Source of the DNA: Clostridioides phage LIBA6276
Direction: 5' to 3' (one strand)
Length of the DNA stretch: 64,000 nucleotides
Sequence record: MF547662.1
A model generated the notes under the pieces. The model ran no database searches. It saw nothing but the letters and a program-made list of their open reading frames with translations, and was not told the origin of the DNA. A program made the position numbers and the translations under genes. The first letter of the stretch is position 1. Every line of letters starts with the position of its first letter. This document shows positions 1 to 64,000 of the stretch, in pieces.

Positions 1-24
1 AAAATCAGTGATAAGTTACCTGCA

Positions 25-3000
25 TTGCCAGGAAATATGGTTCAAGCATTAAATGAGCAATTTGCAAATGCTTTTACAGGAGACAATGCTCCTGAAATCA
101 CACCTAGTGTAAATGGAGAAAAAGCTAAAAAGGAATTAAAAGAGTTAGAAAAATTCAAACAAGATACTTTTAAATCAGATAAAATTGTGACTGAAATTAA
201 TAATAAAGGACTAGATTTCGCAAAAAAAGACTTGAGTGTATTAAAAGAACAGTTGGATAGATTTAAAAATGAAGATACAAAGTTGTCTTTTACTACAGAT
301 TGTGCAGATGCTTTTAAAGATGTAAATTCTTTAGAGGAAGCTAGAAAAAAAATATCTGCTCCAATGAGTTTAAAATATGATATAGATGTAGATAAAAAAG
401 GATTGACTGAAGCAAAAAAAGTCTATGATATTTTACCTGATAATCTCAAAAAAAAGATAGAAACAGAAGTAATAGGTATAGATAAATTAGACACATTACA
501 AAACTTAATAGATAAAGCTCCAAATAAAAAAGAAACTATATTTGAAATAATTAATAAAAATCCAGATAAGCTAAATGAGATAGATGAAATTCTTAATAAC
601 GTTCCAAATGATAAAAAGGAAGCTGTTATTGATTTTATAGTAAATAATTTAGACCAACTTGAAAAAGCTAAAAATGTACAAGAATTTATAAACAATTTAC
701 CTCCAGAAATAAAAAAACAACTTGGAATAGAAGTTGAAGGAGGAGAAAATGCAGAGAAAACTGTTAATACAGTTCAAAATGCAGATGGAACTAAGGCTGA
801 CCTTTTAGTAAATGCAGAAGTAAATGGAGAATCACAAGTAGTTGAATGCATAGAAACATTGGATAAGAATGGTAATAAAACATACACTCCTAATTTAAAT
901 CCTCAAGTTAATAATAGTGAAAAAGTTGTTCAGTGCATGAGAATATTAGATGAATATGGAAATGAATCTTATATTCCAATTGTAAGTCCTCAAGTTACTA
1001 ATGAAGAAGGGCTTAACAGTACTAAACAAAAAATGGATGAGTTAGATAATAAAACAGTAACTTCAACTGTACAAATAAAGACAGAAGGAGAAACTGAAGT
1101 TGAACAAGCAACCAATTTTATAGAAAATACAAATCCAACTAAGGTTATTGAGTTATCCATAAACAACTCTGGTAAAGATGAAATTGACAATACAAAACAA
1201 AAGTTAGATGAACTTAATAATGAAAAAGCCACTCCTACTATTGAAGCTACAGGTGCAGAACAAGCATCCAAACAATTAAATCAATTATCACAAAAAGCAC
1301 AAGAAATTGGGCAAGGTAATTATCATATAAATGTTAGTACTTCAACTGAACAAGGGGCTAAGAATATTTCAGGACTTATAGCTAGAGTAAAACAATTCTT
1401 AGCTTTGAAAGTATCTACACTTGTATTTAGAACTGAAACTGCACAAGCAGCAAAAAATGTATCAGGTTTGTTAGCCAAAGTACAAAGTTATGTTAGCCGA
1501 TATGGTGGAAAAACTATAAAGACTACATTTAGTGCATTAACTGCAACTGCTGCAAAGAACATATCAGGGCTTATTAGGAAAATAGAGTCATTTAAATCAA
1601 ATTATGCAGGAAAAACATTCACTACTACATTTGTAACTAATAAAGTGACTAATAGTTCTGGTGGTGGAGGAGGAGGAAATAGTTCAGATAAGACCAATAA
1701 AACTGAACGTACCTCTGTTACTAATGTAACTCCAATTCCAGCTAATCTATTAGCTCAACCTAGAACATCAGAACCAGCACCAATAAGTGACGAAACTCCT
1801 GTAACACCAAAACCATCCTTATTCTCAAGAGCAGTATCAAGAGCCACATCCGCTTTCAAAGTAATCAAACCTAAAGTTACAATAAACAATGACACAATAG
1901 ACTCATCTGTAAAATATAGTATAGAATTATTTAAAGAGTTAGAAAATGCTATATCAGCAGTAACAAATGAAATAGCTCTATTAGACAAAAAAATGGAACA
2001 TGCTACAGGTGATGAGAAGATTAAATACTTACAGGAGCAAAATAAATTATTTGCTCAACAAAAAGATTTAATAAAACAACAACAAGATGGATATAAAGCT
2101 GAAAGTAACAGACTTAAAAATAGATTAAAAGAAAAGAAAATGGGCTTTAAGTTTGATGATACTGGAAATCTAACTAACTATGAAGAAAAGTTAATATCAA
2201 TAGAAAAAGAATTAGACAAATTAAATTCAAAGTCTGGTGACAAAGAAAATAAAAAAGATGAATCCAGAAAAAAAGAGTTGGAAGAAACTAAGAAAGTCCT
2301 TGAAGAATATATTAAAGTTACATTTACAGAACTGCCTAAATGTGAGCAAGAATGGGAAGAATACAATAATAAAATTAAAGAACACAATGAGGAGTTAAGG
2401 AAAGCACAAGAAGAAATGTGGAAACTTAATAAGAATTCCACATGGACTTCTATGTACAAAGATGTAGAGCAAGTAAATAATGAAATAGCAATGATAGATG
2501 TATTACTTAAAAATGCTACAGGTGATGAGCAGATAGAGTTGTTAGAAAAGAAAAAAGAGTTAATGGCCAAGAAGGCTAAAGAACTATCTGAAACAACAGC
2601 ATATCTTCAAGAAACACAAAAAGAGCTACAACAAAAGCTACAAGGCTATGGATTTACATTTAGAGATAATGGCGATATAACTAACTTCATTCAACATAAA
2701 AATCAACTTAAAAAGAACATGACTGATGAAGAATTTAAGAGAATGGAAGAGGCAGCAGAGGGATATTTGGATTTATTGATAAATAAAATACCTGATGCCA
2801 ATAAGGAAATTGCTGAATCTAAGGAAGAAATTGAAGCATTAAATAAAGAAATTCAAGATGCTTATAAAGACCAGCTTAAAGAAGCTCAAAGCCTACAAGA
2901 AAAAATTAGAGACATGTATAAAAAAGAGCTTGAAGAGAGACTTAAAGAAATAGATAAAGAAACTAAAGCTAAAATTGATTCTCTTAAAAAGCAACAAGAT

Positions 3001-3723
3001 GCTTACAATGATTCAAGAAAAGAAGCCAAATATAAAGATGATTATGAAGAACAACAAGATGTAATAAGTGATTTAGAAAAACAAATAGCAATAGCTGAAA
3101 GAGATAGTTCTTTAAGTGGTCAGAAGAAACTTAAAGATTTACAAAAACAATTAAAAGAAGAACAGAAGAAATTACAGGATTTAGTACAAGACCATGTAGA
3201 CGACCAAGTTAACGATATGTATGACAAGGAATCTGACAGACTACAAGAAGAAGCAGATAAGTTAAAAGAAGAGTTAGAGAAAAAATACTCAGATGAAAAT
3301 TTAGTTGATTTAATTAATGAAGCAATTTCAAGCGGTAAATTTGTAGGTCTTGATGGAGAGGTTAAGAAACTTCAAGATGCTATTATTGAATACATAAATA
3401 AATATGAAGATGGTATGTTGGCAATGGGTTCTGTCACTAAGCAGGAATGGCTCGATAGATTAAAAGAAGGTAAAGAGACATTAGAAGATATTAATGACAT
3501 ATTGGATGAATTAGATTTAAGTAAATTTGCTATGCCTAATTATAATCCTCCTTCAAATTCTCGTTCAAGAAGTACATCTCCAATATCAGCAGTTAATTAT
3601 AATTCACCATTTGTTGTTGTACAAGGGAATGTAACTAAAGATGTAATGCCTGAATTTGAAAAGAAGATGAGGAAAATGATTGAAGAAAATAACAAAAAAA
3701 TTATTTCTAATACTAGGTCTTAA
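25..3723 (+). CDS. tail tape measure protein (frame stays open to nt 1, so the 5' end is probably outside the window)
   Basis: 1232-aa K/E-rich coiled-coil ORF with three ~38-aa internal repeats (AKNISGLIARVKQF / AKNVSGLLAKVQSY / AKNISGLIRKIESF) and a G6 linker; lies upstream of the Dit/Tal-like genes. Confidence 0.7.
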   Translation: MPGNMVQALNEQFANAFTGDNAPEITPSVNGEKAKKELKELEKFKQDTFKSDKIVTEINNKGLDFAKKDLSVLKEQLDRFKNEDTKLSFTTDCADAFKDVNSLEEARKKISAPMSLKYDIDVDKKGLTEAKKVYDILPDNLKKKIETEVIGIDKLDTLQNLIDKAPNKKETIFEIINKNPDKLNEIDEILNNVPNDKKEAVIDFIVNNLDQLEKAKNVQEFINNLPPEIKKQLGIEVEGGENAEKTVNTVQNADGTKADLLVNAEVNGESQVVECIETLDKNGNKTYTPNLNPQVNNSEKVVQCMRILDEYGNESYIPIVSPQVTNEEGLNSTKQKMDELDNKTVTSTVQIKTEGETEVEQATNFIENTNPTKVIELSINNSGKDEIDNTKQKLDELNNEKATPTIEATGAEQASKQLNQLSQKAQEIGQGNYHINVSTSTEQGAKNISGLIARVKQFLALKVSTLVFRTETAQAAKNVSGLLAKVQSYVSRYGGKTIKTTFSALTATAAKNISGLIRKIESFKSNYAGKTFTTTFVTNKVTNSSGGGGGGNSSDKTNKTERTSVTNVTPIPANLLAQPRTSEPAPISDETPVTPKPSLFSRAVSRATSAFKVIKPKVTINNDTIDSSVKYSIELFKELENAISAVTNEIALLDKKMEHATGDEKIKYLQEQNKLFAQQKDLIKQQQDGYKAESNRLKNRLKEKKMGFKFDDTGNLTNYEEKLISIEKELDKLNSKSGDKENKKDESRKKELEETKKVLEEYIKVTFTELPKCEQEWEEYNNKIKEHNEELRKAQEEMWKLNKNSTWTSMYKDVEQVNNEIAMIDVLLKNATGDEQIELLEKKKELMAKKAKELSETTAYLQETQKELQQKLQGYGFTFRDNGDITNFIQHKNQLKKNMTDEEFKRMEEAAEGYLDLLINKIPDANKEIAESKEEIEALNKEIQDAYKDQLKEAQSLQEKIRDMYKKELEERLKEIDKETKAKIDSLKKQQDAYNDSRKEAKYKDDYEEQQDVISDLEKQIAIAERDSSLSGQKKLKDLQKQLKEEQKKLQDLVQDHVDDQVNDMYDKESDRLQEEADKLKEELEKKYSDENLVDLINEAISSGKFVGLDGEVKKLQDAIIEYINKYEDGMLAMGSVTKQEWLDRLKEGKETLEDINDILDELDLSKFAMPNYNPPSNSRSRSTSPISAVNYNSPFVVVQGNVTKDVMPEFEKKMRKMIEENNKKIISNTRS

Positions 3724-3824
3724 TATATGTAATTGGTCTTTATTTATTATTCACTCATTTACTTACGTTTTATAATTTATAGTCAGATTTTTTTTGAAAA
3801 TATATATTTATCTAATAAAAAATA

Positions 3825-3855
3825 TTGTTTATAAAAAACGTATTTATGATATAAT
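3825..3855 (+). promoter_or_regulatory. sigma-A-type promoter (TTGTTT-19-TATAAT) for the antisense RNA of TA module 1
   Basis: hexamers read from the sequence; the 19-nt spacer is long. Confidence 0.3.
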
Positions 3856-3928
3856 AGTAATATAAATGATATAAATTTATATCATAAAGACATAAAAAAA
3901 GAGACTACAACTATTTGTGCTAGGGTGT
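3851..3928. repeat. ~80-nt conserved block, copy A (repeated at 4381-4458)
   Basis: ataatagtaatataaatgatataaatttatatcata is identical over 36 nt, then ~90% identical through gagactacaa...agggtgt. Confidence 0.85.
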
Positions 3929-4003
3929 CTCTTCATAAATAAGCGAAGTGTTAATTAGAGGAAGAATCACCTGAATTGCCGTTCGGGTGATTCTTAATTT
4001 TTT
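3860..4003 (+). ncRNA. candidate type I antitoxin antisense RNA 1
   Basis: runs from the promoter at 3825-3855 to an intrinsic terminator at 3962-4003; convergent with the minus-strand toxin ORF and overlaps its 3' end (3951-4003); ~80-nt 5' block nearly identical to 4381-4458. Confidence 0.4.
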
Positions 4004-4130
4004 GCAACGTTTTCTTAAACTCATCTATTTCTTTAAAGAGTCTATTTAAATTCTGAACCAACTTAATCAAACTAATAATTATAGTTGTAAGAAATGTTAT
4101 TATCGTTAACAAACAAATTAGATATTTCAT
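3951..4130 (-). CDS. small hydrophobic toxin-like protein, 59 aa (MKYLICLLTIITFLTTIIISLIKLVQNLNRLFKEIDEFKKTLQKIKNHPNGNSGDSSSN); candidate type I toxin
   Basis: ATG at 4130 with GGAGG upstream; single predicted TM helix plus charged tail; absent from the ORF track (below 60 aa); paralogue at 4491-4652. Confidence 0.55.
   Translation of the reverse strand: MKYLICLLTIITFLTTIIISLIKLVQNLNRLFKEIDEFKKTLQKIKNHPNGNSGDSSSN
3962..4003 (+). terminator. rho-independent terminator of antisense RNA 1
   Basis: aagaatcacc...ggtgattctt stem followed by aatttttt. Confidence 0.6.
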
Positions 4131-4188
4131 AATATCATATCACCTCCCCTCTTGATTTGACATGGGAAGGCTTATGTATATGAAGATT

Positions 4189-4267
4189 CACCCTAATAGT
4201 TTTTTTATGTAGTCTCTAAAAATATTATACCATAAATTACCAATATGTTAAATTTAATATTATATTG
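4189..4267. repeat. ~80-nt conserved block, copy A' (repeated at 4696-4774); candidate toxin-1 promoter and 5' UTR region on the minus strand
   Basis: tcaccctaatagt...gtagtctctaaaaatattataccataa..ccaatatgttaaatttaatattatattg is shared; contains tggtataat on the minus strand. Confidence 0.8.
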
Positions 4268-4355
4268 TCTACAATTGTAAAAGAATATTGTGTTCTAAGA
4301 AGTTATTCTATTAATAGTATAGCTTTTTTATTTTTCAATGAAGATAATGACAACA

Positions 4356-4385
4356 TTGACTATTTTGATAATATTGGAGTATAAT
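4356..4385 (+). promoter_or_regulatory. promoter TTGACT-18-TATAAT for antisense RNA 2
   Basis: good consensus hexamers. Confidence 0.45.
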
Positions 4386-4458
4386 AGTAATATAAATGAT
4401 ATAAATTTATATCATAGGGACATAAAAAAGAGACTACAAACTATTTGCTGTAGGGTGT
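4381..4458. repeat. conserved block, copy B (matches 3851-3928)
   Basis: direct alignment of the two copies. Confidence 0.85.
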
Positions 4459-4545
4459 AGTTCTTAAAGTTAACAATAAAAAGAATAGATTTATGTATTA
4501 CTTTCAGAATCACTAGACCCGCCAGTCTGGTGATTCTTTAGTTTT
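4392..4545 (+). ncRNA. candidate type I antitoxin antisense RNA 2
   Basis: promoter at 4356-4385 and terminator at 4506-4545; overlaps the toxin-2 3' end (4491-4545). Confidence 0.45.
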
Positions 4546-4652
4546 CTAATAGATGCTTTCAAGTTTAAGATTGCATCTATTAGCTTTGTCAAATGATTGA
4601 TTATTCTTGTAATCATAATTATCATTATTAAAAACAAAACTAAGTACTCCAT
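4491..4652 (-). CDS. small hydrophobic toxin-like protein, 53 aa (MEYLVLFLIMIIMITRIINHLTKLIDAILNLKASIRKLKNHQTGGSSDSESNT)
   Basis: ATG at 4652 with GGGGTGAG upstream; TM helix plus KLKNHxxGxSxDS tail shared with the 3951-4130 protein. Confidence 0.55.
   Translation of the reverse strand: MEYLVLFLIMIIMITRIINHLTKLIDAILNLKASIRKLKNHQTGGSSDSESNT
4506..4545 (+). terminator. rho-independent terminator of antisense RNA 2
   Basis: agaatcactagac / gtctggtgattct 13-bp stem followed by ttagtttt. Confidence 0.6.
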
Positions 4653-4695
4653 AGTCTCACCCCCTTTCTTACTGGGGATTTTAACTAAAGAGCCA

Positions 4696-4774
4696 TCACC
4701 CTAATAGTCTAAACTGTAGTCTCTAAAAATATTATACCATAATTTTCCAATATGTTAAATTTAATATTATATTG
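4696..4774. repeat. conserved block, copy B' (matches 4189-4267)
   Basis: direct alignment of the two copies. Confidence 0.8.
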
Positions 4775-4852
4775 ACGACAGGAGTAGAATAAAGATATAA
4801 TACAGATAACAGAAAATTTAAAAATTTTACATAAGAATTACTACTTATCTAT

Positions 4853-4877
4853 GCCACCTTAAAAAGTGGCTATTTTT
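4853..4877 (+). terminator. small hairpin followed by a T-run (gccac-N8-gtggc tattttt)
   Basis: seen in sequence; no obvious upstream + strand gene. Confidence 0.25.
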
Positions 4878-4910
4878 CTATTCTGGTATATATTTAAGGA
4901 GGTGTTACAA

Positions 4911-5066
4911 ATGATAAATAATATAGAAGATTGTAAGCTTCTTATTGAGGCAGAAATAAGAATGAAAGATATAGATGAAAAAGAACTAATATCTCAAAGG
5001 GAGATTCTGAAAGACCTAAATATTAATGAAAAAGACCTTGAAGATATTGAAGTGAATTTTGAATAA
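4911..5066 (+). CDS. small acidic hypothetical protein, 51 aa (MINNIEDCKLL...)
   Basis: AAGGAGGTG RBS 5 nt before the ATG at 4911; the track ORF 4866-5066 starts upstream with no RBS. Confidence 0.45.
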   Translation: MINNIEDCKLLIEAEIRMKDIDEKELISQREILKDLNINEKDLEDIEVNFE

Positions 5067-5167
5067 TGAAATGATTTATAATATACCTATTTTAAATATG
5101 TATTAGTTGATATCAGTAATCGTCTTTATCTAGTGATTTTTTATTTATTAACTGTAAACGAATCTGT

Positions 5168-5195
5168 TTTACAAAAAACGTATCTGTGGTATAAT
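5168..5195 (+). promoter_or_regulatory. promoter TTTACA-16-(TG)gTATAAT for antisense RNA 3
   Basis: extended -10 motif tgtggtataat. Confidence 0.45.
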
Positions 5196-5201
5196 AAAAG
5201 T

Positions 5202-5307
5202 AAGGAATTTAATCTACTTAATACAAAGAGTGATTGTTTCCTTAAAGTTAATTAAAAATTAATTTATCTTTTGAAACCACTCTTATTGGCGTCTGAGTGG
5301 TTTTTTG
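5202..5307 (+). ncRNA. candidate type I antitoxin antisense RNA 3 (~105 nt)
   Basis: promoter at 5168-5195, terminator at 5274-5307; overlaps the toxin-3 3' end (5264-5307). Confidence 0.45.
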
Positions 5308-5380
5308 CTTTATCATATATGTAACAAGCTATTAAACTTGTTGCAATATTTAGGCAAATATTAAACACTACTGTTTCCAT
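5264..5380 (-). CDS. small hydrophobic toxin-like protein, 38 aa (METVVFNICLNIATSLIACYIYDKAKNHSDANKSGFKR)
   Basis: GGAGGTGAATTT-ATG; paralogue of the 25552-25683 ORF (shared YIYDKxKxHSxAxKSG motif). Confidence 0.55.
   Translation of the reverse strand: METVVFNICLNIATSLIACYIYDKAKNHSDANKSGFKR
5274..5307 (+). terminator. rho-independent terminator (aaaccactc...gagtggttttttg)
   Basis: stem-loop plus a U6 run. Confidence 0.6.
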
Positions 5381-5582
5381 AAATTCACCTCCTTATAAAA
5401 AAATAAAGCGAGGCTCACCTCCTTCCTTTGAAGAAGTAGGCTAAATACAGAAACAACCACTCTTAGCACTTTCGATTTAAAATTCCTTACTATACTAGAT
5501 TATACCATAATTTTACAATTAATAAAATATTTTAGCTCATCTTAATTGATGGGCTTTTCTAATACAAAGAAGGTGATAAAAT

Positions 5583-7298
5583 ATGCATTTTAATGTGAAT
5601 CTTAAACAGATAAAATCTGATTACACATTAACCATTCACAAGATGAACAAATCATTTTTAGGTCAAATTCCAATCAACTTTTTAAACTCGATAAAGCGGG
5701 AGCTTGGTGGAGTAGATGAAATACAACTGACCATTCCAAAATATATTACAGATAGATTTTTATTTAATAAAATAATAAATCCCATTTTTGAAGAAGTAAA
5801 AGAAGAACGTCTTATTTGTCTTAATAATAAAGAGTACTTTGTAATTAAGAATGTTGTAACAACAGATGATAAGTTAAAAGTAGTAACAGCTAAATCTAAA
5901 GAAGTTAAACTAGGAAAAATTGATGTGAATATTGAGGACTATGGATTACAGATGTTTACCAAAGATGAAGAAGCATCTATTATATCTCTTAATGATTATT
6001 TAAAACAAGAGACAGGCTGGAAACTTGGTTATGTGGATGATTCAATTGCTTATGAAACTGATAGTGAAGGTAATAAGAGAGAAAAGGTAAGATGGCAAGA
6101 AAGTATTAATTCTAACTGGTTAGACTATTTTAATAATGAACTAAAAGAACAATTTGAATGTATAGCTGATTTTGATACTTATAATAATTTAGTTAATTTG
6201 TATCATATAGATAGTTTTGGAGATAACATTCAGTTATATTTATCTCATGATAACTACATAAAATCACTTGAAAGAACTACAAATAGTGATGATATAGTAA
6301 CTAGACTGAAGCTTGAAGGTAGTGAAGATATGAATGTAATAGGAGCTACAGTTACAGGATATGATTACATTGAGAACTATTCTTATTTCTTAGACAATAA
6401 AGAAATGAGTGAAGAACTTAGTAGAGCTATAAAGAAATACCAAGAAATGAATGAAATAAGAGAGCCAATTTGGAGAGAACTAATAGATACAAAGCTTAAG
6501 AAGCAAAGAGAACGTGATAGTAAAAGCAACGAATGGCAAATGGTAATAGAGATGATAAGTAAGAAAAAAGATATAAAAAAGACATATGATAATCCACAGC
6601 ATAAAGATGAAATAAATTCAGCTAAAATAGCAGTAGAGATAAGTGAACTAGAAGATAAAAAAGTCATATTGGATGTTCAAATAAAACATTTAGAAGAAGA
6701 AATAGCTAAGTTAAATGAAAGTATAAAAGATATAAATATTCTTTGTAAGAGGGAGACTTCAACTGATGAGGATGGATATCTAATATTTAATGAGGTTCTA
6801 TTAGATGAATTAAATGAGTTCCTCTACTATGACACTTATACAAATGATGCTTTTTTAAAAGTTGAAGATTTAATAGCAGAAGGTAAAAGGCAATTAAGTT
6901 TGAAATGTATTCCAACACGAGAATGGACTCTGGATGTTATAAACTTCTTAGATAGAATTATAGATATTAATTTTAGACAGCATTGGAAGGGTGATTTGAG
7001 CTTAGGAGATATTATAGTGTTACATAGCAAAGAATCTAAAGAAGAAGAATTAGTATATTTTACATCTTTTACCCAGAATTTAAAAAACGGGAAGTTAGAT
7101 ACTTTAGAATTAACTTTAAGTAATAAAAAAATAAAAGAAGATGACAAAAGAACTATAGCTGATTATTTGACTAAAGCTGAACACGCAACAAGAACATTGA
7201 ACTCTAAAAGACATTTATTTATTCAGCAACAGAAGAAAAGAATTAACCTACCAGATGAATATATTCCTAAGAAAAATATACAAAAGGAGTTGATGTAG
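5583..7298 (+). CDS. phage distal tail protein (Dit-like) or tail family protein
   Basis: 571-aa ORF with a good RBS; position follows the tape-measure gene; no diagnostic motif seen. Confidence 0.4.
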   Translation: MHFNVNLKQIKSDYTLTIHKMNKSFLGQIPINFLNSIKRELGGVDEIQLTIPKYITDRFLFNKIINPIFEEVKEERLICLNNKEYFVIKNVVTTDDKLKVVTAKSKEVKLGKIDVNIEDYGLQMFTKDEEASIISLNDYLKQETGWKLGYVDDSIAYETDSEGNKREKVRWQESINSNWLDYFNNELKEQFECIADFDTYNNLVNLYHIDSFGDNIQLYLSHDNYIKSLERTTNSDDIVTRLKLEGSEDMNVIGATVTGYDYIENYSYFLDNKEMSEELSRAIKKYQEMNEIREPIWRELIDTKLKKQRERDSKSNEWQMVIEMISKKKDIKKTYDNPQHKDEINSAKIAVEISELEDKKVILDVQIKHLEEEIAKLNESIKDINILCKRETSTDEDGYLIFNEVLLDELNEFLYYDTYTNDAFLKVEDLIAEGKRQLSLKCIPTREWTLDVINFLDRIIDINFRQHWKGDLSLGDIIVLHSKESKEEELVYFTSFTQNLKNGKLDTLELTLSNKKIKEDDKRTIADYLTKAEHATRTLNSKRHLFIQQQKKRINLPDEYIPKKNIQKELM

Positions 7299-7299
7299 A

Positions 7300-9228
7300 T
7301 TGATATTAGATAATTCACCAGCGGATAGCTGGATAAGAATTACTGGAGTAATTGTTACTTACAATAACACACTTTATCAAGTAGTAGATAAAGAGACAAA
7401 TAAAAAATATATATACTGGGATGCTGATAATCCAGGGACATTGAAAGTTTCTAATGTAAGATTACCAGAAGGAAATACACAATTTTTAGTAGTTGTAAAT
7501 GATAATGGAAAGCATACAGAAGTTCCTACAAACTCATCAATATTCAATATATCTTTTGATGGTAATTCAAGAAAAAATACTGAAGAACAAATCTGGGGAT
7601 TGTATGAAACAGATGAAAAACACAATGAAAAGTTTGTAGTTATTGAAAAAGATATTGATGGAATACATCAAACAGTTTTAGAGGTACAAGAAGATGCATC
7701 TCATATAAAAGAAAATATGTCTCTTATAGACCAGAGAGCTGAAAATGTAAATATATTAGTAAAAGAAGTAACTAAAAATTTTGGTGGTTCACAAGAAAAT
7801 ATAACATTAAGAGAAAACATAAATAAGGCTATAATTAAGTTAAATACAGACTTAGGAACATTTAGCTCTAATATGTCTAATTATTTTAACGATAATGAGA
7901 TTACAGATGAAGAAAAAGAAAAGATTGATATTGAACTTAATTTATTAGATACAGACAAAGCAAGTTTATATACAGAGCTACAAAAACTTATTGATAGAAC
8001 TACTGGAGTAGACTTAGTAGCAATAAACACTTCAAAAACAGCATTGGATGCAGCAAGTACCAATCTAAACTCTATAATTGATTCAGTTATTTCAGATAGT
8101 ATAATTACACCTTCAGACAGAATTTTAGCTATAAATGCAAATGCTCAATATAACTTAAAGATAAATGAACTTAAAAATACAGTGGATAGAATTTATATAA
8201 CAGGTATGGGTGGAAGTATATCAGAGGAATTTTCACAGATAAATGCTACAGCTAAAGAAATAAAATTAGAAGTAGCAAAAGTTGATGGTGCAACTAAAAC
8301 AAATGCTGCTGAAATTAAATTAACTAAAGACGATATAACAATGATGGTTACAAGGAATAATTCTGGCTCAATTGTAGGAATTAAACCTGATAAAATTGAA
8401 TTTGGATTCAATGATATATCAAATTATGTAGAGATAAGCAGGAGTGGTCTAACAGTAAATCAAGGAGCTATAGCATGTGATATATTAACTACTCCATCTG
8501 GTCATGAACCAATAATCAGATTATTTGGAAGTAGTAGGTCTGGATTTGCAATAGATGCAAGAAGGTCTGATGGTTCTAGTCAAGCCTCAGCAATAAGATT
8601 AAAATATGATAGCAATAATTATTTTTGGGTAGGATATGATACTGCTGAGATTTATGTTGATGGAGAAGAACACTTTATTGTTGAAAGAGATGATACTTTT
8701 GTAAGATGTGGAGGAGCTACATTTACATTTACAAATGGAGATAGTTTAGGTATAGGATATTCATTTTATCCAGAGCGTTCATCAACTGATTTAGGTTGTG
8801 ATGATTATAAATGGAGGTATTTATATTCACGTTCTACTCTAAGTGAATCTGACAAAAAGTTTAAAGAGAATATAGTATACATAAAAGATATTAAGAATAG
8901 AACTCGTTCAAGTATAACGCCAACACCATTTTTAGATTTTATAAAAGATGAATTTAAACCAGCAACATTTGATTATATTGTATCAGCAGAAAAAGATAGA
9001 ACAATTGCAGACAGTCAAATAGGGTTTATAGCTAATGATTTTAAAGATAGTTATGTTGGAAAAACATTTCTATATGATTATGGAGAAGAAAATGGATTAA
9101 TGTTTAGCCCATCTGGTTATACAACTGTTGTAGCAACTGCACTTCAAGAGGAAATACAAAAAAGAGAAGAATTGGAAATGATAGTTAGTGAATTAAATGA
9201 GAAAATTAATAATTTAGGAGGATATTAA
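7300..9228 (+). CDS. tail-associated (Tal-like / endopeptidase-tail-like) minor structural protein
   Basis: 642-aa ORF with TTG start coupled to the upstream stop (AAAAGGAG RBS); position in the tail module. Confidence 0.4.
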   Translation: MILDNSPADSWIRITGVIVTYNNTLYQVVDKETNKKYIYWDADNPGTLKVSNVRLPEGNTQFLVVVNDNGKHTEVPTNSSIFNISFDGNSRKNTEEQIWGLYETDEKHNEKFVVIEKDIDGIHQTVLEVQEDASHIKENMSLIDQRAENVNILVKEVTKNFGGSQENITLRENINKAIIKLNTDLGTFSSNMSNYFNDNEITDEEKEKIDIELNLLDTDKASLYTELQKLIDRTTGVDLVAINTSKTALDAASTNLNSIIDSVISDSIITPSDRILAINANAQYNLKINELKNTVDRIYITGMGGSISEEFSQINATAKEIKLEVAKVDGATKTNAAEIKLTKDDITMMVTRNNSGSIVGIKPDKIEFGFNDISNYVEISRSGLTVNQGAIACDILTTPSGHEPIIRLFGSSRSGFAIDARRSDGSSQASAIRLKYDSNNYFWVGYDTAEIYVDGEEHFIVERDDTFVRCGGATFTFTNGDSLGIGYSFYPERSSTDLGCDDYKWRYLYSRSTLSESDKKFKENIVYIKDIKNRTRSSITPTPFLDFIKDEFKPATFDYIVSAEKDRTIADSQIGFIANDFKDSYVGKTFLYDYGEENGLMFSPSGYTTVVATALQEEIQKREELEMIVSELNEKINNLGGY

Positions 9229-9229
9229 T

Positions 9230-9385
9230 ATGGAAGTAAATTTACAAAAAGCATATACAGTAGCATTTGAAGAGATAAAAAGTTTATATAATGAACTAAT
9301 ACTTTATAAAGCACTTAACATGCAACAACAAGAAGAAATTGAGAACTTGAAAAAAGAACTAGAAGAACAAAATAAAGAACAATAG
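9230..9385 (+). CDS. small coiled-coil protein, 51 aa (MEVNLQKAYTVAFEEIKSLYNELILYKALNMQQQEEIENLKKELEEQNKEQ)
   Basis: AGGAGGA RBS 8 nt upstream; below the ORF-track cutoff. Confidence 0.4.
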   Translation: MEVNLQKAYTVAFEEIKSLYNELILYKALNMQQQEEIENLKKELEEQNKEQ

Positions 9386-9396
9386 GATGTGATACT

Positions 9397-11472
9397 TTGA
9401 AAAATTATGAAATAAAGAATCATACCATAGAAGTAGATTTTAGTAATTATAGAATAAATAAAAGGTTACTAGACTATTTTATTTATAATGAAAATGATGT
9501 TAAAACAGCTTATATTGAAGCAATATTGAAAAATAAAGATGAAATAATAGATTTATCTGAATATGATAGAGTTTTAGTTAGCATTACAAAAAGTGATGGA
9601 CAAAAGGTTAATGGTGAATGTGAAGTTGTAGATGCAGAAAATGGTGTTGTAGAGATAGAACTTAGTCGACAAGCACTTGCAAGTGTTGGTATAAATACAT
9701 TTCAACTATCCCTTGTGAAAGAGGGAACTCTACTTAATACTACAAATCTTTATTATAGAGTTGAAGAGGGTATGATTAATGATGATGATATCACCTCAAC
9801 TGATGAATATGGAGTATTATTGGTAATAATAGCCCAAGCAGAAGAGATTATAAAAAACAATAAAGAGTTAACTAAAAGAGTTGAACAACTTGAAATAACT
9901 ATCTTAGGAAATGAAGAAGTTAGGGATAAAGCAGAGCAGATTAGGATTTATAATGAAGATATAAGAAACATACAAGAAGAAGAAAGAGAGTTTAATGAGT
10001 TAACACGTCAAAACCAAGAAGCAAATCGTGAAGAATCCATTCAGAATATGCAAATCCAAGTTGATGATAAACTTACTGATTGTCAACTCCAATTAGATGA
10101 AATGATAGATGCCAAGTCTGAAGAAATAGACAATATTGTTGATGATAAAATGCTTGATGTCCAAGCTCAAACAGATAAGAAATTTCAGGACTTAGATACT
10201 AGAGCTAATAATATTTTTGATTTATATGATAAGACATTTGAAGATAAGCTTACAGACAACCAAGAACAAATTGATTATAAACTTGATGAAGTAAATCAGG
10301 CTATATCTAATGTAGAAGATTGTATTGATAAAAGTACTACAAAATTAGATACAAAGATAAAAGAAATAGATGACAAAATAGTTGAAGTAAATACTGCTAA
10401 GACAGATATGACAACAACTGTATCTAACAAAATAACTGAATTTGAAAATAGATTTAGTGAATTAGAAAGTCTTGATGCTAGAGGCGAGTTAATACAAGCT
10501 AGAGAAACTATTGATGGAAATGTAAAGGACACTTTAAAGGATAGATTAACATATGATTTTGAGAAAGTTAATGAGAAAATTGCTGAGATGACTTCTGCTG
10601 CAACTAATGTAGCTTTTAGTAAATCTTATGTTGAATCGGATTGGGTTGCTGATGGAGAATATTTTAAACTTATAGTTAATCATAATTTAGTTACAGAAAA
10701 TATATTTGTAGCAATATTAGATGAAGCAACTAAGAAAAGTATGACTAATTCTTATACTATAGTAGATTCTAATACGATAGAAATATTTAATGAAAGTAAC
10801 ATAAATGTAAGAGTAACTGTTGTAAATGGTAATACAAACAAAGAAGTTATACAAGCTACAATAAATGATAACATAACAACACTAGATAGTACTTATTCTA
10901 GTGTTAAAATTGATGCAAAAATTGATGAGAGTCTAATTAAGATAAATGAAAATAAAAGTAATATAGCTACTAACTTAGAGAAGATAAATCTAATACAAAA
11001 TAAAGTTGGTTCAAGTGAATTAAGTACAATATCTAAAAATATATCAGATGCAGTAAATGAATTAGATGCTAGTGTAAAAATTCTTGAGGCTGGTGGAAAC
11101 TTAGGTCAACAATTAGACAGTTTAAAAGCCAAGTATGACGCACTTTCTAATAAAGTCTTAGATATAGCAGTTTATTTGGAATTGGAATCTGGCTTACTTC
11201 CAGATGAAGTAGGACACTGGTTTGATGGTTTGTCTGATGATAAAGCGATATTATCTATTGATGGAGATTTAAAACTAGATACAGAAAATAGGAAAATACA
11301 AGGTGCTACTGGTAGTGTTACATTCAATAGAATAACAATTCCTTTTGAATGTAAAAAATTAAGATATATACATGAACTAAATGATAATTATATAGAAACT
11401 GTATCTGATAAGAATATATCTATTGGTACAACTATAATAGATTTAGACAAATATTCTTACGAAATTAAATAA
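9397..11472 (+). CDS. coiled-coil tail fibre / baseplate-associated protein
   Basis: 691 aa with a long heptad-rich central segment and TTG start; structural-module position. Confidence 0.4.
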   Translation: MKNYEIKNHTIEVDFSNYRINKRLLDYFIYNENDVKTAYIEAILKNKDEIIDLSEYDRVLVSITKSDGQKVNGECEVVDAENGVVEIELSRQALASVGINTFQLSLVKEGTLLNTTNLYYRVEEGMINDDDITSTDEYGVLLVIIAQAEEIIKNNKELTKRVEQLEITILGNEEVRDKAEQIRIYNEDIRNIQEEEREFNELTRQNQEANREESIQNMQIQVDDKLTDCQLQLDEMIDAKSEEIDNIVDDKMLDVQAQTDKKFQDLDTRANNIFDLYDKTFEDKLTDNQEQIDYKLDEVNQAISNVEDCIDKSTTKLDTKIKEIDDKIVEVNTAKTDMTTTVSNKITEFENRFSELESLDARGELIQARETIDGNVKDTLKDRLTYDFEKVNEKIAEMTSAATNVAFSKSYVESDWVADGEYFKLIVNHNLVTENIFVAILDEATKKSMTNSYTIVDSNTIEIFNESNINVRVTVVNGNTNKEVIQATINDNITTLDSTYSSVKIDAKIDESLIKINENKSNIATNLEKINLIQNKVGSSELSTISKNISDAVNELDASVKILEAGGNLGQQLDSLKAKYDALSNKVLDIAVYLELESGLLPDEVGHWFDGLSDDKAILSIDGDLKLDTENRKIQGATGSVTFNRITIPFECKKLRYIHELNDNYIETVSDKNISIGTTIIDLDKYSYEIK

Positions 11473-11488
11473 ATAGAGGTGGAAAAAC

Positions 11489-14400
11489 TTGAAAGAAAAT
11501 AAATTAATACAGCGTGGAAGATATTTTGATACTATTTATGAGATTGAGGATTTTGAACCAGAATTTGATAAATATGATTTTGTTAAAATGTTTACTTCAA
11601 AATATATAGACTGTACATATGGTTTGAAATCTGATGAAACATTGTGGGTAACAGGAAATAATCAAGTGGTTGGAAAATATAGTCCAAGAAATAATAACAT
11701 TTCACGTAGAGTAGATACATTTACAAAAATTGATGGGGTATCCAATATAAAAGATATTGCAATAGGAAGTGAGCATACTGTAATTTTAAAAAAAGATGGA
11801 ACTTTATTAGGTGTTGGTCAAAATTCAAATGGAGCATTAGGGCTTGGGGGAGATATTACAGTAGCAACAACTTTTACTAAACTACCTATAGAAGATGTTG
11901 TGAAAGTTGTTGTTGGAAGTGGACTTACTATAGCATTAAAATCTAATGGAGAGTTGTATTTTACTGGTTATAATGGTAGTCAACAATTTGATAACTTAGA
12001 GAATACAAATACTTTTATTAAATTATCAATAACAGATGTAAAGGATATAGATTGTGGTGATGGTTTTACTTTTATATTAAAAACTAATGGGGAATTATAT
12101 TCATGTGGTAGTAATTCATATGGACAATTAGGACTAGGAGACAATACTAATAGAAATACTTTTACTAAAGTTAATATAGATAATGTAAAAGAAATATCTT
12201 GTGGTAGATACAATTCATTTATAATAAAAAATGATGATTCTTTATATGGATGTGGATACAATACAGAAGGTCAATTAGGATTAGGTGATATTACCAATAG
12301 AAATGTATTTACCAACATGGCTCTTAATGTAAAAAAAGTTGTATATGGAATAAATTCTACTATAATTCTAAAAAATGATGATTCTTTATATGGATGTGGA
12401 CGAAATACATATGGACAATTAGGTTTGAGAAATGTTCCTAATCCTAAAACATTCATTAAAATTGGTATAAATAATATAAAGGACATATATTGCGGAAATA
12501 ATCATACGATTATGATAAGAAATGATAATAAACTTTTATTCTGTGGAACTAATAGAGAATCACAAATAGGCAATCCAAATAATATAAATTATCCTGTAGA
12601 CGTATTTACAGAATATAAAAGTGCTGAGGTGTTGGGATATAATAAATCTGTTACCATGAACAATAAAAACTATCTTATAAAAGAAAATGGGGATTATATT
12701 TGTTATGGAAACATAAAAAAAATTGTATCTGTTGAAGGTTCGACTTATGCATTACTAGAAAATGGTGAACTATGGGTATCTGGGAATAATACAGATGGAC
12801 AATTAGGATTAAATCATAAAGTAACTCAAAATTATTTTACTAGAGTTCCAATAGATAATATAAGAGATGTTGTTTGTGGTGCTTACTATGCTTTTATAAT
12901 AAAAAACGATGATACTGTATGGGTGACTGGACTTAATAATTCTGGGCAATTAGGAACTGGCAATACTTCTCAACTACAAAAATTTACAAAAATCTCCATA
13001 GATAATGTAAAAAAAATTGCATGTGGTCGTTCTCATGTTTTAATATTAAAAAATGATAATAGTATATGGGGTGCAGGAGCAGGTTATTATTTAGGAATAG
13101 GTACTACTAGTAGTACAGGTATAACATCCTTTACAAAAGTTCCTATAGATGATGTAAGAGATATAGCATGTGGATATGAATGCTCTATAATATTAAAAAA
13201 TGATAATAGTATATGGGGTGCAGGAGCAAATCATAGTGGTCAATTAGGGAAAACCTCAAATAATAGTGTGGAAAAATATTTTATAGAATTATCTATAAAT
13301 AAAGCAGTAAAGGTGAAAGAAATATATTGTGGGATTTATCATACATTAATATTGAAAACTAATGGAGAATTATATGGATGTGGTAGTAATACACAAGGAC
13401 AATTAGGAAGAAGGATTTCTACAGACAAATTAGAACAATTTACTTTAATAGAAACTGATACCACTCATATATGTAACAATCATTGCGAATCATATAATAC
13501 ACTTATAATAGATTCTATCGGAAGGTTAAAAGCTACTGGTCAAAATAATTATAATCAATTAGGTTTAGAAAATAATAAAACTACACTAATAGAAAGTTTT
13601 ACTCCTACAAATATTGTAATCGGACAAGGTAATAATAGATATATTGCTGGTGGTAGTGATTGTACATTTTTAGTAAAAACTGATGGTAAAGTGTATGGTA
13701 TAGGAAATAGACTTAATGGAAGGTTTGGTACAGGTTCAGATAGTGTAGCAGCATCTACATTTACAAGAATTGGTTTTGAATTTAATAGTACAGAAATAGA
13801 CTATAATAATGATTTTAGGATAGCAACTACTAATGTAAATGATTATATGAGTGTCTTTTTAAAAAAAAGTAATGGAGAATTATATGGTGTGGGGAATAAC
13901 ACATATGGTCAATTAGGTATCGGAAACAATTCTACATGTCATTACTTTTATCCAATAAATATAAAAAATATAAAAGATGTGATATGTGGATTAAATTATA
14001 CCTTAATATTAAAAAAAGATGGAGAGTTATTAGTTACAGGTAATACTTCAAGTCAAAAAGCATTAGACACCAAAACCTTGTTAACTAGTGAACCGTATAG
14101 ATTTAATCAAGTGAGTACTATAAGTAATGTAGAAAAGGTTGTATGTGGTTCACTAATTGTTTTTGCGTTACTTGGTGATGGAAGATTATATAGTACAGGA
14201 ACTAATACATATGGTCAATTAGGATTAGGTGATATTGCCAATAGAGATAGTTTTGCAAGGGTCAATATAAATAATGTAAAAGAAATTGCGTGTGGGATAA
14301 GTCATACATTAATATTAACAAGTAATGGAGAATTATATGCCACAGGGAGAAATGATGAAGGTCAATTAGGACTAGGAGACAATACTAATAGAAATACTTT

Positions 14401-16372
14401 TACTAAAGTTAATATAAATAATGTAAGAAAAGTAATATGTGGTGCTTATTACACATTGGTGTTAACAAATGATGGAGAATTATATGCTACTGGAAGAAAT
14501 AAAGAGGGGCAGTTGGGACTAGGTGATATTGTTAATAGAGATACTTTTACTAAAGTTAATATAGATAATGTGAAGGAAATATCCTGTGGTCTTGACCATA
14601 CATTAGTATTGAAAAATAATGGAGAATTATATGGATGTGGGAGTAATGGACAGGGGCAATTAGGATTAGGAGATAACACTGGCAGAAATACTTTTACTAA
14701 GATTAATATAGATAATGTTAAAGGTATTAATGCAGGTGGTCGTTCATCTTATATTTATAAAAACGATGGAAGTGTTTTTTCTACTGGACAAAATACATAT
14801 GGATTATTAGGATTGGGTGATGTTACTAACAGAAATATTTTTACTAAGGTTAATATTAAAATTTTTGACTTTGAAAAAATAACAGATTGTATAGTCAATA
14901 ATAATTTTAATTTAGTAAATAATAAATTTTTAATACCTACAAAAGATACTAAATATCAACATTATGTAACTTCGTCTGATGATTTTAATTACAACGAAAT
15001 ACTAGGCTCTCAATATCCTGTTTCACCTTATGCTAATGAAGTATTAGAATTGCCTTTCAATAATATAAAAGAATTTTGGATGTCTAAAACACATTCTTTA
15101 ATTGTTAATACTGATGGAGAATTATATGGATGTGGTAAAAATACTTATGGACAATTATTAAATCCATTAACAACAACTTCTTTGCTAGAGTTTACTAAGT
15201 TAAACTTTGATAATATTAAACAAGCTTCATGTGGAAATGGATTTTCATATTTTGTTAGAAATGATGGAGCTTTATTTTCTTGTGGTTTAAATTCAAATGG
15301 TCAATTAGGACTGGGTCATAATAATGATGTTTCTGAACCTCAACTGATTACAACAATATCTAATGTAAAAAAAGTAATGTGTGATAATAATTTTACATTA
15401 GCTTTATTAAATAACAATGAATTGTATGCACAAGGATACAATAGATTTGGTAACTTTGGTTTAGGTGAAGAGAAAAAAGATACTATAATACCTTTATTCA
15501 CTAAAATTGCTACAAATGTGGAAGATGTAGAAATAGGCACTAATTATATTTTACTTAGAAAAACAGATAATACAGTTTATATTAGTGGTAGAATAAGAGA
15601 TTGTTATAATATAGAAGAAAACAATATATATGTTTTTAATGAAATTAAAACACCTTCTAGTATATACAAAGAAAATTTAGTATGGGTTAATCCTGTAAAT
15701 GATGAAACTGTATCTTTAATTTATAAAGTAAATTCAGTTAATTCAACTATTGAAATTATTGAAAAAACAATCTCTGGAATAAAGTTAAAAATAAATGATG
15801 ATGGTAATGAAATTATAAAAATAGAAATGTATATAAATAATGAGTTGATTACTACTATGACAGAATTTACAAATAAATATTCTCAATTTACCATACCATT
15901 AGATAAATTAGTTCTTGGGAGAAATAATATTGTATTTAAAGGATATGATAATTTTAAAGGAAATATATATACTTCTTTGACAATAAATAAAGAAAATAAT
16001 TCTATATATGTATCTGAAAATTCAAGTTTATTAATTAATGGAAAAAGATATACTGTTCAATCTGTTTCAGAATCTGAGGGTAAGGTCACAGTAAATTTAG
16101 ATAGAGGTTTAGAAGGAAATGTTAATGTGGGTGATATAATATATCAATTAATCAATAGGTTAAATGTTCAAATAAAAACTAATAACACTGGTATGCATAA
16201 AGATGCTAAATTGCTAGAAATGAAAAAAGTTGACACAGGTTATCAAGAAATATATGAGTTTAAAGAAAATGGAATTAAAGAAGTAGAACCTAAAATTATT
16301 GTAAATGGAAATGAAGATACAGCAATAAAAAGACCATCTATGATATTTTCTATAGATGAGACTACACTTTAG
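11489..16372 (+). CDS. tail fibre / receptor-binding candidate with ~21 RCC1 (regulator of chromosome condensation) beta-propeller repeats
   Basis: recurring Y/N-G-x-N-x-x-GQLGLGD ... F-T-K-V ... CG units; non-repeat C-terminal ~350 aa. Confidence 0.65.
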   Translation: MKENKLIQRGRYFDTIYEIEDFEPEFDKYDFVKMFTSKYIDCTYGLKSDETLWVTGNNQVVGKYSPRNNNISRRVDTFTKIDGVSNIKDIAIGSEHTVILKKDGTLLGVGQNSNGALGLGGDITVATTFTKLPIEDVVKVVVGSGLTIALKSNGELYFTGYNGSQQFDNLENTNTFIKLSITDVKDIDCGDGFTFILKTNGELYSCGSNSYGQLGLGDNTNRNTFTKVNIDNVKEISCGRYNSFIIKNDDSLYGCGYNTEGQLGLGDITNRNVFTNMALNVKKVVYGINSTIILKNDDSLYGCGRNTYGQLGLRNVPNPKTFIKIGINNIKDIYCGNNHTIMIRNDNKLLFCGTNRESQIGNPNNINYPVDVFTEYKSAEVLGYNKSVTMNNKNYLIKENGDYICYGNIKKIVSVEGSTYALLENGELWVSGNNTDGQLGLNHKVTQNYFTRVPIDNIRDVVCGAYYAFIIKNDDTVWVTGLNNSGQLGTGNTSQLQKFTKISIDNVKKIACGRSHVLILKNDNSIWGAGAGYYLGIGTTSSTGITSFTKVPIDDVRDIACGYECSIILKNDNSIWGAGANHSGQLGKTSNNSVEKYFIELSINKAVKVKEIYCGIYHTLILKTNGELYGCGSNTQGQLGRRISTDKLEQFTLIETDTTHICNNHCESYNTLIIDSIGRLKATGQNNYNQLGLENNKTTLIESFTPTNIVIGQGNNRYIAGGSDCTFLVKTDGKVYGIGNRLNGRFGTGSDSVAASTFTRIGFEFNSTEIDYNNDFRIATTNVNDYMSVFLKKSNGELYGVGNNTYGQLGIGNNSTCHYFYPINIKNIKDVICGLNYTLILKKDGELLVTGNTSSQKALDTKTLLTSEPYRFNQVSTISNVEKVVCGSLIVFALLGDGRLYSTGTNTYGQLGLGDIANRDSFARVNINNVKEIACGISHTLILTSNGELYATGRNDEGQLGLGDNTNRNTFTKVNINNVRKVICGAYYTLVLTNDGELYATGRNKEGQLGLGDIVNRDTFTKVNIDNVKEISCGLDHTLVLKNNGELYGCGSNGQGQLGLGDNTGRNTFTKINIDNVKGINAGGRSSYIYKNDGSVFSTGQNTYGLLGLGDVTNRNIFTKVNIKIFDFEKITDCIVNNNFNLVNNKFLIPTKDTKYQHYVTSSDDFNYNEILGSQYPVSPYANEVLELPFNNIKEFWMSKTHSLIVNTDGELYGCGKNTYGQLLNPLTTTSLLEFTKLNFDNIKQASCGNGFSYFVRNDGALFSCGLNSNGQLGLGHNNDVSEPQLITTISNVKKVMCDNNFTLALLNNNELYAQGYNRFGNFGLGEEKKDTIIPLFTKIATNVEDVEIGTNYILLRKTDNTVYISGRIRDCYNIEENNIYVFNEIKTPSSIYKENLVWVNPVNDETVSLIYKVNSVNSTIEIIEKTISGIKLKINDDGNEIIKIEMYINNELITTMTEFTNKYSQFTIPLDKLVLGRNNIVFKGYDNFKGNIYTSLTINKENNSIYVSENSSLLINGKRYTVQSVSESEGKVTVNLDRGLEGNVNVGDIIYQLINRLNVQIKTNNTGMHKDAKLLEMKKVDTGYQEIYEFKENGIKEVEPKIIVNGNEDTAIKRPSMIFSIDETTL

Positions 16373-16385
16373 AAGGGATTAAATT

Positions 16386-16712
16386 ATGAACGTAAATATA
16401 AATGAAGAAAAAATTGAAAAGCTTAAGCAGAAAAAGAAAATAAGTAATTTAAATATAAGTCAAAAAACGCAAGATAATGACATTACAGATTTAATGTTAG
16501 CAACTGCTGAAATATGTGAAATGGTATTAAGTAGTCAACAGACATCTACTATGTCATTAAGAAATATAAAATTAAATGAAGGAGGAAGTAGTATGGCAGC
16601 AATTTATGTGGGATTGATAGAGAGAGGTTTAAAAACAATTGACCAAGTACCTGTAAAATACAGAGAAGAAGTAAGAAAAATGTGTGAAGCATTAGAGATT
16701 TCATTATCATAG
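16386..16712 (+). CDS. hypothetical phage protein, possibly XkdX-like
   Basis: C-terminal AAIYVGLIERGLKTIDQVPVKYREEV resembles the XkdX motif (weak). Confidence 0.3.
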   Translation: MNVNINEEKIEKLKQKKKISNLNISQKTQDNDITDLMLATAEICEMVLSSQQTSTMSLRNIKLNEGGSSMAAIYVGLIERGLKTIDQVPVKYREEVRKMCEALEISLS

Positions 16713-16790
16713 AATTGTAAGAGTTCTTTTTTTATGTTCAAAATAGAGAGTTACTAATGTAGCTCTCTAACTTAAAAAGAAGGTGATAAA

Positions 16791-17120
16791 TTGTTAAATG
16801 AAGAGGTAGTAAAAAAATTAAAGAATGTACCTAGCGACACTAATAATGCAATAGAAACTGCTAAAACAGAGATTAACAACAAAATAGGTGATACAACACA
16901 ACTTACTACAACAGATAAAACAAATATAGTTAGTGCATTAAATGAGGTAAAAACTAGCGTAGATAGCATAGAAACAACAGCAGAGAAAACAAGTTATAAT
17001 AATGCAACAAGTAATCTTACTGCTACAAATGTTCAAGGGGCGATTGATGAAGTTGTTAGAAAAATAGAAAATTTTAATGAGGTTAATATATCTATACAAA
17101 ATGATATGTTACCTATTTAA
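16791..17120 (+). CDS. hypothetical phage structural protein
   Basis: TTG start after AAGAAGGTGATAAA; T/S/N-rich. Confidence 0.3.
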   Translation: MLNEEVVKKLKNVPSDTNNAIETAKTEINNKIGDTTQLTTTDKTNIVSALNEVKTSVDSIETTAEKTSYNNATSNLTATNVQGAIDEVVRKIENFNEVNISIQNDMLPI

Positions 17121-17136
17121 GATAGGAGAGTGAAAA

Positions 17137-18852
17137 ATGGCTATAGTTTATGAATTTAATTATACAGGTGCTGAACAAAGTGTAGTGTTGCCACCTGGTA
17201 AATATAAGTTTGAATGTTTTGGTGCTTGTGGTGGTAATTATTATGATTTTGTACAGTGTGCAAAAGGTGGCTATACTGCTGGTTCTTTAATATTGAAAGA
17301 AAATACTACATTACATGTTTACGTTGGGCAAAGTGGTTATTGTAAAGGTGTTAATGGTATTGAGACTTGTAGAAGTGGTTTTAATGGTGCGGGTGGTATA
17401 ACCACTTATAAAAGTACTTCTGATGGTTATTATAGTCTTGCAGGTGGTGGAGCTACTGATATTAGACTTATTGGTGGTAACTGGGATAATTTACAAAGTT
17501 TGCTATCTCGCATAATTGTTGCAGGTGGTGGTGGTGGTGGAAGCGGAAATTCACATGATAGTATTGGTCATGGTGGTGGTACAAAAGGTAAAGATGGTAT
17601 TTCTATAGCAAATAAATATTTTGCAGGCGGTGGAAGCCAATTTCAAGGCGGTTTAACTTTTAATAGTCTTTATAATGGTTCTTTTGGTGTAAGCGGTGCT
17701 GGAGATGGCATTAGTGGTGTTGGTGGCGGTGGTGGTTGGTATTGTGGTGCAGGTAGTTTTTATGCTGAATTTGGTGGTGGTGGAAGTGGATATATTCTAA
17801 CAAAAGATAGTTATAAGCCAGCAAATTATAGTCCATCTTCTAAATATTATTTTAGCGATATAAATAGCGTTGTAGGTGGAAATACTACGAAACAAGATGG
17901 TTATGCTAAAATAACATTACTCCAAGCATTACCTTTTTTAACTATATCCTCTTATAATTCCACTACAGCTACATTTAAAGCTGACCACACAGACCCTACA
18001 TTGCTTACAAAAATAGAATATTTTATAGATGATGTACTAAAAGAAACTATAACAACAGATTTAACAACAGAGAAAATAATTAACTATACATTAGAAGATA
18101 ATACACTACACACACTTAAGATAGTTGTCACAGACAGCGCTAATGCTACAGCAGAAAAAGTTGTAAGTATAAGCAAAGGAATTGCACCTCTTCCTGCTGG
18201 TTCTACAACAGATGAAGTTACAAGTAAATGGATAGAAATTAAAGATGCATTTAAAAGTGGCAAAACAAGTATTATAAACACTTTAGCATTAAAGAATATA
18301 GAAGCAAGTTTAAATAATACGCTAGTTGAATTATCAGAGAAAATAAAAACAAGTTTTGACAGTTCTGACGCTAGTGTGCAGGATTTGATGAACCAGTTAA
18401 CACAAGCTAATAACACTATAAGTCAGTTAAATTCTAAATATAAATATGCCAGTGGTACTATTGATGTTGTTAAAAATAGTTCTTTAATGGCTAATTTATA
18501 TGGAGAGTCCTTTGGTAGACAACCTGGTACTTGGCTTAAGATTGATAATTTAGGTTTTATTCCTAATATTTTTGTTGCTGAATGCCAATATGTTACTTCT
18601 AATAATTATTTTTTTAAACATATTGTTATTGCTACTTGTAATATAAATTGGTTTTGGGATAAAAAAGATTTTTCAGCTAGAATTGTATTTACTAAAGAAA
18701 AAAATTCTAATCAAGATTTTAGTGGAAGTGGAATTATTTATTCAAATAATGAGTGTGATGTATATATAAATAATAAAGGCATTAATGTTCCTGCAAGTAG
18801 TCCTAATGTTTCTAGTTACCTACATTCTTGGCATGCTATAAAATTTATATAA
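17137..18852 (+). CDS. glycine-rich tail fibre protein
   Basis: 571 aa with long GGGGG(S)G runs in the N-terminal half; common in clostridial phage fibre proteins. Confidence 0.5.
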   Translation: MAIVYEFNYTGAEQSVVLPPGKYKFECFGACGGNYYDFVQCAKGGYTAGSLILKENTTLHVYVGQSGYCKGVNGIETCRSGFNGAGGITTYKSTSDGYYSLAGGGATDIRLIGGNWDNLQSLLSRIIVAGGGGGGSGNSHDSIGHGGGTKGKDGISIANKYFAGGGSQFQGGLTFNSLYNGSFGVSGAGDGISGVGGGGGWYCGAGSFYAEFGGGGSGYILTKDSYKPANYSPSSKYYFSDINSVVGGNTTKQDGYAKITLLQALPFLTISSYNSTTATFKADHTDPTLLTKIEYFIDDVLKETITTDLTTEKIINYTLEDNTLHTLKIVVTDSANATAEKVVSISKGIAPLPAGSTTDEVTSKWIEIKDAFKSGKTSIINTLALKNIEASLNNTLVELSEKIKTSFDSSDASVQDLMNQLTQANNTISQLNSKYKYASGTIDVVKNSSLMANLYGESFGRQPGTWLKIDNLGFIPNIFVAECQYVTSNNYFFKHIVIATCNINWFWDKKDFSARIVFTKEKNSNQDFSGSGIIYSNNECDVYINNKGINVPASSPNVSSYLHSWHAIKFI

Positions 18853-18865
18853 ATGAGGTGATAAA

Positions 18866-19159
18866 ATGAATAGAGCAAATAGAATTATATGTGACCAAAC
18901 CGGGAAAATATTACTCCAAACTGGAGAAGCAACAGGGGATATATTAGAACATGATGAAATAACGGAATTACATTTTGTTGATATTCCGTATGGAAGTGTA
19001 GATTATACTAAAAGCAGAATTGTAAGCATAAATATAGAAACAAAAGAACCTATCTTAGAAGAAATACCAGTATTTGTTTCAGAAGAAGAAAAGAGAATAC
19101 AAGAGTTAGAAAATCAATTACTAATTGCAGAAAATGAAAAAGTAGGAGGAATTTTATAA
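18866..19159 (+). CDS. hypothetical protein
   Basis: ORF with GAGGTGATAAA RBS. Confidence 0.35.
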   Translation: MNRANRIICDQTGKILLQTGEATGDILEHDEITELHFVDIPYGSVDYTKSRIVSINIETKEPILEEIPVFVSEEEKRIQELENQLLIAENEKVGGIL

Positions 19160-19341
19160 TGAATATAAATAATGTTGTAGTAAGAATATTAGCAGAGAGA
19201 ATATTAAACGGAGGGTTAAACCCATTGAAAAATAGAGAATTTCAGTTAGATGACGTGACTAACATAGGGTACAGAAAAGCAGTAGAGGATTATATTATAG
19301 AGCATAGTGGAGTAGTCGAAGAAGCAGAACCAATTGTATAG
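19159..19341 (+). CDS. hypothetical small protein
   Basis: ATGA-coupled to the upstream ORF. Confidence 0.3.
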   Translation: MNINNVVVRILAERILNGGLNPLKNREFQLDDVTNIGYRKAVEDYIIEHSGVVEEAEPIV

Positions 19342-19466
19342 AAGGTTCTTTTTTAGATTATTTAATAAAAACATATTAAAATCATAATTTTAATTAGAAA
19401 TTTAGTGAATAAGAGCCTTGTTTTATAGGCTCTTTTTATATTAATTATTTAAAAGGAGTGGTAATT

Positions 19467-20282
19467 TTGAATATAAAAACATTAACAATTCATGCAGGAC
19501 ACAACCCAGATGGTAAAGTAGGTTCTGGAGCAGTAGGAAATATAAAAGAATCTACAGAAGCAAGAAATGTACTAAAAGAGTTAATACCTTTATCTCAAAA
19601 GGAATGTAAAGTTTATGATTGTACATGTAACAATGGAACTTCTCAGAGTGATATATTGAATAAGATTATAGATAAATGTAATTCATATAACACAGATTTA
19701 AATGTAAGTATCCATTTCAACAGTGGTGGTGGTCGAGGAGTAGAAGTTTTAGTGTATAATTTAAATGACAAAGAAACTGTTGAAATAGCATCAAGAATAT
19801 GTAAAAAAATAACTGAAACTTATCATGCAAAAGGTGATAAAGATTTTAAAAATCGTGGAGTTAAAGAAAAGAAAACTCTAGCATTTTTAAGAAGAACGAA
19901 GGCAAAGTCAATTTTAGTCGAGTGCTGCTTTGTAGACACATCTGATACTAAAAAATATAATGCTAAAGATATGGCCATAGACATTTACGAAGGAATATTT
20001 AATAAGTCTGTAGCTGGTAAACCACAAGATAACAAAGTGAAATACGCAATAGTTTATGAAGGTGAAGTAGATAAAGTTATAGCCCAATTAATGGCCATGA
20101 ATTATAAATCTAATGAAGTCTCTATATGTGAGTTGAAAAATTATGTTCCTGGACATTGTGAAAACCTATATGTGATTGGTAGAGCATCCAGTAAAATTAA
20201 AACTAGCGAGAGATTCACTAAGTTACAAGGTGATGATAGATGGGCTACACTTCATAAAGTGTTAGATTTTATAGGCAAGTAG
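19467..20282 (+). CDS. endolysin, N-acetylmuramoyl-L-alanine amidase (Amidase_3), CD27L-like
   Basis: TIHAGHNPDG...GSGAVGN and VSIHFNSGGGRGVEVLVYN amidase_3 motifs; C-terminal IVYEGEVDK...NYVPGHCENLYVIGR...GDDRWATLHKVLDFIGK resembles the CD27L C-terminus as I recall it; start revised to the TTG at 19467 (RBS AAGGAGTG). Confidence 0.8.
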   Translation: MNIKTLTIHAGHNPDGKVGSGAVGNIKESTEARNVLKELIPLSQKECKVYDCTCNNGTSQSDILNKIIDKCNSYNTDLNVSIHFNSGGGRGVEVLVYNLNDKETVEIASRICKKITETYHAKGDKDFKNRGVKEKKTLAFLRRTKAKSILVECCFVDTSDTKKYNAKDMAIDIYEGIFNKSVAGKPQDNKVKYAIVYEGEVDKVIAQLMAMNYKSNEVSICELKNYVPGHCENLYVIGRASSKIKTSERFTKLQGDDRWATLHKVLDFIGK

Positions 20283-20293
20283 GAGGTAATGAA

Positions 20294-20911
20294 TTGAATA
20301 TATTAGATAAATCAACAGCTACATTAGAACAAGTCTTTTCGTATTTAGACACATTAAAAAATAACTCTAATCCACCACATTTTTTATGCAGAGCTATAGT
20401 ACCAATTATATATAAAGAAGCAGAGAAAAAAGGTGTAAATCCAGTTATTGCAATTGCTCAAGCATTTGTAGAAACTGGATATTTTAATTTTGGTAGAGTT
20501 TTAAATCCTTCTTATTGCAATGTGTGTGGTCTTAAAGGAAATAAAGGTGGAGGAGATTTAGACCCAACAGCTCATACAAGATTTAATTGTTGGGAGGATG
20601 GAGTATCAGCATTTATTGACCATCTAGCATTATATGCTGGAGCTAAGGGATATCCAAAATATAGTGAATTAGTTGGTAAAGTTGAATATAAAGTAAATGG
20701 AACTACATTAGACCCTAGACATTTTCCATATTTACATGGAGAAGCTAAAACAGTAGAAAGTTTATCAGGCAAATGGTGTCCAGATATGAATTATGGCCAA
20801 AACATAATAAATATATGTAATAAGATAAGTTCAATGAAGGTAGAAAACAATGATGTAAAATTAGAGCAAATAAAAACTAAAGTAAAAGAATTAAATGAGA
20901 TTCTTGGATAG
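20294..20911 (+). CDS. glucosaminidase-domain (Lyz2-like) cell-wall hydrolase
   Basis: NPVIAIAQAFVETGYFNFG matches the glucosaminidase AQAxLESGwG motif. Confidence 0.5.
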   Translation: MNILDKSTATLEQVFSYLDTLKNNSNPPHFLCRAIVPIIYKEAEKKGVNPVIAIAQAFVETGYFNFGRVLNPSYCNVCGLKGNKGGGDLDPTAHTRFNCWEDGVSAFIDHLALYAGAKGYPKYSELVGKVEYKVNGTTLDPRHFPYLHGEAKTVESLSGKWCPDMNYGQNIINICNKISSMKVENNDVKLEQIKTKVKELNEILG

Positions 20912-20922
20912 GAGGAAATCAC

Positions 20923-21174
20923 ATGGATATAATGCAATTTATACCTGAAAATTTAATAATGTTAATAGGTGGGCTTTACATATTAGGAACATTTATAAAA
21001 GAATCTAATATTAAAAATAAATACATACCTTTTATATTGTTAGTTATAGCAATGATAAGCAGTTGTTTGTTTATGAAAGAGCTGTCAATAGAAGCTGTTT
21101 TTGAAGGTATTTTATGTTGGGGAGCATCTATAGGAATAAATCAAATACAAGTACAAAACAGAAAGGAAAAGTAG
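20923..21174 (+). CDS. holin (two predicted TM segments)
   Basis: 83 aa, hydrophobic, in the lysis cassette; GGAGGAAATCAC RBS. Confidence 0.55.
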   Translation: MDIMQFIPENLIMLIGGLYILGTFIKESNIKNKYIPFILLVIAMISSCLFMKELSIEAVFEGILCWGASIGINQIQVQNRKEK

Positions 21175-21486
21175 ATGTTATCTAAAGAAATGATTGAATT
21201 ATTAAGCCAATATGGATATACAGCCATACTACTTACAGTAGTAATGTTATGGTTTGGCAGATATTTAGAAAAGAATAGACAACTAGAGCAGGATGATAGA
21301 AAAAAAGAAAGAGCTTATTTTTCAAGAGAAATTAAAGAGCAGAGAACTTTATTTGGTAATACAATAGATAAGTTTGATGATAAATTAGATAAATTTGCTG
21401 AAGCATTAAATACTAATAACAGTAGACTTGAAAGAGTTGAAACAGACATAACAAAAATTAAAGATAAATTAGAGACTAGAGATTAA
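21175..21486 (+). CDS. BhlA/UviB-like holin-like protein
   Basis: N-terminal TM helix then a charged coiled-coil tail; ATG overlaps the upstream stop. Confidence 0.4.
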   Translation: MLSKEMIELLSQYGYTAILLTVVMLWFGRYLEKNRQLEQDDRKKERAYFSREIKEQRTLFGNTIDKFDDKLDKFAEALNTNNSRLERVETDITKIKDKLETRD

Positions 21487-21520
21487 TTTCTCTAGTCTTT
21501 TTTATAAGGAAGTGAAGTAT

Positions 21521-22456
21521 TTGGCAAAACAACGCAGTAAAAGAATAAGCATAAATGGAGAACTAAATCCAGAGAATATTAAATTATGGAAGCAATACAA
21601 AAGAGCAAAACAAATAGCTGGGAAAAGTGAAAAAACAATATATAATTATGAATGTGATATAATGCAATTTTTTAAGTTTTTAAATATAGAATGTTTTGAT
21701 GCATTACTAACTGATATAAATGAAGAAGAAATAGAAGCTTATATAGGTTATTGTATGGAACATGGAAATAATGAAAAAAGAATTAGACGTAGAATAAGTT
21801 CAATTTCATCATTACTATCCTTTTTAAAGAAGAAGAGGAAAATTACTGACAACTGGTGTGAAATGATAGAAAGACCAGGAACAGGCGAAGAAGTTCAGAA
21901 AAGAACTTTTTTAACTGAAGAACAGTTAAGCAAATTAAAAGAAAAGCTTTCAGAGCAAGACAATTTACAGTTAGAAGTTTATATAAATTTAGGATTGGCT
22001 ACAATGGCTAGAAGTAATGAGATAAGTCAATTTAGATGGGACAATATAGATTTAGATAATAGATGGATTCATGGTATTACAGCCAAAGGTGGAGTTTCAA
22101 GAGATTTTAGATTTTCAGAAGAAGTCCAGCATCTATTAATAGAATGGAAGGATTATCTATCTCAAAATAATATAGATTATCCGTATATATTCTTTACAAG
22201 ATATGGAGGCAAATACAATCAAGTCAATTCAAATGTCTTAAGTTCATGGGTTAAAAAAGCTTTCAGGTTAATTGGTATAGAAGGTGGATATAATCATGAC
22301 CTTAGACATAGTATGTCTAATCTTTTAAAAGACAGAGGAGTTCCAATAACTACAGTTTCAAAATTGCTTGGCCACAGTGGGGTTGATGTAACTATAAATC
22401 ACTACACAATAGAAAATAAAAATAAATTAGCTGAGGAATATGATAAGTTTATGTAA
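21521..22456 (+). CDS. tyrosine site-specific recombinase (XerD-like)
   Basis: ARSNEISQFRWDNID ... HDLRHSMSNLL...LGHSGVDVTINHYT (R..HxxR..Y catalytic signature); start moved to the in-frame TTG at 21521 for RBS spacing. Confidence 0.75.
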   Translation: MAKQRSKRISINGELNPENIKLWKQYKRAKQIAGKSEKTIYNYECDIMQFFKFLNIECFDALLTDINEEEIEAYIGYCMEHGNNEKRIRRRISSISSLLSFLKKKRKITDNWCEMIERPGTGEEVQKRTFLTEEQLSKLKEKLSEQDNLQLEVYINLGLATMARSNEISQFRWDNIDLDNRWIHGITAKGGVSRDFRFSEEVQHLLIEWKDYLSQNNIDYPYIFFTRYGGKYNQVNSNVLSSWVKKAFRLIGIEGGYNHDLRHSMSNLLKDRGVPITTVSKLLGHSGVDVTINHYTIENKNKLAEEYDKFM

Positions 22457-22475
22457 ATTGAAAGGAGGTGGTATC

Positions 22476-22517
22476 ATGGCATGTAAAGGTCGTAAAAAAG
22501 GTAAGAAAAAGAGATAG
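22476..22517 (+). CDS. 13-aa highly basic peptide (MACKGRKKGKKKR)
   Basis: perfect AAAGGAGGTG RBS 5 nt upstream and a terminator immediately downstream. Confidence 0.2.
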   Translation: MACKGRKKGKKKR

Positions 22518-22527
22518 ATAAATAATA

Positions 22528-22582
22528 AAGCCCTTTAAGGATTACTCTTAAATGAGTTTTCTTTAAAGGGCTTTATTTTTTT
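22528..22582 (+). terminator. rho-independent terminator after the recombinase operon
   Basis: aagccctttaa...ttaaagggctt stem followed by tattttttt. Confidence 0.5.
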
Positions 22583-22615
22583 GTCTAAAATAGCTTCTTA
22601 TTAAATATATACATA

Positions 22616-22686
22616 CTTATATAACATATTTTTAATAATATTATATGTTATATAAGTATATTTTTGACATGTATAACATATCATTA
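22616..22686. promoter_or_regulatory. operator/promoter region of the XRE regulator
   Basis: perfect 14-bp inverted repeat cttatataacatat-N13-atatgttatataag; a third half-site tataacatat sits inside the TTGACA(22664)-17-spacer of a putative promoter. Confidence 0.45.
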
Positions 22687-22717
22687 AGATAAATAAACTA
22701 ATATAATCTAATAAGGA

Positions 22718-23080
22718 ATGATAAAAATGTTAGAAGAAGATGAAATATATAATGTAATTGGTAAAAGAATAAGAAATTATAGAAGAAAAGCAGGGTATAA
22801 TCAAAATACATTAGCAAAAAAGACTGGTTTATTTCCTGCTTATATTGGTCAAATTGAAAGAGGTGAAAGTAAAGCATCACTTCGTTCAATTTTTAAAATT
22901 GCAAATGCATTAGAGATACCTTTAGAAGTTTTATTTGAAAATATTATACAGAATGAAAATGATGTTGAAACTCTTTCGTCTGAAGCTTATGAGTTAATTG
23001 ATAGTTTAACAGTAAAAGAACAAAAAGCGATAATTAGATTGATAAAAGAAATAATTGAATATCGAAAATTTGAAGAATAA
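22718..23080 (+). CDS. XRE-family helix-turn-helix transcriptional regulator (repressor-like)
   Basis: NQNTLAKKTGLFPAYIGQIERGESKASLRSIFKIANAL HTH_3 signature. Confidence 0.7.
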   Translation: MIKMLEEDEIYNVIGKRIRNYRRKAGYNQNTLAKKTGLFPAYIGQIERGESKASLRSIFKIANALEIPLEVLFENIIQNENDVETLSSEAYELIDSLTVKEQKAIIRLIKEIIEYRKFEE

Positions 23081-23091
23081 AAATTTAATAA

Positions 23092-23128
23092 AGAAGATGT
23101 CTTAAGATTGAGACATCTTCTTTTACTT
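23092..23128 (+). terminator. terminator of the XRE gene
   Basis: gaagatgtct-taagattg-agacatcttc followed by ttttacttt; another cttataacatat operator half-site follows at 23143-23154. Confidence 0.5.
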
Positions 23129-23217
23129 TATGTTAATATATACTTATAACATATATTTTATTATTTTAATGTCTATATATGTTGATATTTTAATTGCAGA
23201 AAGGAATGTACATATCC

Positions 23218-23538
23218 ATGCAAAAAATACCACAAGCTGAATTAAAAGTTATGAAATTCATATGGAATAAGAATGATATAGTAACATCAAAAGAAGTTAT
23301 GGAAGCTATGGAATTAGAATATAACTGGAAGGCGACAACTACACTAACTCTTCTTTCAAGACTCACTATTAAACGTTTTTTAGATTCTGAGAGGATAAAA
23401 AGAATTACACATTATACAATACTTATTACAAAAGAAGAATATAAAATATTTGAAACAAAGAGATTTTTAGAAGAAGTACATTCTAATTCTATAGAAAGCT
23501 TAATTAGTTCTTTAGAGGATTGTTATAAGAATAAATAA
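23218..23538 (+). CDS. BlaI/MecI/CopY-family winged-helix transcriptional repressor, orphan
   Basis: MQKIPQAELKVMKFIWNK...VTSKEVMEAM matches the BlaI N-terminus; start revised to the ATG at 23218 (RBS AAAGGAATG). Confidence 0.5.
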   Translation: MQKIPQAELKVMKFIWNKNDIVTSKEVMEAMELEYNWKATTTLTLLSRLTIKRFLDSERIKRITHYTILITKEEYKIFETKRFLEEVHSNSIESLISSLEDCYKNK

Positions 23539-23630
23539 AGAAGTGAACTTTTATTATATACAAAAAGTTTTCGTAACGATATAATTAATACAATTTATTC
23601 TTATATATATAATAAAATATACATAGAGAG

Positions 23631-23659
23631 TTGACAACTAAAATAATATACACTATCAT
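23631..23659 (+). promoter_or_regulatory. promoter TTGACA-17-TATCAT for the CWB2 gene
   Basis: hexamers read from the sequence. Confidence 0.4.
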
Positions 23660-23692
23660 TCATAGTATAAAAGGATGGGAGGATTTTACAAT

Positions 23693-24955
23693 ATGAAATT
23701 CAAAAGAAAAGCATTAACCTTAGCTATAATATCTTCTATTGTCATGTCTAGCACATTATTAGTTTCAGCTAAAGAACTAAAATTTAGACCTCCAGCTCAT
23801 AGAATACAAGGAGCAAATAAGTATGAAACAGCAGGTTTAATAGCAGACAGAAGAAAATACACCCAAGCAATAATTATAAACACAGATAAAAGTCTTGCAG
23901 ATGGGTTGAGTGCTAGTGGTTTAGCTGGAGCTTCTAACTCGCCAATATTACTTGCTAAACAAAATTCTATACCAAATTCTACTCTTAAAAGATTAGATAA
24001 ATTTAAAAAAATCTATTTAATAGGTGGAGTTAATTCTATAAGCAAAAATGTAGAAAATATACTAAAAAACAAAAAAATAAAGGTTATTAGGATAGAAGGA
24101 AAAGACAGAATAGACACAAGTTATAATGTTGCAAAAGAAATACGCAATCTAAAAAAGGTTGATGAAGTATATCTTACAAATGCTTACCAAGGAGAGGCTG
24201 ATTCTATAAGTATATCTCCAGTTGCTGCTAAATATAAAAATCCAGTTGTATTAACAAATGGAAAGAATATACCATTTAAAACAGATGGGGTAAAAACATA
24301 TGCTATTGGAGGAACAGCATCAATAAACGACTCTTTAGTGAACAGTACAAAAGCAACTAGAATTGGTGGTGTTGATAGACTTGACACTAATGAAAAAATA
24401 ATTAAGCATTTTTATAAAGATGAATTAAAACATCCAAATCAAATATGTATTGTAAGTTCTGATAATTTAATAGATGCACTATTATCTTCTACAATACACA
24501 AAGAATATCCTGTATTTTTAGTAAATGAAACTAATGACAAATCATTAGTTACTAGTGCTAATTTCCCAATAATAATAGGTGATATAAAAAATGAAATTTT
24601 AGACCAATGCTTAACTCCAGATTATATGTTAACTGGTAATACTAAAAGAAGTGACATCTCAAAAGCTTTAGATGCTATATATAAAGCAAAAGGTTCAAAA
24701 GCACATGAATATTGTTATACATATAATTATGGTAACTCAAGATATAAAAAAGCTGAAAATATAGATTTTCCACACTATGAGTTTGAAATAATCAGTGTTA
24801 AAAATGTTAAACAAGATGAATCTAGCACTGATGGTTCTGATACTTATACTGATAAAGAAGATAGCATTAAAACAGTAGGAACTCTAATTGTAAATTCTGA
24901 AACATTAGAAGTATATGAGTATAGTTTTGATACACAAAAGTTAACTAAAATATAA
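23693..24955 (+). CDS. secreted cell-wall-binding protein with three CWB2 repeats (Cwp-like)
   Basis: signal peptide MKFKRKALTLAIISSIVMSSTLLVSA; three CWB2-type repeats (ETAGLIAD...ADGLSASGLAG; IYLIGGVNSIS; YAIGGTASIND); start at the second ATG (23693), 10 nt after GGGAGG. Confidence 0.7.
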   Translation: MKFKRKALTLAIISSIVMSSTLLVSAKELKFRPPAHRIQGANKYETAGLIADRRKYTQAIIINTDKSLADGLSASGLAGASNSPILLAKQNSIPNSTLKRLDKFKKIYLIGGVNSISKNVENILKNKKIKVIRIEGKDRIDTSYNVAKEIRNLKKVDEVYLTNAYQGEADSISISPVAAKYKNPVVLTNGKNIPFKTDGVKTYAIGGTASINDSLVNSTKATRIGGVDRLDTNEKIIKHFYKDELKHPNQICIVSSDNLIDALLSSTIHKEYPVFLVNETNDKSLVTSANFPIIIGDIKNEILDQCLTPDYMLTGNTKRSDISKALDAIYKAKGSKAHEYCYTYNYGNSRYKKAENIDFPHYEFEIISVKNVKQDESSTDGSDTYTDKEDSIKTVGTLIVNSETLEVYEYSFDTQKLTKI

Positions 24956-24967
24956 TCAATTATAAAA

Positions 24968-25008
24968 TAAGGCTCTTTAGTTAATATTGAAAAGAGTCTT
25001 ATTTTTGT
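24968..25008 (+). terminator. rho-independent terminator after the CWB2 gene
   Basis: aggctcttt-N11-aaagagtct followed by tatttttg. Confidence 0.5.
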
Positions 25009-25222
25009 ATGTTAGAGTTGATTAAAGAAATTATATTAAAATTAAAATTTCAATTATTCTTTAAATTCCCATTTAAGGAATAGTATATATAAAACATAGA
25101 ACTTATTAAAAGTACTCTCTTTCATAGTATGTAATTAAAAATAAGTTATTTTGTACATTATGATTTCTTATATTTAATGGTATAATAAGATTAAATATAA
25201 GAATGTTGAAAGGAATGATATT

Positions 25223-25444
25223 ATGAAATTGCCTGAATTAGAGATTAATATAAGTATATCAATACCAATTTTTTTAGTTATCTCTTATTTGGCTATAGTT
25301 TCTATAGTAATGCTAGGGATATCAGCTTTAAATAACTTTACTAATACAACATCAGTACCTATAAATGCTTTAGGTTCAACAGTTGGATTTGTTATATTTC
25401 AACTTTTAGTTAGTTTTTTTGAAAATAGAAAAATTACAGATTAA
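25223..25444 (+). CDS. small membrane protein, 73 aa
   Basis: two hydrophobic segments; tggtataat extended -10 at 25178-25186 and a GGAATGA RBS. Confidence 0.35.
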   Translation: MKLPELEINISISIPIFLVISYLAIVSIVMLGISALNNFTNTTSVPINALGSTVGFVIFQLLVSFFENRKITD

Positions 25445-25463
25445 ATGTTATTTACATGAAATT

Positions 25464-25494
25464 TTGTTTTAATATTCTTAATTTGTGGTATAAT
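25464..25494 (+). promoter_or_regulatory. promoter TTGTTT-19-(TG)gTATAAT for antisense RNA 4
   Basis: same architecture as the promoters at 3825 and 5168. Confidence 0.4.
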
Positions 25495-25500
25495 AAAAGC

Positions 25501-25622
25501 AAGGAAACATATTTTACTTAACTTTGAGTGATGTTTCCAAACTAAATTAGTTTATTTGGATTTTCTTTGGAACTTAATATTAAGTTCCCAGCCACTCTTA
25601 GTCGCGTTTGAGTGGCTTTTTA
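25501..25622 (+). ncRNA. candidate type I antitoxin antisense RNA 4
   Basis: promoter and terminator present; overlaps the toxin-4 3' end (25552-25622). Confidence 0.45.
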
Positions 25623-25683
25623 ATTTATCGTAGATATAACTAGCTATAACACCAGCTATAATACTCATCATTAGATTTTCCAT
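25552..25683 (-). CDS. small hydrophobic toxin-like protein, 43 aa (MENLMMSIIAGVIASYIYDKLKSHSNATKSGWELNIKFQRKSK)
   Basis: AAAGGAGGTG RBS 8 nt upstream of the ATG at 25683; paralogue of the 5264-5380 ORF. Confidence 0.55.
   Translation of the reverse strand: MENLMMSIIAGVIASYIYDKLKSHSNATKSGWELNIKFQRKSK
25590..25622 (+). terminator. rho-independent terminator (agccactc-N12-gagtggct ttttt)
   Basis: seen in sequence; homologous to the 5274-5307 terminator. Confidence 0.6.
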
Positions 25684-25865
25684 AGTTTTTCACCTCCTTT
25701 CATAAGAAAGTGAGGAAATTTCTATGGAAACACCACTCACAGCTTTTTCAAATATTTATTCCTTGCTATGTTTATTATATCATAAATATTGGAAATATAA
25801 AATTTTAATATTTTCTAAAATCTGACGCTTTAAACGCCATTCTAAGGCTTTATAAAAATTTACCT

Positions 25866-27710
25866 TTATATTTGTACCTTTGTTTTTTTATCATACAAAT
25901 TATATATTGGATATAATTTAAATTTATTCAATAATTCTTTACTCATATTATTCATATTATTTTTAGCTTCTTCATACTTTTCAATTAATATATTTATCGC
26001 ACATTGAATCATTATGTCTTTTGAGTTTTTTCTTTTAATATTATCTAAATCAAGTATTTCATCAATGCTAAAATTTCTAATCCTTTTTATTATTTGATAT
26101 TTATTAATTTTGTTTATATCTACATCAACTTCATTTTCTATCCATTCTAATAACTCTAGTGCCTCAATTAAATATTCTTTAATAAGTATTTTATCATAGT
26201 ATTTAATTAATTCTAAAATATATGACATGACTCTATCTGTATACTCTGGTGTTTTTTTATATTTTTTAATATTTATAGTTGCTTTACTTACATCGAAATT
26301 AATACTATCCATATCATTATAATTTAAAAGTATATATGGACTGCATTGCATGTCTCCTTCTCTTTGAGTAATAGTAAGGTTATTTTTTTTATCAAAAATA
26401 TTAATAAGATTCCAACTATTATCTGTTTCTATCTTATATAAGATTATTTTCTTTTCATTAATTTTCATATATGCAAATCCTGAATGTTTACTCATATTCT
26501 TTTTTTTAATTGTTTTATTATTAATAAATATACTTATAAGTGTATTTATCTTCCCATAATCTTCCTGAGACATATTATCTAATAAGAAATTTTCTTGTTT
26601 TATTTCAAGCATCTCTAATAGATTCTTAAAATCTTCAAAAAATAATATATTTTCTATTAAATCATTTTCTTCGCATGGCATAGTTTTTAAATCTAAATCA
26701 ATAAGTTTATCTTTTGTTGAAAATTCTTTTATAAGTACTTTTTTATGTTTAAATATATCTAATAACATCTTTAAATTATTTAAATGACTATCAACAGTTC
26801 CACTTGGTTCTTTTATCGTAAAATTTATATCAATAGACTTATTGATTAATTTCTCATCTAATATACGGTAAATATAAATAACAATAAAATTATTGATAGT
26901 TATTTTGTGATTGGTTTTATTTACTGTTGATATATATTCATTATTTTTATAAATATTATTTTTTATAAAAATATCTACAATAGTTTTTGTATTTAATTCT
27001 TTAAGATACAATTTATTCACACAAGGTAAATCAATTGTATCTAAATCTTCATGTTTAAGTGGTTTGTAAGCATACACACTTCTATTAAATAAATCATATC
27101 TATTATCTATTTCTGCAATATCTATTGAAATCTCTTTGTCTCTTTCACTTAGTTCTATTTGTTTATCTACTAAATTTTTTGTTTGTTTATTTATATTACG
27201 ATAAAACGAATTAACTATTCTTTCAAAATGATTATTTTCAGGTCTTAGTTCATATAGCTCTACAGACTTGGTCAATTGATTTTTCTTCGTTCTATCTATT
27301 TCATTTAATATATTTATCAAATCAACTGGAAGTAAATTTCTATAATAAACTTTTATTTTGTTAACACTTTTAATTTCAACAACAAATAAAATAACACCTT
27401 CATTATTGTAGTAGTTTCTTAAATCACTAACATCCATTGAAAAAGTTCTTTTTTTGCCACTTAACTTTTTTACCTCCTTTGCTTTAAGTTGTATATTTAT
27501 TTTTCTTAATAAATTTTCTTTTTTATTATCTAAACAATTTTCCTTCTCAATTTTATTTTTTTCATATAAAAATAGTTCTCCGTCCCAAGATGGTGTTTTG
27601 TCATTTGATTGAATATTTGCTTCAATATTTCCCGCAATCGCACATAATTTTTGAATCTCAGCAATAGATAAATTTTCCTTGTGTATATTTGAAATCTTAC
27701 TTGTTCCCAT
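25866..27710 (-). CDS. large hypothetical protein, 614 aa; orphan and lysine-rich; possible phage-defence or abortive-infection candidate
   Basis: strong RBS AAAGGAGGTGGC; no recognisable catalytic motif; sits between the integrase and a TA module. Confidence 0.5.
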   Translation of the reverse strand: MGTSKISNIHKENLSIAEIQKLCAIAGNIEANIQSNDKTPSWDGELFLYEKNKIEKENCLDNKKENLLRKINIQLKAKEVKKLSGKKRTFSMDVSDLRNYYNNEGVILFVVEIKSVNKIKVYYRNLLPVDLINILNEIDRTKKNQLTKSVELYELRPENNHFERIVNSFYRNINKQTKNLVDKQIELSERDKEISIDIAEIDNRYDLFNRSVYAYKPLKHEDLDTIDLPCVNKLYLKELNTKTIVDIFIKNNIYKNNEYISTVNKTNHKITINNFIVIYIYRILDEKLINKSIDINFTIKEPSGTVDSHLNNLKMLLDIFKHKKVLIKEFSTKDKLIDLDLKTMPCEENDLIENILFFEDFKNLLEMLEIKQENFLLDNMSQEDYGKINTLISIFINNKTIKKKNMSKHSGFAYMKINEKKIILYKIETDNSWNLINIFDKKNNLTITQREGDMQCSPYILLNYNDMDSINFDVSKATINIKKYKKTPEYTDRVMSYILELIKYYDKILIKEYLIEALELLEWIENEVDVDINKINKYQIIKRIRNFSIDEILDLDNIKRKNSKDIMIQCAINILIEKYEEAKNNMNNMSKELLNKFKLYPIYNLYDKKTKVQI

Positions 27711-27754
27711 AGAATATAGCCACCTCCTTTGATAACCTATTATATATTATACCA

Positions 27755-28867
27755 TTAATTAGCTTTGAATAAATTTTCAGATATTCTATCTGAAGCTTCT
27801 TTATCCATTTCTTTAAGTACATGAGAATATACATTAAGAGTAGTATTAATATTTGAATGTCCCACCCTTTCAGATATAACCTTTATAGGTACTTTAGAAT
27901 TTATAAGTAAAGTAACATGTGAATGTCTTAAGTCATGAAATCTAATATGAGGTAAATCATTGTTCTCTAAGAATTTTCTAAATTTCTTACTCATTACATC
28001 TTCAGCAATTGGATTCCCTTTTCTATCAAAAAATAGTAAGTTATATTCATTTCTAACAATACTTCTCAATAACTTCTTATTCTGCTCCAGCCTATAATTT
28101 TTTAGTAAATTCATAAGCTCTATTGGTGCAAATATTTTTCTAACAGAGCTTTCTGTCTTTGGCTCTTTAAGTATAACAGAACCATCTAATCTACTAGTTA
28201 TCTTATTTACTGTTATTGTATTTTCATCAAAATCAATATTATCCCAAGTTAATCCCAAAACTTCTGAAAGTCTTAATCCTAGACCTATAGCTAAACTAAT
28301 AGGAAGCTCCATATTAGTTCCTTTAGCTAACTCTAATAATTTTAACATTTGTTCTTTATCATAAATTTCATTTTTAAATTTTTTAATTCTTGGACTTTCT
28401 ATACCATCTATAATATTTTCTTTTATTAACTTAATTCTATACGCTCTCTTTATTGCAAGTCTCAATACATTTATATGTACTTTAATAGTTTGAGGGTTTA
28501 AGTTACCAGCTAAATCATCTACATAATTCTGTATATGAATATTTCTCAACTCTTGAAGACGATATTTTCCAATAGAAGGATTAATATGATTTTTACAAAT
28601 AGCAATGTAACTTTTATATGTAGATGCCGAAATATTATCTTTATATTTTTCAAGAAAGTCTAATATAAATCCAGCTAGAGTGATTTCATTTGGAACAAGA
28701 AAACTATCTTTATATATACTGTCCTTAACTTCAGCCAATCTTTTATTAGCATCTCTCTTTTTATCAAAAGCTCCCATATTCTTTTGTTTTCTTTTTCCTG
28801 ATTCATCATCTCTAAATTCTAAGTACACTACATAATTTTTATTTCTTTTTCTTATAAAAGCGTTCAT
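27755..28867 (-). CDS. int: phage integrase, tyrosine recombinase
   Basis: GLRLSEVLGLTWDNID ... HDLRHSHVTLL...VGHSNINTTLNVYSHV catalytic signature; 370 aa with an N-terminal SAM-like domain. Confidence 0.85.
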   Translation of the reverse strand: MNAFIRKRNKNYVVYLEFRDDESGKRKQKNMGAFDKKRDANKRLAEVKDSIYKDSFLVPNEITLAGFILDFLEKYKDNISASTYKSYIAICKNHINPSIGKYRLQELRNIHIQNYVDDLAGNLNPQTIKVHINVLRLAIKRAYRIKLIKENIIDGIESPRIKKFKNEIYDKEQMLKLLELAKGTNMELPISLAIGLGLRLSEVLGLTWDNIDFDENTITVNKITSRLDGSVILKEPKTESSVRKIFAPIELMNLLKNYRLEQNKKLLRSIVRNEYNLLFFDRKGNPIAEDVMSKKFRKFLENNDLPHIRFHDLRHSHVTLLINSKVPIKVISERVGHSNINTTLNVYSHVLKEMDKEASDRISENLFKAN

Positions 28868-29006
28868 GGTTATCCCTCCTATGAAAATTCATATACTTAT
28901 TATACCATACAGAGGAGGCAAAAAATAGTCATTTTAGCTGACTTTCAACTGACTTTTTTAATTCTTTTATTTATATAATTATTGAAATTACTTAGTTGTA
29001 AAGAAA

Positions 29007-29037
29007 TAAGACATAGAATACACAATTCTATGTCTTA
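29007..29037. repeat. perfect 13-bp inverted repeat (taagacatagaat-acaca-attctatgtctta) upstream of int
   Basis: seen in sequence; nearby direct repeats ctgacttt (x2) and aatcgaattt (x2). Confidence 0.5.
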
Positions 29038-29317
29038 TACTAGTAATTTATTTATTTTTTATATTTTGCGTTTTAAGCAATCGAATTTCTGAATAGGACT
29101 AATTATAAGCATTGATTTTTATAAAGCCTTAAAATCGAATTTAGAAGGTCATTTCGTTTTGATAAGTTTTAAATTCTAATTAAGTATTAGGATAATTAGA
29201 TAGTAAAGAGTTAATCTGGAATTTATTATATAAAACAACTTTAATAGTGGAAAATATAACTTTAAATGTGGTATAATATTTTATATAATAAATTATAAAA
29301 AGGAGGTTGATATATCT

Positions 29318-30160
29318 ATGAAACTTGATTTTAAACCAACAAAAGTACCTGAAATTGAAATACAGGATGCAGCAGGTATAAATTATCTAAACAGAATAGG
29401 TACAAAAAATAGTGATACTCATTATAAGATTACTAAAAATAGAGTTACTTTTAGAGTAAAAAAAGAAGATATATTTGTTAAATTTTTAGATAATGGTAAA
29501 AAAGAACTGAATGAAAAATATTACTTATATATCGAATATTTAAAAGAGACTATTTTAAAAGAAGAAGTTGAATCTTTTGAAATAGGATTTGAAAAAGCTA
29601 ATATTTGGGCTGATAAGCACTTAAGTGACTTTGAATATTTAAATTCATTAATTTGGGATATTAAAGAAAAGAGACAATCCAAAATATTAGAAGAAGAAAA
29701 TGTTGACACCCTAGAGAAGGCTAAAACTGTTAAATTTCCTTGTTTCTCAAAATACTCAGGTGAATATATATATGATGTAATGCAAACTGATTTAGAGCAT
29801 TGTGTTGCATATTATGCAGGAAATTTAAACAGTAAAGAATTTAACTTTTCAAGTGTTGGTGTTAATCAGTTAAATTACAATCCATCATCAGAAAGAACTA
29901 AAAGTTATAATTGCATAAAATATTTATTAGATACATTTTATCCTCATATATCAAAAAATTTATTAGCTTATTTTAAAGATATAAGTCTTGATGATGCAAA
30001 AAAAATTATTTTTACAAGTGGAAAATACAAAGGTAAAACAGCATATGATGTTTATAAAGAAAATAGAAGTTATTTAGAATGGTATTTACAAAATACAAAA
30101 AAAACTATATATAATATTAGAATGATAACAGCTATTAATCTAATTAAAGAATGTGAATAA
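29318..30160 (+). CDS. hypothetical protein with two tandem GKYKG/Y..W motifs
   Basis: FSKYSGEYIYDVMQTDLEHCVAYY and FTSGKYKGKTAYDVYKENRSYLEWYL repeats; promoter tggtataat at 29263. Confidence 0.4.
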   Translation: MKLDFKPTKVPEIEIQDAAGINYLNRIGTKNSDTHYKITKNRVTFRVKKEDIFVKFLDNGKKELNEKYYLYIEYLKETILKEEVESFEIGFEKANIWADKHLSDFEYLNSLIWDIKEKRQSKILEEENVDTLEKAKTVKFPCFSKYSGEYIYDVMQTDLEHCVAYYAGNLNSKEFNFSSVGVNQLNYNPSSERTKSYNCIKYLLDTFYPHISKNLLAYFKDISLDDAKKIIFTSGKYKGKTAYDVYKENRSYLEWYLQNTKKTIYNIRMITAINLIKECE

Positions 30161-30162
30161 AA

Positions 30163-31473
30163 ATGGATGTATTAAATTTACCAGATTTTGAAGTTATTGA
30201 TACAATAATAAATGAACACGATATGACTGTAATTGTTAAACCTAAAAAAGAACCCACCATATGTTATGAATGTGGTTGCACTGAATATTATAAGCATGGA
30301 AAGTCTACACGTTCTGTTAAGGATTTAAATATTTTTGACAAACATGTAGTAATAGAAATACATAGTTATAGATATAAATGTAAACATTGTAATTCTACAT
30401 TCAATCAAAAATATAAAAGCATTGATGAAAGAGGTAAAATTACTATTAGATTAAGAAAACAGATAGAAAAAGAATCTCTTAAGAAACCATTTTCCAGTAT
30501 TGCAGATGAATATAGTGTTTCACCAACCACAGTAAAAAGAATGTTTGAAGTTTATATGAAGGAACTTGAAAAAAATATAGTTTACACTACCCCAATAGTG
30601 TTGAGTATAAATGGACTATATCTTAAGAACTCAGTAAGAGCTATATATATAGATGTAGTCCATCATAAAATTCTTGATATTCAAGCAACTAGAAATAAAA
30701 CTGATATCAAAGCATTTTTAAATAAATTTCCTAATAAAAAACAAATCGAAGTCATAATAATTGATATGTGCAAACATTGTAAAGAAGCAATTTATGAGGA
30801 ATTACCAAAGGTAAAAATTATTATAGATAGATTTCATGTTTTACAATTAATTACAAATGCCCTAGAAAAAGAAAGAAAGTCTTTTAAAGATACTTTAACA
30901 ATTAAGCAACGCAAAAAACTATTAAAAGATAAAATTTTACTATCAAAAAATAGAGAGGAATTAAAAGATGAACAAATACAGAATATGCAAACGATATTCA
31001 ATGAATTTCCACATTTAAAATTAGTATATGAGCTTAAGGAACAATTTAGAGATATTTATGGATGTCAAAATAAAGAAGATGCTTTTAAAATATATGAGAA
31101 ATGGAAATTGTCAGTTCCTAAAAATATGAAATATTACCAAGAGGTGATAAAAACAGTTGATAGTTGGTACTTAGAGATATTTAACTATTTTGGATATAGA
31201 ACAGCAAATACTTCTACTGAAAGCGTAAATAATTTAATTAAATATATTGAAAAAGCTGGAAAAGGTTATAGATTTGAAATTTTTAGAGCTAAGATATTAT
31301 TTGAAACAATAGCAACTAATAAACCTAAATATAACAAATTAACCTCAACTAAAATTGTAAATACCATCAAGTCTTTTAGTTGGGATGATTCATATAATAA
31401 AGAAAAATTAATAGAGGGATTCGGAGTTAATATTCCACAATTACTTGAAGTTTTCAAAAGTGATAGATTTTAA
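30163..31473 (+). mobile_element. ISL3-family transposase gene (IS ends not identified)
   Basis: N-terminal C-x2-C...C-x2-C zinc finger, a VSPTTVKR HTH, and PKVKIIIDRFHVLQL, which is very close to the ISL3 consensus as I recall it (PKAKIVIDRFHIVQL); TESVNNLIKYIEKAGKGYR tail. Confidence 0.7.
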
Positions 31474-31777
31474 TTTGTTCTTTTATTTTTTCAATAATAC
31501 TTATGTTATATTATTAACAGATAAAAAAGTCATCTAAATTAATAGATGACTTAATCATTTTTATGCTACTTTTTCAATGTATTTTTCATTAACAACATAA
31601 GTCTTGAACTTATGTACTATCATTATATCCTGCATGTTCTCTAGTGTCATTATAACTCTAATTCATTTTTTCAATAGAAAATCTTAATCCTGTATAGATA
31701 TTTTCTAAATGATATAATGTCATACATTTGTCATCATAATAATAATTATATTTTTCCAGTATTATATATTTATTCAT

Positions 31778-32251
31778 TTATCTTATTCCAGTACTTCCGA
31801 AGCCATTCTTGCCTCTTTGTGATTCAGATAATTCATCTACAACTTTTAATATGGCTCTTGGCACTTGTTGAAATACACCTTGAGCTAATTTGGTATGTTT
31901 AGGAATTAGGATTTCAAAGTCTTCTTCATTATATGTAATTATTTTAATTTCACCTCTATAACCTGAATCAACTGTACCAAATCTTACTGTTGGATATATT
32001 CTAGTTGTTTTGGCATTAAGAAAAAACATTCCCTCAATGCCATTTAAGCTTATACCACTTCTAGGTCTGACTTGCATTTCATACCCAAACGGAATTTCCA
32101 ATGCTATACCTGTAGAAATTGCTACTGCTGACCTAGCTGGAATCACTGTATTTTCTAGTGTGTATAAATCAATCCCACTATCGCCTTCTTTTGCATAAAT
32201 TGGGATTATCGCATTTGGACTTAGTTTTTTTATTTTAACATTTATACTCAT
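31778..32251 (-). CDS. dut: dUTP diphosphatase
   Basis: GDSGIDLY, RSG, and FGTVDSGYRGEIKI dUTPase motifs. Confidence 0.8.
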   Translation of the reverse strand: MSINVKIKKLSPNAIIPIYAKEGDSGIDLYTLENTVIPARSAVAISTGIALEIPFGYEMQVRPRSGISLNGIEGMFFLNAKTTRIYPTVRFGTVDSGYRGEIKIITYNEEDFEILIPKHTKLAQGVFQQVPRAILKVVDELSESQRGKNGFGSTGIR

Positions 32252-32274
32252 TGATTTAATCTCCCTTTTTAAAA

Positions 32275-32769
32275 TTATTTATTAGTATTTATTTTATTTA
32301 AATATGCTATTCCAAGAGCTATAGCATCATATATATCACTACTCTTCGCTTTACAAGTCCTGTCAATATATTCTCCAATATCAATAATATTTTCTCTTAC
32401 ATAAACAGCCACTTCTTCTTTTTTAGCCTTACCACTATTCATAAGATATTTTCTAATAGATACTGGATACATATATTCAATCTCTATATTATTTAATTTT
32501 ACAGTCCTCATTATTGCCCCTAAGAGTTTTCTTAAACTAAGAATTGTTTTAGAATTTCTTGAAGTGAATTGGTCTTCAACTAAGACTATTTGAATATTAT
32601 GAGTTGTAATTATCTCTTGAATTGTATTACAGATATAGCACATTCTCTCATCTTCAGACTTGAATTTATCTTTTTTAGTTACTATTTTTCCATATTTTAA
32701 TACCTTTTTATTTCTATTTATAACTGCCCATCCAGTTGAGGACATGGATATATCTAGGGCTAATACCAT
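32275..32769 (-). CDS. RuvC-like Holliday junction resolvase
   Basis: N-terminal LALDISMSSTGWAV and an internal VLVEDQF acidic catalytic motif. Confidence 0.55.
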   Translation of the reverse strand: MVLALDISMSSTGWAVINRNKKVLKYGKIVTKKDKFKSEDERMCYICNTIQEIITTHNIQIVLVEDQFTSRNSKTILSLRKLLGAIMRTVKLNNIEIEYMYPVSIRKYLMNSGKAKKEEVAVYVRENIIDIGEYIDRTCKAKSSDIYDAIALGIAYLNKINTNK

Positions 32770-33332
32770 TCAATCCCTTCTTTCATATGTATTTTGACTT
32801 GCTCCACTGCATTAATTAGATTAGTGTTGTTTGGTATTGCAATATAACTTTCATTATTTAGAAAATCATTAAATTTAAGTTTATCATCTGCTAATCTTCT
32901 CTCTATTTCTTTAGCATTATCACCCCTATTAATAAGTCTTTTTCTTAATATATTCTCATCTGTATTTATAAAAAATGGTATTAACTTAGTTTTTGTTCCC
33001 ATAAAATATTTTTCTAACGCCTTATATCCACATGCATCTACTATAGTCAAAGCATATTTTTTATTTTCTAATTCAGATTTATGTATACCATATAGCCAAG
33101 TGCTGCCATCATGAACTATATATTTTCTCATTTCAATAAAATTATTTTTTTCTTTCTTAAAAAATTTATTATCTACAAAATGATATGTTTTATTGATGAT
33201 TTCTGATTGGCCACGAGGAGGTCTTGTTGTATGTGATATTAGAATTGGAATATTGAATTGCTTTGAAATTTCTGTTACTATGCTATCTTTACCTGAACCT
33301 GAATATCCTAAAAATACAAATATTTTATTCAT
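32760..33332 (-). CDS. guanylate kinase-like nucleotide kinase
   Basis: P-loop GYSGSGKDS plus the ISHTTRPPRGQSE guanylate-kinase signature. Confidence 0.6.
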   Translation of the reverse strand: MNKIFVFLGYSGSGKDSIVTEISKQFNIPILISHTTRPPRGQSEIINKTYHFVDNKFFKKEKNNFIEMRKYIVHDGSTWLYGIHKSELENKKYALTIVDACGYKALEKYFMGTKTKLIPFFINTDENILRKRLINRGDNAKEIERRLADDKLKFNDFLNNESYIAIPNNTNLINAVEQVKIHMKEGIEWY

Positions 33333-33346
33333 TATATTCCTCCCAC

Positions 33347-33709
33347 TTAACCAAATTTTGGATTATATCCTGCGGGGTCGAAAATCCTTTCATTTTCTTT
33401 TTTTTCATTTGTTTCAAACATATAAGGATTATCTATAATTACTTGATGAAGCCCTTTAGCTAATACATCCACTAAATATTCCTCATCTTCACTCTCTATG
33501 CATCTATCTCTAAATATACAATGAAATAGCTCATGTAAAAATGTAGCTTCTTTTACTCTTTGTGATTGTAAATTATTAGATAATTTTATTGTTTCAGTTC
33601 CATAATCAGCTAATCCATAACATAATTGATTATTTACTAGAATAGGTTCTTCTGTCTCTTCTATTTTATAGAATAAACCTCCTACTTTTACTTGCTTTGG
33701 TATATTCAT
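33347..33709 (-). CDS. small HExxH protein (putative zinc metallopeptidase-like)
   Basis: LHELFHCIF motif. Confidence 0.3.
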   Translation of the reverse strand: MNIPKQVKVGGLFYKIEETEEPILVNNQLCYGLADYGTETIKLSNNLQSQRVKEATFLHELFHCIFRDRCIESEDEEYLVDVLAKGLHQVIIDNPYMFETNEKKENERIFDPAGYNPKFG

Positions 33710-33743
33710 TTAAACACTCTCCAATCTTATTAAAATTCAAATT

Positions 33744-34553
33744 TTATTGTGATTTTGATTTTCTAAAACTCTTGTTTTCCTTGTGTTTACAACCTTCCAT
33801 TATTAAACTTTCTGTATTTCTCATCCTTTTTACCCCCTTATTAAAACTTTCTTCGTTTAATTCTATTCCAATAAACCTTCTATTTGTTTCTAATGCTGCT
33901 ACTCCTGTTGAAATTACACCAGCAGTAAAATCTAAAATTACATCTCCCTCATTTGAATATGTCATTATTAAATCTTTTAAAAGTGGTACAGGTTTTTCGG
34001 TTGGATGTATTGGTGGGTGAGGTCTAGAATATTTTAGGATTTGTTTAGGATATTTTAAGTTCCCTTCTCTCTCAACTCTTGCAAAATTGCCATAATTGTT
34101 ATTGTTTTTACATTTACTTTCTCCATTAACCTTACCTATACTGTGACTAGGCTTTCCAACTATCATTTGTGGGTTATATACTGGTGGTTTTTCATAAAAT
34201 ATTGCTATCTCTTCAACATTTTTTAAAGGCATTCTTTTAGCATTTAAAAAACCACTTGGTCTGTCTTTTTCCCAATATTTCATTATTTTGAAGTGCTTAT
34301 CATTACTGCATATTAATTTAGATGTAAATGGTTGATTGGTAAATAGTATAATTGGAGTATTTTTATTCCTTCTTAATTTATATAATCTATCCCACATAGC
34401 ATTAAATGCTAAAGGTTTATCCCAATTATTTTTAGTTATCCCCTGTGGTATATCAGCAATTATTGCATCTACTTTTACATTTTTTTCAATTAATGTATCC
34501 ATTATTTTTAAACATTCATCATTGTATAACTCATATCTGGTTGTTTTAAGCAA
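33744..34553 (-). CDS. beta-class N6/N4 DNA methyltransferase, orphan, with atypical motif IV
   Basis: HPTEKPVPLL...VILDFTAGVISTGVAALETNRRFIGIEL (motif I region) and N-terminal VDAIIADIPQG where DPPY is expected. Confidence 0.65.
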   Translation of the reverse strand: MLKTTRYELYNDECLKIMDTLIEKNVKVDAIIADIPQGITKNNWDKPLAFNAMWDRLYKLRRNKNTPIILFTNQPFTSKLICSNDKHFKIMKYWEKDRPSGFLNAKRMPLKNVEEIAIFYEKPPVYNPQMIVGKPSHSIGKVNGESKCKNNNNYGNFARVEREGNLKYPKQILKYSRPHPPIHPTEKPVPLLKDLIMTYSNEGDVILDFTAGVISTGVAALETNRRFIGIELNEESFNKGVKRMRNTESLIMEGCKHKENKSFRKSKSQ

Positions 34554-34747
34554 GTTATCACCTCTTATAAACTTTTTAAATTAGGACTGACTCATATCTT
34601 ACAATTTACCCTGTAATGAGAACATAGAGTTTTACAAAAAAAACTGATTACTTTTGTCATCACTTTTGCACCAAACACTCTCATCATTGAAATTTAGCTG
34701 TTTTATTTGAGTAACTGTATCAACAACAAAATCAATTAATTGTTTCT

Positions 34748-35041
34748 CTAGTTCTTTAGTATATTTAATTTACTAAAACTATATAATTTTTTCATTGTAT
34801 CATTCAGTCTCTCTATAAGTTTTTCTATCATATCAAATCCAGCTAACATCATAGAAAAGAATATTCCTATAGATGTTATAATATCTAATATATATTCAAT
34901 TATACATGACGGGCTAGAATAAAAGCCTACATCTGTATTTCTTCCAAAATATAAACTATATCCCAAATTAAAAATTAAGAAAAATATCATCAAGTATAAT
35001 GCTCTGTATTTACTATTAATTATTTTTTTCATTTTCATCAC
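34748..35041 (-). CDS. small membrane protein
   Basis: hydrophobic 97-aa ORF. Confidence 0.3.
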   Translation of the reverse strand: MMKMKKIINSKYRALYLMIFFLIFNLGYSLYFGRNTDVGFYSSPSCIIEYILDIITSIGIFFSMMLAGFDMIEKLIERLNDTMKKLYSFSKLNILKN

Positions 35042-35270
35042 TCACCTTTTTTATATCTATTAAATCCCACGCATAGATTGTTTTTTCTGCTGCACTATAT
35101 TTTTCACTTGTATCTAGTTGTATAAATTGCTCATCTACATTTTTTAATCTTCCCTTACAAAATTGTTCTTTTATATCTTCTATAGTTTTATATTTTACAT
35201 TTATAATATCTCCTGTATATAAAACTAAACCATTTTTTAACTGCATTTCTTGTCTGACGTTTTGTATCAT
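35016..35270 (-). CDS. hypothetical protein
   Basis: ORF with a GGAGGT RBS. Confidence 0.3.
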   Translation of the reverse strand: MIQNVRQEMQLKNGLVLYTGDIINVKYKTIEDIKEQFCKGRLKNVDEQFIQLDTSEKYSAAEKTIYAWDLIDIKKVSDENEKNN

Positions 35271-35279
35271 ATATACCTC

Positions 35280-35945
35280 CTAAATATAAAACTCTTTCAT
35301 ATCATCTAATCTTAAACAAGCTAATTTACCATTATCAAAACATGCTCCACAGTCTATATCTATAATTCCTTTTTGTTTATATATTTCAGCCTTTTCATAA
35401 TCTTTAATGTTTTGAGTTGGTGTATGACCAATAATAATTGTGTATCCTTTTATATGTTTATTAGTATTTAATATTGTTCTATCCCACACACAAATATCTT
35501 CTTCTTGTAACTCAATTATTTGCTCTATACTGAGATTCTCATAGTTATTTGGAAGGTATAGTCCAGCATGGACTAGTATAAAATTATCTATTATCTCTAA
35601 ATATGGAAGGTTCTTAATATATTTATAAAAATTTTCTTTATATTCATAAGACTTCATTCCTAAATCATAAAATGTATCTTTACCTCCATTATAAAACCAA
35701 AGAAAACTACTATTTACATCTGTATAACTTTCTTGAAACATTAACTCATGATTACCTTTTAGAAGAGTTATATTCTTATACTTTCTTATATAATCTATAA
35801 TCTCTAAAGACTTATCCCCTCTATCTAATACATCTCCTAAAATATACAAATGGTCATTTGAATTGAAATTGATTTGCTCTAACATTGAAATAAATTTATC
35901 ATACATACCATGTAAGTCACTCATTACATATTTAATAATTACCAC
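35280..35945 (-). CDS. calcineurin-like metallophosphoesterase (Ser/Thr phosphatase family)
   Basis: DLHG, GDVLDRGD, and GNHE motifs. Confidence 0.7.
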   Translation of the reverse strand: MVIIKYVMSDLHGMYDKFISMLEQINFNSNDHLYILGDVLDRGDKSLEIIDYIRKYKNITLLKGNHELMFQESYTDVNSSFLWFYNGGKDTFYDLGMKSYEYKENFYKYIKNLPYLEIIDNFILVHAGLYLPNNYENLSIEQIIELQEEDICVWDRTILNTNKHIKGYTIIIGHTPTQNIKDYEKAEIYKQKGIIDIDCGACFDNGKLACLRLDDMKEFYI

Positions 35946-35973
35946 CTCCTATTAAAACTAACTTTTTAATGTG

Positions 35974-36168
35974 TTATTTATTCTGTTTAGAATATATTTC
36001 ATTTAAATCACAAAGCATACTTAGAACCCTAGAAGAAGCATAAATTTCTTTTTCCAAACATATTTTTGTTTCTTCATTTATTCGGATATTATTATTTATT
36101 CTATTTAAACTTTGTATAAATTTAATTTCTGAATCTTCCATAACTTCTAATTCCTTTTTAAACTCCAT
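35974..36168 (-). CDS. hypothetical protein (start revised to the internal ATG)
   Basis: the track start at 36198 has no RBS and overlaps the upstream small ORF. Confidence 0.3.
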   Translation of the reverse strand: MEFKKELEVMEDSEIKFIQSLNRINNNIRINEETKICLEKEIYASSRVLSMLCDLNEIYSKQNK

Positions 36169-36169
36169 A

Positions 36170-36322
36170 TTATTTTTTCTCTTTTTTAATTTTATCAATA
36201 ATGTCTTTTATTTCGTCTATTATTTTAGGAATCATACTAATTGAAACAAGCAAACATGAAAGAAATATAGTTACCATTAATATAGCAATAAATATTATTA
36301 TTAATAATTCAAATACTATCAT
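36170..36322 (-). CDS. small membrane protein, 50 aa (MIVFELLIIIFIAILMVTIFLSCLLVSISMIPKIIDEIKDIIDKIKKEKK)
   Basis: ATGA overlap with the stop of the 36319-37125 gene; TM helix plus lysine-rich tail. Confidence 0.35.
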   Translation of the reverse strand: MIVFELLIIIFIAILMVTIFLSCLLVSISMIPKIIDEIKDIIDKIKKEKK

Positions 36323-37125
36323 CTACAGCCTTCTTTCATAAGCAAATATATTATCATATCTTTAGATAAATTTTCTTTTGAATATGCAATTGCCTTGTCA
36401 AGTATATTCATAGTTCTATGTGGATTTATTAAAGGATGATATTCATCAAATAAAACCTGTGAAAAAATATCTGAATAACCAATTTCTTTCATTTTATTTA
36501 TAAATATTTTATTGTAATATTTATAAATACCTAATTTTTTGATAAGATTCCATTCCAGTTCATTGTTTATTTTAGGAAACTTGTCTTGGATATCTTGTTT
36601 TAATTCTTCAAAAGTTAATTCTCTAAAAAGTATTATTTCTTTAGCACCTATGCTACATTTTGCTCCTGGACGTATTGATGAAAAAGATTGTTCCATCTCA
36701 TACTTATATTTATCCTCTCTTCTAACTAAGGCTTTTACTTTGAAAAATCTATTACTTAAATTTAAATTATAACATCTGAAAACATCTTTTAAATCTAAAC
36801 ACAAATGGAATCCATAGTCATATATATTTATATTTCCTCTATGTATTTCTTCAACACTATAAGTTTTATTTAGTTCATACTGAAAGTTTCTACATTTCAT
36901 ATCTGTATCTGTACCCTTATATCCTTCAATCCAAATCCATTCTTCACTATTTTTTTTCATTTCTGAGTCTATTTTTATTTTTTCCATTTCTAATAGCTTT
37001 CTTTTCATTTCTTTATCATATTGTATATTATCCATATCGAAGTTTGGTTGTTTGGGAGGAGGAGAAGGAGGTTCTGCCTCTGTTATTTTTACATTTCTAC
37101 CATATTTTTTATTGAAGATATTCAA
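36319..37125 (-). CDS. hypothetical protein
   Basis: 268-aa ORF with a PPSPPP low-complexity stretch. Confidence 0.35.
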   Translation of the reverse strand: MNIFNKKYGRNVKITEAEPPSPPPKQPNFDMDNIQYDKEMKRKLLEMEKIKIDSEMKKNSEEWIWIEGYKGTDTDMKCRNFQYELNKTYSVEEIHRGNINIYDYGFHLCLDLKDVFRCYNLNLSNRFFKVKALVRREDKYKYEMEQSFSSIRPGAKCSIGAKEIILFRELTFEELKQDIQDKFPKINNELEWNLIKKLGIYKYYNKIFINKMKEIGYSDIFSQVLFDEYHPLINPHRTMNILDKAIAYSKENLSKDMIIYLLMKEGCR

Positions 37126-37142
37126 TATAATATCACCTCGCT

Positions 37143-37691
37143 TTATTGTTTAGAAGCTATTTTAATTTTATATCCTAATTCATCTTCTATTTCTTCTTTA
37201 GTCATTGATTTAAGCTTATCTTCTGACCTAATATATAAATTAGTGAAATTAATCAATTGATTTACTCTTCTTCCCCAATCTATTATTTCTCCAAATTCTA
37301 TTATTACATCTTTCATGAAATTATCATCCAAATCACTAAAATTGAAATCTTTATTATGTAAAAAACATATTGAATCACAAGATGCTATCTTATCTTTAAA
37401 TTCTTGAAAATTTTTACAATTTATTTCTGCAATATTATCTTTAGATAAATCATCTTTTAAAAATTTCAATTGAATAAATTCATTTTCTAGCTCATCTTCA
37501 GTTGGCACACGAATGAAACAATACCCTATTGTAGTCCCACCTCTCATTTTATAAAATTGACTTATATATTCTCCAGTACCTACTGTATAAAATTCTCCTT
37601 TTTTATAACATTCAATATCTTTTATACAATATATCGTATCTCCACCATGTATATCTTTTATTAATAAATTCAACATAAATTTTACCTCCAA
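37143..37691 (-). CDS. hypothetical protein
   Basis: ORF with a GGAGGT RBS. Confidence 0.35.
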   Translation of the reverse strand: MEVKFMLNLLIKDIHGGDTIYCIKDIECYKKGEFYTVGTGEYISQFYKMRGGTTIGYCFIRVPTEDELENEFIQLKFLKDDLSKDNIAEINCKNFQEFKDKIASCDSICFLHNKDFNFSDLDDNFMKDVIIEFGEIIDWGRRVNQLINFTNLYIRSEDKLKSMTKEEIEDELGYKIKIASKQ

Positions 37692-37711
37692 TTCATATTA
37701 AAACACATATT

Positions 37712-37957
37712 TTATTTTATAAATTCTTCCCATAAATAAGAATTATTAGAATCAATATTATATTCTGGGTCTATTTTATCTGCTTTAATATTTTCAACTA
37801 ACCATTTAATACCTTCTTCTTCCGAAAAAAATACTATTTTCTCCCCATCTTCATCATATTTAAATCTTTCTGAAGAATACTCATAATAATCATCTGGATA
37901 TATTGTAAGTAATTTTACTTTATTTTCATAGCTTATAAAAGGGTAATATGTAGGCAT
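37712..37957 (-). CDS. hypothetical protein
   Basis: ORF. Confidence 0.3.
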   Translation of the reverse strand: MPTYYPFISYENKVKLLTIYPDDYYEYSSERFKYDEDGEKIVFFSEEEGIKWLVENIKADKIDPEYNIDSNNSYLWEEFIK

Positions 37958-38113
37958 AGTCTCTCTCCTTTATCTTTTTTTATATTTTTTCCACGCTTTA
38001 AATCTAATTTCAGATTTAAAATTTATAATATCATATTCTAATATTTTTCTTCTTCTCTGCTGCTCTTTAAGAAATTTAGTAATAAATTCTTCTTTGGTCA
38101 TAACAATCATCCT

Positions 38114-38488
38114 CTAAATATATTTTTTTATTTCTAATAAATAATTAAGTATAATTTTTTCTGGAAATGTCTTTGCTGTTATTATATCTATTGATTGTAT
38201 AATTATAAAAACAGCAGAAAAGATTATAATCAGTAAGCCAATAGTTGCATATACAGGGATATCATCTTCATCATCTTTCCAATCTATATAAATTAATAAA
38301 GCACCAACAATTATTCCAATTACACATATAATTATCCAAAATATACTTATATCTACCTCATAATTAATATATTTAGTAGTTAATGTTTGCAGATATGGAA
38401 TTACATTCTTGTTAGACCAATCAATAGTCATTCCAAATTTATCACTTAGATTATCTAAAATTTTTATAATTTGTTCACTAAACTCCAT
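38114..38488 (-). CDS. membrane protein
   Basis: two long hydrophobic segments. Confidence 0.35.
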   Translation of the reverse strand: MEFSEQIIKILDNLSDKFGMTIDWSNKNVIPYLQTLTTKYINYEVDISIFWIIICVIGIIVGALLIYIDWKDDEDDIPVYATIGLLIIIFSAVFIIIQSIDIITAKTFPEKIILNYLLEIKKYI

Positions 38489-38525
38489 TTAACTCACCTC
38501 CAAAGAGGGAGTAATCCCTCTTAAT

Positions 38526-40706
38526 TTAATTACATTTACTCCATCCACAATTAGGACAAGTCATACATCCTTCCATCATTTGAATCTCTAGCCCACACTC
38601 AGGGCATTTTGGCTTAAATTCTTTAAATTCCTCTATTTTTTCTCCTTGTTTTTCTTTAAGAAAATCTTTTACAGCATTTAAAATAGTAATACCACAATGA
38701 TTTCCTCTATCTAATATATTTCCTTTTGCTCTACTTGTAGCAAAACTAGGACAAGTATTAACACCCCTTAAAGCTTTTTCTATATTATCTAAAGTTCCTC
38801 CAAGTCTAAGCATCCCAGACATTGCTATTGTTGCAGCTTCAAGAAGTTTTTCACACCCACCTGAACCAGCCTTTTTTACATACAACTCTTGTATATCCTT
38901 TTCTTTTTCTGAATAGGATATAAATAAAATTAATTTACCACATCCAACATATAGCTCTTTTTTGTATGAAACAGTATCACTTGATATAGGTTTCCAGTCT
39001 CCTCTCTTAAGCCCTTGTGTATTGTTTACAGTATTAGTTGTAAGAACTCCTTCGCGCTTACATCCAGCTCTATATATTGTCAATCCTTTTAATCCATTAA
39101 CCCATGCCAATGAATATAATTCTTCGACCTGTTCAACCGTTGCTTCATTAGGTAAATTTACAGTAGATGAGATACTTGCATCTATATGTTTTTGGAAAGA
39201 TGACTGCATTAAGATACGTTCTCTTGGAGTTAGCATTTCTGCTGTTACAAAATAATCAGGAAGGGCTTTTTCATCTTCAATGTTGTTTTCTCTCATATAT
39301 TTTTTAACTATAGGTGTGTAAACTTTATAATATTTCTCTTTATCATGTAAACTTTCAGTTTTTCTAGTGTAAGAAAAGGCGAAGATTGGTTCTATTCCTC
39401 CAGATATTCCTAACATAGTTGATATACTTCCAGTTGGAGCGATTGTTAAAAGTTGTGAATTTCTAAGACCATATTTTTCTATTAATTCCAGTGTTTCATG
39501 AGATGCATTTTCTTGAATAAATTCTGATTTTAAAATACATTCTTTATATTTTGGATATGTACCATATTTTTTTGATAATAATGCTGATTGTTTTAGTGTT
39601 TCATCTGCCAGACATTTACCTATCACATTACATAATTCAACAGCCATTTCTGAACCATATCTTACATTCATTTTTATGAGCATATCAGCTATTCCCATAA
39701 CTCCAATACCTATTTGTCTGTAATTTCTAACTGTATCTTTTTGGATTTTCAATGGATGCAAAGGTAGACCTTCATCTAAAACATCATTCATTGCTTTTAC
39801 TACTATTTTTATATCTTTTCTAAAATCATTATAATTAAAAGTTTTATCTTCTTTAACATATTCGCTTAAGTTAAATGAGCCTAAAAGACAACTACCACCT
39901 GCTGGAAGCGGTTCTTCGGCGCAGGGATTTACACCTGCATATTCAAATTCATCATCCTCACTCAATAAATTATAATTATTTATTTTGTCCCAAAATAAAA
40001 TTCCTGGTTCTGCATAATTCCAATTATTTTCACATAGTTTATTAAATAGTTCTTTAGCGTTTATTTCTTTAACTATAATTTCACCAGTTTCTTCTTTTGT
40101 AAAAGAACAATTATACATTGGATTTGAATCTATTCCTGTAGCCTTTTGCATAAATTCATCTGTTATTCTTACAGATATATTAGCTTTAGTAATTTTGTTT
40201 AAATCTGTTTTAATATCTATAAATTCTTCAATGTCTGGGTGATTAATATCGAGAGATATCATTAAAGCAGCTCTACGACCACTTTGACCTATTGTTTCAG
40301 CAACTAAGGAATATGTATCCATAAATGAGACTGCACCTGTTGTAGATTTAGCTGAATTATTGACTTTTGCCCCTCTAGGTCTTAACTTAGATATATCAAT
40401 TCCTACCCCTCCTCCATAACTAAATGTTCTTGCAGTATCACTACATGTTTGGTATATATCTTCAATAGAATCACCAGTTGCTAAAACATAACAGTTTGAA
40501 TAGGTTATTTTTCTTCCATCATTCTGTAATCCTCTATTAGCTAATATCCTTCCTCCAAATAAGAATTTTTTTTCTTGTATCAACTGTTTTACTTCTTTAT
40601 CTCCATTAGACACTCTATTGAGCCATTCATCAAAAGTTTCATTATTATTCCTATATTTATTATTCCATATTGCATTTTGCATTTCATTCATTTCCCAACC
40701 TGTCAT
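38526..40706 (-). CDS. nrdJ: class II (adenosylcobalamin-dependent) ribonucleotide reductase
   Basis: NPCAEE...CLLGS active-site motifs; C-terminal CPECG...CPNCG zinc ribbon; no glycyl-radical motif and no NrdB partner. Confidence 0.65.
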   Translation of the reverse strand: MTGWEMNEMQNAIWNNKYRNNNETFDEWLNRVSNGDKEVKQLIQEKKFLFGGRILANRGLQNDGRKITYSNCYVLATGDSIEDIYQTCSDTARTFSYGGGVGIDISKLRPRGAKVNNSAKSTTGAVSFMDTYSLVAETIGQSGRRAALMISLDINHPDIEEFIDIKTDLNKITKANISVRITDEFMQKATGIDSNPMYNCSFTKEETGEIIVKEINAKELFNKLCENNWNYAEPGILFWDKINNYNLLSEDDEFEYAGVNPCAEEPLPAGGSCLLGSFNLSEYVKEDKTFNYNDFRKDIKIVVKAMNDVLDEGLPLHPLKIQKDTVRNYRQIGIGVMGIADMLIKMNVRYGSEMAVELCNVIGKCLADETLKQSALLSKKYGTYPKYKECILKSEFIQENASHETLELIEKYGLRNSQLLTIAPTGSISTMLGISGGIEPIFAFSYTRKTESLHDKEKYYKVYTPIVKKYMRENNIEDEKALPDYFVTAEMLTPRERILMQSSFQKHIDASISSTVNLPNEATVEQVEELYSLAWVNGLKGLTIYRAGCKREGVLTTNTVNNTQGLKRGDWKPISSDTVSYKKELYVGCGKLILFISYSEKEKDIQELYVKKAGSGGCEKLLEAATIAMSGMLRLGGTLDNIEKALRGVNTCPSFATSRAKGNILDRGNHCGITILNAVKDFLKEKQGEKIEEFKEFKPKCPECGLEIQMMEGCMTCPNCGWSKCN

Positions 40707-40847
40707 TAAATCACTCCTTTGTATTTTATTTAGTTTATAAAAATTTTATAAATTTAATTAAGTTTAATATAAGTATAACACTCAACTGGATAAAATGCAA
40801 TACTAGATTTTAAAAATATTTTTTATTTTTAAAATCTAGTATTATCT

Positions 40848-41987
40848 CTATTGTTTTTGCTGCTGAATTGCAAATTGCTCTAAATATATATCTTTTAAGG
40901 TTCTTCTTGTACTTGTATTATTAATAATACTTAATCCAGAACTTGTTTCTCTCATAACTCTGCTCCAAATAGAACTGCCTTTATCCATATCTATATACTT
41001 AATACATTGCATCTTCTTTTTCCAATTTGAGTGTCTCCATAAATATAAATTATGCGCAAGACCTAGATATGCATAAAACATGAAATTCTCACAAGTTAAT
41101 GAGATTTCTTTAGACATTTTTCTTCCTTCATAAGACATCATCTCAGGATAAATTTTAACTAATTCTTCAAAAAACTCTTTTAAAAATTTAAAACATTCTT
41201 CTTCCATATTTTTGTCTTCGATATCACTAAAAATATTTTTAAATGCTGTTACAAGTGTATTTAAAGTAACAATATTCATCATATCATTTTTTGCAATAGA
41301 TGTTTTAACCATATCTATTTTATTCTTTAATGCCCCTTTTTCATTTAATTTTATCATAATACGATTTACTGCATCTTGTTTATTAAAAGATTCAATTCTC
41401 GACTTAGAAAGAGTTTCGTGCAAGTTTAATTGCCAGAAATGTTCCATTGCAACTTCCATGTTATGACAAGTTATTAGAACAGGAAATTTAAGAGTTTTTA
41501 ATATTTTTATTATTCTCTTTTCATCTTCTCCTCCTATTATTTTGGCATCCTGATATATATTATGTATTGCTTTTGTTCTATGTTGACCATCTTGCATACA
41601 CATTAAACCTAGTATTATTGTTAGTTGCGAAGTATATTCATCATATATTACTTTTCCTTCTTTTCCATTTTCATCAAGTATATTTATTGTTAATTGGTCT
41701 GGAAAATATTTTTCTTGTAATATCTTTTTTTGAATACTTTTGACTCTTGTTTTATTAAAAACTGCTTTATATTTAAATGTTCCATCTGCTTGTTTTTTTG
41801 CTAATAGACCACGCTGTGTTGCAGGATAGTATATTATTTTTTGTTCATCCCATAATTTTGCTATTTCATATGCAGAAATATTTATAGTCCACATTTTTTT
41901 ATATAAGTGGTCTACTCCTTGAAATGTGTAGTTCTCAGTAAGTTTATGTTCATTAGGATTATATATATTATCAAATGTTATCGCCAA
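40848..41987 (-). CDS. DGQHR-domain (DndB-like) protein
   Basis: GLMCMQDGQHRTKAI motif. Confidence 0.5.
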   Translation of the reverse strand: MAITFDNIYNPNEHKLTENYTFQGVDHLYKKMWTINISAYEIAKLWDEQKIIYYPATQRGLLAKKQADGTFKYKAVFNKTRVKSIQKKILQEKYFPDQLTINILDENGKEGKVIYDEYTSQLTIILGLMCMQDGQHRTKAIHNIYQDAKIIGGEDEKRIIKILKTLKFPVLITCHNMEVAMEHFWQLNLHETLSKSRIESFNKQDAVNRIMIKLNEKGALKNKIDMVKTSIAKNDMMNIVTLNTLVTAFKNIFSDIEDKNMEEECFKFLKEFFEELVKIYPEMMSYEGRKMSKEISLTCENFMFYAYLGLAHNLYLWRHSNWKKKMQCIKYIDMDKGSSIWSRVMRETSSGLSIINNTSTRRTLKDIYLEQFAIQQQKQ

Positions 41988-42157
41988 TTAAATCTCTCCT
42001 TATTTTGTATTTTATTATATTATTATTATATACCATTTTCAACTGAATAAAAATAGACTTTAAACAATTTATCTGTTTTTTATTTAGTTTATAATTTACT
42101 CTAACATCCTTATTTTATACATAATCCTAAGTTTTAAATCTTATTAAAATAGTGATT

Positions 42158-42460
42158 TTAATTACTTTTTTTCTTCTTAGATTCCTCCTCTGTCTTTTTC
42201 TTATTTTTTAAATTTCTTGCTTCCTCTTCTATTAATTCAATCATAGTATCAATAAAGGTTTTTACAAATATTTTTTTATAATTTTTAAATTCTTTATCAG
42301 TCAAATCTAACTCTTGTTCATCTACGATATTTTGGAATCTATCATTCGCAAATTTTTCTAAATATTTTTTTGAATATGTTATAGTAAAACATGCTTTGAA
42401 TGATTTAGCATATTCTTTAGTCCAATCTTTTAAATTATTTAATTCTATTCTTAATCCCAT
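42158..42460 (-). CDS. hypothetical protein
   Basis: ORF with a lysine-rich C-terminus. Confidence 0.3.
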   Translation of the reverse strand: MGLRIELNNLKDWTKEYAKSFKACFTITYSKKYLEKFANDRFQNIVDEQELDLTDKEFKNYKKIFVKTFIDTMIELIEEEARNLKNKKKTEEESKKKKSN

Positions 42461-42572
42461 TTGAATCCCCTTTTATTTATAAAAATTTAATTCCTCTATA
42501 TTTATATATTTTATCTTTTTTAGATTTTATTTATTCTTTAAAATCACCACTAGAATTTTATTTATGGCATAT

Positions 42573-45500
42573 TTATTCAATTATCCAGTAAGAACTTACC
42601 CATATATCAATTCCCTCTACATCTACATAATCATCATTTATAAATCTCTTTTTTGATTCAGTTCTAGTTTTATTTAAATATACTTTGTCAAACAATTTAA
42701 TTGGATTGTTTTTAAATGTTTTTTTCTTTATCTTACATTCTTTTATTCTTCCAGAGCGTATATTATAAAATGTAATTTTAGGGGAGTACTTAGTATTAAT
42801 ATCTACAGCTATACAATGCCTTGGATTTTCATCAGATTTAATAATATTACAACTTCCTACATTTTCATAATGAGCTTTAATTAATTCTTCAATTGGAATA
42901 TCTTTATTCTCAAAAACATCTTCCATGTATTCACACAATGCTAAAATATTTACATCCATGAACATTTTTTCAGTTTTTCTATTTGCGAATTTTTCTATAT
43001 ATTTCGCATAGATATTAGTTTTCTTTAATTGTTTTTTTTCATAAAAAGCACTAAATACTTGAACAATATTTAATAATTTAGATGTCTTACCAAACTCTTC
43101 AAAAAAGTTTAACTTAATTAATATTTCTAATTGTCTACTATTGATATTTTTATTTAAATCAATTAACAATTTAGTAAAAGTATTATATTCATTATTTCTT
43201 AATGAATATAAATATTCAGCAACTTCAGTATTTAAATATTTAATACTTGATATACCTTTATATATAGTATTTGTTTTTTTGTCCATGAAATACTCTGCTC
43301 TTGAATATCTAAATTTACAATTTTTAACTTCTATCCCATATTCTTTTGCCAACTTTATTCCATTATTCAAATCTTCTTCATTATCTGCCCAATTTAAATA
43401 TGATGTTGTAAATTCTAAAGGATAGTAGTATCTTAACATTCCACATATATAACCATTCATAGAGTATCCAGTTGAATGGTTGTATCCAAATTGATATTCT
43501 GAAGAATCTGATATTATTTGTATAAATTCTTTCGCTTCTTTTTCAGCTATTTCTTTGGGTTTATTTGAGTGTTTACAATAGCCATTTAAAATCTTTGGCA
43601 ATTGTTTTTCTAATTCAACATCATCTTTTTTTCCTATTGCTCTTCTAGTTGTATCAGCTAAAGAGCCATCAAAATCACATATGTCTGTTAAGAACTTTAT
43701 TGTATCTTCTTGAAATACTAAAAACCCATTATTATCTTTTAATAATTCATCTATTTCTTCTGATGGATTTTTATTAAATTCTCTATTTATTAATCTTTCT
43801 CTATATGATTTTCCACTAGGTCTTAAACTTGCATTTACTAAAGACATATCATTTACACATTTTGCTTTATATGTACTTAATAAATCAAAAGCGTAATCAC
43901 CTTCAAATTGAAAAATTCCAACATTAATTCTATTTATATCTTCCCAAACATTTTTATCATTCCAATTTATTTCGTGAGCATACTTCCACTCTTTATTTAT
44001 AAGTCTATACGTATCTTGAATTATACCTATAGTTTTTAATCCTAATATATCAAATTTCACATAATTCAATGAATCTACTGCTTTCATCGTGCAAAATGAT
44101 ACTGGACTGTTTTCATTTCCATCTTTATAAAATACACCCAAATTATCATACAAAGTTATTGGGCTACCAATCATCCCTGCTGGATGTGTACCTTTAGAAG
44201 TTATTACTCCTCTAATCCCATCAAAATAATAAAACAAATCCTTATTATGTTCTCTTAACTCATCCCACATTTCTTTTAATTTAATTAATCTTTGTTTTTT
44301 CTTATTGTTTCTTATTGTATGCAAATATAATTCATGGTCTATAAAGTCTGGCGATTTACTTTCTTTGCCTTCTAGCTCTTCTATGTTTATTTCTTCTATA
44401 ATTATCTTGGAATATTCTTTAAAGATATTATCAAATGTGTCTTTTATATTTTTAACCAAATTCAAATTATCATAATTTAATCCTTTAGCAAGTACATCTA
44501 TACTGCCTCTATCCTTTATAGTTTGAAATGTTAGTATATATGATACTTTATCTTTTCCAAATCTATTAATTATATATTCATAAACCTTTTGTCTATCTGA
44601 TGGACTAAAATCTAAATCTATATCTCCAAGTGATATTCTATCAGCATTGCAGAACCTTGAAAATGCAGTTTTCCATCTAATAGCATCCACATCTGTTATT
44701 CCTGTTATGTATGCTATTAAAGAACCACCAACAGAACCTCTACATGGGCTAACATGAATATCATTATCTTTGCACCAATTTACTAATTCAGCTACAAACA
44801 GCATGAAACTAGCCATGCCTTGATTACACATTATTTCATATTCTTCTTGTACTCTTAGTTTATATATATCTATTTTTTCTTTTTCAATAGCATTTACATT
44901 TATTAATTTTAAAAGTTTTTCATCTATGTAATCTTTCCATGTTTGATTGGCATTTTCCCCATATAAATTAGGATATTTAAAAGTTTTATCTAGTGTAAAA
45001 TCTTCAACCATAGCAGCTAATTTATTTGTATTATTAATTGCTTCCAATATAATATCAATAGGTAGAATATTTTGTTTTTTAAACTCATCAACTAAATCAT
45101 CATAATTTTTCCATGTTAAGTCAAATTCATCTTCTTCTCCATAGAAGCTATTTTTAGATTTTTGAAGCACTTTTCTACATTCTGCTTTATATTCAGATGA
45201 TGAATGAGTGTCTGTCCCTGCTATCAATGGTATTCCATATAAGATACTCCACTCATAGAGCATCTTATTATACTCTTTTTGACTATCGCAGTTGTGATAT
45301 TGTATTTCTAAAAAACATCTATGATTATTTTTAGACATCCATTCTAGTAACTCTTGTCTTTTTTTAATATTATAATTATATTTCTCAATACCCTCAATAT
45401 CTATTATATTTGTATCACCTAGCTTCCATAATGGTGATGCTAGACAAGCAGAAGTTATTATTATATTATCGCTTGTATTCATTAATTCATCAAATGATAT

Positions 45501-45905
45501 TCTTGGATTGAAATAAAAATGACGGTCACTATTATCTTTTAAAATTCCTTTAGATGTAGCTTTTGACATTAGAGAATTTAACTCTCTAACACCTTTTAAA
45601 TTTTTTGCATATAAGCCAATATGCCAACCTCTATTATTATCTTCTAAATTTATGCATGTATATAGTTCTACACCATGAATATACTTTATTTCTGCGTTAT
45701 CACACGCCTGTTTCTTTTTTACCCAGTCATAAATACCACCATGATTGCTAAATGCTATTGCTTTCATGTTATTTTCTTTTGCTAATGATATATATTCATC
45801 ATATTTGCTACATGAGTCAGCAAAACCATTACAATTAGAAGTATCATCATGTAAGTGGTATACAACATAATTATTTGTTAATATTTCTTTTTGTATTTTA
45901 TTCAT
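42573..45905 (-). CDS. DnaE-type DNA polymerase III alpha subunit with an N-terminal PHP domain
   Basis: HLHDDTSNCNGFADSC...AIAFSNHGG PHP motifs; 1110 aa. Confidence 0.7.
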   Translation of the reverse strand: MNKIQKEILTNNYVVYHLHDDTSNCNGFADSCSKYDEYISLAKENNMKAIAFSNHGGIYDWVKKKQACDNAEIKYIHGVELYTCINLEDNNRGWHIGLYAKNLKGVRELNSLMSKATSKGILKDNSDRHFYFNPRISFDELMNTSDNIIITSACLASPLWKLGDTNIIDIEGIEKYNYNIKKRQELLEWMSKNNHRCFLEIQYHNCDSQKEYNKMLYEWSILYGIPLIAGTDTHSSSEYKAECRKVLQKSKNSFYGEEDEFDLTWKNYDDLVDEFKKQNILPIDIILEAINNTNKLAAMVEDFTLDKTFKYPNLYGENANQTWKDYIDEKLLKLINVNAIEKEKIDIYKLRVQEEYEIMCNQGMASFMLFVAELVNWCKDNDIHVSPCRGSVGGSLIAYITGITDVDAIRWKTAFSRFCNADRISLGDIDLDFSPSDRQKVYEYIINRFGKDKVSYILTFQTIKDRGSIDVLAKGLNYDNLNLVKNIKDTFDNIFKEYSKIIIEEINIEELEGKESKSPDFIDHELYLHTIRNNKKKQRLIKLKEMWDELREHNKDLFYYFDGIRGVITSKGTHPAGMIGSPITLYDNLGVFYKDGNENSPVSFCTMKAVDSLNYVKFDILGLKTIGIIQDTYRLINKEWKYAHEINWNDKNVWEDINRINVGIFQFEGDYAFDLLSTYKAKCVNDMSLVNASLRPSGKSYRERLINREFNKNPSEEIDELLKDNNGFLVFQEDTIKFLTDICDFDGSLADTTRRAIGKKDDVELEKQLPKILNGYCKHSNKPKEIAEKEAKEFIQIISDSSEYQFGYNHSTGYSMNGYICGMLRYYYPLEFTTSYLNWADNEEDLNNGIKLAKEYGIEVKNCKFRYSRAEYFMDKKTNTIYKGISSIKYLNTEVAEYLYSLRNNEYNTFTKLLIDLNKNINSRQLEILIKLNFFEEFGKTSKLLNIVQVFSAFYEKKQLKKTNIYAKYIEKFANRKTEKMFMDVNILALCEYMEDVFENKDIPIEELIKAHYENVGSCNIIKSDENPRHCIAVDINTKYSPKITFYNIRSGRIKECKIKKKTFKNNPIKLFDKVYLNKTRTESKKRFINDDYVDVEGIDIWVSSYWIIE

Positions 45906-47598
45906 TTACAACACTACTTTCAACATCTATTATATCTATATAAGAATATCCATTTTCATTGTTTTTAATAGAAAATAATATATTCATTATTAAATCCTTA
46001 GATTTAAGATTATTATTATCTTCGTTAATCATTTTGCTAAAAAATTTTTTACTACAAAAATCTTTTTTAAATAAAATTTTATCTTTCATAAAACTATAAC
46101 TAGCATTCCCATATTTTTTTATATCCATTGTATTTATTCTTAAGTCTTTAATTATAAATTTAGGTCTTTCAATTGTCCCACACCAAATATCTTCTAATTC
46201 TCCTATACATATTAAATCATTTATGTTTATATTGCTGTCAAATACAAAATCTACTTCTACATTACTTGTTATTGTTATATTTTTAAATTTATCATTTGTA
46301 TATTTTATAAACTTACTTATATTTTCTTTGGGAAACTCATATCCAAAACTAGATTCATGTCCTTTACACCAATTGAATAATTTGCTGTCTACACAAATAG
46401 ATTTAAAATTATCTATATAATTAGGGCATCTTACTGAACCTGTATAATTATTTTTATTGTCAGATTCTCTTATCATAAGTATTGGCTTGTTGAATACATT
46501 CATAAATTTATTTGCTACCAATCCTGTTACTTTTGCATCTATACTATTTGAATCAATTAATACAACCTTATCATTCTCCACTGAAAATAGTTTTACATTT
46601 CCCTTTATTGCTTTATCAGTTATATCTTTTTGCTTTCTTTTATAGTTTTTACCTATCCTTATAATAGCATCTTGTAATTTCTGTTTTTTAATTTCTCCTT
46701 TTGATTTATATGTAATTGTTTTTTCTTCACCTATAAAAGCTCTAAACAACAATTCTTTATCTTCTATTGTTCCATTTCTAATTATTGCATTTATTATGGG
46801 TGAAATACCCCAAACAACATTGTCTATCTTTAAATAATTTTTTATTTTTAAATCATGAACAAATGATAATATTAAGGGATTAGTTATATGGTTTACTTGC
46901 TTACCTATATTGAATATATATCTGTTTTCTAGTGACCTCATATCCATAGAATCACTTATATTTGCAACATTAGCCAAGTCAATATATTTATATCCTATAT
47001 CTAAATTTACTTTATCTACTATGTATCTTATGAATTTATATGTAACCATCGCCCCACTACCATCTATATTTTCTACTTCTCCATTTTTATTATTAATTAT
47101 TATGCTTGTATCTGGCACTTTAGTTAAATCATACATATGATGGTCTAATGCAATGAAATCTATTCCATTCCTATTCAATTCTATTTGTTCTTTAAAATTT
47201 TCTGATGAGCTATCTGGAGTAATCAATAGTTTTGTGTTGTCTTCAATTACTTTATCCATAACCTCTTTTGTTAGTCCATGAACTTTTGCCTTTTCAGTAT
47301 GTTGTATATAATACACATTGTCATATTGTAAGTCAAATTTAATAAACATATATATTATTGAAGAACTACAATAACCATCAACATCTGTATCCACTAGTAT
47401 ACCTATTTTATTATTATTTCTAATATTTTTTAATAAACAATTGTAGGCTCTATCAATATTGGTGTAATTATTATAATCTTCCCAATTTAAAATATCTGCA
47501 TTTAAAAGCCAATTTATTTTTTGATTATCAAGACCTCTATTTTTTAAAACAGTATTTAATACTGTATCTTCTATATGGTTTTTTAGTTCCCATTCCAA
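45898..47598 (-). CDS. DHH-family phosphoesterase (RecJ-like nuclease)
   Basis: ILVDTDVDG and ALDHH motifs. Confidence 0.55.
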   Translation of the reverse strand: MEWELKNHIEDTVLNTVLKNRGLDNQKINWLLNADILNWEDYNNYTNIDRAYNCLLKNIRNNNKIGILVDTDVDGYCSSSIIYMFIKFDLQYDNVYYIQHTEKAKVHGLTKEVMDKVIEDNTKLLITPDSSSENFKEQIELNRNGIDFIALDHHMYDLTKVPDTSIIINNKNGEVENIDGSGAMVTYKFIRYIVDKVNLDIGYKYIDLANVANISDSMDMRSLENRYIFNIGKQVNHITNPLILSFVHDLKIKNYLKIDNVVWGISPIINAIIRNGTIEDKELLFRAFIGEEKTITYKSKGEIKKQKLQDAIIRIGKNYKRKQKDITDKAIKGNVKLFSVENDKVVLIDSNSIDAKVTGLVANKFMNVFNKPILMIRESDNKNNYTGSVRCPNYIDNFKSICVDSKLFNWCKGHESSFGYEFPKENISKFIKYTNDKFKNITITSNVEVDFVFDSNININDLICIGELEDIWCGTIERPKFIIKDLRINTMDIKKYGNASYSFMKDKILFKKDFCSKKFFSKMINEDNNNLKSKDLIMNILFSIKNNENGYSYIDIIDVESSVVNE

Positions 47599-48480
47599 TC
47601 AATCACCTACTTTAATTTTATTTTTTAACAATTTTTCAAAAACATCTTTCCCTTTATCTATTGGAGAGTCTTTGTAAGACAATAAATTCTCTACATCCCA
47701 TAACACATATACATCTACTAACCCAGATAGATTTTTAGTCATTTTTTTTATTTTATTCCACCATTTAGTACAATCATCATCTTCTAGTTCTTGAAATTGT
47801 CTATCATATGCTATTATGATTTCTGTTACTCCTAAATCCAAAATCATTTTTTTCTGATAATTAGAAAATGAACTTCCACAGGTCGCAACTGCTATATTAT
47901 TTTTAGGATATATGGTCTCAAACTTTAATACTGATTTTTCACCTTCAAATATAAAAACTTTTTTCTTATGTCTTATATTTTCTTTGTTTTTATTTAATCC
48001 ATACAAATTCTTTCCTAATGGATGGTTATATCCTTTATCATCTAACCATAATGGATAATATTTTCCATATCTTTTCGTTAGATATTTATTAAATGCTCTT
48101 ACTCTTATGCCTACAACTTCATTATTAATATTCATATGTGGAATTACAACCCTATTGTTCTCTATATCATACCTTACATCAAAATTTTTTATAGCTTCAA
48201 ATGATATTCCTTCCTCTTCCCATTGCTTAATGCGTTTTTGTGGGTACGTCCTGTGTAAAAAAGGCTTATCTATACGATTTAATATTTCAACTTCTATATC
48301 TAATATGGATTTGCTTTTAGTTAGATTAAGTGTACCAAAACCTATTTTTGGTTCGTAACAATATGTGCATTTCACTATATCTGTGATGAATTTAATGGAA
48401 CTTTTAAAATCTATATTTTTAGATGCCATAACCAAATCAAATAAAGACATATTTCCACAATTAGTAAAACAAGTAAACAA
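47599..48480 (-). CDS. DNA primase (Toprim domain)
   Basis: VFIFEGEKS and IIAYDRQ Toprim-like acidic motifs. Confidence 0.4.
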   Translation of the reverse strand: MFTCFTNCGNMSLFDLVMASKNIDFKSSIKFITDIVKCTYCYEPKIGFGTLNLTKSKSILDIEVEILNRIDKPFLHRTYPQKRIKQWEEEGISFEAIKNFDVRYDIENNRVVIPHMNINNEVVGIRVRAFNKYLTKRYGKYYPLWLDDKGYNHPLGKNLYGLNKNKENIRHKKKVFIFEGEKSVLKFETIYPKNNIAVATCGSSFSNYQKKMILDLGVTEIIIAYDRQFQELEDDDCTKWWNKIKKMTKNLSGLVDVYVLWDVENLLSYKDSPIDKGKDVFEKLLKNKIKVGD

Positions 48481-48673
48481 CTTTGAATCTTTATGATAAT
48501 ATAATTTATAGCTACACTCATCATTTGGATTATTGTGACATATTGTTTTAAATATTAATTCTTTGTCATTACTTCTTTCAGATAAATCACTTCCAAGTTC
48601 ACTAAGTATTTTTATTATATCTTCTTCAGTTATGCTTTTTAAAAGCTCTTTCGCATCTATATATAATCACCTC

Positions 48674-50275
48674 CTAATAGGTTAATTGCCCAACAAATAC
48701 GTTATCACAATATGCTTTTTCTATAAATCTTCCTGACCTTCCATCCATTTCATACAATAATATTTTATTATCGTCATCACCAGACCTAGTTTTATTTACA
48801 AATAATAAAATGTGTTTTTTTCTAATATCTATACAATTTTTGTCAAACTCTCTTTCTTTTCCTTCTTTTGTGGAACTATCTATAATCTCTAAATATGACT
48901 TTTGAAGCTTCCCTTCTAACCTACCTTTTTTCCATCTGTACGGTTTTAAAAAATATCTATCTTTTTCGGGATTTAGTTCATCTGGTATTATTTTTCTCAT
49001 CAATGTTATTGTATGCCCCACCTCTTTAATTTGTTTTGCATTTGATATACAAGCAGCAGTCAAATAACTGACTTTCCCTTCAGTATAAGTTGCTAATTGT
49101 ATAGGAAAAATTATCCTCATCCTCATTTGTTTTCCAAACTTATCAAAATCTCTAGCTGCTTCATTCATTTCACCTGTAGAATTTCCTGATGAGGCATCTT
49201 CAGCTTTGAAAGTATCAAGTATCAAAGTATCATAACCTTCACTCAAACTTAATTTTTTGGCTATTTTTTTTATTTTTTCAGTGTTAAAATCATACATTGA
49301 TATAAATTTAAGTTTTCCTGGTATTGAATATTTCTCTTCAATAAATTTATTTGCTAAGTAGAAAGTTTTTTCTTCTTCAATTGTAAAATCAAAATTTTTA
49401 ACTTTTCTTCTAGTCATTGTATGACAATTAAATATAGCATTTGATATATATGTTATTAATATCTGTTTGTAGTATTCACTTTGTTGTTCGTTACTTATTA
49501 TCAAGACTTTACAATCAGATTCTACTAGCCCCATAGCCATATTTAAAGTAAAAGTTGTTTTTCCAGTGCCACTATGACCTGCTATAAAATATATACCATT
49601 TGAATGCCCTACTCCATCTATTATGTTACTCAACATAGGCATACCCTGAACATATCTTTCTTCTCCAGTATCAGTTTGCCATCTTAAAGCTATTGCAAAA
49701 CTAGCTGAGTTATCATCTTCATTATTTTTCTTTTTTAATATTTCTTCTGAAGTATAATGCAAGTCTTCTATAACAACATCATTTCCAACTAAATTAATAC
49801 TACTATCTGCTAATAACATTTCATAAAAATCATGAACTTGAGATGCAGTCATAGAAGGAAATAAGTCTATTGGTTTTACTTTTACACCTTCCACTTCAAT
49901 TTCCTTATCTATATTAAAGCCTTTACTTTCTAGCCTTATTATAAGATTAGATTTTTCTAAATCATCTATATATTTTTTTTGATTGTGTATATTTCCTAAA
50001 TCTCTAACTTTTTGTATGCTTTCCCAACCACCATATTTTTCATATAATTCATTTAATGAAGGAGACATTCCTACAAATGCTGATACCGTCACTTCATCTA
50101 TCTCTTTATATTTTGTACTTAATTCTCTTATGAGATTGTAAAAAAATTTAGTTTTCGGAAAAGTAAAGTCATTTTCAGATAGAGGATAGTCAGCAATTAT
50201 ACTTATATCTTGCAACAGAACCGATATCACAAGGCTTTCAATATTCCCTCTATTTTCTAATACCATTTTCTCCAA
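48674..50275 (-). CDS. DnaB-like replicative helicase
   Basis: Walker A IAGHSGTGKTTFTLNMAMG plus a RecA-like core. Confidence 0.6.
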   Translation of the reverse strand: MEKMVLENRGNIESLVISVLLQDISIIADYPLSENDFTFPKTKFFYNLIRELSTKYKEIDEVTVSAFVGMSPSLNELYEKYGGWESIQKVRDLGNIHNQKKYIDDLEKSNLIIRLESKGFNIDKEIEVEGVKVKPIDLFPSMTASQVHDFYEMLLADSSINLVGNDVVIEDLHYTSEEILKKKNNEDDNSASFAIALRWQTDTGEERYVQGMPMLSNIIDGVGHSNGIYFIAGHSGTGKTTFTLNMAMGLVESDCKVLIISNEQQSEYYKQILITYISNAIFNCHTMTRRKVKNFDFTIEEEKTFYLANKFIEEKYSIPGKLKFISMYDFNTEKIKKIAKKLSLSEGYDTLILDTFKAEDASSGNSTGEMNEAARDFDKFGKQMRMRIIFPIQLATYTEGKVSYLTAACISNAKQIKEVGHTITLMRKIIPDELNPEKDRYFLKPYRWKKGRLEGKLQKSYLEIIDSSTKEGKEREFDKNCIDIRKKHILLFVNKTRSGDDDNKILLYEMDGRSGRFIEKAYCDNVFVGQLTY

Positions 50276-50807
50276 CCTCCTTTATTAAATCCTTTAAGGT
50301 TGTTGTTCTTTTTTTTCTCGCTACTGGAATTTTCATTGTTTCTTCAGGTATGTCCACTAAATCCATCTCAGTTTCTTTTTTCTCTTTTCTTTGTATATTT
50401 TTCTTTACAACTGTAACATCTCTTATATTATTTTTTAATATTGTAAATATATAGCATAGTTTTTGATATTCATTTTCTATATCTTTTCTAAACTCTAAAG
50501 CGTCAATTATTTGATTTTTCATTTCTAAAATACAATTATAAACATCTTCTCTTGTATAACCGTTATCTAACATCTCTTTTATCATTTTAGTCTTATTTTT
50601 TGCGATACATTTGTAACCAATAATACTATCTATTCCTAATAAAATTTGATTCCATAGCCATTTCTCTCTTTCTTCTAATCTATAGTGTAATTCACAACAA
50701 TAATTTCGTTTTTCTTCTCTACCCGTTTTAGTAATATGAATCACTGAGTATATATCTTCAGCTAGAAATTTTTCTTTACAGTATCTACAAGTTATTTTTC
50801 TTCCCAA
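50250..50807 (-). CDS. hypothetical protein (C4 cluster at the N-terminus)
   Basis: CRYC...CCELHY. Confidence 0.3.
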   Translation of the reverse strand: MGRKITCRYCKEKFLAEDIYSVIHITKTGREEKRNYCCELHYRLEEREKWLWNQILLGIDSIIGYKCIAKNKTKMIKEMLDNGYTREDVYNCILEMKNQIIDALEFRKDIENEYQKLCYIFTILKNNIRDVTVVKKNIQRKEKKETEMDLVDIPEETMKIPVARKKRTTTLKDLIKEVGENGIRK

Positions 50808-50873
50808 TAATTCTCCTCCTTCTTATTGTTGATGTTAAAAAGTCGCCCTAATTGAGCGACCTTTTAAATTATT

Positions 50874-51449
50874 CTATATTCTTCCAGAACGCTTAGGTTG
50901 GGTACTTTGAATATCTTGAGATGTATTTTTTTTACTAGGAGGTTTAACTTGAGAATTGCCATCATCATCCTCGCAAAATGATAATTGAAGTAGGCTGCCT
51001 AGTGCATAACGCTTACTATATGTTTCTGTTGCTCCATATCCTTGAATATCTAATTTACTCGGTTTTATAGGTACACTATCAGACTCCATAAACTGACCGC
51101 TAGAATGCCATAATACAGTTTTAATTGATACTGAATTGTTTCCACCAGAAATGGGAAATTGAGTTATACATAAATCAAATTTTGCTAATATTGGTCTTAT
51201 TGTTGTTAGAATATCATCTAAATTTGCATATTTGCTATTATAAAATGGATTATTAGAACTCTTTTCAATACTTTCTACCTCTTTTTGAAAATCAACTAAA
51301 CTTACTAATAAATCTTTTATATTTTCACTTCTGCGAAATGGTATTAATGAATCTTTATTCTCATTTTCTTTTAAATCTCCAACCATTTTTCTTATTACAT
51401 CTTTTAATTGTTTTACTTCGCTCTCTATGTTAGCTATTTGTTCTTCCAT
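50874..51449 (-). CDS. ERF-family single-strand annealing protein
   Basis: KYANLDDILTTIRPILAKFDL ERF-like motif. Confidence 0.45.
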   Translation of the reverse strand: MEEQIANIESEVKQLKDVIRKMVGDLKENENKDSLIPFRRSENIKDLLVSLVDFQKEVESIEKSSNNPFYNSKYANLDDILTTIRPILAKFDLCITQFPISGGNNSVSIKTVLWHSSGQFMESDSVPIKPSKLDIQGYGATETYSKRYALGSLLQLSFCEDDDGNSQVKPPSKKNTSQDIQSTQPKRSGRI

Positions 51450-51489
51450 AAAACCCTCCTTTTAATTTTATTCAGTTTATAAATATTAA

Positions 51490-52335
51490 TTAAAATGGTA
51501 AATCTGATTCTTCAATATTTATGTTATTTTTTTGTGCATCTTTTTCTTTCATGGCATTTTCTTTTTCTTCCATTTTATCTATCATGGCTACTATATTATC
51601 CTTATAGAATGGATTAGGCTTCCCATCTTCACCAAAATCATTTTCTTTTGATATCTTATTTCCTGAACCTCCAGTTATTCTAAGATATTTTATTATTTTA
51701 TCTTTTTTCCCTGTACCAAATCCACCAGTTCCTTCTATTATCTCAGTTACTATATCTCCTTCTAATTGTGGTACATCTCCCACTTTATATAGCTTTTCAA
51801 ATTCTTTTATTACTTCTGTATTATCAATTACAAGTCTAACTCTAAATCCATTATCATTGTATTTATTCATTATTCCTATTACTTCTAATCCCTCTTCTAT
51901 TTTTATTATTTCCTCCAAGTATACATATGCTCTCCATAATATACCTGCCTTTATAGGTAGTTTTGCATCTTTTTGTCTGTTACAAAATTTACCTTGTATT
52001 CTAAATCCTTCATGTTTTTCTCCATCACTATAATATGTATTGTCATCTAATTGACAGGTGCATCTAACTATTTCTCCTCTACCCTCTTCTGCTCTAGTTA
52101 CAATATCATTCACAACTGTTTCTAATCCCTGTGATATCTTATTAACTCCTCCAGCAGATGTGTATATGCTTCCATAATAATCAACTATTTCATTCTTATC
52201 TTGTGATATAGCAACATTAAGTTTAAACTTTATTGCTTCTTGTGGAGTTCCTTCTTTTACTCTTTCTGCTGCTAATATATCTAACACTTCCCCACTAACA
52301 AAAACTTCATTGTAATTTACATTTTTTTTCGCCAT
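51490..52335 (-). CDS. SSB-like protein with a C-terminal acidic D-L-P-F tip
   Basis: ...EESDLPF terminus resembles the SSB DDDIPF tail; adjacent to the ERF gene. Confidence 0.35.
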   Translation of the reverse strand: MAKKNVNYNEVFVSGEVLDILAAERVKEGTPQEAIKFKLNVAISQDKNEIVDYYGSIYTSAGGVNKISQGLETVVNDIVTRAEEGRGEIVRCTCQLDDNTYYSDGEKHEGFRIQGKFCNRQKDAKLPIKAGILWRAYVYLEEIIKIEEGLEVIGIMNKYNDNGFRVRLVIDNTEVIKEFEKLYKVGDVPQLEGDIVTEIIEGTGGFGTGKKDKIIKYLRITGGSGNKISKENDFGEDGKPNPFYKDNIVAMIDKMEEKENAMKEKDAQKNNINIEESDLPF

Positions 52336-52647
52336 AAATATTCTCCTCTTTTATTTTGTATTTTATTCAGTTGTAATCATTCTTAATTTTTCTATATACT
52401 TATAATAACATGTTCTATTTATTATTTCAATACTTATTTTTAATTTTATTTATTTTAACTAAAAAATCCTCCCCAATACAATAAACCAAAAATTACTAGC
52501 TTTGAAATTGTAGATACTCCAAAACTTATTTTCATTTCTTTTACCTTTCCATTATTAGCTAAAGACACTCCTAATTGCATAACGTATATTATTATTACTA
52601 AAATTTGTGGTATTCCTAATTTCATTTAACCTCTCCTTTTAATATGA

Positions 52648-53313
52648 TTACATCATTAATTCTTTATATTTTGGTAATGTTTTAAAGAAATCACATAAAA
52701 TCCTCCATTCTTCCATTTTATGATTTTCTCTTTGATTTATCATAGATTTTATTTGTAGATAATTTAATGTAACTCTTGCAGTTAACATTAATCCTGATGG
52801 GCAATTTGATATTATAATTTTCCAAAGAGTTTCCTTTGTGGCTCTAATATTTTCTCCATTTCTAAGAGTGACTTCATCAGATGCGGTTAATTTTAATTCC
52901 TGAAAATTATTATAATCGTAAATCAATTCATTCAGGAAGTTTATTGTATTTTTAACAACATACTTATTACACATATCATCAATATTAAATTTGGTTAATC
53001 TGTGCATTTTACTTTGACTAGATACATAGTCATTATGATGATATCTATCCCACTGTCTCCACATATATTCTGACCATTGCAAATCCATTTGGACAATAAT
53101 TCCTTTAGAGAAGCAATCATGGCCTGAACCTTGTTTTGATTTGCCTAATTGACATGCTCGTTGTAAATCTTTTTCTGAAATATTTACTTCTCTCATATCT
53201 TTAATCTGTTGCTGCATAGGATAACCACTCGAAATTATACTTTCTTTAATTCCATAAACACACACATTTGATACATCAATAATTCCTGGTATTTTTATTC
53301 CATTTACTTTCAA
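52648..53313 (-). CDS. hypothetical protein
   Basis: ORF. Confidence 0.3.
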   Translation of the reverse strand: MKVNGIKIPGIIDVSNVCVYGIKESIISSGYPMQQQIKDMREVNISEKDLQRACQLGKSKQGSGHDCFSKGIIVQMDLQWSEYMWRQWDRYHHNDYVSSQSKMHRLTKFNIDDMCNKYVVKNTINFLNELIYDYNNFQELKLTASDEVTLRNGENIRATKETLWKIIISNCPSGLMLTARVTLNYLQIKSMINQRENHKMEEWRILCDFFKTLPKYKELMM

Positions 53314-53324
53314 TTTATCAACTC

Positions 53325-53897
53325 CTAACCTTCCACAATAATATAACCTTCTTTATAATGTCTTCCCATATTGTTCACCCTTTTATAATACTTATAATCA
53401 CTCTCCCCTTTTATTCTTGGCACAAATACATCTATTGCATTAGAATTTCCAAAATATTTATTAGAACCTCTGTCTTTGACTACCTTTAAATTTCCATCAA
53501 CTAATATTTTAGTTCCGAATTTAAGATGATTATTGGCCACAAACCCATATTGTAATTTTTCTCCTGTAGCTGTAATAGCTCCATATTTACTATTTTCACA
53601 GTTTAAAGAAGTATAGTAACTTACTTCCCATGTTACAGGAATTAATTTTTCTATTTTTATTCCTAAGTCCTTTTCTAAATTAATTCTCTTGATTTCTAAT
53701 TTATATTCAGAACTATTTTTGTGTTGCTCCCACTCATATTTATACATTAAGTTAATATTTTTAGCTGTATCTGCTACAATATTTTTATCCATCCTGCTAG
53801 TACTCATTTCTTTAGTATTAGCAAATATATGTATGCTACTACCCATTACTAAAACACTTGTTACTAATATATTTCTCCACCTCATAAAGACCTCCAA
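53325..53897 (-). CDS. secreted 3D-domain protein (cell-wall-active)
   Basis: signal peptide; FGTKILVDG...VKDRGSNKYFGNSNAIDVFVP 3D-domain pattern. Confidence 0.5.
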   Translation of the reverse strand: MEVFMRWRNILVTSVLVMGSSIHIFANTKEMSTSRMDKNIVADTAKNINLMYKYEWEQHKNSSEYKLEIKRINLEKDLGIKIEKLIPVTWEVSYYTSLNCENSKYGAITATGEKLQYGFVANNHLKFGTKILVDGNLKVVKDRGSNKYFGNSNAIDVFVPRIKGESDYKYYKRVNNMGRHYKEGYIIVEG

Positions 53898-54093
53898 TCA
53901 TATTAAAATGATAATTTTAAATACTTATTTATTCTTCAAGAGCATCATCTAACTCTTCGTCTGTTGGCTTTCTCCCTTCTCCATTCCATTCAAAAGCATC
54001 TTCTAAATATGCATTTGGATTATAACAACAATAATCGCAATCTCTATTTTTATTCTCACATCTTTCTTTAAATTTACAACTCATTCTAACCTC

Positions 54094-54525
54094 CTAAATT
54101 TCTTTATTATTTATTTTATCTAATACTAAATTCACCTGTTTATTTGCTTTTTTAACTTCAATTCTTGCTAGACATAACTCAACACCTTTATTTAAATTAA
54201 ATTCATCTGTATCATGGCAAGTAGAGGATGCTTTAAAATTTCCTTTTCTAACTTCTACTTTTTTCCCATTTGTTCTATATAGATATGCTCCAGAGAAATC
54301 TCCTCTTATAGACCATGCACCCCATTCATATTTTTTCTTTTGTTGAACAATTTCAAAATATGCTTCAAATTCACTATAGTTCATAAAACCTATTCCATAA
54401 TCTGTTTTAAAATGTATAGCTCCATTATTTCCCACAGATGTAATAATAAATATATCTCCTATTTTTAACATCTCAAAACCTTGTATTTCTTTCATTAATC
54501 TTATTTTAGTTCCTTCTATTAACAT
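54094..54525 (-). CDS. hypothetical protein
   Basis: ORF. Confidence 0.3.
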   Translation of the reverse strand: MLIEGTKIRLMKEIQGFEMLKIGDIFIITSVGNNGAIHFKTDYGIGFMNYSEFEAYFEIVQQKKKYEWGAWSIRGDFSGAYLYRTNGKKVEVRKGNFKASSTCHDTDEFNLNKGVELCLARIEVKKANKQVNLVLDKINNKEI

Positions 54526-55640
54526 ATTTTCTTCATCCTTTCTATTCTATTATTATATTTATCAATTGCTTCTTGCTCTCTTTCATTGACATCTCTATTA
54601 TATTTACCTTTAGCTTGGACTATTTTGCCATTTCTAACTTCAATTGTTACTAAACTTTTACTTGGATTATCCTTTTTTCTCATAAATAATATATGACATT
54701 TTCCATCTATAACATTTTGAATATAACTACTTACACAATTATTTTGTTGTACTGCTTCATCTTTAATTTCATTTGTATTTTTAGGGTATATAAATTTATA
54801 ATCTTGATATGAATATTCTAGTGACTTGTCTATTCTTTTATTAAATACTTCTTCTTCAAATTGAGTTTTAAGACGATTATAATTTCGAGATGCTATTTTA
54901 TGAGTTGTTAAGAAATGTCTTGGATATTTTTCATATTTATCACTTATTACACTCATCATAACAACATAGTCATATAATTCGTTTAGAGTGCTTTCAAGCC
55001 CATTTAATGCTTCATATGTCATCAGATTATCTATATAATTTATAAGTGATTGAGGTTTATATTTATATATGTCTATTAATCTATCAAATATCATTCTATC
55101 ATAACCAGAATCAAGAATTGAAATTAAATTAGTTTTTCTTATTGAATTCAATTCTAAGCTTAATAAATTATTATATAAATTTGGGTTTTTACTATACCCT
55201 TGTATCAATCGGTCACTCAAAGTAATACTATGATTCCTACAGATAGAAATAAGACCTTTAGGTATACTCTTAATATCACAATGTATCGGATAAATTATTT
55301 TTTTTAATCCTGCTGAGAATAATTGTTCATACTCAGAATAATTATTTATTTCATTTAAAAAACTTCCTATATTTCTTATTCTTTCAACTCTCCTTCCCCA
55401 AGTTCTGCTACTCTTACTTCTATTTACTCTTCCGTCTACAAAATTTAAAAAACACTTATAATTTTCATCTTCAAAAGAATTTATTACCTCATGTAAATCA
55501 TATCCTCTAAGCTGAGTGCATACATCTTTTACAATCCTTCCAGATTTACCAATACATTCTCCTGTTGCTAAATTATATTTTACATTCTTCCCATCTTCAA
55601 ATTCAAATACTAAAAACTGTTTTTCTTTATAAGATTTCAA
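54519..55640 (-). CDS. hypothetical protein, possibly PcfJ-like
   Basis: weak resemblance only. Confidence 0.25.
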   Translation of the reverse strand: MKSYKEKQFLVFEFEDGKNVKYNLATGECIGKSGRIVKDVCTQLRGYDLHEVINSFEDENYKCFLNFVDGRVNRSKSSRTWGRRVERIRNIGSFLNEINNYSEYEQLFSAGLKKIIYPIHCDIKSIPKGLISICRNHSITLSDRLIQGYSKNPNLYNNLLSLELNSIRKTNLISILDSGYDRMIFDRLIDIYKYKPQSLINYIDNLMTYEALNGLESTLNELYDYVVMMSVISDKYEKYPRHFLTTHKIASRNYNRLKTQFEEEVFNKRIDKSLEYSYQDYKFIYPKNTNEIKDEAVQQNNCVSSYIQNVIDGKCHILFMRKKDNPSKSLVTIEVRNGKIVQAKGKYNRDVNEREQEAIDKYNNRIERMKKIC

Positions 55641-55718
55641 ATATTAATCACTACCTCCTTTACATCTTGATGACAATTGTATGACATAAGTTATTTTTCC
55701 ACCTATGTAATAATCATT

Positions 55719-56027
55719 TTAGATTTTTTTAGAATTTATATATTTTTCTTTTAAACCTTTATTACCTCTTGTTTCCATAATTTTATTTATAGATTTTATA
55801 TAGTTTATATCATTAGAAATTCTCTTAAGACTTGTTATAAAGTAGACAGAATAGCTTCTTGGTATCTTCTTTTTGATAGCTAAATCAATTACTGTTCTAG
55901 CAGCATTGTAACTTTTTAAATGAGTATGCCCTTCTTCAAATTTTTTATTTGTATTATAAACAATATATCCAGTTTTACATTTGATAATAATATATTCTTT
56001 TTTCTCATATATTTTATTTGTATCCAT
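55719..56027 (-). CDS. hypothetical protein
   Basis: ORF. Confidence 0.3.
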   Translation of the reverse strand: MDTNKIYEKKEYIIIKCKTGYIVYNTNKKFEEGHTHLKSYNAARTVIDLAIKKKIPRSYSVYFITSLKRISNDINYIKSINKIMETRGNKGLKEKYINSKKI

Positions 56028-56278
56028 TACAAATCCTCAATTTTATGCCATATCATTTCTAACTTTCCATGTTTTCTATTTAGCCTTCTTCTAATTTCAT
56101 ATGCAGATTTAATTTCTTCTTTTACATTTTGCCACTTATCTAAAACTTCTTCATATTCTTTATTCTCTTCTTTTAAAAATAGTATTTCTTCATTCAATTC
56201 ACTAATTTTGATATTTAACTCTCTGTTCTTTTCTAATAAATTATAATATCTTTGTTCATCTATAAGTATTGAAATCAC
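56027..56278 (-). CDS. hypothetical coiled-coil protein
   Basis: ORF. Confidence 0.3.
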   Translation of the reverse strand: MISILIDEQRYYNLLEKNRELNIKISELNEEILFLKEENKEYEEVLDKWQNVKEEIKSAYEIRRRLNRKHGKLEMIWHKIEDL

Positions 56279-56400
56279 TACCTTTCACAAACTTCGTATA
56301 TGCCATTTTAAGCAATAAAGGTATAAACACAAGCAGTCATTTTTACAAAACCTTAGAATGTCATATACGAGACCATGTTTTTTAATTTAAAACTGACATT

Positions 56401-56610
56401 TTATAGTTTATATTTTCCATCATCCCTTGGATATAGAAATTTTATATCTTTAAGGTCTAAACCATTTCTCTCGTAATAATTCTTTGCTCTTATACATTCT
56501 CCTGGCGACACTCCATATAATTTAATTAAATCTCTAAAATTTATAAAATGTTTTTGGCCATCATTTTTTGATGTAATCTCCCATTCAAATACAACGTATT
56601 TAACTTTCAC
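56401..56610 (-). CDS. hypothetical protein
   Basis: ORF. Confidence 0.3.
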   Translation of the reverse strand: MKVKYVVFEWEITSKNDGQKHFINFRDLIKLYGVSPGECIRAKNYYERNGLDLKDIKFLYPRDDGKYKL

Positions 56611-56624
56611 TTTACACCTCTATT

Positions 56625-57227
56625 TCATTGACTTATTAATACTTTTAACTGAGAAAATTTTGGATTATACCCCTTCTGCCATACAAAATGAGCATATTCT
56701 ATGCTATCTGTCTTTTTATCATCTGTAAAACTCATTCTTTTGTTGTGAACAAATATGTATTTAGGCATATTATTTCCCCACAGTCTTTGTCTTACTTTTT
56801 CTCCAAGATAATTTAATCTTAGCAACATAATAACGAAACCACCTTCTCTTACATCATTTAAAGCTTTATTAATTATATCCAAGCTTAAATTAAAGGGAGG
56901 ATTAGTAATAATTACATCGTATTTTTCTTTGGGCTGAAACTTTAAATAATCTTGCTTTACATTTGCCCTTGAATCATCTCTTATATCTACTGTATCTATT
57001 GAAATATCTTGATTTAAAAATTCTTGAATTGCAGTTGGATAACTCATTAGATTTGTATTATCTCCACCTGCACATGGGTCTAATATTTTTATATTTGAAT
57101 TGAGTATATTTTCATATCTACTGAACTCAGTTAAAAACTCTTTGATTTTAGTAATTGGAGTTCTATAATAATCACTTACATGAAAATCTCTAGCATTACT
57201 TCTATTTGTACTACTTATAAATATCAC
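56625..57227 (-). CDS. N6-adenine DNA methyltransferase, orphan
   Basis: motif I ILDPCAGGD and motif IV VIITNPPFN. Confidence 0.7.
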   Translation of the reverse strand: MIFISSTNRSNARDFHVSDYYRTPITKIKEFLTEFSRYENILNSNIKILDPCAGGDNTNLMSYPTAIQEFLNQDISIDTVDIRDDSRANVKQDYLKFQPKEKYDVIITNPPFNLSLDIINKALNDVREGGFVIMLLRLNYLGEKVRQRLWGNNMPKYIFVHNKRMSFTDDKKTDSIEYAHFVWQKGYNPKFSQLKVLISQ

Positions 57228-57316
57228 CTCTACTTATTTACCACTTTATCTATTGTTTTGTTTACTAATATTTCATTTATAGTAGCAACAACAAATATAA
57301 GTATATCCTCAATATT

Positions 57317-57643
57317 TTAATCTTGTTTTCCAAAATATTCTTCTAGTGCCTTTATAAATAAATGCTCTTTATTTTTAGCATTTTTTATTATGTTTTTAAT
57401 ATCTTCTACAGTACAAACATATTCGTCGCCCCACGAATCCCATCCATTTTGATATGTATGGATTAAAATATATCCATATTCTTTTAACTTCTCATCTATC
57501 TCTACTAAATTATATTGAGCATCATATAGTCTATATTGGTCGAATTGATTTACATCTTTACTGTGATTCATTGATATAGCACATATAATGTTATAATTTT
57601 TTATCTCAAATTTTTCGTTTTCTAATACATTTACTTTTCTCAT
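57317..57643 (-). CDS. hypothetical protein
   Basis: ORF. Confidence 0.3.
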   Translation of the reverse strand: MRKVNVLENEKFEIKNYNIICAISMNHSKDVNQFDQYRLYDAQYNLVEIDEKLKEYGYILIHTYQNGWDSWGDEYVCTVEDIKNIIKNAKNKEHLFIKALEEYFGKQD

Positions 57644-58000
57644 ATATGTATCTCCTTAAAATAATACTTTTAATCTAAGTCATTATTCAATAATAATAAT
57701 GCTATAAGACAAAATCCATTAAGTAGTATCCCATTAGTATTATCTTGCAAGTAATTAGCTACCATACAACCTAAATTAAAAATTGCAGCAATATTTAAAA
57801 TCAAATTAATACTCCTTTCTTTTATTCTTTTTTGTCAATATATATACTACTTGATGGTATAAGAATCCAGATTAGCAACCATGCTAAGGTATTGATTGGA
57901 TATGTTGTATCTAAGAATTGAAATTGTGGGAAGTTTAAAATATCTACTACCCAAATTATTATAAGAATTGTTTTTAAGACTTTAAACATTTAACTCTCCT

Positions 58001-58285
58001 TTATTTATTAGATGAATTTTCTTCTATTACTACATGAGCATTACATATAATCACCCTTTTACCATCAAAATCTAGTGTTATAGTACCACCATCTCCATCT
58101 TTAACTCTCATGCTTTTACTTGTATATGTTTTTAATACCTCGCCATTATCTGAATATACATTTACAGTTCTATTAAGCCCTGATACATCACTTTCAGCAT
58201 CTTTCATTGAGCTTTGTATCCCTGTACATCCAGACATTCCTATTAACATTGTTCCTAATACCCCTATTAATAAAAATCTTTTCAA
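58001..58285 (-). CDS. lipoprotein
   Basis: MKRFLLIGVLGTMLIGMSGC lipobox signal. Confidence 0.45.
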   Translation of the reverse strand: MKRFLLIGVLGTMLIGMSGCTGIQSSMKDAESDVSGLNRTVNVYSDNGEVLKTYTSKSMRVKDGDGGTITLDFDGKRVIICNAHVVIEENSSNK

Positions 58286-58384
58286 TATAATTTCACTCCT
58301 TTATTTTTAATTGAATTGTAAATAAGAATATATATTTAGAATTTTTGAATTGGTTAAATGAATTTCTTAGAATTGAAATTTTGA

Positions 58385-58780
58385 TTAATCATTTACAACA
58401 TTATATTTATCATCTTCTCTCCATCCAAAATTATATGGTTTTATAATATTACATATTATATCTTTGCATAAACACATATAGTCTTCAATACTATCTTCAG
58501 AGTCACTATCTTGTATATTTATTAATGTATCACAGCCACTACAGCTTCCATAACCAACATATGTCATAAGATATTCATATTCATTAGGTTGGTATGTTTT
58601 TTTAGGTATTAAATATAATAAAGTACCTTGATAATGTCCATTATCTATTTCACTTATATTGTCGACATCCCACTCATCATCTTCATTTATATTGTCATTC
58701 AAAATATGTTTTACAGATAATTTAACCAAATCTTCATAGCTACAGTAACTATCACGATTAATGAAATCAGACTCTAACAA
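58385..58780 (-). CDS. hypothetical protein
   Basis: ORF. Confidence 0.3.
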   Translation of the reverse strand: MLESDFINRDSYCSYEDLVKLSVKHILNDNINEDDEWDVDNISEIDNGHYQGTLLYLIPKKTYQPNEYEYLMTYVGYGSCSGCDTLINIQDSDSEDSIEDYMCLCKDIICNIIKPYNFGWREDDKYNVVND

Positions 58781-58849
58781 TGCTTCATGTAATCTTGTTT
58801 TATTTTTTTATCCACTTTTCTTTACAATATTTTATCATTTAGCTCTCCT

Positions 58850-59200
58850 TTAAATATTATTTAGATTTTCTATTTGAATTGTTCCAGTAGCACAATCTAT
58901 ATGTTGCCCAAGAATAGATGTTAAGCAACAATCTATATCATCTACTACTATTTTTATATGAGGGTCTATTTTTAAAGATATTCCATTTATGGCTTTTGTA
59001 TCATATATTTTACTTCCATTAAACATGTATTCTTTAAAGGTTCTTGGGTTTATTATATCTAAATTCATTGTTTTTGCTAAACTAATTATGTAATTTTTAT
59101 TAGCAATAGAATGACATAATATAAGTGCATTATTTTCATAAGCATACTTTATTAATGCAGTAGTTTTCCCACTACTTCTGTTTCCATTTATTAATTTCAT
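58850..59200 (-). CDS. small P-loop protein
   Basis: GNRSSGKTT Walker A-like motif. Confidence 0.35.
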   Translation of the reverse strand: MKLINGNRSSGKTTALIKYAYENNALILCHSIANKNYIISLAKTMNLDIINPRTFKEYMFNGSKIYDTKAINGISLKIDPHIKIVVDDIDCCLTSILGQHIDCATGTIQIENLNNI

Positions 59201-59225
59201 AATTATTTTTCTCCTATTAAAATAT

Positions 59226-59408
59226 TTATTTTAATTCTATTACTACCTTGTCACCTTCATCATTAGTTACAGTTAATTCATATCTTAATTTTATCCAATC
59301 TTGAATGCCTCTAAGTATACCATCCTCATCAAAAAATGTTACATACTTTAAGTCGCTTGATGGATGCTCCTTATTAGTCCTCATATCATAAGCCATTGTC
59401 TTAATCAT
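59226..59408 (-). CDS. hypothetical protein
   Basis: ORF. Confidence 0.25.
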   Translation of the reverse strand: MIKTMAYDMRTNKEHPSSDLKYVTFFDEDGILRGIQDWIKLRYELTVTNDEGDKVVIELK

Positions 59409-59622
59409 TAGTACCTCCTTTAAATTTAACTTCCTCCTGATTTAACAATTCTTTTAGCAATTTATTATATAGTTCTCTACTTATATACTTAAATTCTGGT
59501 TTCCCTCCTATTTGCCTAAGACCTATACTATAACTATCTGTTTTTATATCATTAACTAACGTAACTTGTAAGTTACCATTTTTTAATATAACATTTCTTT
59601 CAAAATCCATAGCTCCCTCCAA
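59401..59622 (-). CDS. hypothetical protein
   Basis: ORF. Confidence 0.25.
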   Translation of the reverse strand: MEGAMDFERNVILKNGNLQVTLVNDIKTDSYSIGLRQIGGKPEFKYISRELYNKLLKELLNQEEVKFKGGTND

Positions 59623-59830
59623 TTAAATATTATTTTACTCTTTCATTATACTTACCTCTTAGGTAATGTAAATCTTTCCATGCCCTATCAAACTTACTAT
59701 CTCTTTTAAATATGTATTTTCCTTCTTCATTTTTTGTATATTCAAATCCTAACCAGACTAAAAAATCAGCAACATTTCTATAATTAACAATTCTTGTCTT
59801 TTCCATTTTATAATTCTTCCTCCAATTTGT

Positions 59831-60061
59831 TTATTCTGCATCATATATTTTCATATCAATTTTATTTGTCTTAGGATGTACTTTTTCAAAATCTGTATCT
59901 ATTTCAAATTTAGGTCTAAAATCACCATCTCCATCTGAGTAAATACCTACTATTTTACTAGAACCTACATCTCCTAAATTTTCCATCATTTTAAGCATAG
60001 AACAAAAATCATTAATCCATCTTTCTTCCATTTTAATTTTTATTGTTATTTCTTTTTCCAT
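59831..60061 (-). CDS. hypothetical protein
   Basis: ORF. Confidence 0.25.
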   Translation of the reverse strand: MEKEITIKIKMEERWINDFCSMLKMMENLGDVGSSKIVGIYSDGDGDFRPKFEIDTDFEKVHPKTNKIDMKIYDAE

Positions 60062-60078
60062 AATATACTCCTTCTTTT

Positions 60079-60441
60079 TTAAAAACGTTTCTTTCTATAT
60101 GATTTAATGTTTAATCCATAATATTCATCAACTGTAGTTATGCTTTTATAATCATCTCTATTTTTTACTTCATTTAATAATTCAATTATAGTTGACATAT
60201 CCTTATATGTTAATTTAGAGTTTATATTCCAATCATGAAATAAGTTATTTATAGATTCAATATGCATGTTTCGTATATCTATTGTATCTCTTCTTTTATT
60301 TTCTTCAATTATCTCAATTATTTTAGCAGTACATTTTTCGCATACTGGAGTAGAAACAAATAACTTATCATATACATCACATTTATTACTATTTGTTTTA
60401 CAAAATGCACATTCTTCCCATTCTTCACTATAATGTCCCAT
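60079..60441 (-). CDS. zinc-finger-like hypothetical protein
   Basis: CAFC...CDV...CEKC cysteine pairs. Confidence 0.3.
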   Translation of the reverse strand: MGHYSEEWEECAFCKTNSNKCDVYDKLFVSTPVCEKCTAKIIEIIEENKRRDTIDIRNMHIESINNLFHDWNINSKLTYKDMSTIIELLNEVKNRDDYKSITTVDEYYGLNIKSYRKKRF

Positions 60442-61177
60442 TTAATCATCTCCTTAATTATTTTTTATATTCCCATTCATCAAATTCTTCTTTATCTTCA
60501 TAAGCACACATTTCTGACCAACCACAATCACAATGTAGTGGTTCATAGCAAAATCCTACGCCTACATCTATACCATCTGCATAAGCAATCCCTCCACATC
60601 TAAAACTCATACACATCACTCCTTCTTAATTTTATTTAAATCTTTGAATCTTAATATCTTGTCTTAGATGTTCTACCATATTGACTATTTCTTTTTCTGA
60701 ATATTCCTTTCCATATATTGTATCCATATAAAATTGAAATTGCTCTTTGTCATAATGAACAAATCCTATCATATACATTATTAAACCTATCTGACTATCA
60801 TCTAATCTCATAATTACTCCTATATAACAAAATCTTAATTCTAATCATTTATATAATTAAATTATATTTTAATATTTTTTGTCATATACAATTCCCACCT
60901 CCACCATATATTTCTTTTATTTCACTTATTTTCACTCAATATATATACTCTTTCATATTGTCCTCATTTCTTTATTATTGTAATATCATTTAAATCGATT
61001 TTACATGTATTTAAACTCTTCATATAAGAAACTATAGGTTCTACTATATTCTCAATGTCTTCATATTAGACTCTAACTATATCGCAATTATCATTTTCTT
61101 CATTATCTATAAATTCAACATAAATTAATTAGGCATATCTTTTTTTATCCTTTTGATTTTATTTAAATAACAAGATT

Positions 61178-62431
61178 CTAATTGCTTTTAAAATTATAAA
61201 TTGGCTTTAACACCTCCATTATCTCAATAGTATCTCCTATATTGTTTAAGATGTCCTCTATAGGTTTGTATGCTTGTGGTGCTTCATCTAGTGTTGATTG
61301 ACCTACGCAAGTTGTAAATATTTCTTTCATAGATTCTTCAAATTCATCTAAAGATATTTTTTCTTTAGCTTTTCCTCTTGATAAAATTCTTCCTGCTCCA
61401 TGTGGTGCTGAATAATTCCACTCAGAATTACCTTTACCTTTTCCTAATATAATCCCATCTCTCATGTTTACTGGAATTATTACTGTTTCATCTTTATTTG
61501 CAGAAATTGCTCCTTTTCTAAGTATTTTACTATCCATATCTATATAGTTATGAATACATTCTATAACATCACATTTAATATCTCTTATAAAATGGTCATA
61601 ATTTACATCTAGGCTGTTATATTTAAACAATATATCCGCAATTATAACCATTCTATTTGCAACAGCGTATTTTTGAGCTATACTCATATCATGTAAATAA
61701 TCTTCCATTAAATCATTTTCTAAATAACATAAATCATCATGTGGCTTATTCAATTTTCTATCACTAAGGTCTTTCAAATATTTATTTATCAAATGTTCTT
61801 TATTGTCTTTTTTTAGAGTAGATATTAAAAACTCTTTTGCATCATCATATGACTTTTTATATTTTTCAATACAATATTTTATAGCTTTGTCTTGGTAATA
61901 ATCAGCTATTTGTTTTCCTAAATTTCTTGAACCTGTATGAACAGTAAGATACATTTGACCTTTTTCACTTTTATCAACTTCTATAAAGTGATTGCCTCCA
62001 CCTAAAGTTCCTAACGACATATATGCTCTATTTTTATTCACCTCGCATCTAAGATTATTTATGTCTATATTAAATAAATTCTTTAATAGTTTTTCTCTTG
62101 ACTTATTATGTATTTTAAATCCATGAGGAATATAATCTCTTATAATCTTATCTAATTTTGTATAATTTATATTATTAATATATTTTTCTAATGGAATAGT
62201 AGCCATTCCACAACCTATATCCACCCCTACCAGATTTGGCACTACTTTATTACTTATAGTCATTGTCGTTCCTATTGTACATCCTTTACCAGCATGACAA
62301 TCAGGCATAATTCTTATACTAGATTCTTTAAATTCCTTTTGATTACATAAATTTATTATTTGACTTATTGTTGTACTATCTACATTATCTGTAAATATTT
62401 TTGCTTTATTATATTTTCCTTTAATTTCCAT
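61178..62431 (-). CDS. rtcB: RtcB-family RNA 3'-phosphate ligase
   Basis: GTLGGGNHFIEVD, MRDGIILGKG, and APHGAGRILSRGKA RtcB signatures. Confidence 0.8.
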   Translation of the reverse strand: MEIKGKYNKAKIFTDNVDSTTISQIINLCNQKEFKESSIRIMPDCHAGKGCTIGTTMTISNKVVPNLVGVDIGCGMATIPLEKYINNINYTKLDKIIRDYIPHGFKIHNKSREKLLKNLFNIDINNLRCEVNKNRAYMSLGTLGGGNHFIEVDKSEKGQMYLTVHTGSRNLGKQIADYYQDKAIKYCIEKYKKSYDDAKEFLISTLKKDNKEHLINKYLKDLSDRKLNKPHDDLCYLENDLMEDYLHDMSIAQKYAVANRMVIIADILFKYNSLDVNYDHFIRDIKCDVIECIHNYIDMDSKILRKGAISANKDETVIIPVNMRDGIILGKGKGNSEWNYSAPHGAGRILSRGKAKEKISLDEFEESMKEIFTTCVGQSTLDEAPQAYKPIEDILNNIGDTIEIMEVLKPIYNFKSN

Positions 62432-62483
62432 TTATTCTCCTTCCAATCCTTTTTTAACATATCTACACTCCTTTAATAATCTT

Positions 62484-62915
62484 TTAAGATATCTCGACCC
62501 CCTTTAAAATAAATTCGGATTTATCATCGCTTAAACTAATGTACCAATTATCATATTTCTCTTTAATATGACAATTGTCATACCATAGTATTTTTCCTAT
62601 AACTTGGTTATCTACTATTGCTACATCCATTATAATTCCTACAACTTCATCTTTATAAAAATCATTTACTCTATCAGCATCTCTATAATCTGATAATTCT
62701 TGATTTGGATTATATATAACTGGTGCATTTTTAAAAGTATGTATAGATTTTTCAACCATAGCTTTAGTTATTTCTATATTATGGCCTTTGGATATATCCA
62801 TAACAATCATATTTGTGCTTACATAATTAGTATTAATATTCATCATATTCTCCTTTTTAATTTTATTTAAATAGTAAAACTCCATGAAAAGGCTTATATT
62901 CTTTTTTATATACAT
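62484..62915 (-). CDS. hypothetical protein
   Basis: ORF. Confidence 0.3.
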   Translation of the reverse strand: MYIKKNISLFMEFYYLNKIKKENMMNINTNYVSTNMIVMDISKGHNIEITKAMVEKSIHTFKNAPVIYNPNQELSDYRDADRVNDFYKDEVVGIIMDVAIVDNQVIGKILWYDNCHIKEKYDNWYISLSDDKSEFILKGVEIS

Positions 62916-63330
62916 TCATAAAAAGTAAGACTAGTTTTATTTGCTCTGTAATGAAATTTTGGATAGTTTTATTTGAAGTGTTTACATCTACTATTACACA
63001 TTCACCCCTGTACCCTCTCAACTCCTGATAATTTATATCCCTATCAAATATTAAAAATTTTATTAATCTATCTGTGTTAAGAACTTTTAACTCTATTTCT
63101 ATATTGTGTTTGATTCTATTTCTATGCTTTATTAGAGTATATTTATTTTTTATAGCTGCTCTTATTAATTCTTTGTAGACAAGTTGTTTGTTTGTAGTAA
63201 AAATTATTATTGTTTCTCCTTGTTTAATATCATCTTCATGAGTTTCGTTAGAAAAACTATTTATCAATGTATCATAAATATTTTCATTGTTGTATTTGAA
63301 TATTTCTTTATTTATTATCATATCAAACAT
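62863..63330 (-). CDS. hypothetical protein
   Basis: ORF overlapping the downstream gene by 52 nt. Confidence 0.3.
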   Translation of the reverse strand: MFDMIINKEIFKYNNENIYDTLINSFSNETHEDDIKQGETIIIFTTNKQLVYKELIRAAIKNKYTLIKHRNRIKHNIEIELKVLNTDRLIKFLIFDRDINYQELRGYRGECVIVDVNTSNKTIQNFITEQIKLVLLFMNVYKKEYKPFHGVLLFK

Positions 63331-63521
63331 GTTTTATCTAAGCTCCTTTCTTGTAAAATCTAAACTATTTATTCTTGTCAAATTTACCATCAATAGCTAT
63401 TTCTCACTTTTTCATTTCAAATTATAATACTATAAAAATAACTCCTAGTATTATAATTTCATATTAATAATATAAGTCAATTTACACTTATATTATTAAT
63501 GTGCTCATTTTTAATTAAATC

Positions 63522-63884
63522 CTATTCTTCTAAAATCATCAAATTATCTATGTAATTCTCAAAATCAATACTTTCACTACTTAATTTTTCCCCACATAAG
63601 AAACAATATTTAAATGGTATTCCTCCTGCAAATCTATCCACATTTAACTTTATATTTTGATTTGAATCTTTGACAATTAGATTGTGTTCTACTGATAAAT
63701 TTATATTCCCTTCTTTAAATTTATAAAAACTAATATCAAAATACTCTTCCTGGTCTAAAAGTTCTGTACTCTCATAAGTAGTATCTTTTCCTTTGATTCC
63801 TACAGAAGAAATTCTTACTCTTCTAGTTTCATGTTTTTTCATATCTTTTATACTGTCACAAAATTTACACATATTTACCTCCAA
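63522..63884 (-). CDS. hypothetical protein with CxxC pairs
   Basis: CKFC...CFLC. Confidence 0.3.
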   Translation of the reverse strand: MEVNMCKFCDSIKDMKKHETRRVRISSVGIKGKDTTYESTELLDQEEYFDISFYKFKEGNINLSVEHNLIVKDSNQNIKLNVDRFAGGIPFKYCFLCGEKLSSESIDFENYIDNLMILEE

Positions 63885-64000
63885 CTAATAATTATATCAC
63901 CCTTTTACTTATATTCATTTTAGCATATTCCAAAACTTTTATTATAAAACTAGCACTAAATTTTCTATTGATATTAAATCCTGTATTTTAACTTGTTATT

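Follow-up and report, generated by a model that had tools for sequence, protein, structure and literature searches.

Does the short open reading frame (ORF) at positions 25552-25683 of this phage genome encode the toxin of a type I toxin-antitoxin (TA) module, and, if so, what would such a module do for the element that carries it? The window, i.e., the whole stretch of 64,000 nucleotides analysed here, is a phiCD211/LIBA2945-like Clostridioides difficile phage-plasmid. The original prediction described the locus as the fourth TA-like module of this element, consisting of a small toxin gene and an antisense RNA. This reading proved right: the toxins of module 4 and of the related module 3 both match the protein families NF047374 and PHROG 738, and the antisense RNA matches R1, a covariance model of family antitoxins. 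With a probability of roughly 85%, module 4 is a type I TA module of the CD_typeI_toxin/RCd-antitoxin family on a phiCD211-like phage-plasmid, whose toxin mRNA would be controlled by the antisense RNA and whose action would stabilise the episome. Sequence comparison supports its assignment as an unannotated new member of the type I TA family of Maikova 2018 and Peltier 2020. Because this family is already known, the cassette does not represent a new kind of locus.

The toxin ORF (25552-25683, minus strand) encodes a 43-aa peptide, MENLMMSIIAGVIASYIYDKLKSHSNATKSGWELNIKFQRKSK, whose N-terminal segment is hydrophobic and whose tail is rich in Lys. The Shine-Dalgarno (SD) sequence AGGAGGTG lies 9 nt 5' of the ATG, which confirms the frame and its perfect ribosome-binding site (RBS) as predicted. 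The Kyte-Doolittle maximum is 1.92 (15-residue window) at residues 4-18; the hydrophobic stretch comprises about 17-18 residues, 7 fewer than in CD0956.2-type toxins, the 50-53-aa members being longer. The C-terminal part contains 7 K+R against 2 D+E (net charge +4). In the family alignment, the peptide combines the short hydrophobic segment of the 34-35-aa variants with the KSGWE(L/F)..IKF tail of the 50-53-aa variants. The NCBIfam profile NF047374 ("CD_typeI_toxin") matches residues 1-41 over profile positions 1-50 of 51 (55.1 bits, E 7.3e-15), PHROG 738 matches with an E value of 5e-16, and an HMM built here from family toxins matches with an E value of 2e-28. The NF047374 scores of module 4 (55.1 bits) and module 3 (30 bits) both fall below the curated equivalog cutoff of 60 bits, and therefore the gene is annotated only as 'hypothetical' (LIBA2945_00053). 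At the sequence level, the sub-cutoff score argues for a divergent subfamily and not against homology. A tblastn search gave toxin matches in 51 phage records of C. difficile, one of them to phiCD38-2 gp33. A Pfam search with both toxins, the neighbouring 73-aa ORF, and the neighbouring 614-aa ORF gave no match. A search of full-text literature for the peptide strings found nothing, and the supplements of PMC7699646 do not mention phiCD211, LIBA, or the peptide sequence. A holin reading was rejected, with PHROG 1299 matching at an E value of 0.15 only, and a 61-aa 'longer ORF' (P0002) was rejected as an upstream extension through the SD.

The module 4 cassette spans 25465-25801, and the module 3 cassette spans 5185-5491. 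The module 3 ORF (5264-5380, minus strand) encodes METVVFNICLNIATSLIACYIYDKAKNHSDANKSGFKR, a peptide of 38 aa with 53% protein identity to the module 4 toxin. The core YIYDK-x-K-x-HS-x-A-x-KSG, previously proposed as common to these two ORFs, is exact in both. An alignment of the two modules covers about 390 nt (74% column identity), including both promoters, the SD, and the terminator, and the sequence comparison confirmed module 4 as a true paralogue of module 3. In related phages, the orthologues in eight phiCD211-like genomes keep the ORF, both promoters, and all hairpins; 6 orthologues show no variation in the SD, the start codon, or either promoter and conserve the hairpins. The antisense region of module 2 also matches the R1 RNA model, and the module 1 toxin shows a weak match to the family toxin HMM. 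Of the proposed four TA-like loci in two subfamilies, the number of loci holds, and the two subfamilies are probably one superfamily.

Not all copies of the gene are intact, as frameshifted copies occur in some genomes (L024, P0013-P0015), and most orthologues exceed 83% DNA identity. Together with the sub-cutoff score and the shortened hydrophobic segment, these data would also fit a decaying, non-functional remnant, with an ORF too short or too divergent for toxicity and a conservation reflecting the recent common descent of phiCD211-like phages. This is very unlikely. Measured against the most distant orthologues and paralogues, the pN/pS ratio stays below 1 (0.07-0.6) in the part of the ORF outside the antitoxin overlap. 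Compensatory changes preserve the terminator and the 5'-3' helices described below, and the SD, start codon, and promoters do not vary. In addition, 34-35-aa toxins with an equally short segment were reported to be potent (PMC7699646), the 34- and 35-aa sequences recovered here being equated with the toxic CD0956.3 and CD0904.1 by length and context alone.

The antisense RNA has a promoter of its own at 25465-25494 (plus strand), composed of an extended -10 element (TGgTATAAT, 25486-25494) and a TGTTT box (25465-25469) located 16 nt before TGGTATA. The motif TGTGGTATAAT places the -10 hexamer at 25489-25494 and the extended TG at 25486-25487. This promoter is invariant in 6 orthologues, and the arrangement TGTGGTATAAT-N3-AGCAAG is found 3' of toxin genes across the family. 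The 64-kb window contains the 21-mer TGTGGTATAATAAAAGYAAGG at just two sites, 5185 and 25484, against a chance expectation of 0.01. For the promoter originally proposed at 25464-25494, the TG and TATAAT of the -10 region were borne out, but the proposed -35 hexamer TTGTTT (25464-25469) was not, as its distance of 19 nt from the -10 exceeds the range of the sigma-70 scan, which did not call it. By the SigB consensus, the upstream box may fit better as the GTTT box of a SigB-type promoter than as a -35 element, and this TGTTT-N16-TGGTATA pattern overlaps the extended -10. Homologous promoters have been assigned as P-SigA/P-SigB, and extended -10 and SigB promoters are difficult to distinguish (PMC7438776). 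A promoter-pattern scan of genome contigs returned mostly chance promoter look-alikes from unrelated taxa and says little about taxonomic range; toxin homologues were present solely at C. difficile loci and on probably mis-binned 'Veillonella' MAG contigs.

The predicted antitoxin RNA of about 120 nt (~25501-25622, plus strand) contains the hairpins SL1 (25503-25538) and SL2 (25542-25559), the palindrome SL3 (25569-25588), and a terminator hairpin (25590-25617) with a U-tract. The 5' hairpin and the second palindrome (25569-25588), which also belong to this RNA, were absent from the original prediction. Its fold has an energy of -37 kcal/mol (z = -6.0), and it shows perfect complementarity to the last ~24 codons and the 3' UTR, i.e., to the 3' half of the toxin mRNA. 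The intrinsic terminator (25590-25621, plus strand) consists of the arms AGCCACTC (25590-25597) and GAGTGGCT (25610-25617) followed by TTTT, and lies within toxin codons 23-32 (KSHS...KSGW). A terminator inside the 3' end of the toxin gene (25590-25622) had been anticipated and is real, one being found by the terminator scan against 0.1 expected. In 13 family sequences, all 8 of its 8 stem pairs are kept and none is broken, 3 pairs showing compensatory double changes; in OX246691.1, the arms are kept though a compensated frameshift turns SHSNAT into TTRSRKT. With its own promoter, its own terminator, and an overlap with the toxin 3' end, the expected convergent antisense arrangement is present at the sequence level.

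Homology of the antitoxin was assessed with the covariance model R1, which was built solely from non-orthologous family antitoxins. R1 matched at 25498-25623 (plus strand) with 59.6 bits (E 1.5e-10) when filters were off, and the match was missed under default filters. A model spanning all subfamilies was dropped because MAFFT misaligned the terminator of the short variants. Rfam, which holds no family for these antitoxins, gave no match in the whole window at gathering thresholds. The only Rfam match on 25400-25850 at E <= 1, to CRISPR-DR41, was attributed to chance. When the same construction rule was applied to a CD0956.2-type antitoxin, about 137-139 nt were predicted, compared with the published 134 and 125 nt.

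On the opposite strand, the toxin gene is preceded by a strong promoter at 25774-25801 (minus strand, 25801->25774) with the structure TTTATA-16-TGATATAAT (TATAAT) and an extended TG, scoring 10/12 matches plus TG in the scan. This promoter, which the original prediction lacked, is invariant among orthologues. The predicted transcription start site (TSS) at ~25767 would give an 84-nt leader; applied to CD0956.2-type loci, the rule predicts the published leader length of 83 nt. The predicted toxin mRNA of about 270 nt (25497-25767, minus strand) ends at the terminator hairpin GGAAACAU...AUGUUUCC followed by UUGCUUUU, which is the complement of antitoxin SL1. The published start sites of CD0956.2 and RCd10 are 298 nt apart, a spacing that the transcript ends predicted for the homologues reproduce, and therefore the toxin mRNA is taken to extend to the antitoxin +1. 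Its predicted fold has an energy of -96.3 kcal/mol (z = -11.3). In the minimum free energy (MFE) structure, an SD hairpin (25689-25718, minus strand) pairs GGAGG (25697->25693) with an upstream anti-SD CCUC (25715-25712), and positions 25728-25722 pair with the start codon. In nearly all of the 35 family transcripts folded, the MFE structure likewise places the SD in a helix. RBS sequestration in the homologues has been stated as 'data not shown' (PMC5961336).

The predicted fold also joins the two ends of the toxin mRNA. The 5' arm (25729-25767, minus strand; AGCAAGGAA ... UGAGUGGUGUU) lies in the leader, which resembles the antitoxin 5' domain, and the 3' arm (25498-25535, minus strand; AACAUCACUCA ... 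UUCCUUGCU) lies in the 3' UTR; inverted repeats at 25481-25548 and 25716-25787 underlie both arms. The pairing comprises about 30 bp, whose probabilities are close to 1.0, with a ddG of -25 kcal/mol relative to local-only folding, and it is predicted in all 35 of the family transcripts. Compensatory changes were found at 10 of 21 pairs, and 94.5% of the alignment cells are paired, compared with 41-50% in slid controls; this covariation score was reached by none of 500 shuffles. Modules 1 and 2 are predicted to close in the same way with arms of unrelated sequence. Neither the primary papers (PMC5961336, PMC7699646) nor a review on the family was found to describe such a closure.

It can be tentatively hypothesized from this modelling that toxin mRNAs throughout the C. 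difficile type I TA family, and also those of the seemingly unrelated modules 1 and 2, form a circle in which a conserved, covarying helix of ~30 bp joins the 5' leader to the 3' UTR. In this model, the antitoxin 5' domain would have arisen as a copy of the leader and would mimic it in a three-way competition for one 3' UTR site. Binding of the leader to this site would give a closed, stable, and silent mRNA, and binding of the antitoxin would free the leader and lead to mRNA decay. Apparent covariation could also arise if an inverted DNA repeat evolved in concert, and co-transcriptional folding could, in such a model, trap local hairpins instead of the long helix. The repeats may be a DNA-level inverted duplication of the promoter and initial transcribed region kept by gene conversion, with no role for an RNA helix and with local hairpins (the 5' stem and the 3' terminator) forming in vivo. 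The arms include both promoters (I2, I3), the 3' arm has to serve also as the toxin terminator and as the template for antitoxin SL1, and recombinant modules with swapped 3' ends have weaker duplexes (L041 vs L047), all of which would suit a duplication. This explanation is nonetheless somewhat unlikely, as the leader offers no comparable local hairpin: when long-range pairs are forbidden, its first 23 nt remain unpaired at a cost of 25 kcal/mol. The mismatches on the toxin strand are strongly biased to G.U (69, against 7 A.C/C.A), cognate arms pair better than non-cognate arms between subfamilies, and the closure recurs in modules 1 and 2 despite their unrelated arms.

The neighbourhood of the cassette was also considered. 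The original prediction placed it between a CWB2 gene and a 614-aa ORF, which is correct except that an additional 73-aa ORF (25223-25444) separates the CWB2 gene from the cassette. The antitoxin promoter begins 20 nt past the stop of this co-directional ORF with no terminator in between, and 60-90 nt separate the toxin promoter from the 614-aa ORF stop. This proximity would suit a non-coding sense/antisense RNA pair that regulates one of these two ORFs, with the small ORF untranslated. Such a pair is highly improbable, as the neighbours lack conservation: in phiCD211, a BlaI-type regulator takes the place of the 73-aa ORF, and the 614-aa ORF is absent from AR1086-1 and phiCD211, the cassette being intact in both. 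The canonical SD and the conservation of the protein across the family also argue against it.

The element had been described as a prophage region. It is not an ordinary integrated prophage, the host element being a ~130-kb episomal phage-plasmid. The phiCD211-like phages are kept as episomes, i.e., phage-plasmids, and not as ordinary integrated prophages (PMC10778935). The cassette was also found on 127-136-kb episomal 'plasmid' records and on 300-kb megaplasmids. No C. difficile CRISPR repeat was present in the whole window at <=3 mismatches and no tandem array was found near the cassette, and an association of module 4 with CRISPR was rejected. CRISPR adjacency is typical of the Maikova 2018 subset, and the prophage members CD0904.1 and CD0977.1 do not need it.

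Episome stabilisation by post-segregational killing is the most likely role on the present analysis. By analogy with CD0956.2-RCd10, CD2907.1-RCd9, CD0904.1-RCd13, and CD0956.3-RCd14, the 43-aa peptide would insert in the membrane and arrest growth. The homologues are toxic and are neutralised by their own antisense RNAs in experiments, and modules homologous to this one increase the stability of plasmids and of the phiCD630-1 prophage (PMC5961336, PMC7699646). Folding and covariation suggest that the full-length toxin mRNA would be translationally silent through the hairpin that sequesters the SD and AUG, and that it may additionally be closed by the ~30-bp pairing of the 5' leader with the 3' UTR, with the leader-like antitoxin 5' domain competing for the same 3' UTR site. 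As in the homologues, the antisense RNA would make loop-loop contacts and then form a full duplex, so that the toxin mRNA would be degraded or silenced. CD2907.1 and RCd9 have published half-lives of 35 min and 13 min, respectively. By the same analogy, the antitoxin would decay faster than the toxin mRNA, so that episome-free cells would exhaust the antitoxin and be killed or arrested, and such killing would stabilise the phage-plasmid.

The original prediction had named mobile-element stabilisation or abortive infection as the role; the homologues support the former (PMC5961336, PMC7699646), but the latter has no specific support. The same cassette may nevertheless have been selected for phage exclusion, abortive infection, or stress-induced dormancy, in which a shut-off of antitoxin synthesis would release the toxin. 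The cassette lies in an accessory or 'moron' region beside integrases, in which the 614-aa ORF is present or absent between relatives, the family is tied to SigB stress promoters and chromosomal CRISPR arrays, and four cassettes on one element seem beyond the needs of maintenance. Such a role is rather unlikely, as a PADLOC search of the toxin and its neighbours gave no match, the window lacks the CRISPR repeat, and the experimental phenotypes of the family are plasmid and prophage stabilisation only; exclusion and maintenance are not mutually exclusive.

Under the preferred reading of an episome-stabilising type I module, a 'hypothetical protein' of a C. difficile phage-plasmid that is common in clinical settings becomes part of a recognisable addiction module. 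The curated NCBIfam cutoff misses a whole family branch, namely the 38-46-aa forms on phiCD211-like elements. The presence of at least four such cassettes on one 130-kb episome bears on curing and engineering these phages and is relevant where the toxins serve as counter-selection markers. The cassette itself is ordinary, and the less-expected part is the predicted end-to-end pairing of the toxin mRNA. If true, this closure would explain the long half-life of the toxin mRNA and its reported dependence on RNase J and Y above RNase III. Combined with a leader-imitating antitoxin, it would offer a testable mechanism by which a 3'-overlapping antisense RNA controls an RBS 200 nt away.

Among known systems, module 4 is comparable to CD0956.2-RCd10 and CD2907.1-RCd9 of the C. 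difficile 630 prophages (PMC5961336). They share a homologous toxin with the (N/S)HS...KSGWE(L/F)..IKF tail, a homologous antisense RNA (R1), convergent 3'-overlapping transcripts with the antitoxin terminator within the ORF, a leader of ~83-84 nt, a sequestered SD, and the TGTGGTATAAT antitoxin promoter. The module 4 toxin has 43 aa and that of CD0956.2-RCd10 has 53 aa, with 7 residues of the hydrophobic segment missing here. Unlike both systems, module 4 has no adjacent CRISPR array and is carried by a 130-kb phage-plasmid, whereas theirs is an integrated myovirus prophage. The 34-35-aa systems CD0904.1-RCd13 and CD0956.3-RCd14/CD2907.2-RCd15 resemble module 4 in the short hydrophobic segment, the AYIYDK(I/L)KNH core, and the phage location, and a stabilisation role has been demonstrated in the family (PMC7699646). 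These short toxins (CD0904.1, CD0956.3) end directly past the terminator-encoded KSG/KGD, whereas module 4 adds the WELNIKFQRKSK tail of the long variants and the SL3 palindrome. Module 3, with 38 aa, is nearer to this short class than module 4. The 37-residue matches of the phiCDHM13 and phiCD481-1 group have 59.5% tblastn identity to the module 4 toxin. A match of 41% tblastn identity falls exactly on gp33 of phiCD38-2, an episomal phage with the same maintenance context; gp33 is a 50-aa long variant from another phage group. It was named a TA toxin and is carried together with parA (PMC7699646).

Outside C. difficile, module 4 shows likeness in its predicted mode of action and no sequence homology to the systems compared. 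The full-length toxin mRNAs of hok/Sok (plasmid R1) and aapA1/IsoA1 (Helicobacter pylori) are kept inert and stable, with the SD sequestered, by pairing between their distant 5' and 3' ends. The closure and SD sequestration predicted here in silico correspond to this behaviour. In these two systems, the antisense RNA is directed at the 5' leader or the region of translation initiation, and the mRNA becomes active through 3' trimming, whereas the antisense RNA of module 4 spans the 3' half of the mRNA with its 3' UTR, in which the 3' arm of the closing helix lies, and leaves the leader uncovered. The systems txpA/RatA and bsrG/SR4 of Bacillus subtilis and par RNAI/RNAII of Enterococcus faecalis are likewise type I systems of Gram-positive bacteria, encoded on plasmids or prophage-like elements, with convergent 3'-overlapping transcripts and a structured leader that hides the SD. 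In par, direct repeats make the 5' ends of the two RNAs mutually complementary, whereas in module 4 inverted repeats make the 5' ends alike, and the two RNAs would therefore compete for one target.

Module 4 is a compact two-strand cassette located within 25440-25830 and consists of a 43-aa toxin ORF and a convergent antisense antitoxin RNA. On the minus strand, the promoter scan identified a toxin promoter (TTTATA-16-TGATATAAT, 25801->25774), which is separated by an 84-nt leader from the ORF (25683->25552), translated as MENLMMSIIAGVIASYIYDKLKSHSNATKSGWELNIKFQRKSK. The SD sequence AGGAGGTG lies on the same strand, 9 nt upstream of the ATG. On the plus strand, the antitoxin promoter TGTGGTATAAT (-10 at 25489-25494) is followed by an RNA of ~120 nt that folds as highly structured and ends in a terminator hairpin, AGCCACTC-N12-GAGTGGCT plus a T-run (25590-25621), embedded in toxin codons 23-32. 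The original prediction of a toxin/antisense cassette was accurate, as the ORF, SD, antitoxin -10, and terminator inside the ORF are all present, and its interpretation is supported. It had placed the antitoxin promoter at 25464-25494; the -10 element stands, but the proposed -35 (TTGTTT) was not called in the sigma-70 scan because it is 19 nt from the -10. The toxin promoter, a palindrome at 25569-25588, and a 5' hairpin had not been included. The 21-nt antitoxin promoter/start motif occurs in the window only at 25484 and 5185, against 0.01 occurrences expected, and the terminator scan found one hit against 0.1 expected. Fold z-scores are -6.0 for the antisense RNA and -11.3 for the sense mRNA. 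The intrinsic novelty of the locus is low because the family is known and experimentally characterised; the locus is an unannotated new member.

The NCBIfam model NF047374 ('CD_typeI_toxin, type I toxin-antitoxin system toxin') matches the module 4 toxin with E 7.3e-15 and 55.1 bits, which is below its 60-bit cutoff, and the toxin of module 3 (ORF 5264-5380, minus strand) with 30 bits. Both toxins match PHROG 738. Relatives were found by tblastn in 51 C. difficile phage records, and the phiCD38-2 match coincides exactly with gp33, which was named a TA toxin by Peltier et al. (PMC7699646). Among 80 viral-contig loci, the toxin variants form a continuum of 34-35 aa (MIGFLLSILAGVISAYIYDKIKNHPDANKGDLKK, MVINFLLSILAGVISAFMYEKIKNHSKANKSGLKK), 38 aa (module-3 type), 43-46 aa (module-4 type), and 50-53 aa (MDNFLL...KSHSTRGKSKSGWELGFKIKFRKFK, the CD0956.2 type, also in phiC2). 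Judged by length and prophage context, the 34-35-aa forms would be CD0956.3/CD2907.2 and CD0904.1. In the module 4 toxin, a short hydrophobic segment like that of the short forms is joined to the KSGWELNIKF tail seen in the long forms. Over the 22 N-terminal codons, the part free of antitoxin overlap, pN/pS is 0.07-0.6. Frameshifted alleles of the toxin are present in some genomes, and such alleles are common among TA loci. Two contigs of an 'uncultured Veillonella sp.' MAG (L121 and L134; CAAFUD010000036.1 and CAAFUD010000081.1) carry 53-, 35-, and 34-aa toxins of the C. difficile prophage type and are probably mis-binned C. difficile prophage DNA.

R1, a covariance model whose seven input antitoxin regions all came from other subfamilies (the 49-, 50-, and 53-aa types, with the gp33 type among them), matches the module 4 antitoxin at 25498-25623 (+) with 59.6 bits (E 1.5e-10 for 1.2 kb searched, filters off). 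This AT-rich match was found only with filters off because the Infernal default filters missed it in the whole-window search; the same filters returned module 3 (30 bits) and, unexpectedly, the antisense region of module 2 (36 bits, E 2e-4). Rfam 15 has no family for antitoxin RNAs of the RCd9/RCd10 type. The terminator stem has no broken pairs and three compensatory pairs across 13 diverse family members, the arms being AGCCACTC/GAGTGGCT, AACCACTC/GAGTGGTT, and AATCACCC/GGGTGATT. In the orthologous toxin L110 (OX246691.1, C. difficile 'plasmid 2', 132,414 bp; 5895-6029), a -1/+1 indel pair turns SHSNAT into TTRSRKT, and this compensated frameshift alters six to seven residues while both embedded arms (AACCACTC/GAGTGGTT) remain intact. 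Here, the structure of an RNA clearly limits how the coding sequence can change. The conserved core K-x-HS...KSG pointed out in the original prediction is therefore under a double constraint, as protein and as antisense terminator.

The proposed paralogy with module 3 was borne out by alignment of 5130-5520 with 25440-25830, which gave 74% column identity throughout. Within it lie the two promoters, the SD, the arms of the terminator, and a leader motif, ACCACTC, that is conserved; the peptides are 53% identical. Of the 605 small ORFs in the window, all searched by HMM, these two toxins were the only clear members. Module 1 (3894-4217; ORF 3951-4130, 59 aa) and module 2 (4424-4724; ORF 4491-4652, 53 aa), both on the minus strand, encode peptides that match PHROG 5620 and gave no match in the NCBIfam search; among phage records, they are confined to phiCD211-like phages. 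Both modules have a strong promoter and a plus-strand terminator within the 3' end of the ORF (encoding KNHP..SGDS), and their mRNAs show a predicted 5'-3' closure (AGAGACUACA.../...UGUAGUCUCU; z about -7.8). The module 1 toxin matches the toxin HMM weakly (E 0.006). Modules 1 and 2 probably form a divergent branch of this superfamily, one not yet described.

The ORF is conserved in related phages: the cassette is 100% identical in Clostridioides phage LIBA2945, where the toxin ORF carries only a 'hypothetical protein' annotation, and 83-98% identical in AR1086-1, ES-S-0107-01, ES-S-0173-01, phiCDIF1296T, phiCD211, and pCD1602_4. It also occurs in C. difficile 'plasmid' records of 127-136 kb and two ~300-kb megaplasmids. 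Compared with LIBA2945 (MF547663.1, L089), window positions 1-17546 are identical at an offset of 150 nt and 17685-29143 are 99.8% identical. Past 29.1 kb, the window is phiCD211-like; the interval 29318-31473 contains an exonuclease-like ORF of 280 aa and a transposase of 436 aa. This sequence pattern points to mosaicism among phiCD211-like phage-plasmids. The cassette had been placed between the CWB2 gene and the 614-aa ORF, but a 73-aa ORF intervenes on the CWB2 side, and phiCD211 has a BlaI-type regulator in its position. The 614-aa ORF (25866-27710, minus strand; PHROG 9827, function unknown) is present in LIBA2945 and has no match in Pfam, NCBIfam, or PADLOC. In AR1086-1 and phiCD211, it is absent and cassette and integrase are directly adjacent; the ORF appears to be variable cargo placed between the two. 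Because its neighbours vary, the cassette is autonomous. The antitoxin promoter begins 20 nt downstream of the 73-aa ORF (25223-25444, plus strand; two TM segments, PHROG 26516), and the interval contains no terminator. Longer antitoxin isoforms could arise by read-through, comparable to the RCd9/RCd10 species of 283 nt reported in homologues.

By homology, the 43-aa peptide would be a membrane toxin, and the antisense RNA would pair with the 3' half of its mRNA. In homologues, loop-loop kissing progresses to a full duplex, which is cut by RNase III in vitro, and in vivo the toxin mRNA depends more on RNase J and Y. Their toxin mRNA is stable (half-life 35 min vs 13 min for the antitoxin). Family modules stabilise plasmids as well as phiCD630-1 after excision (Maikova 2018, PMC5961336; PMC7699646), and phiCD211-like phages are reportedly maintained as extrachromosomal plasmids (PMC10778935). 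The most economical role would be post-segregational killing on an episomal phage. A role in abortive infection, also raised by the original prediction, is possible but unsupported, with no defence-system model match and no CRISPR array nearby.

Transcript ends were predicted by setting the TSS 7 nt past the -10 at every locus. For CD0956.2-type loci, this rule gives an 83-nt leader, equal to the published value. Their antitoxin comes out at about 137-139 nt; published sizes are 134 nt (RACE) and 125 nt (Northern blot). In published maps, CD0956.2 starts at 1124042 (+) and RCd10 at 1124339 (-), a spacing of 298 nt that equals the reported toxin mRNA length; therefore, the toxin mRNA extends to the antitoxin +1. 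For module 4, the predicted transcripts are about 25767->25497 (toxin) and 25501->25621 (antitoxin).

The MFE structure closes the toxin mRNA end to end: its initial 39 nt (25767-25729) are paired to some 38 nt at the 3' terminus (25535-25498). The 30 bp are distributed over four helices, have pair probabilities near 1.0, and give a gain of 25 kcal/mol over the best fold with local pairs only. The SD (25697-25693) would pair with an upstream CCUC and the AUG with 25728-25722. The same closure is predicted for module 3 with different arm sequences, and for all 35 distinct family transcripts folded (28-40 end-to-end pairs each). Between distant subfamilies, cognate 5'/3' duplexes reach -31 to -45 kcal/mol vs -13 to -30 for non-cognate ones. 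When 19 joined 5'+3' ends were aligned with MAFFT, RNAalifold recovered the closure helix, with 94.5% paired cells (41-50% with slid partners), compensatory changes in 10 of 21 closure pairs, and a covariation score of 0.347 (0.05-0.09 in slid controls), which none of 500 shuffles reached. Non-Watson-Crick closure positions comprise 69 G.U and 7 A.C, a bias that favours selection on the toxin-sense RNA over a DNA repeat.

The closure arms correspond to a DNA inverted repeat (25481-25548 / 25716-25787), and thus the antitoxin 5' domain resembles the toxin leader, with a common start, AGCAAGGAA. From these models, we infer that leader and antitoxin may compete for one 3' UTR site. The hexamer GAGUGG (leader 25732-25737, CDS 25610-25615) and its complement CCACUC/CACUC (CDS 25592-25597, 3' UTR 25526-25530) each occur twice in the toxin mRNA, so alternative pairings are possible during transcription and could provide a hok-like refolding pathway. 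Among IMG/VR prophage contigs, loci L041/L062/L064 and L047/L058/L049 share an identical 34-aa toxin and leader but have two different 3' UTR/antitoxin-5' regions, one of them taken from the 35-aa (L026) type. The recombinant modules have weaker 5'-3' duplexes (-25 to -31.5 vs -42 kcal/mol), and this arrangement suggests modular exchange between neighbouring cassettes.

The two primary papers (PMC5961336, PMC7699646) contain no 5'-3' interaction, which may be described in other literature; their only such mention is 'RBS sequestered, data not shown' (PMC5961336). The family-wide closure and leader mimicry, as predicted from folding and covariation, are potentially new and are the sole candidates for novelty here. 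Their closest analogues are the fbi/tac pairing of hok and the 5'-3' interaction of aapA1, in both of which the antisense RNA acts on the leader and not on the 3' end.
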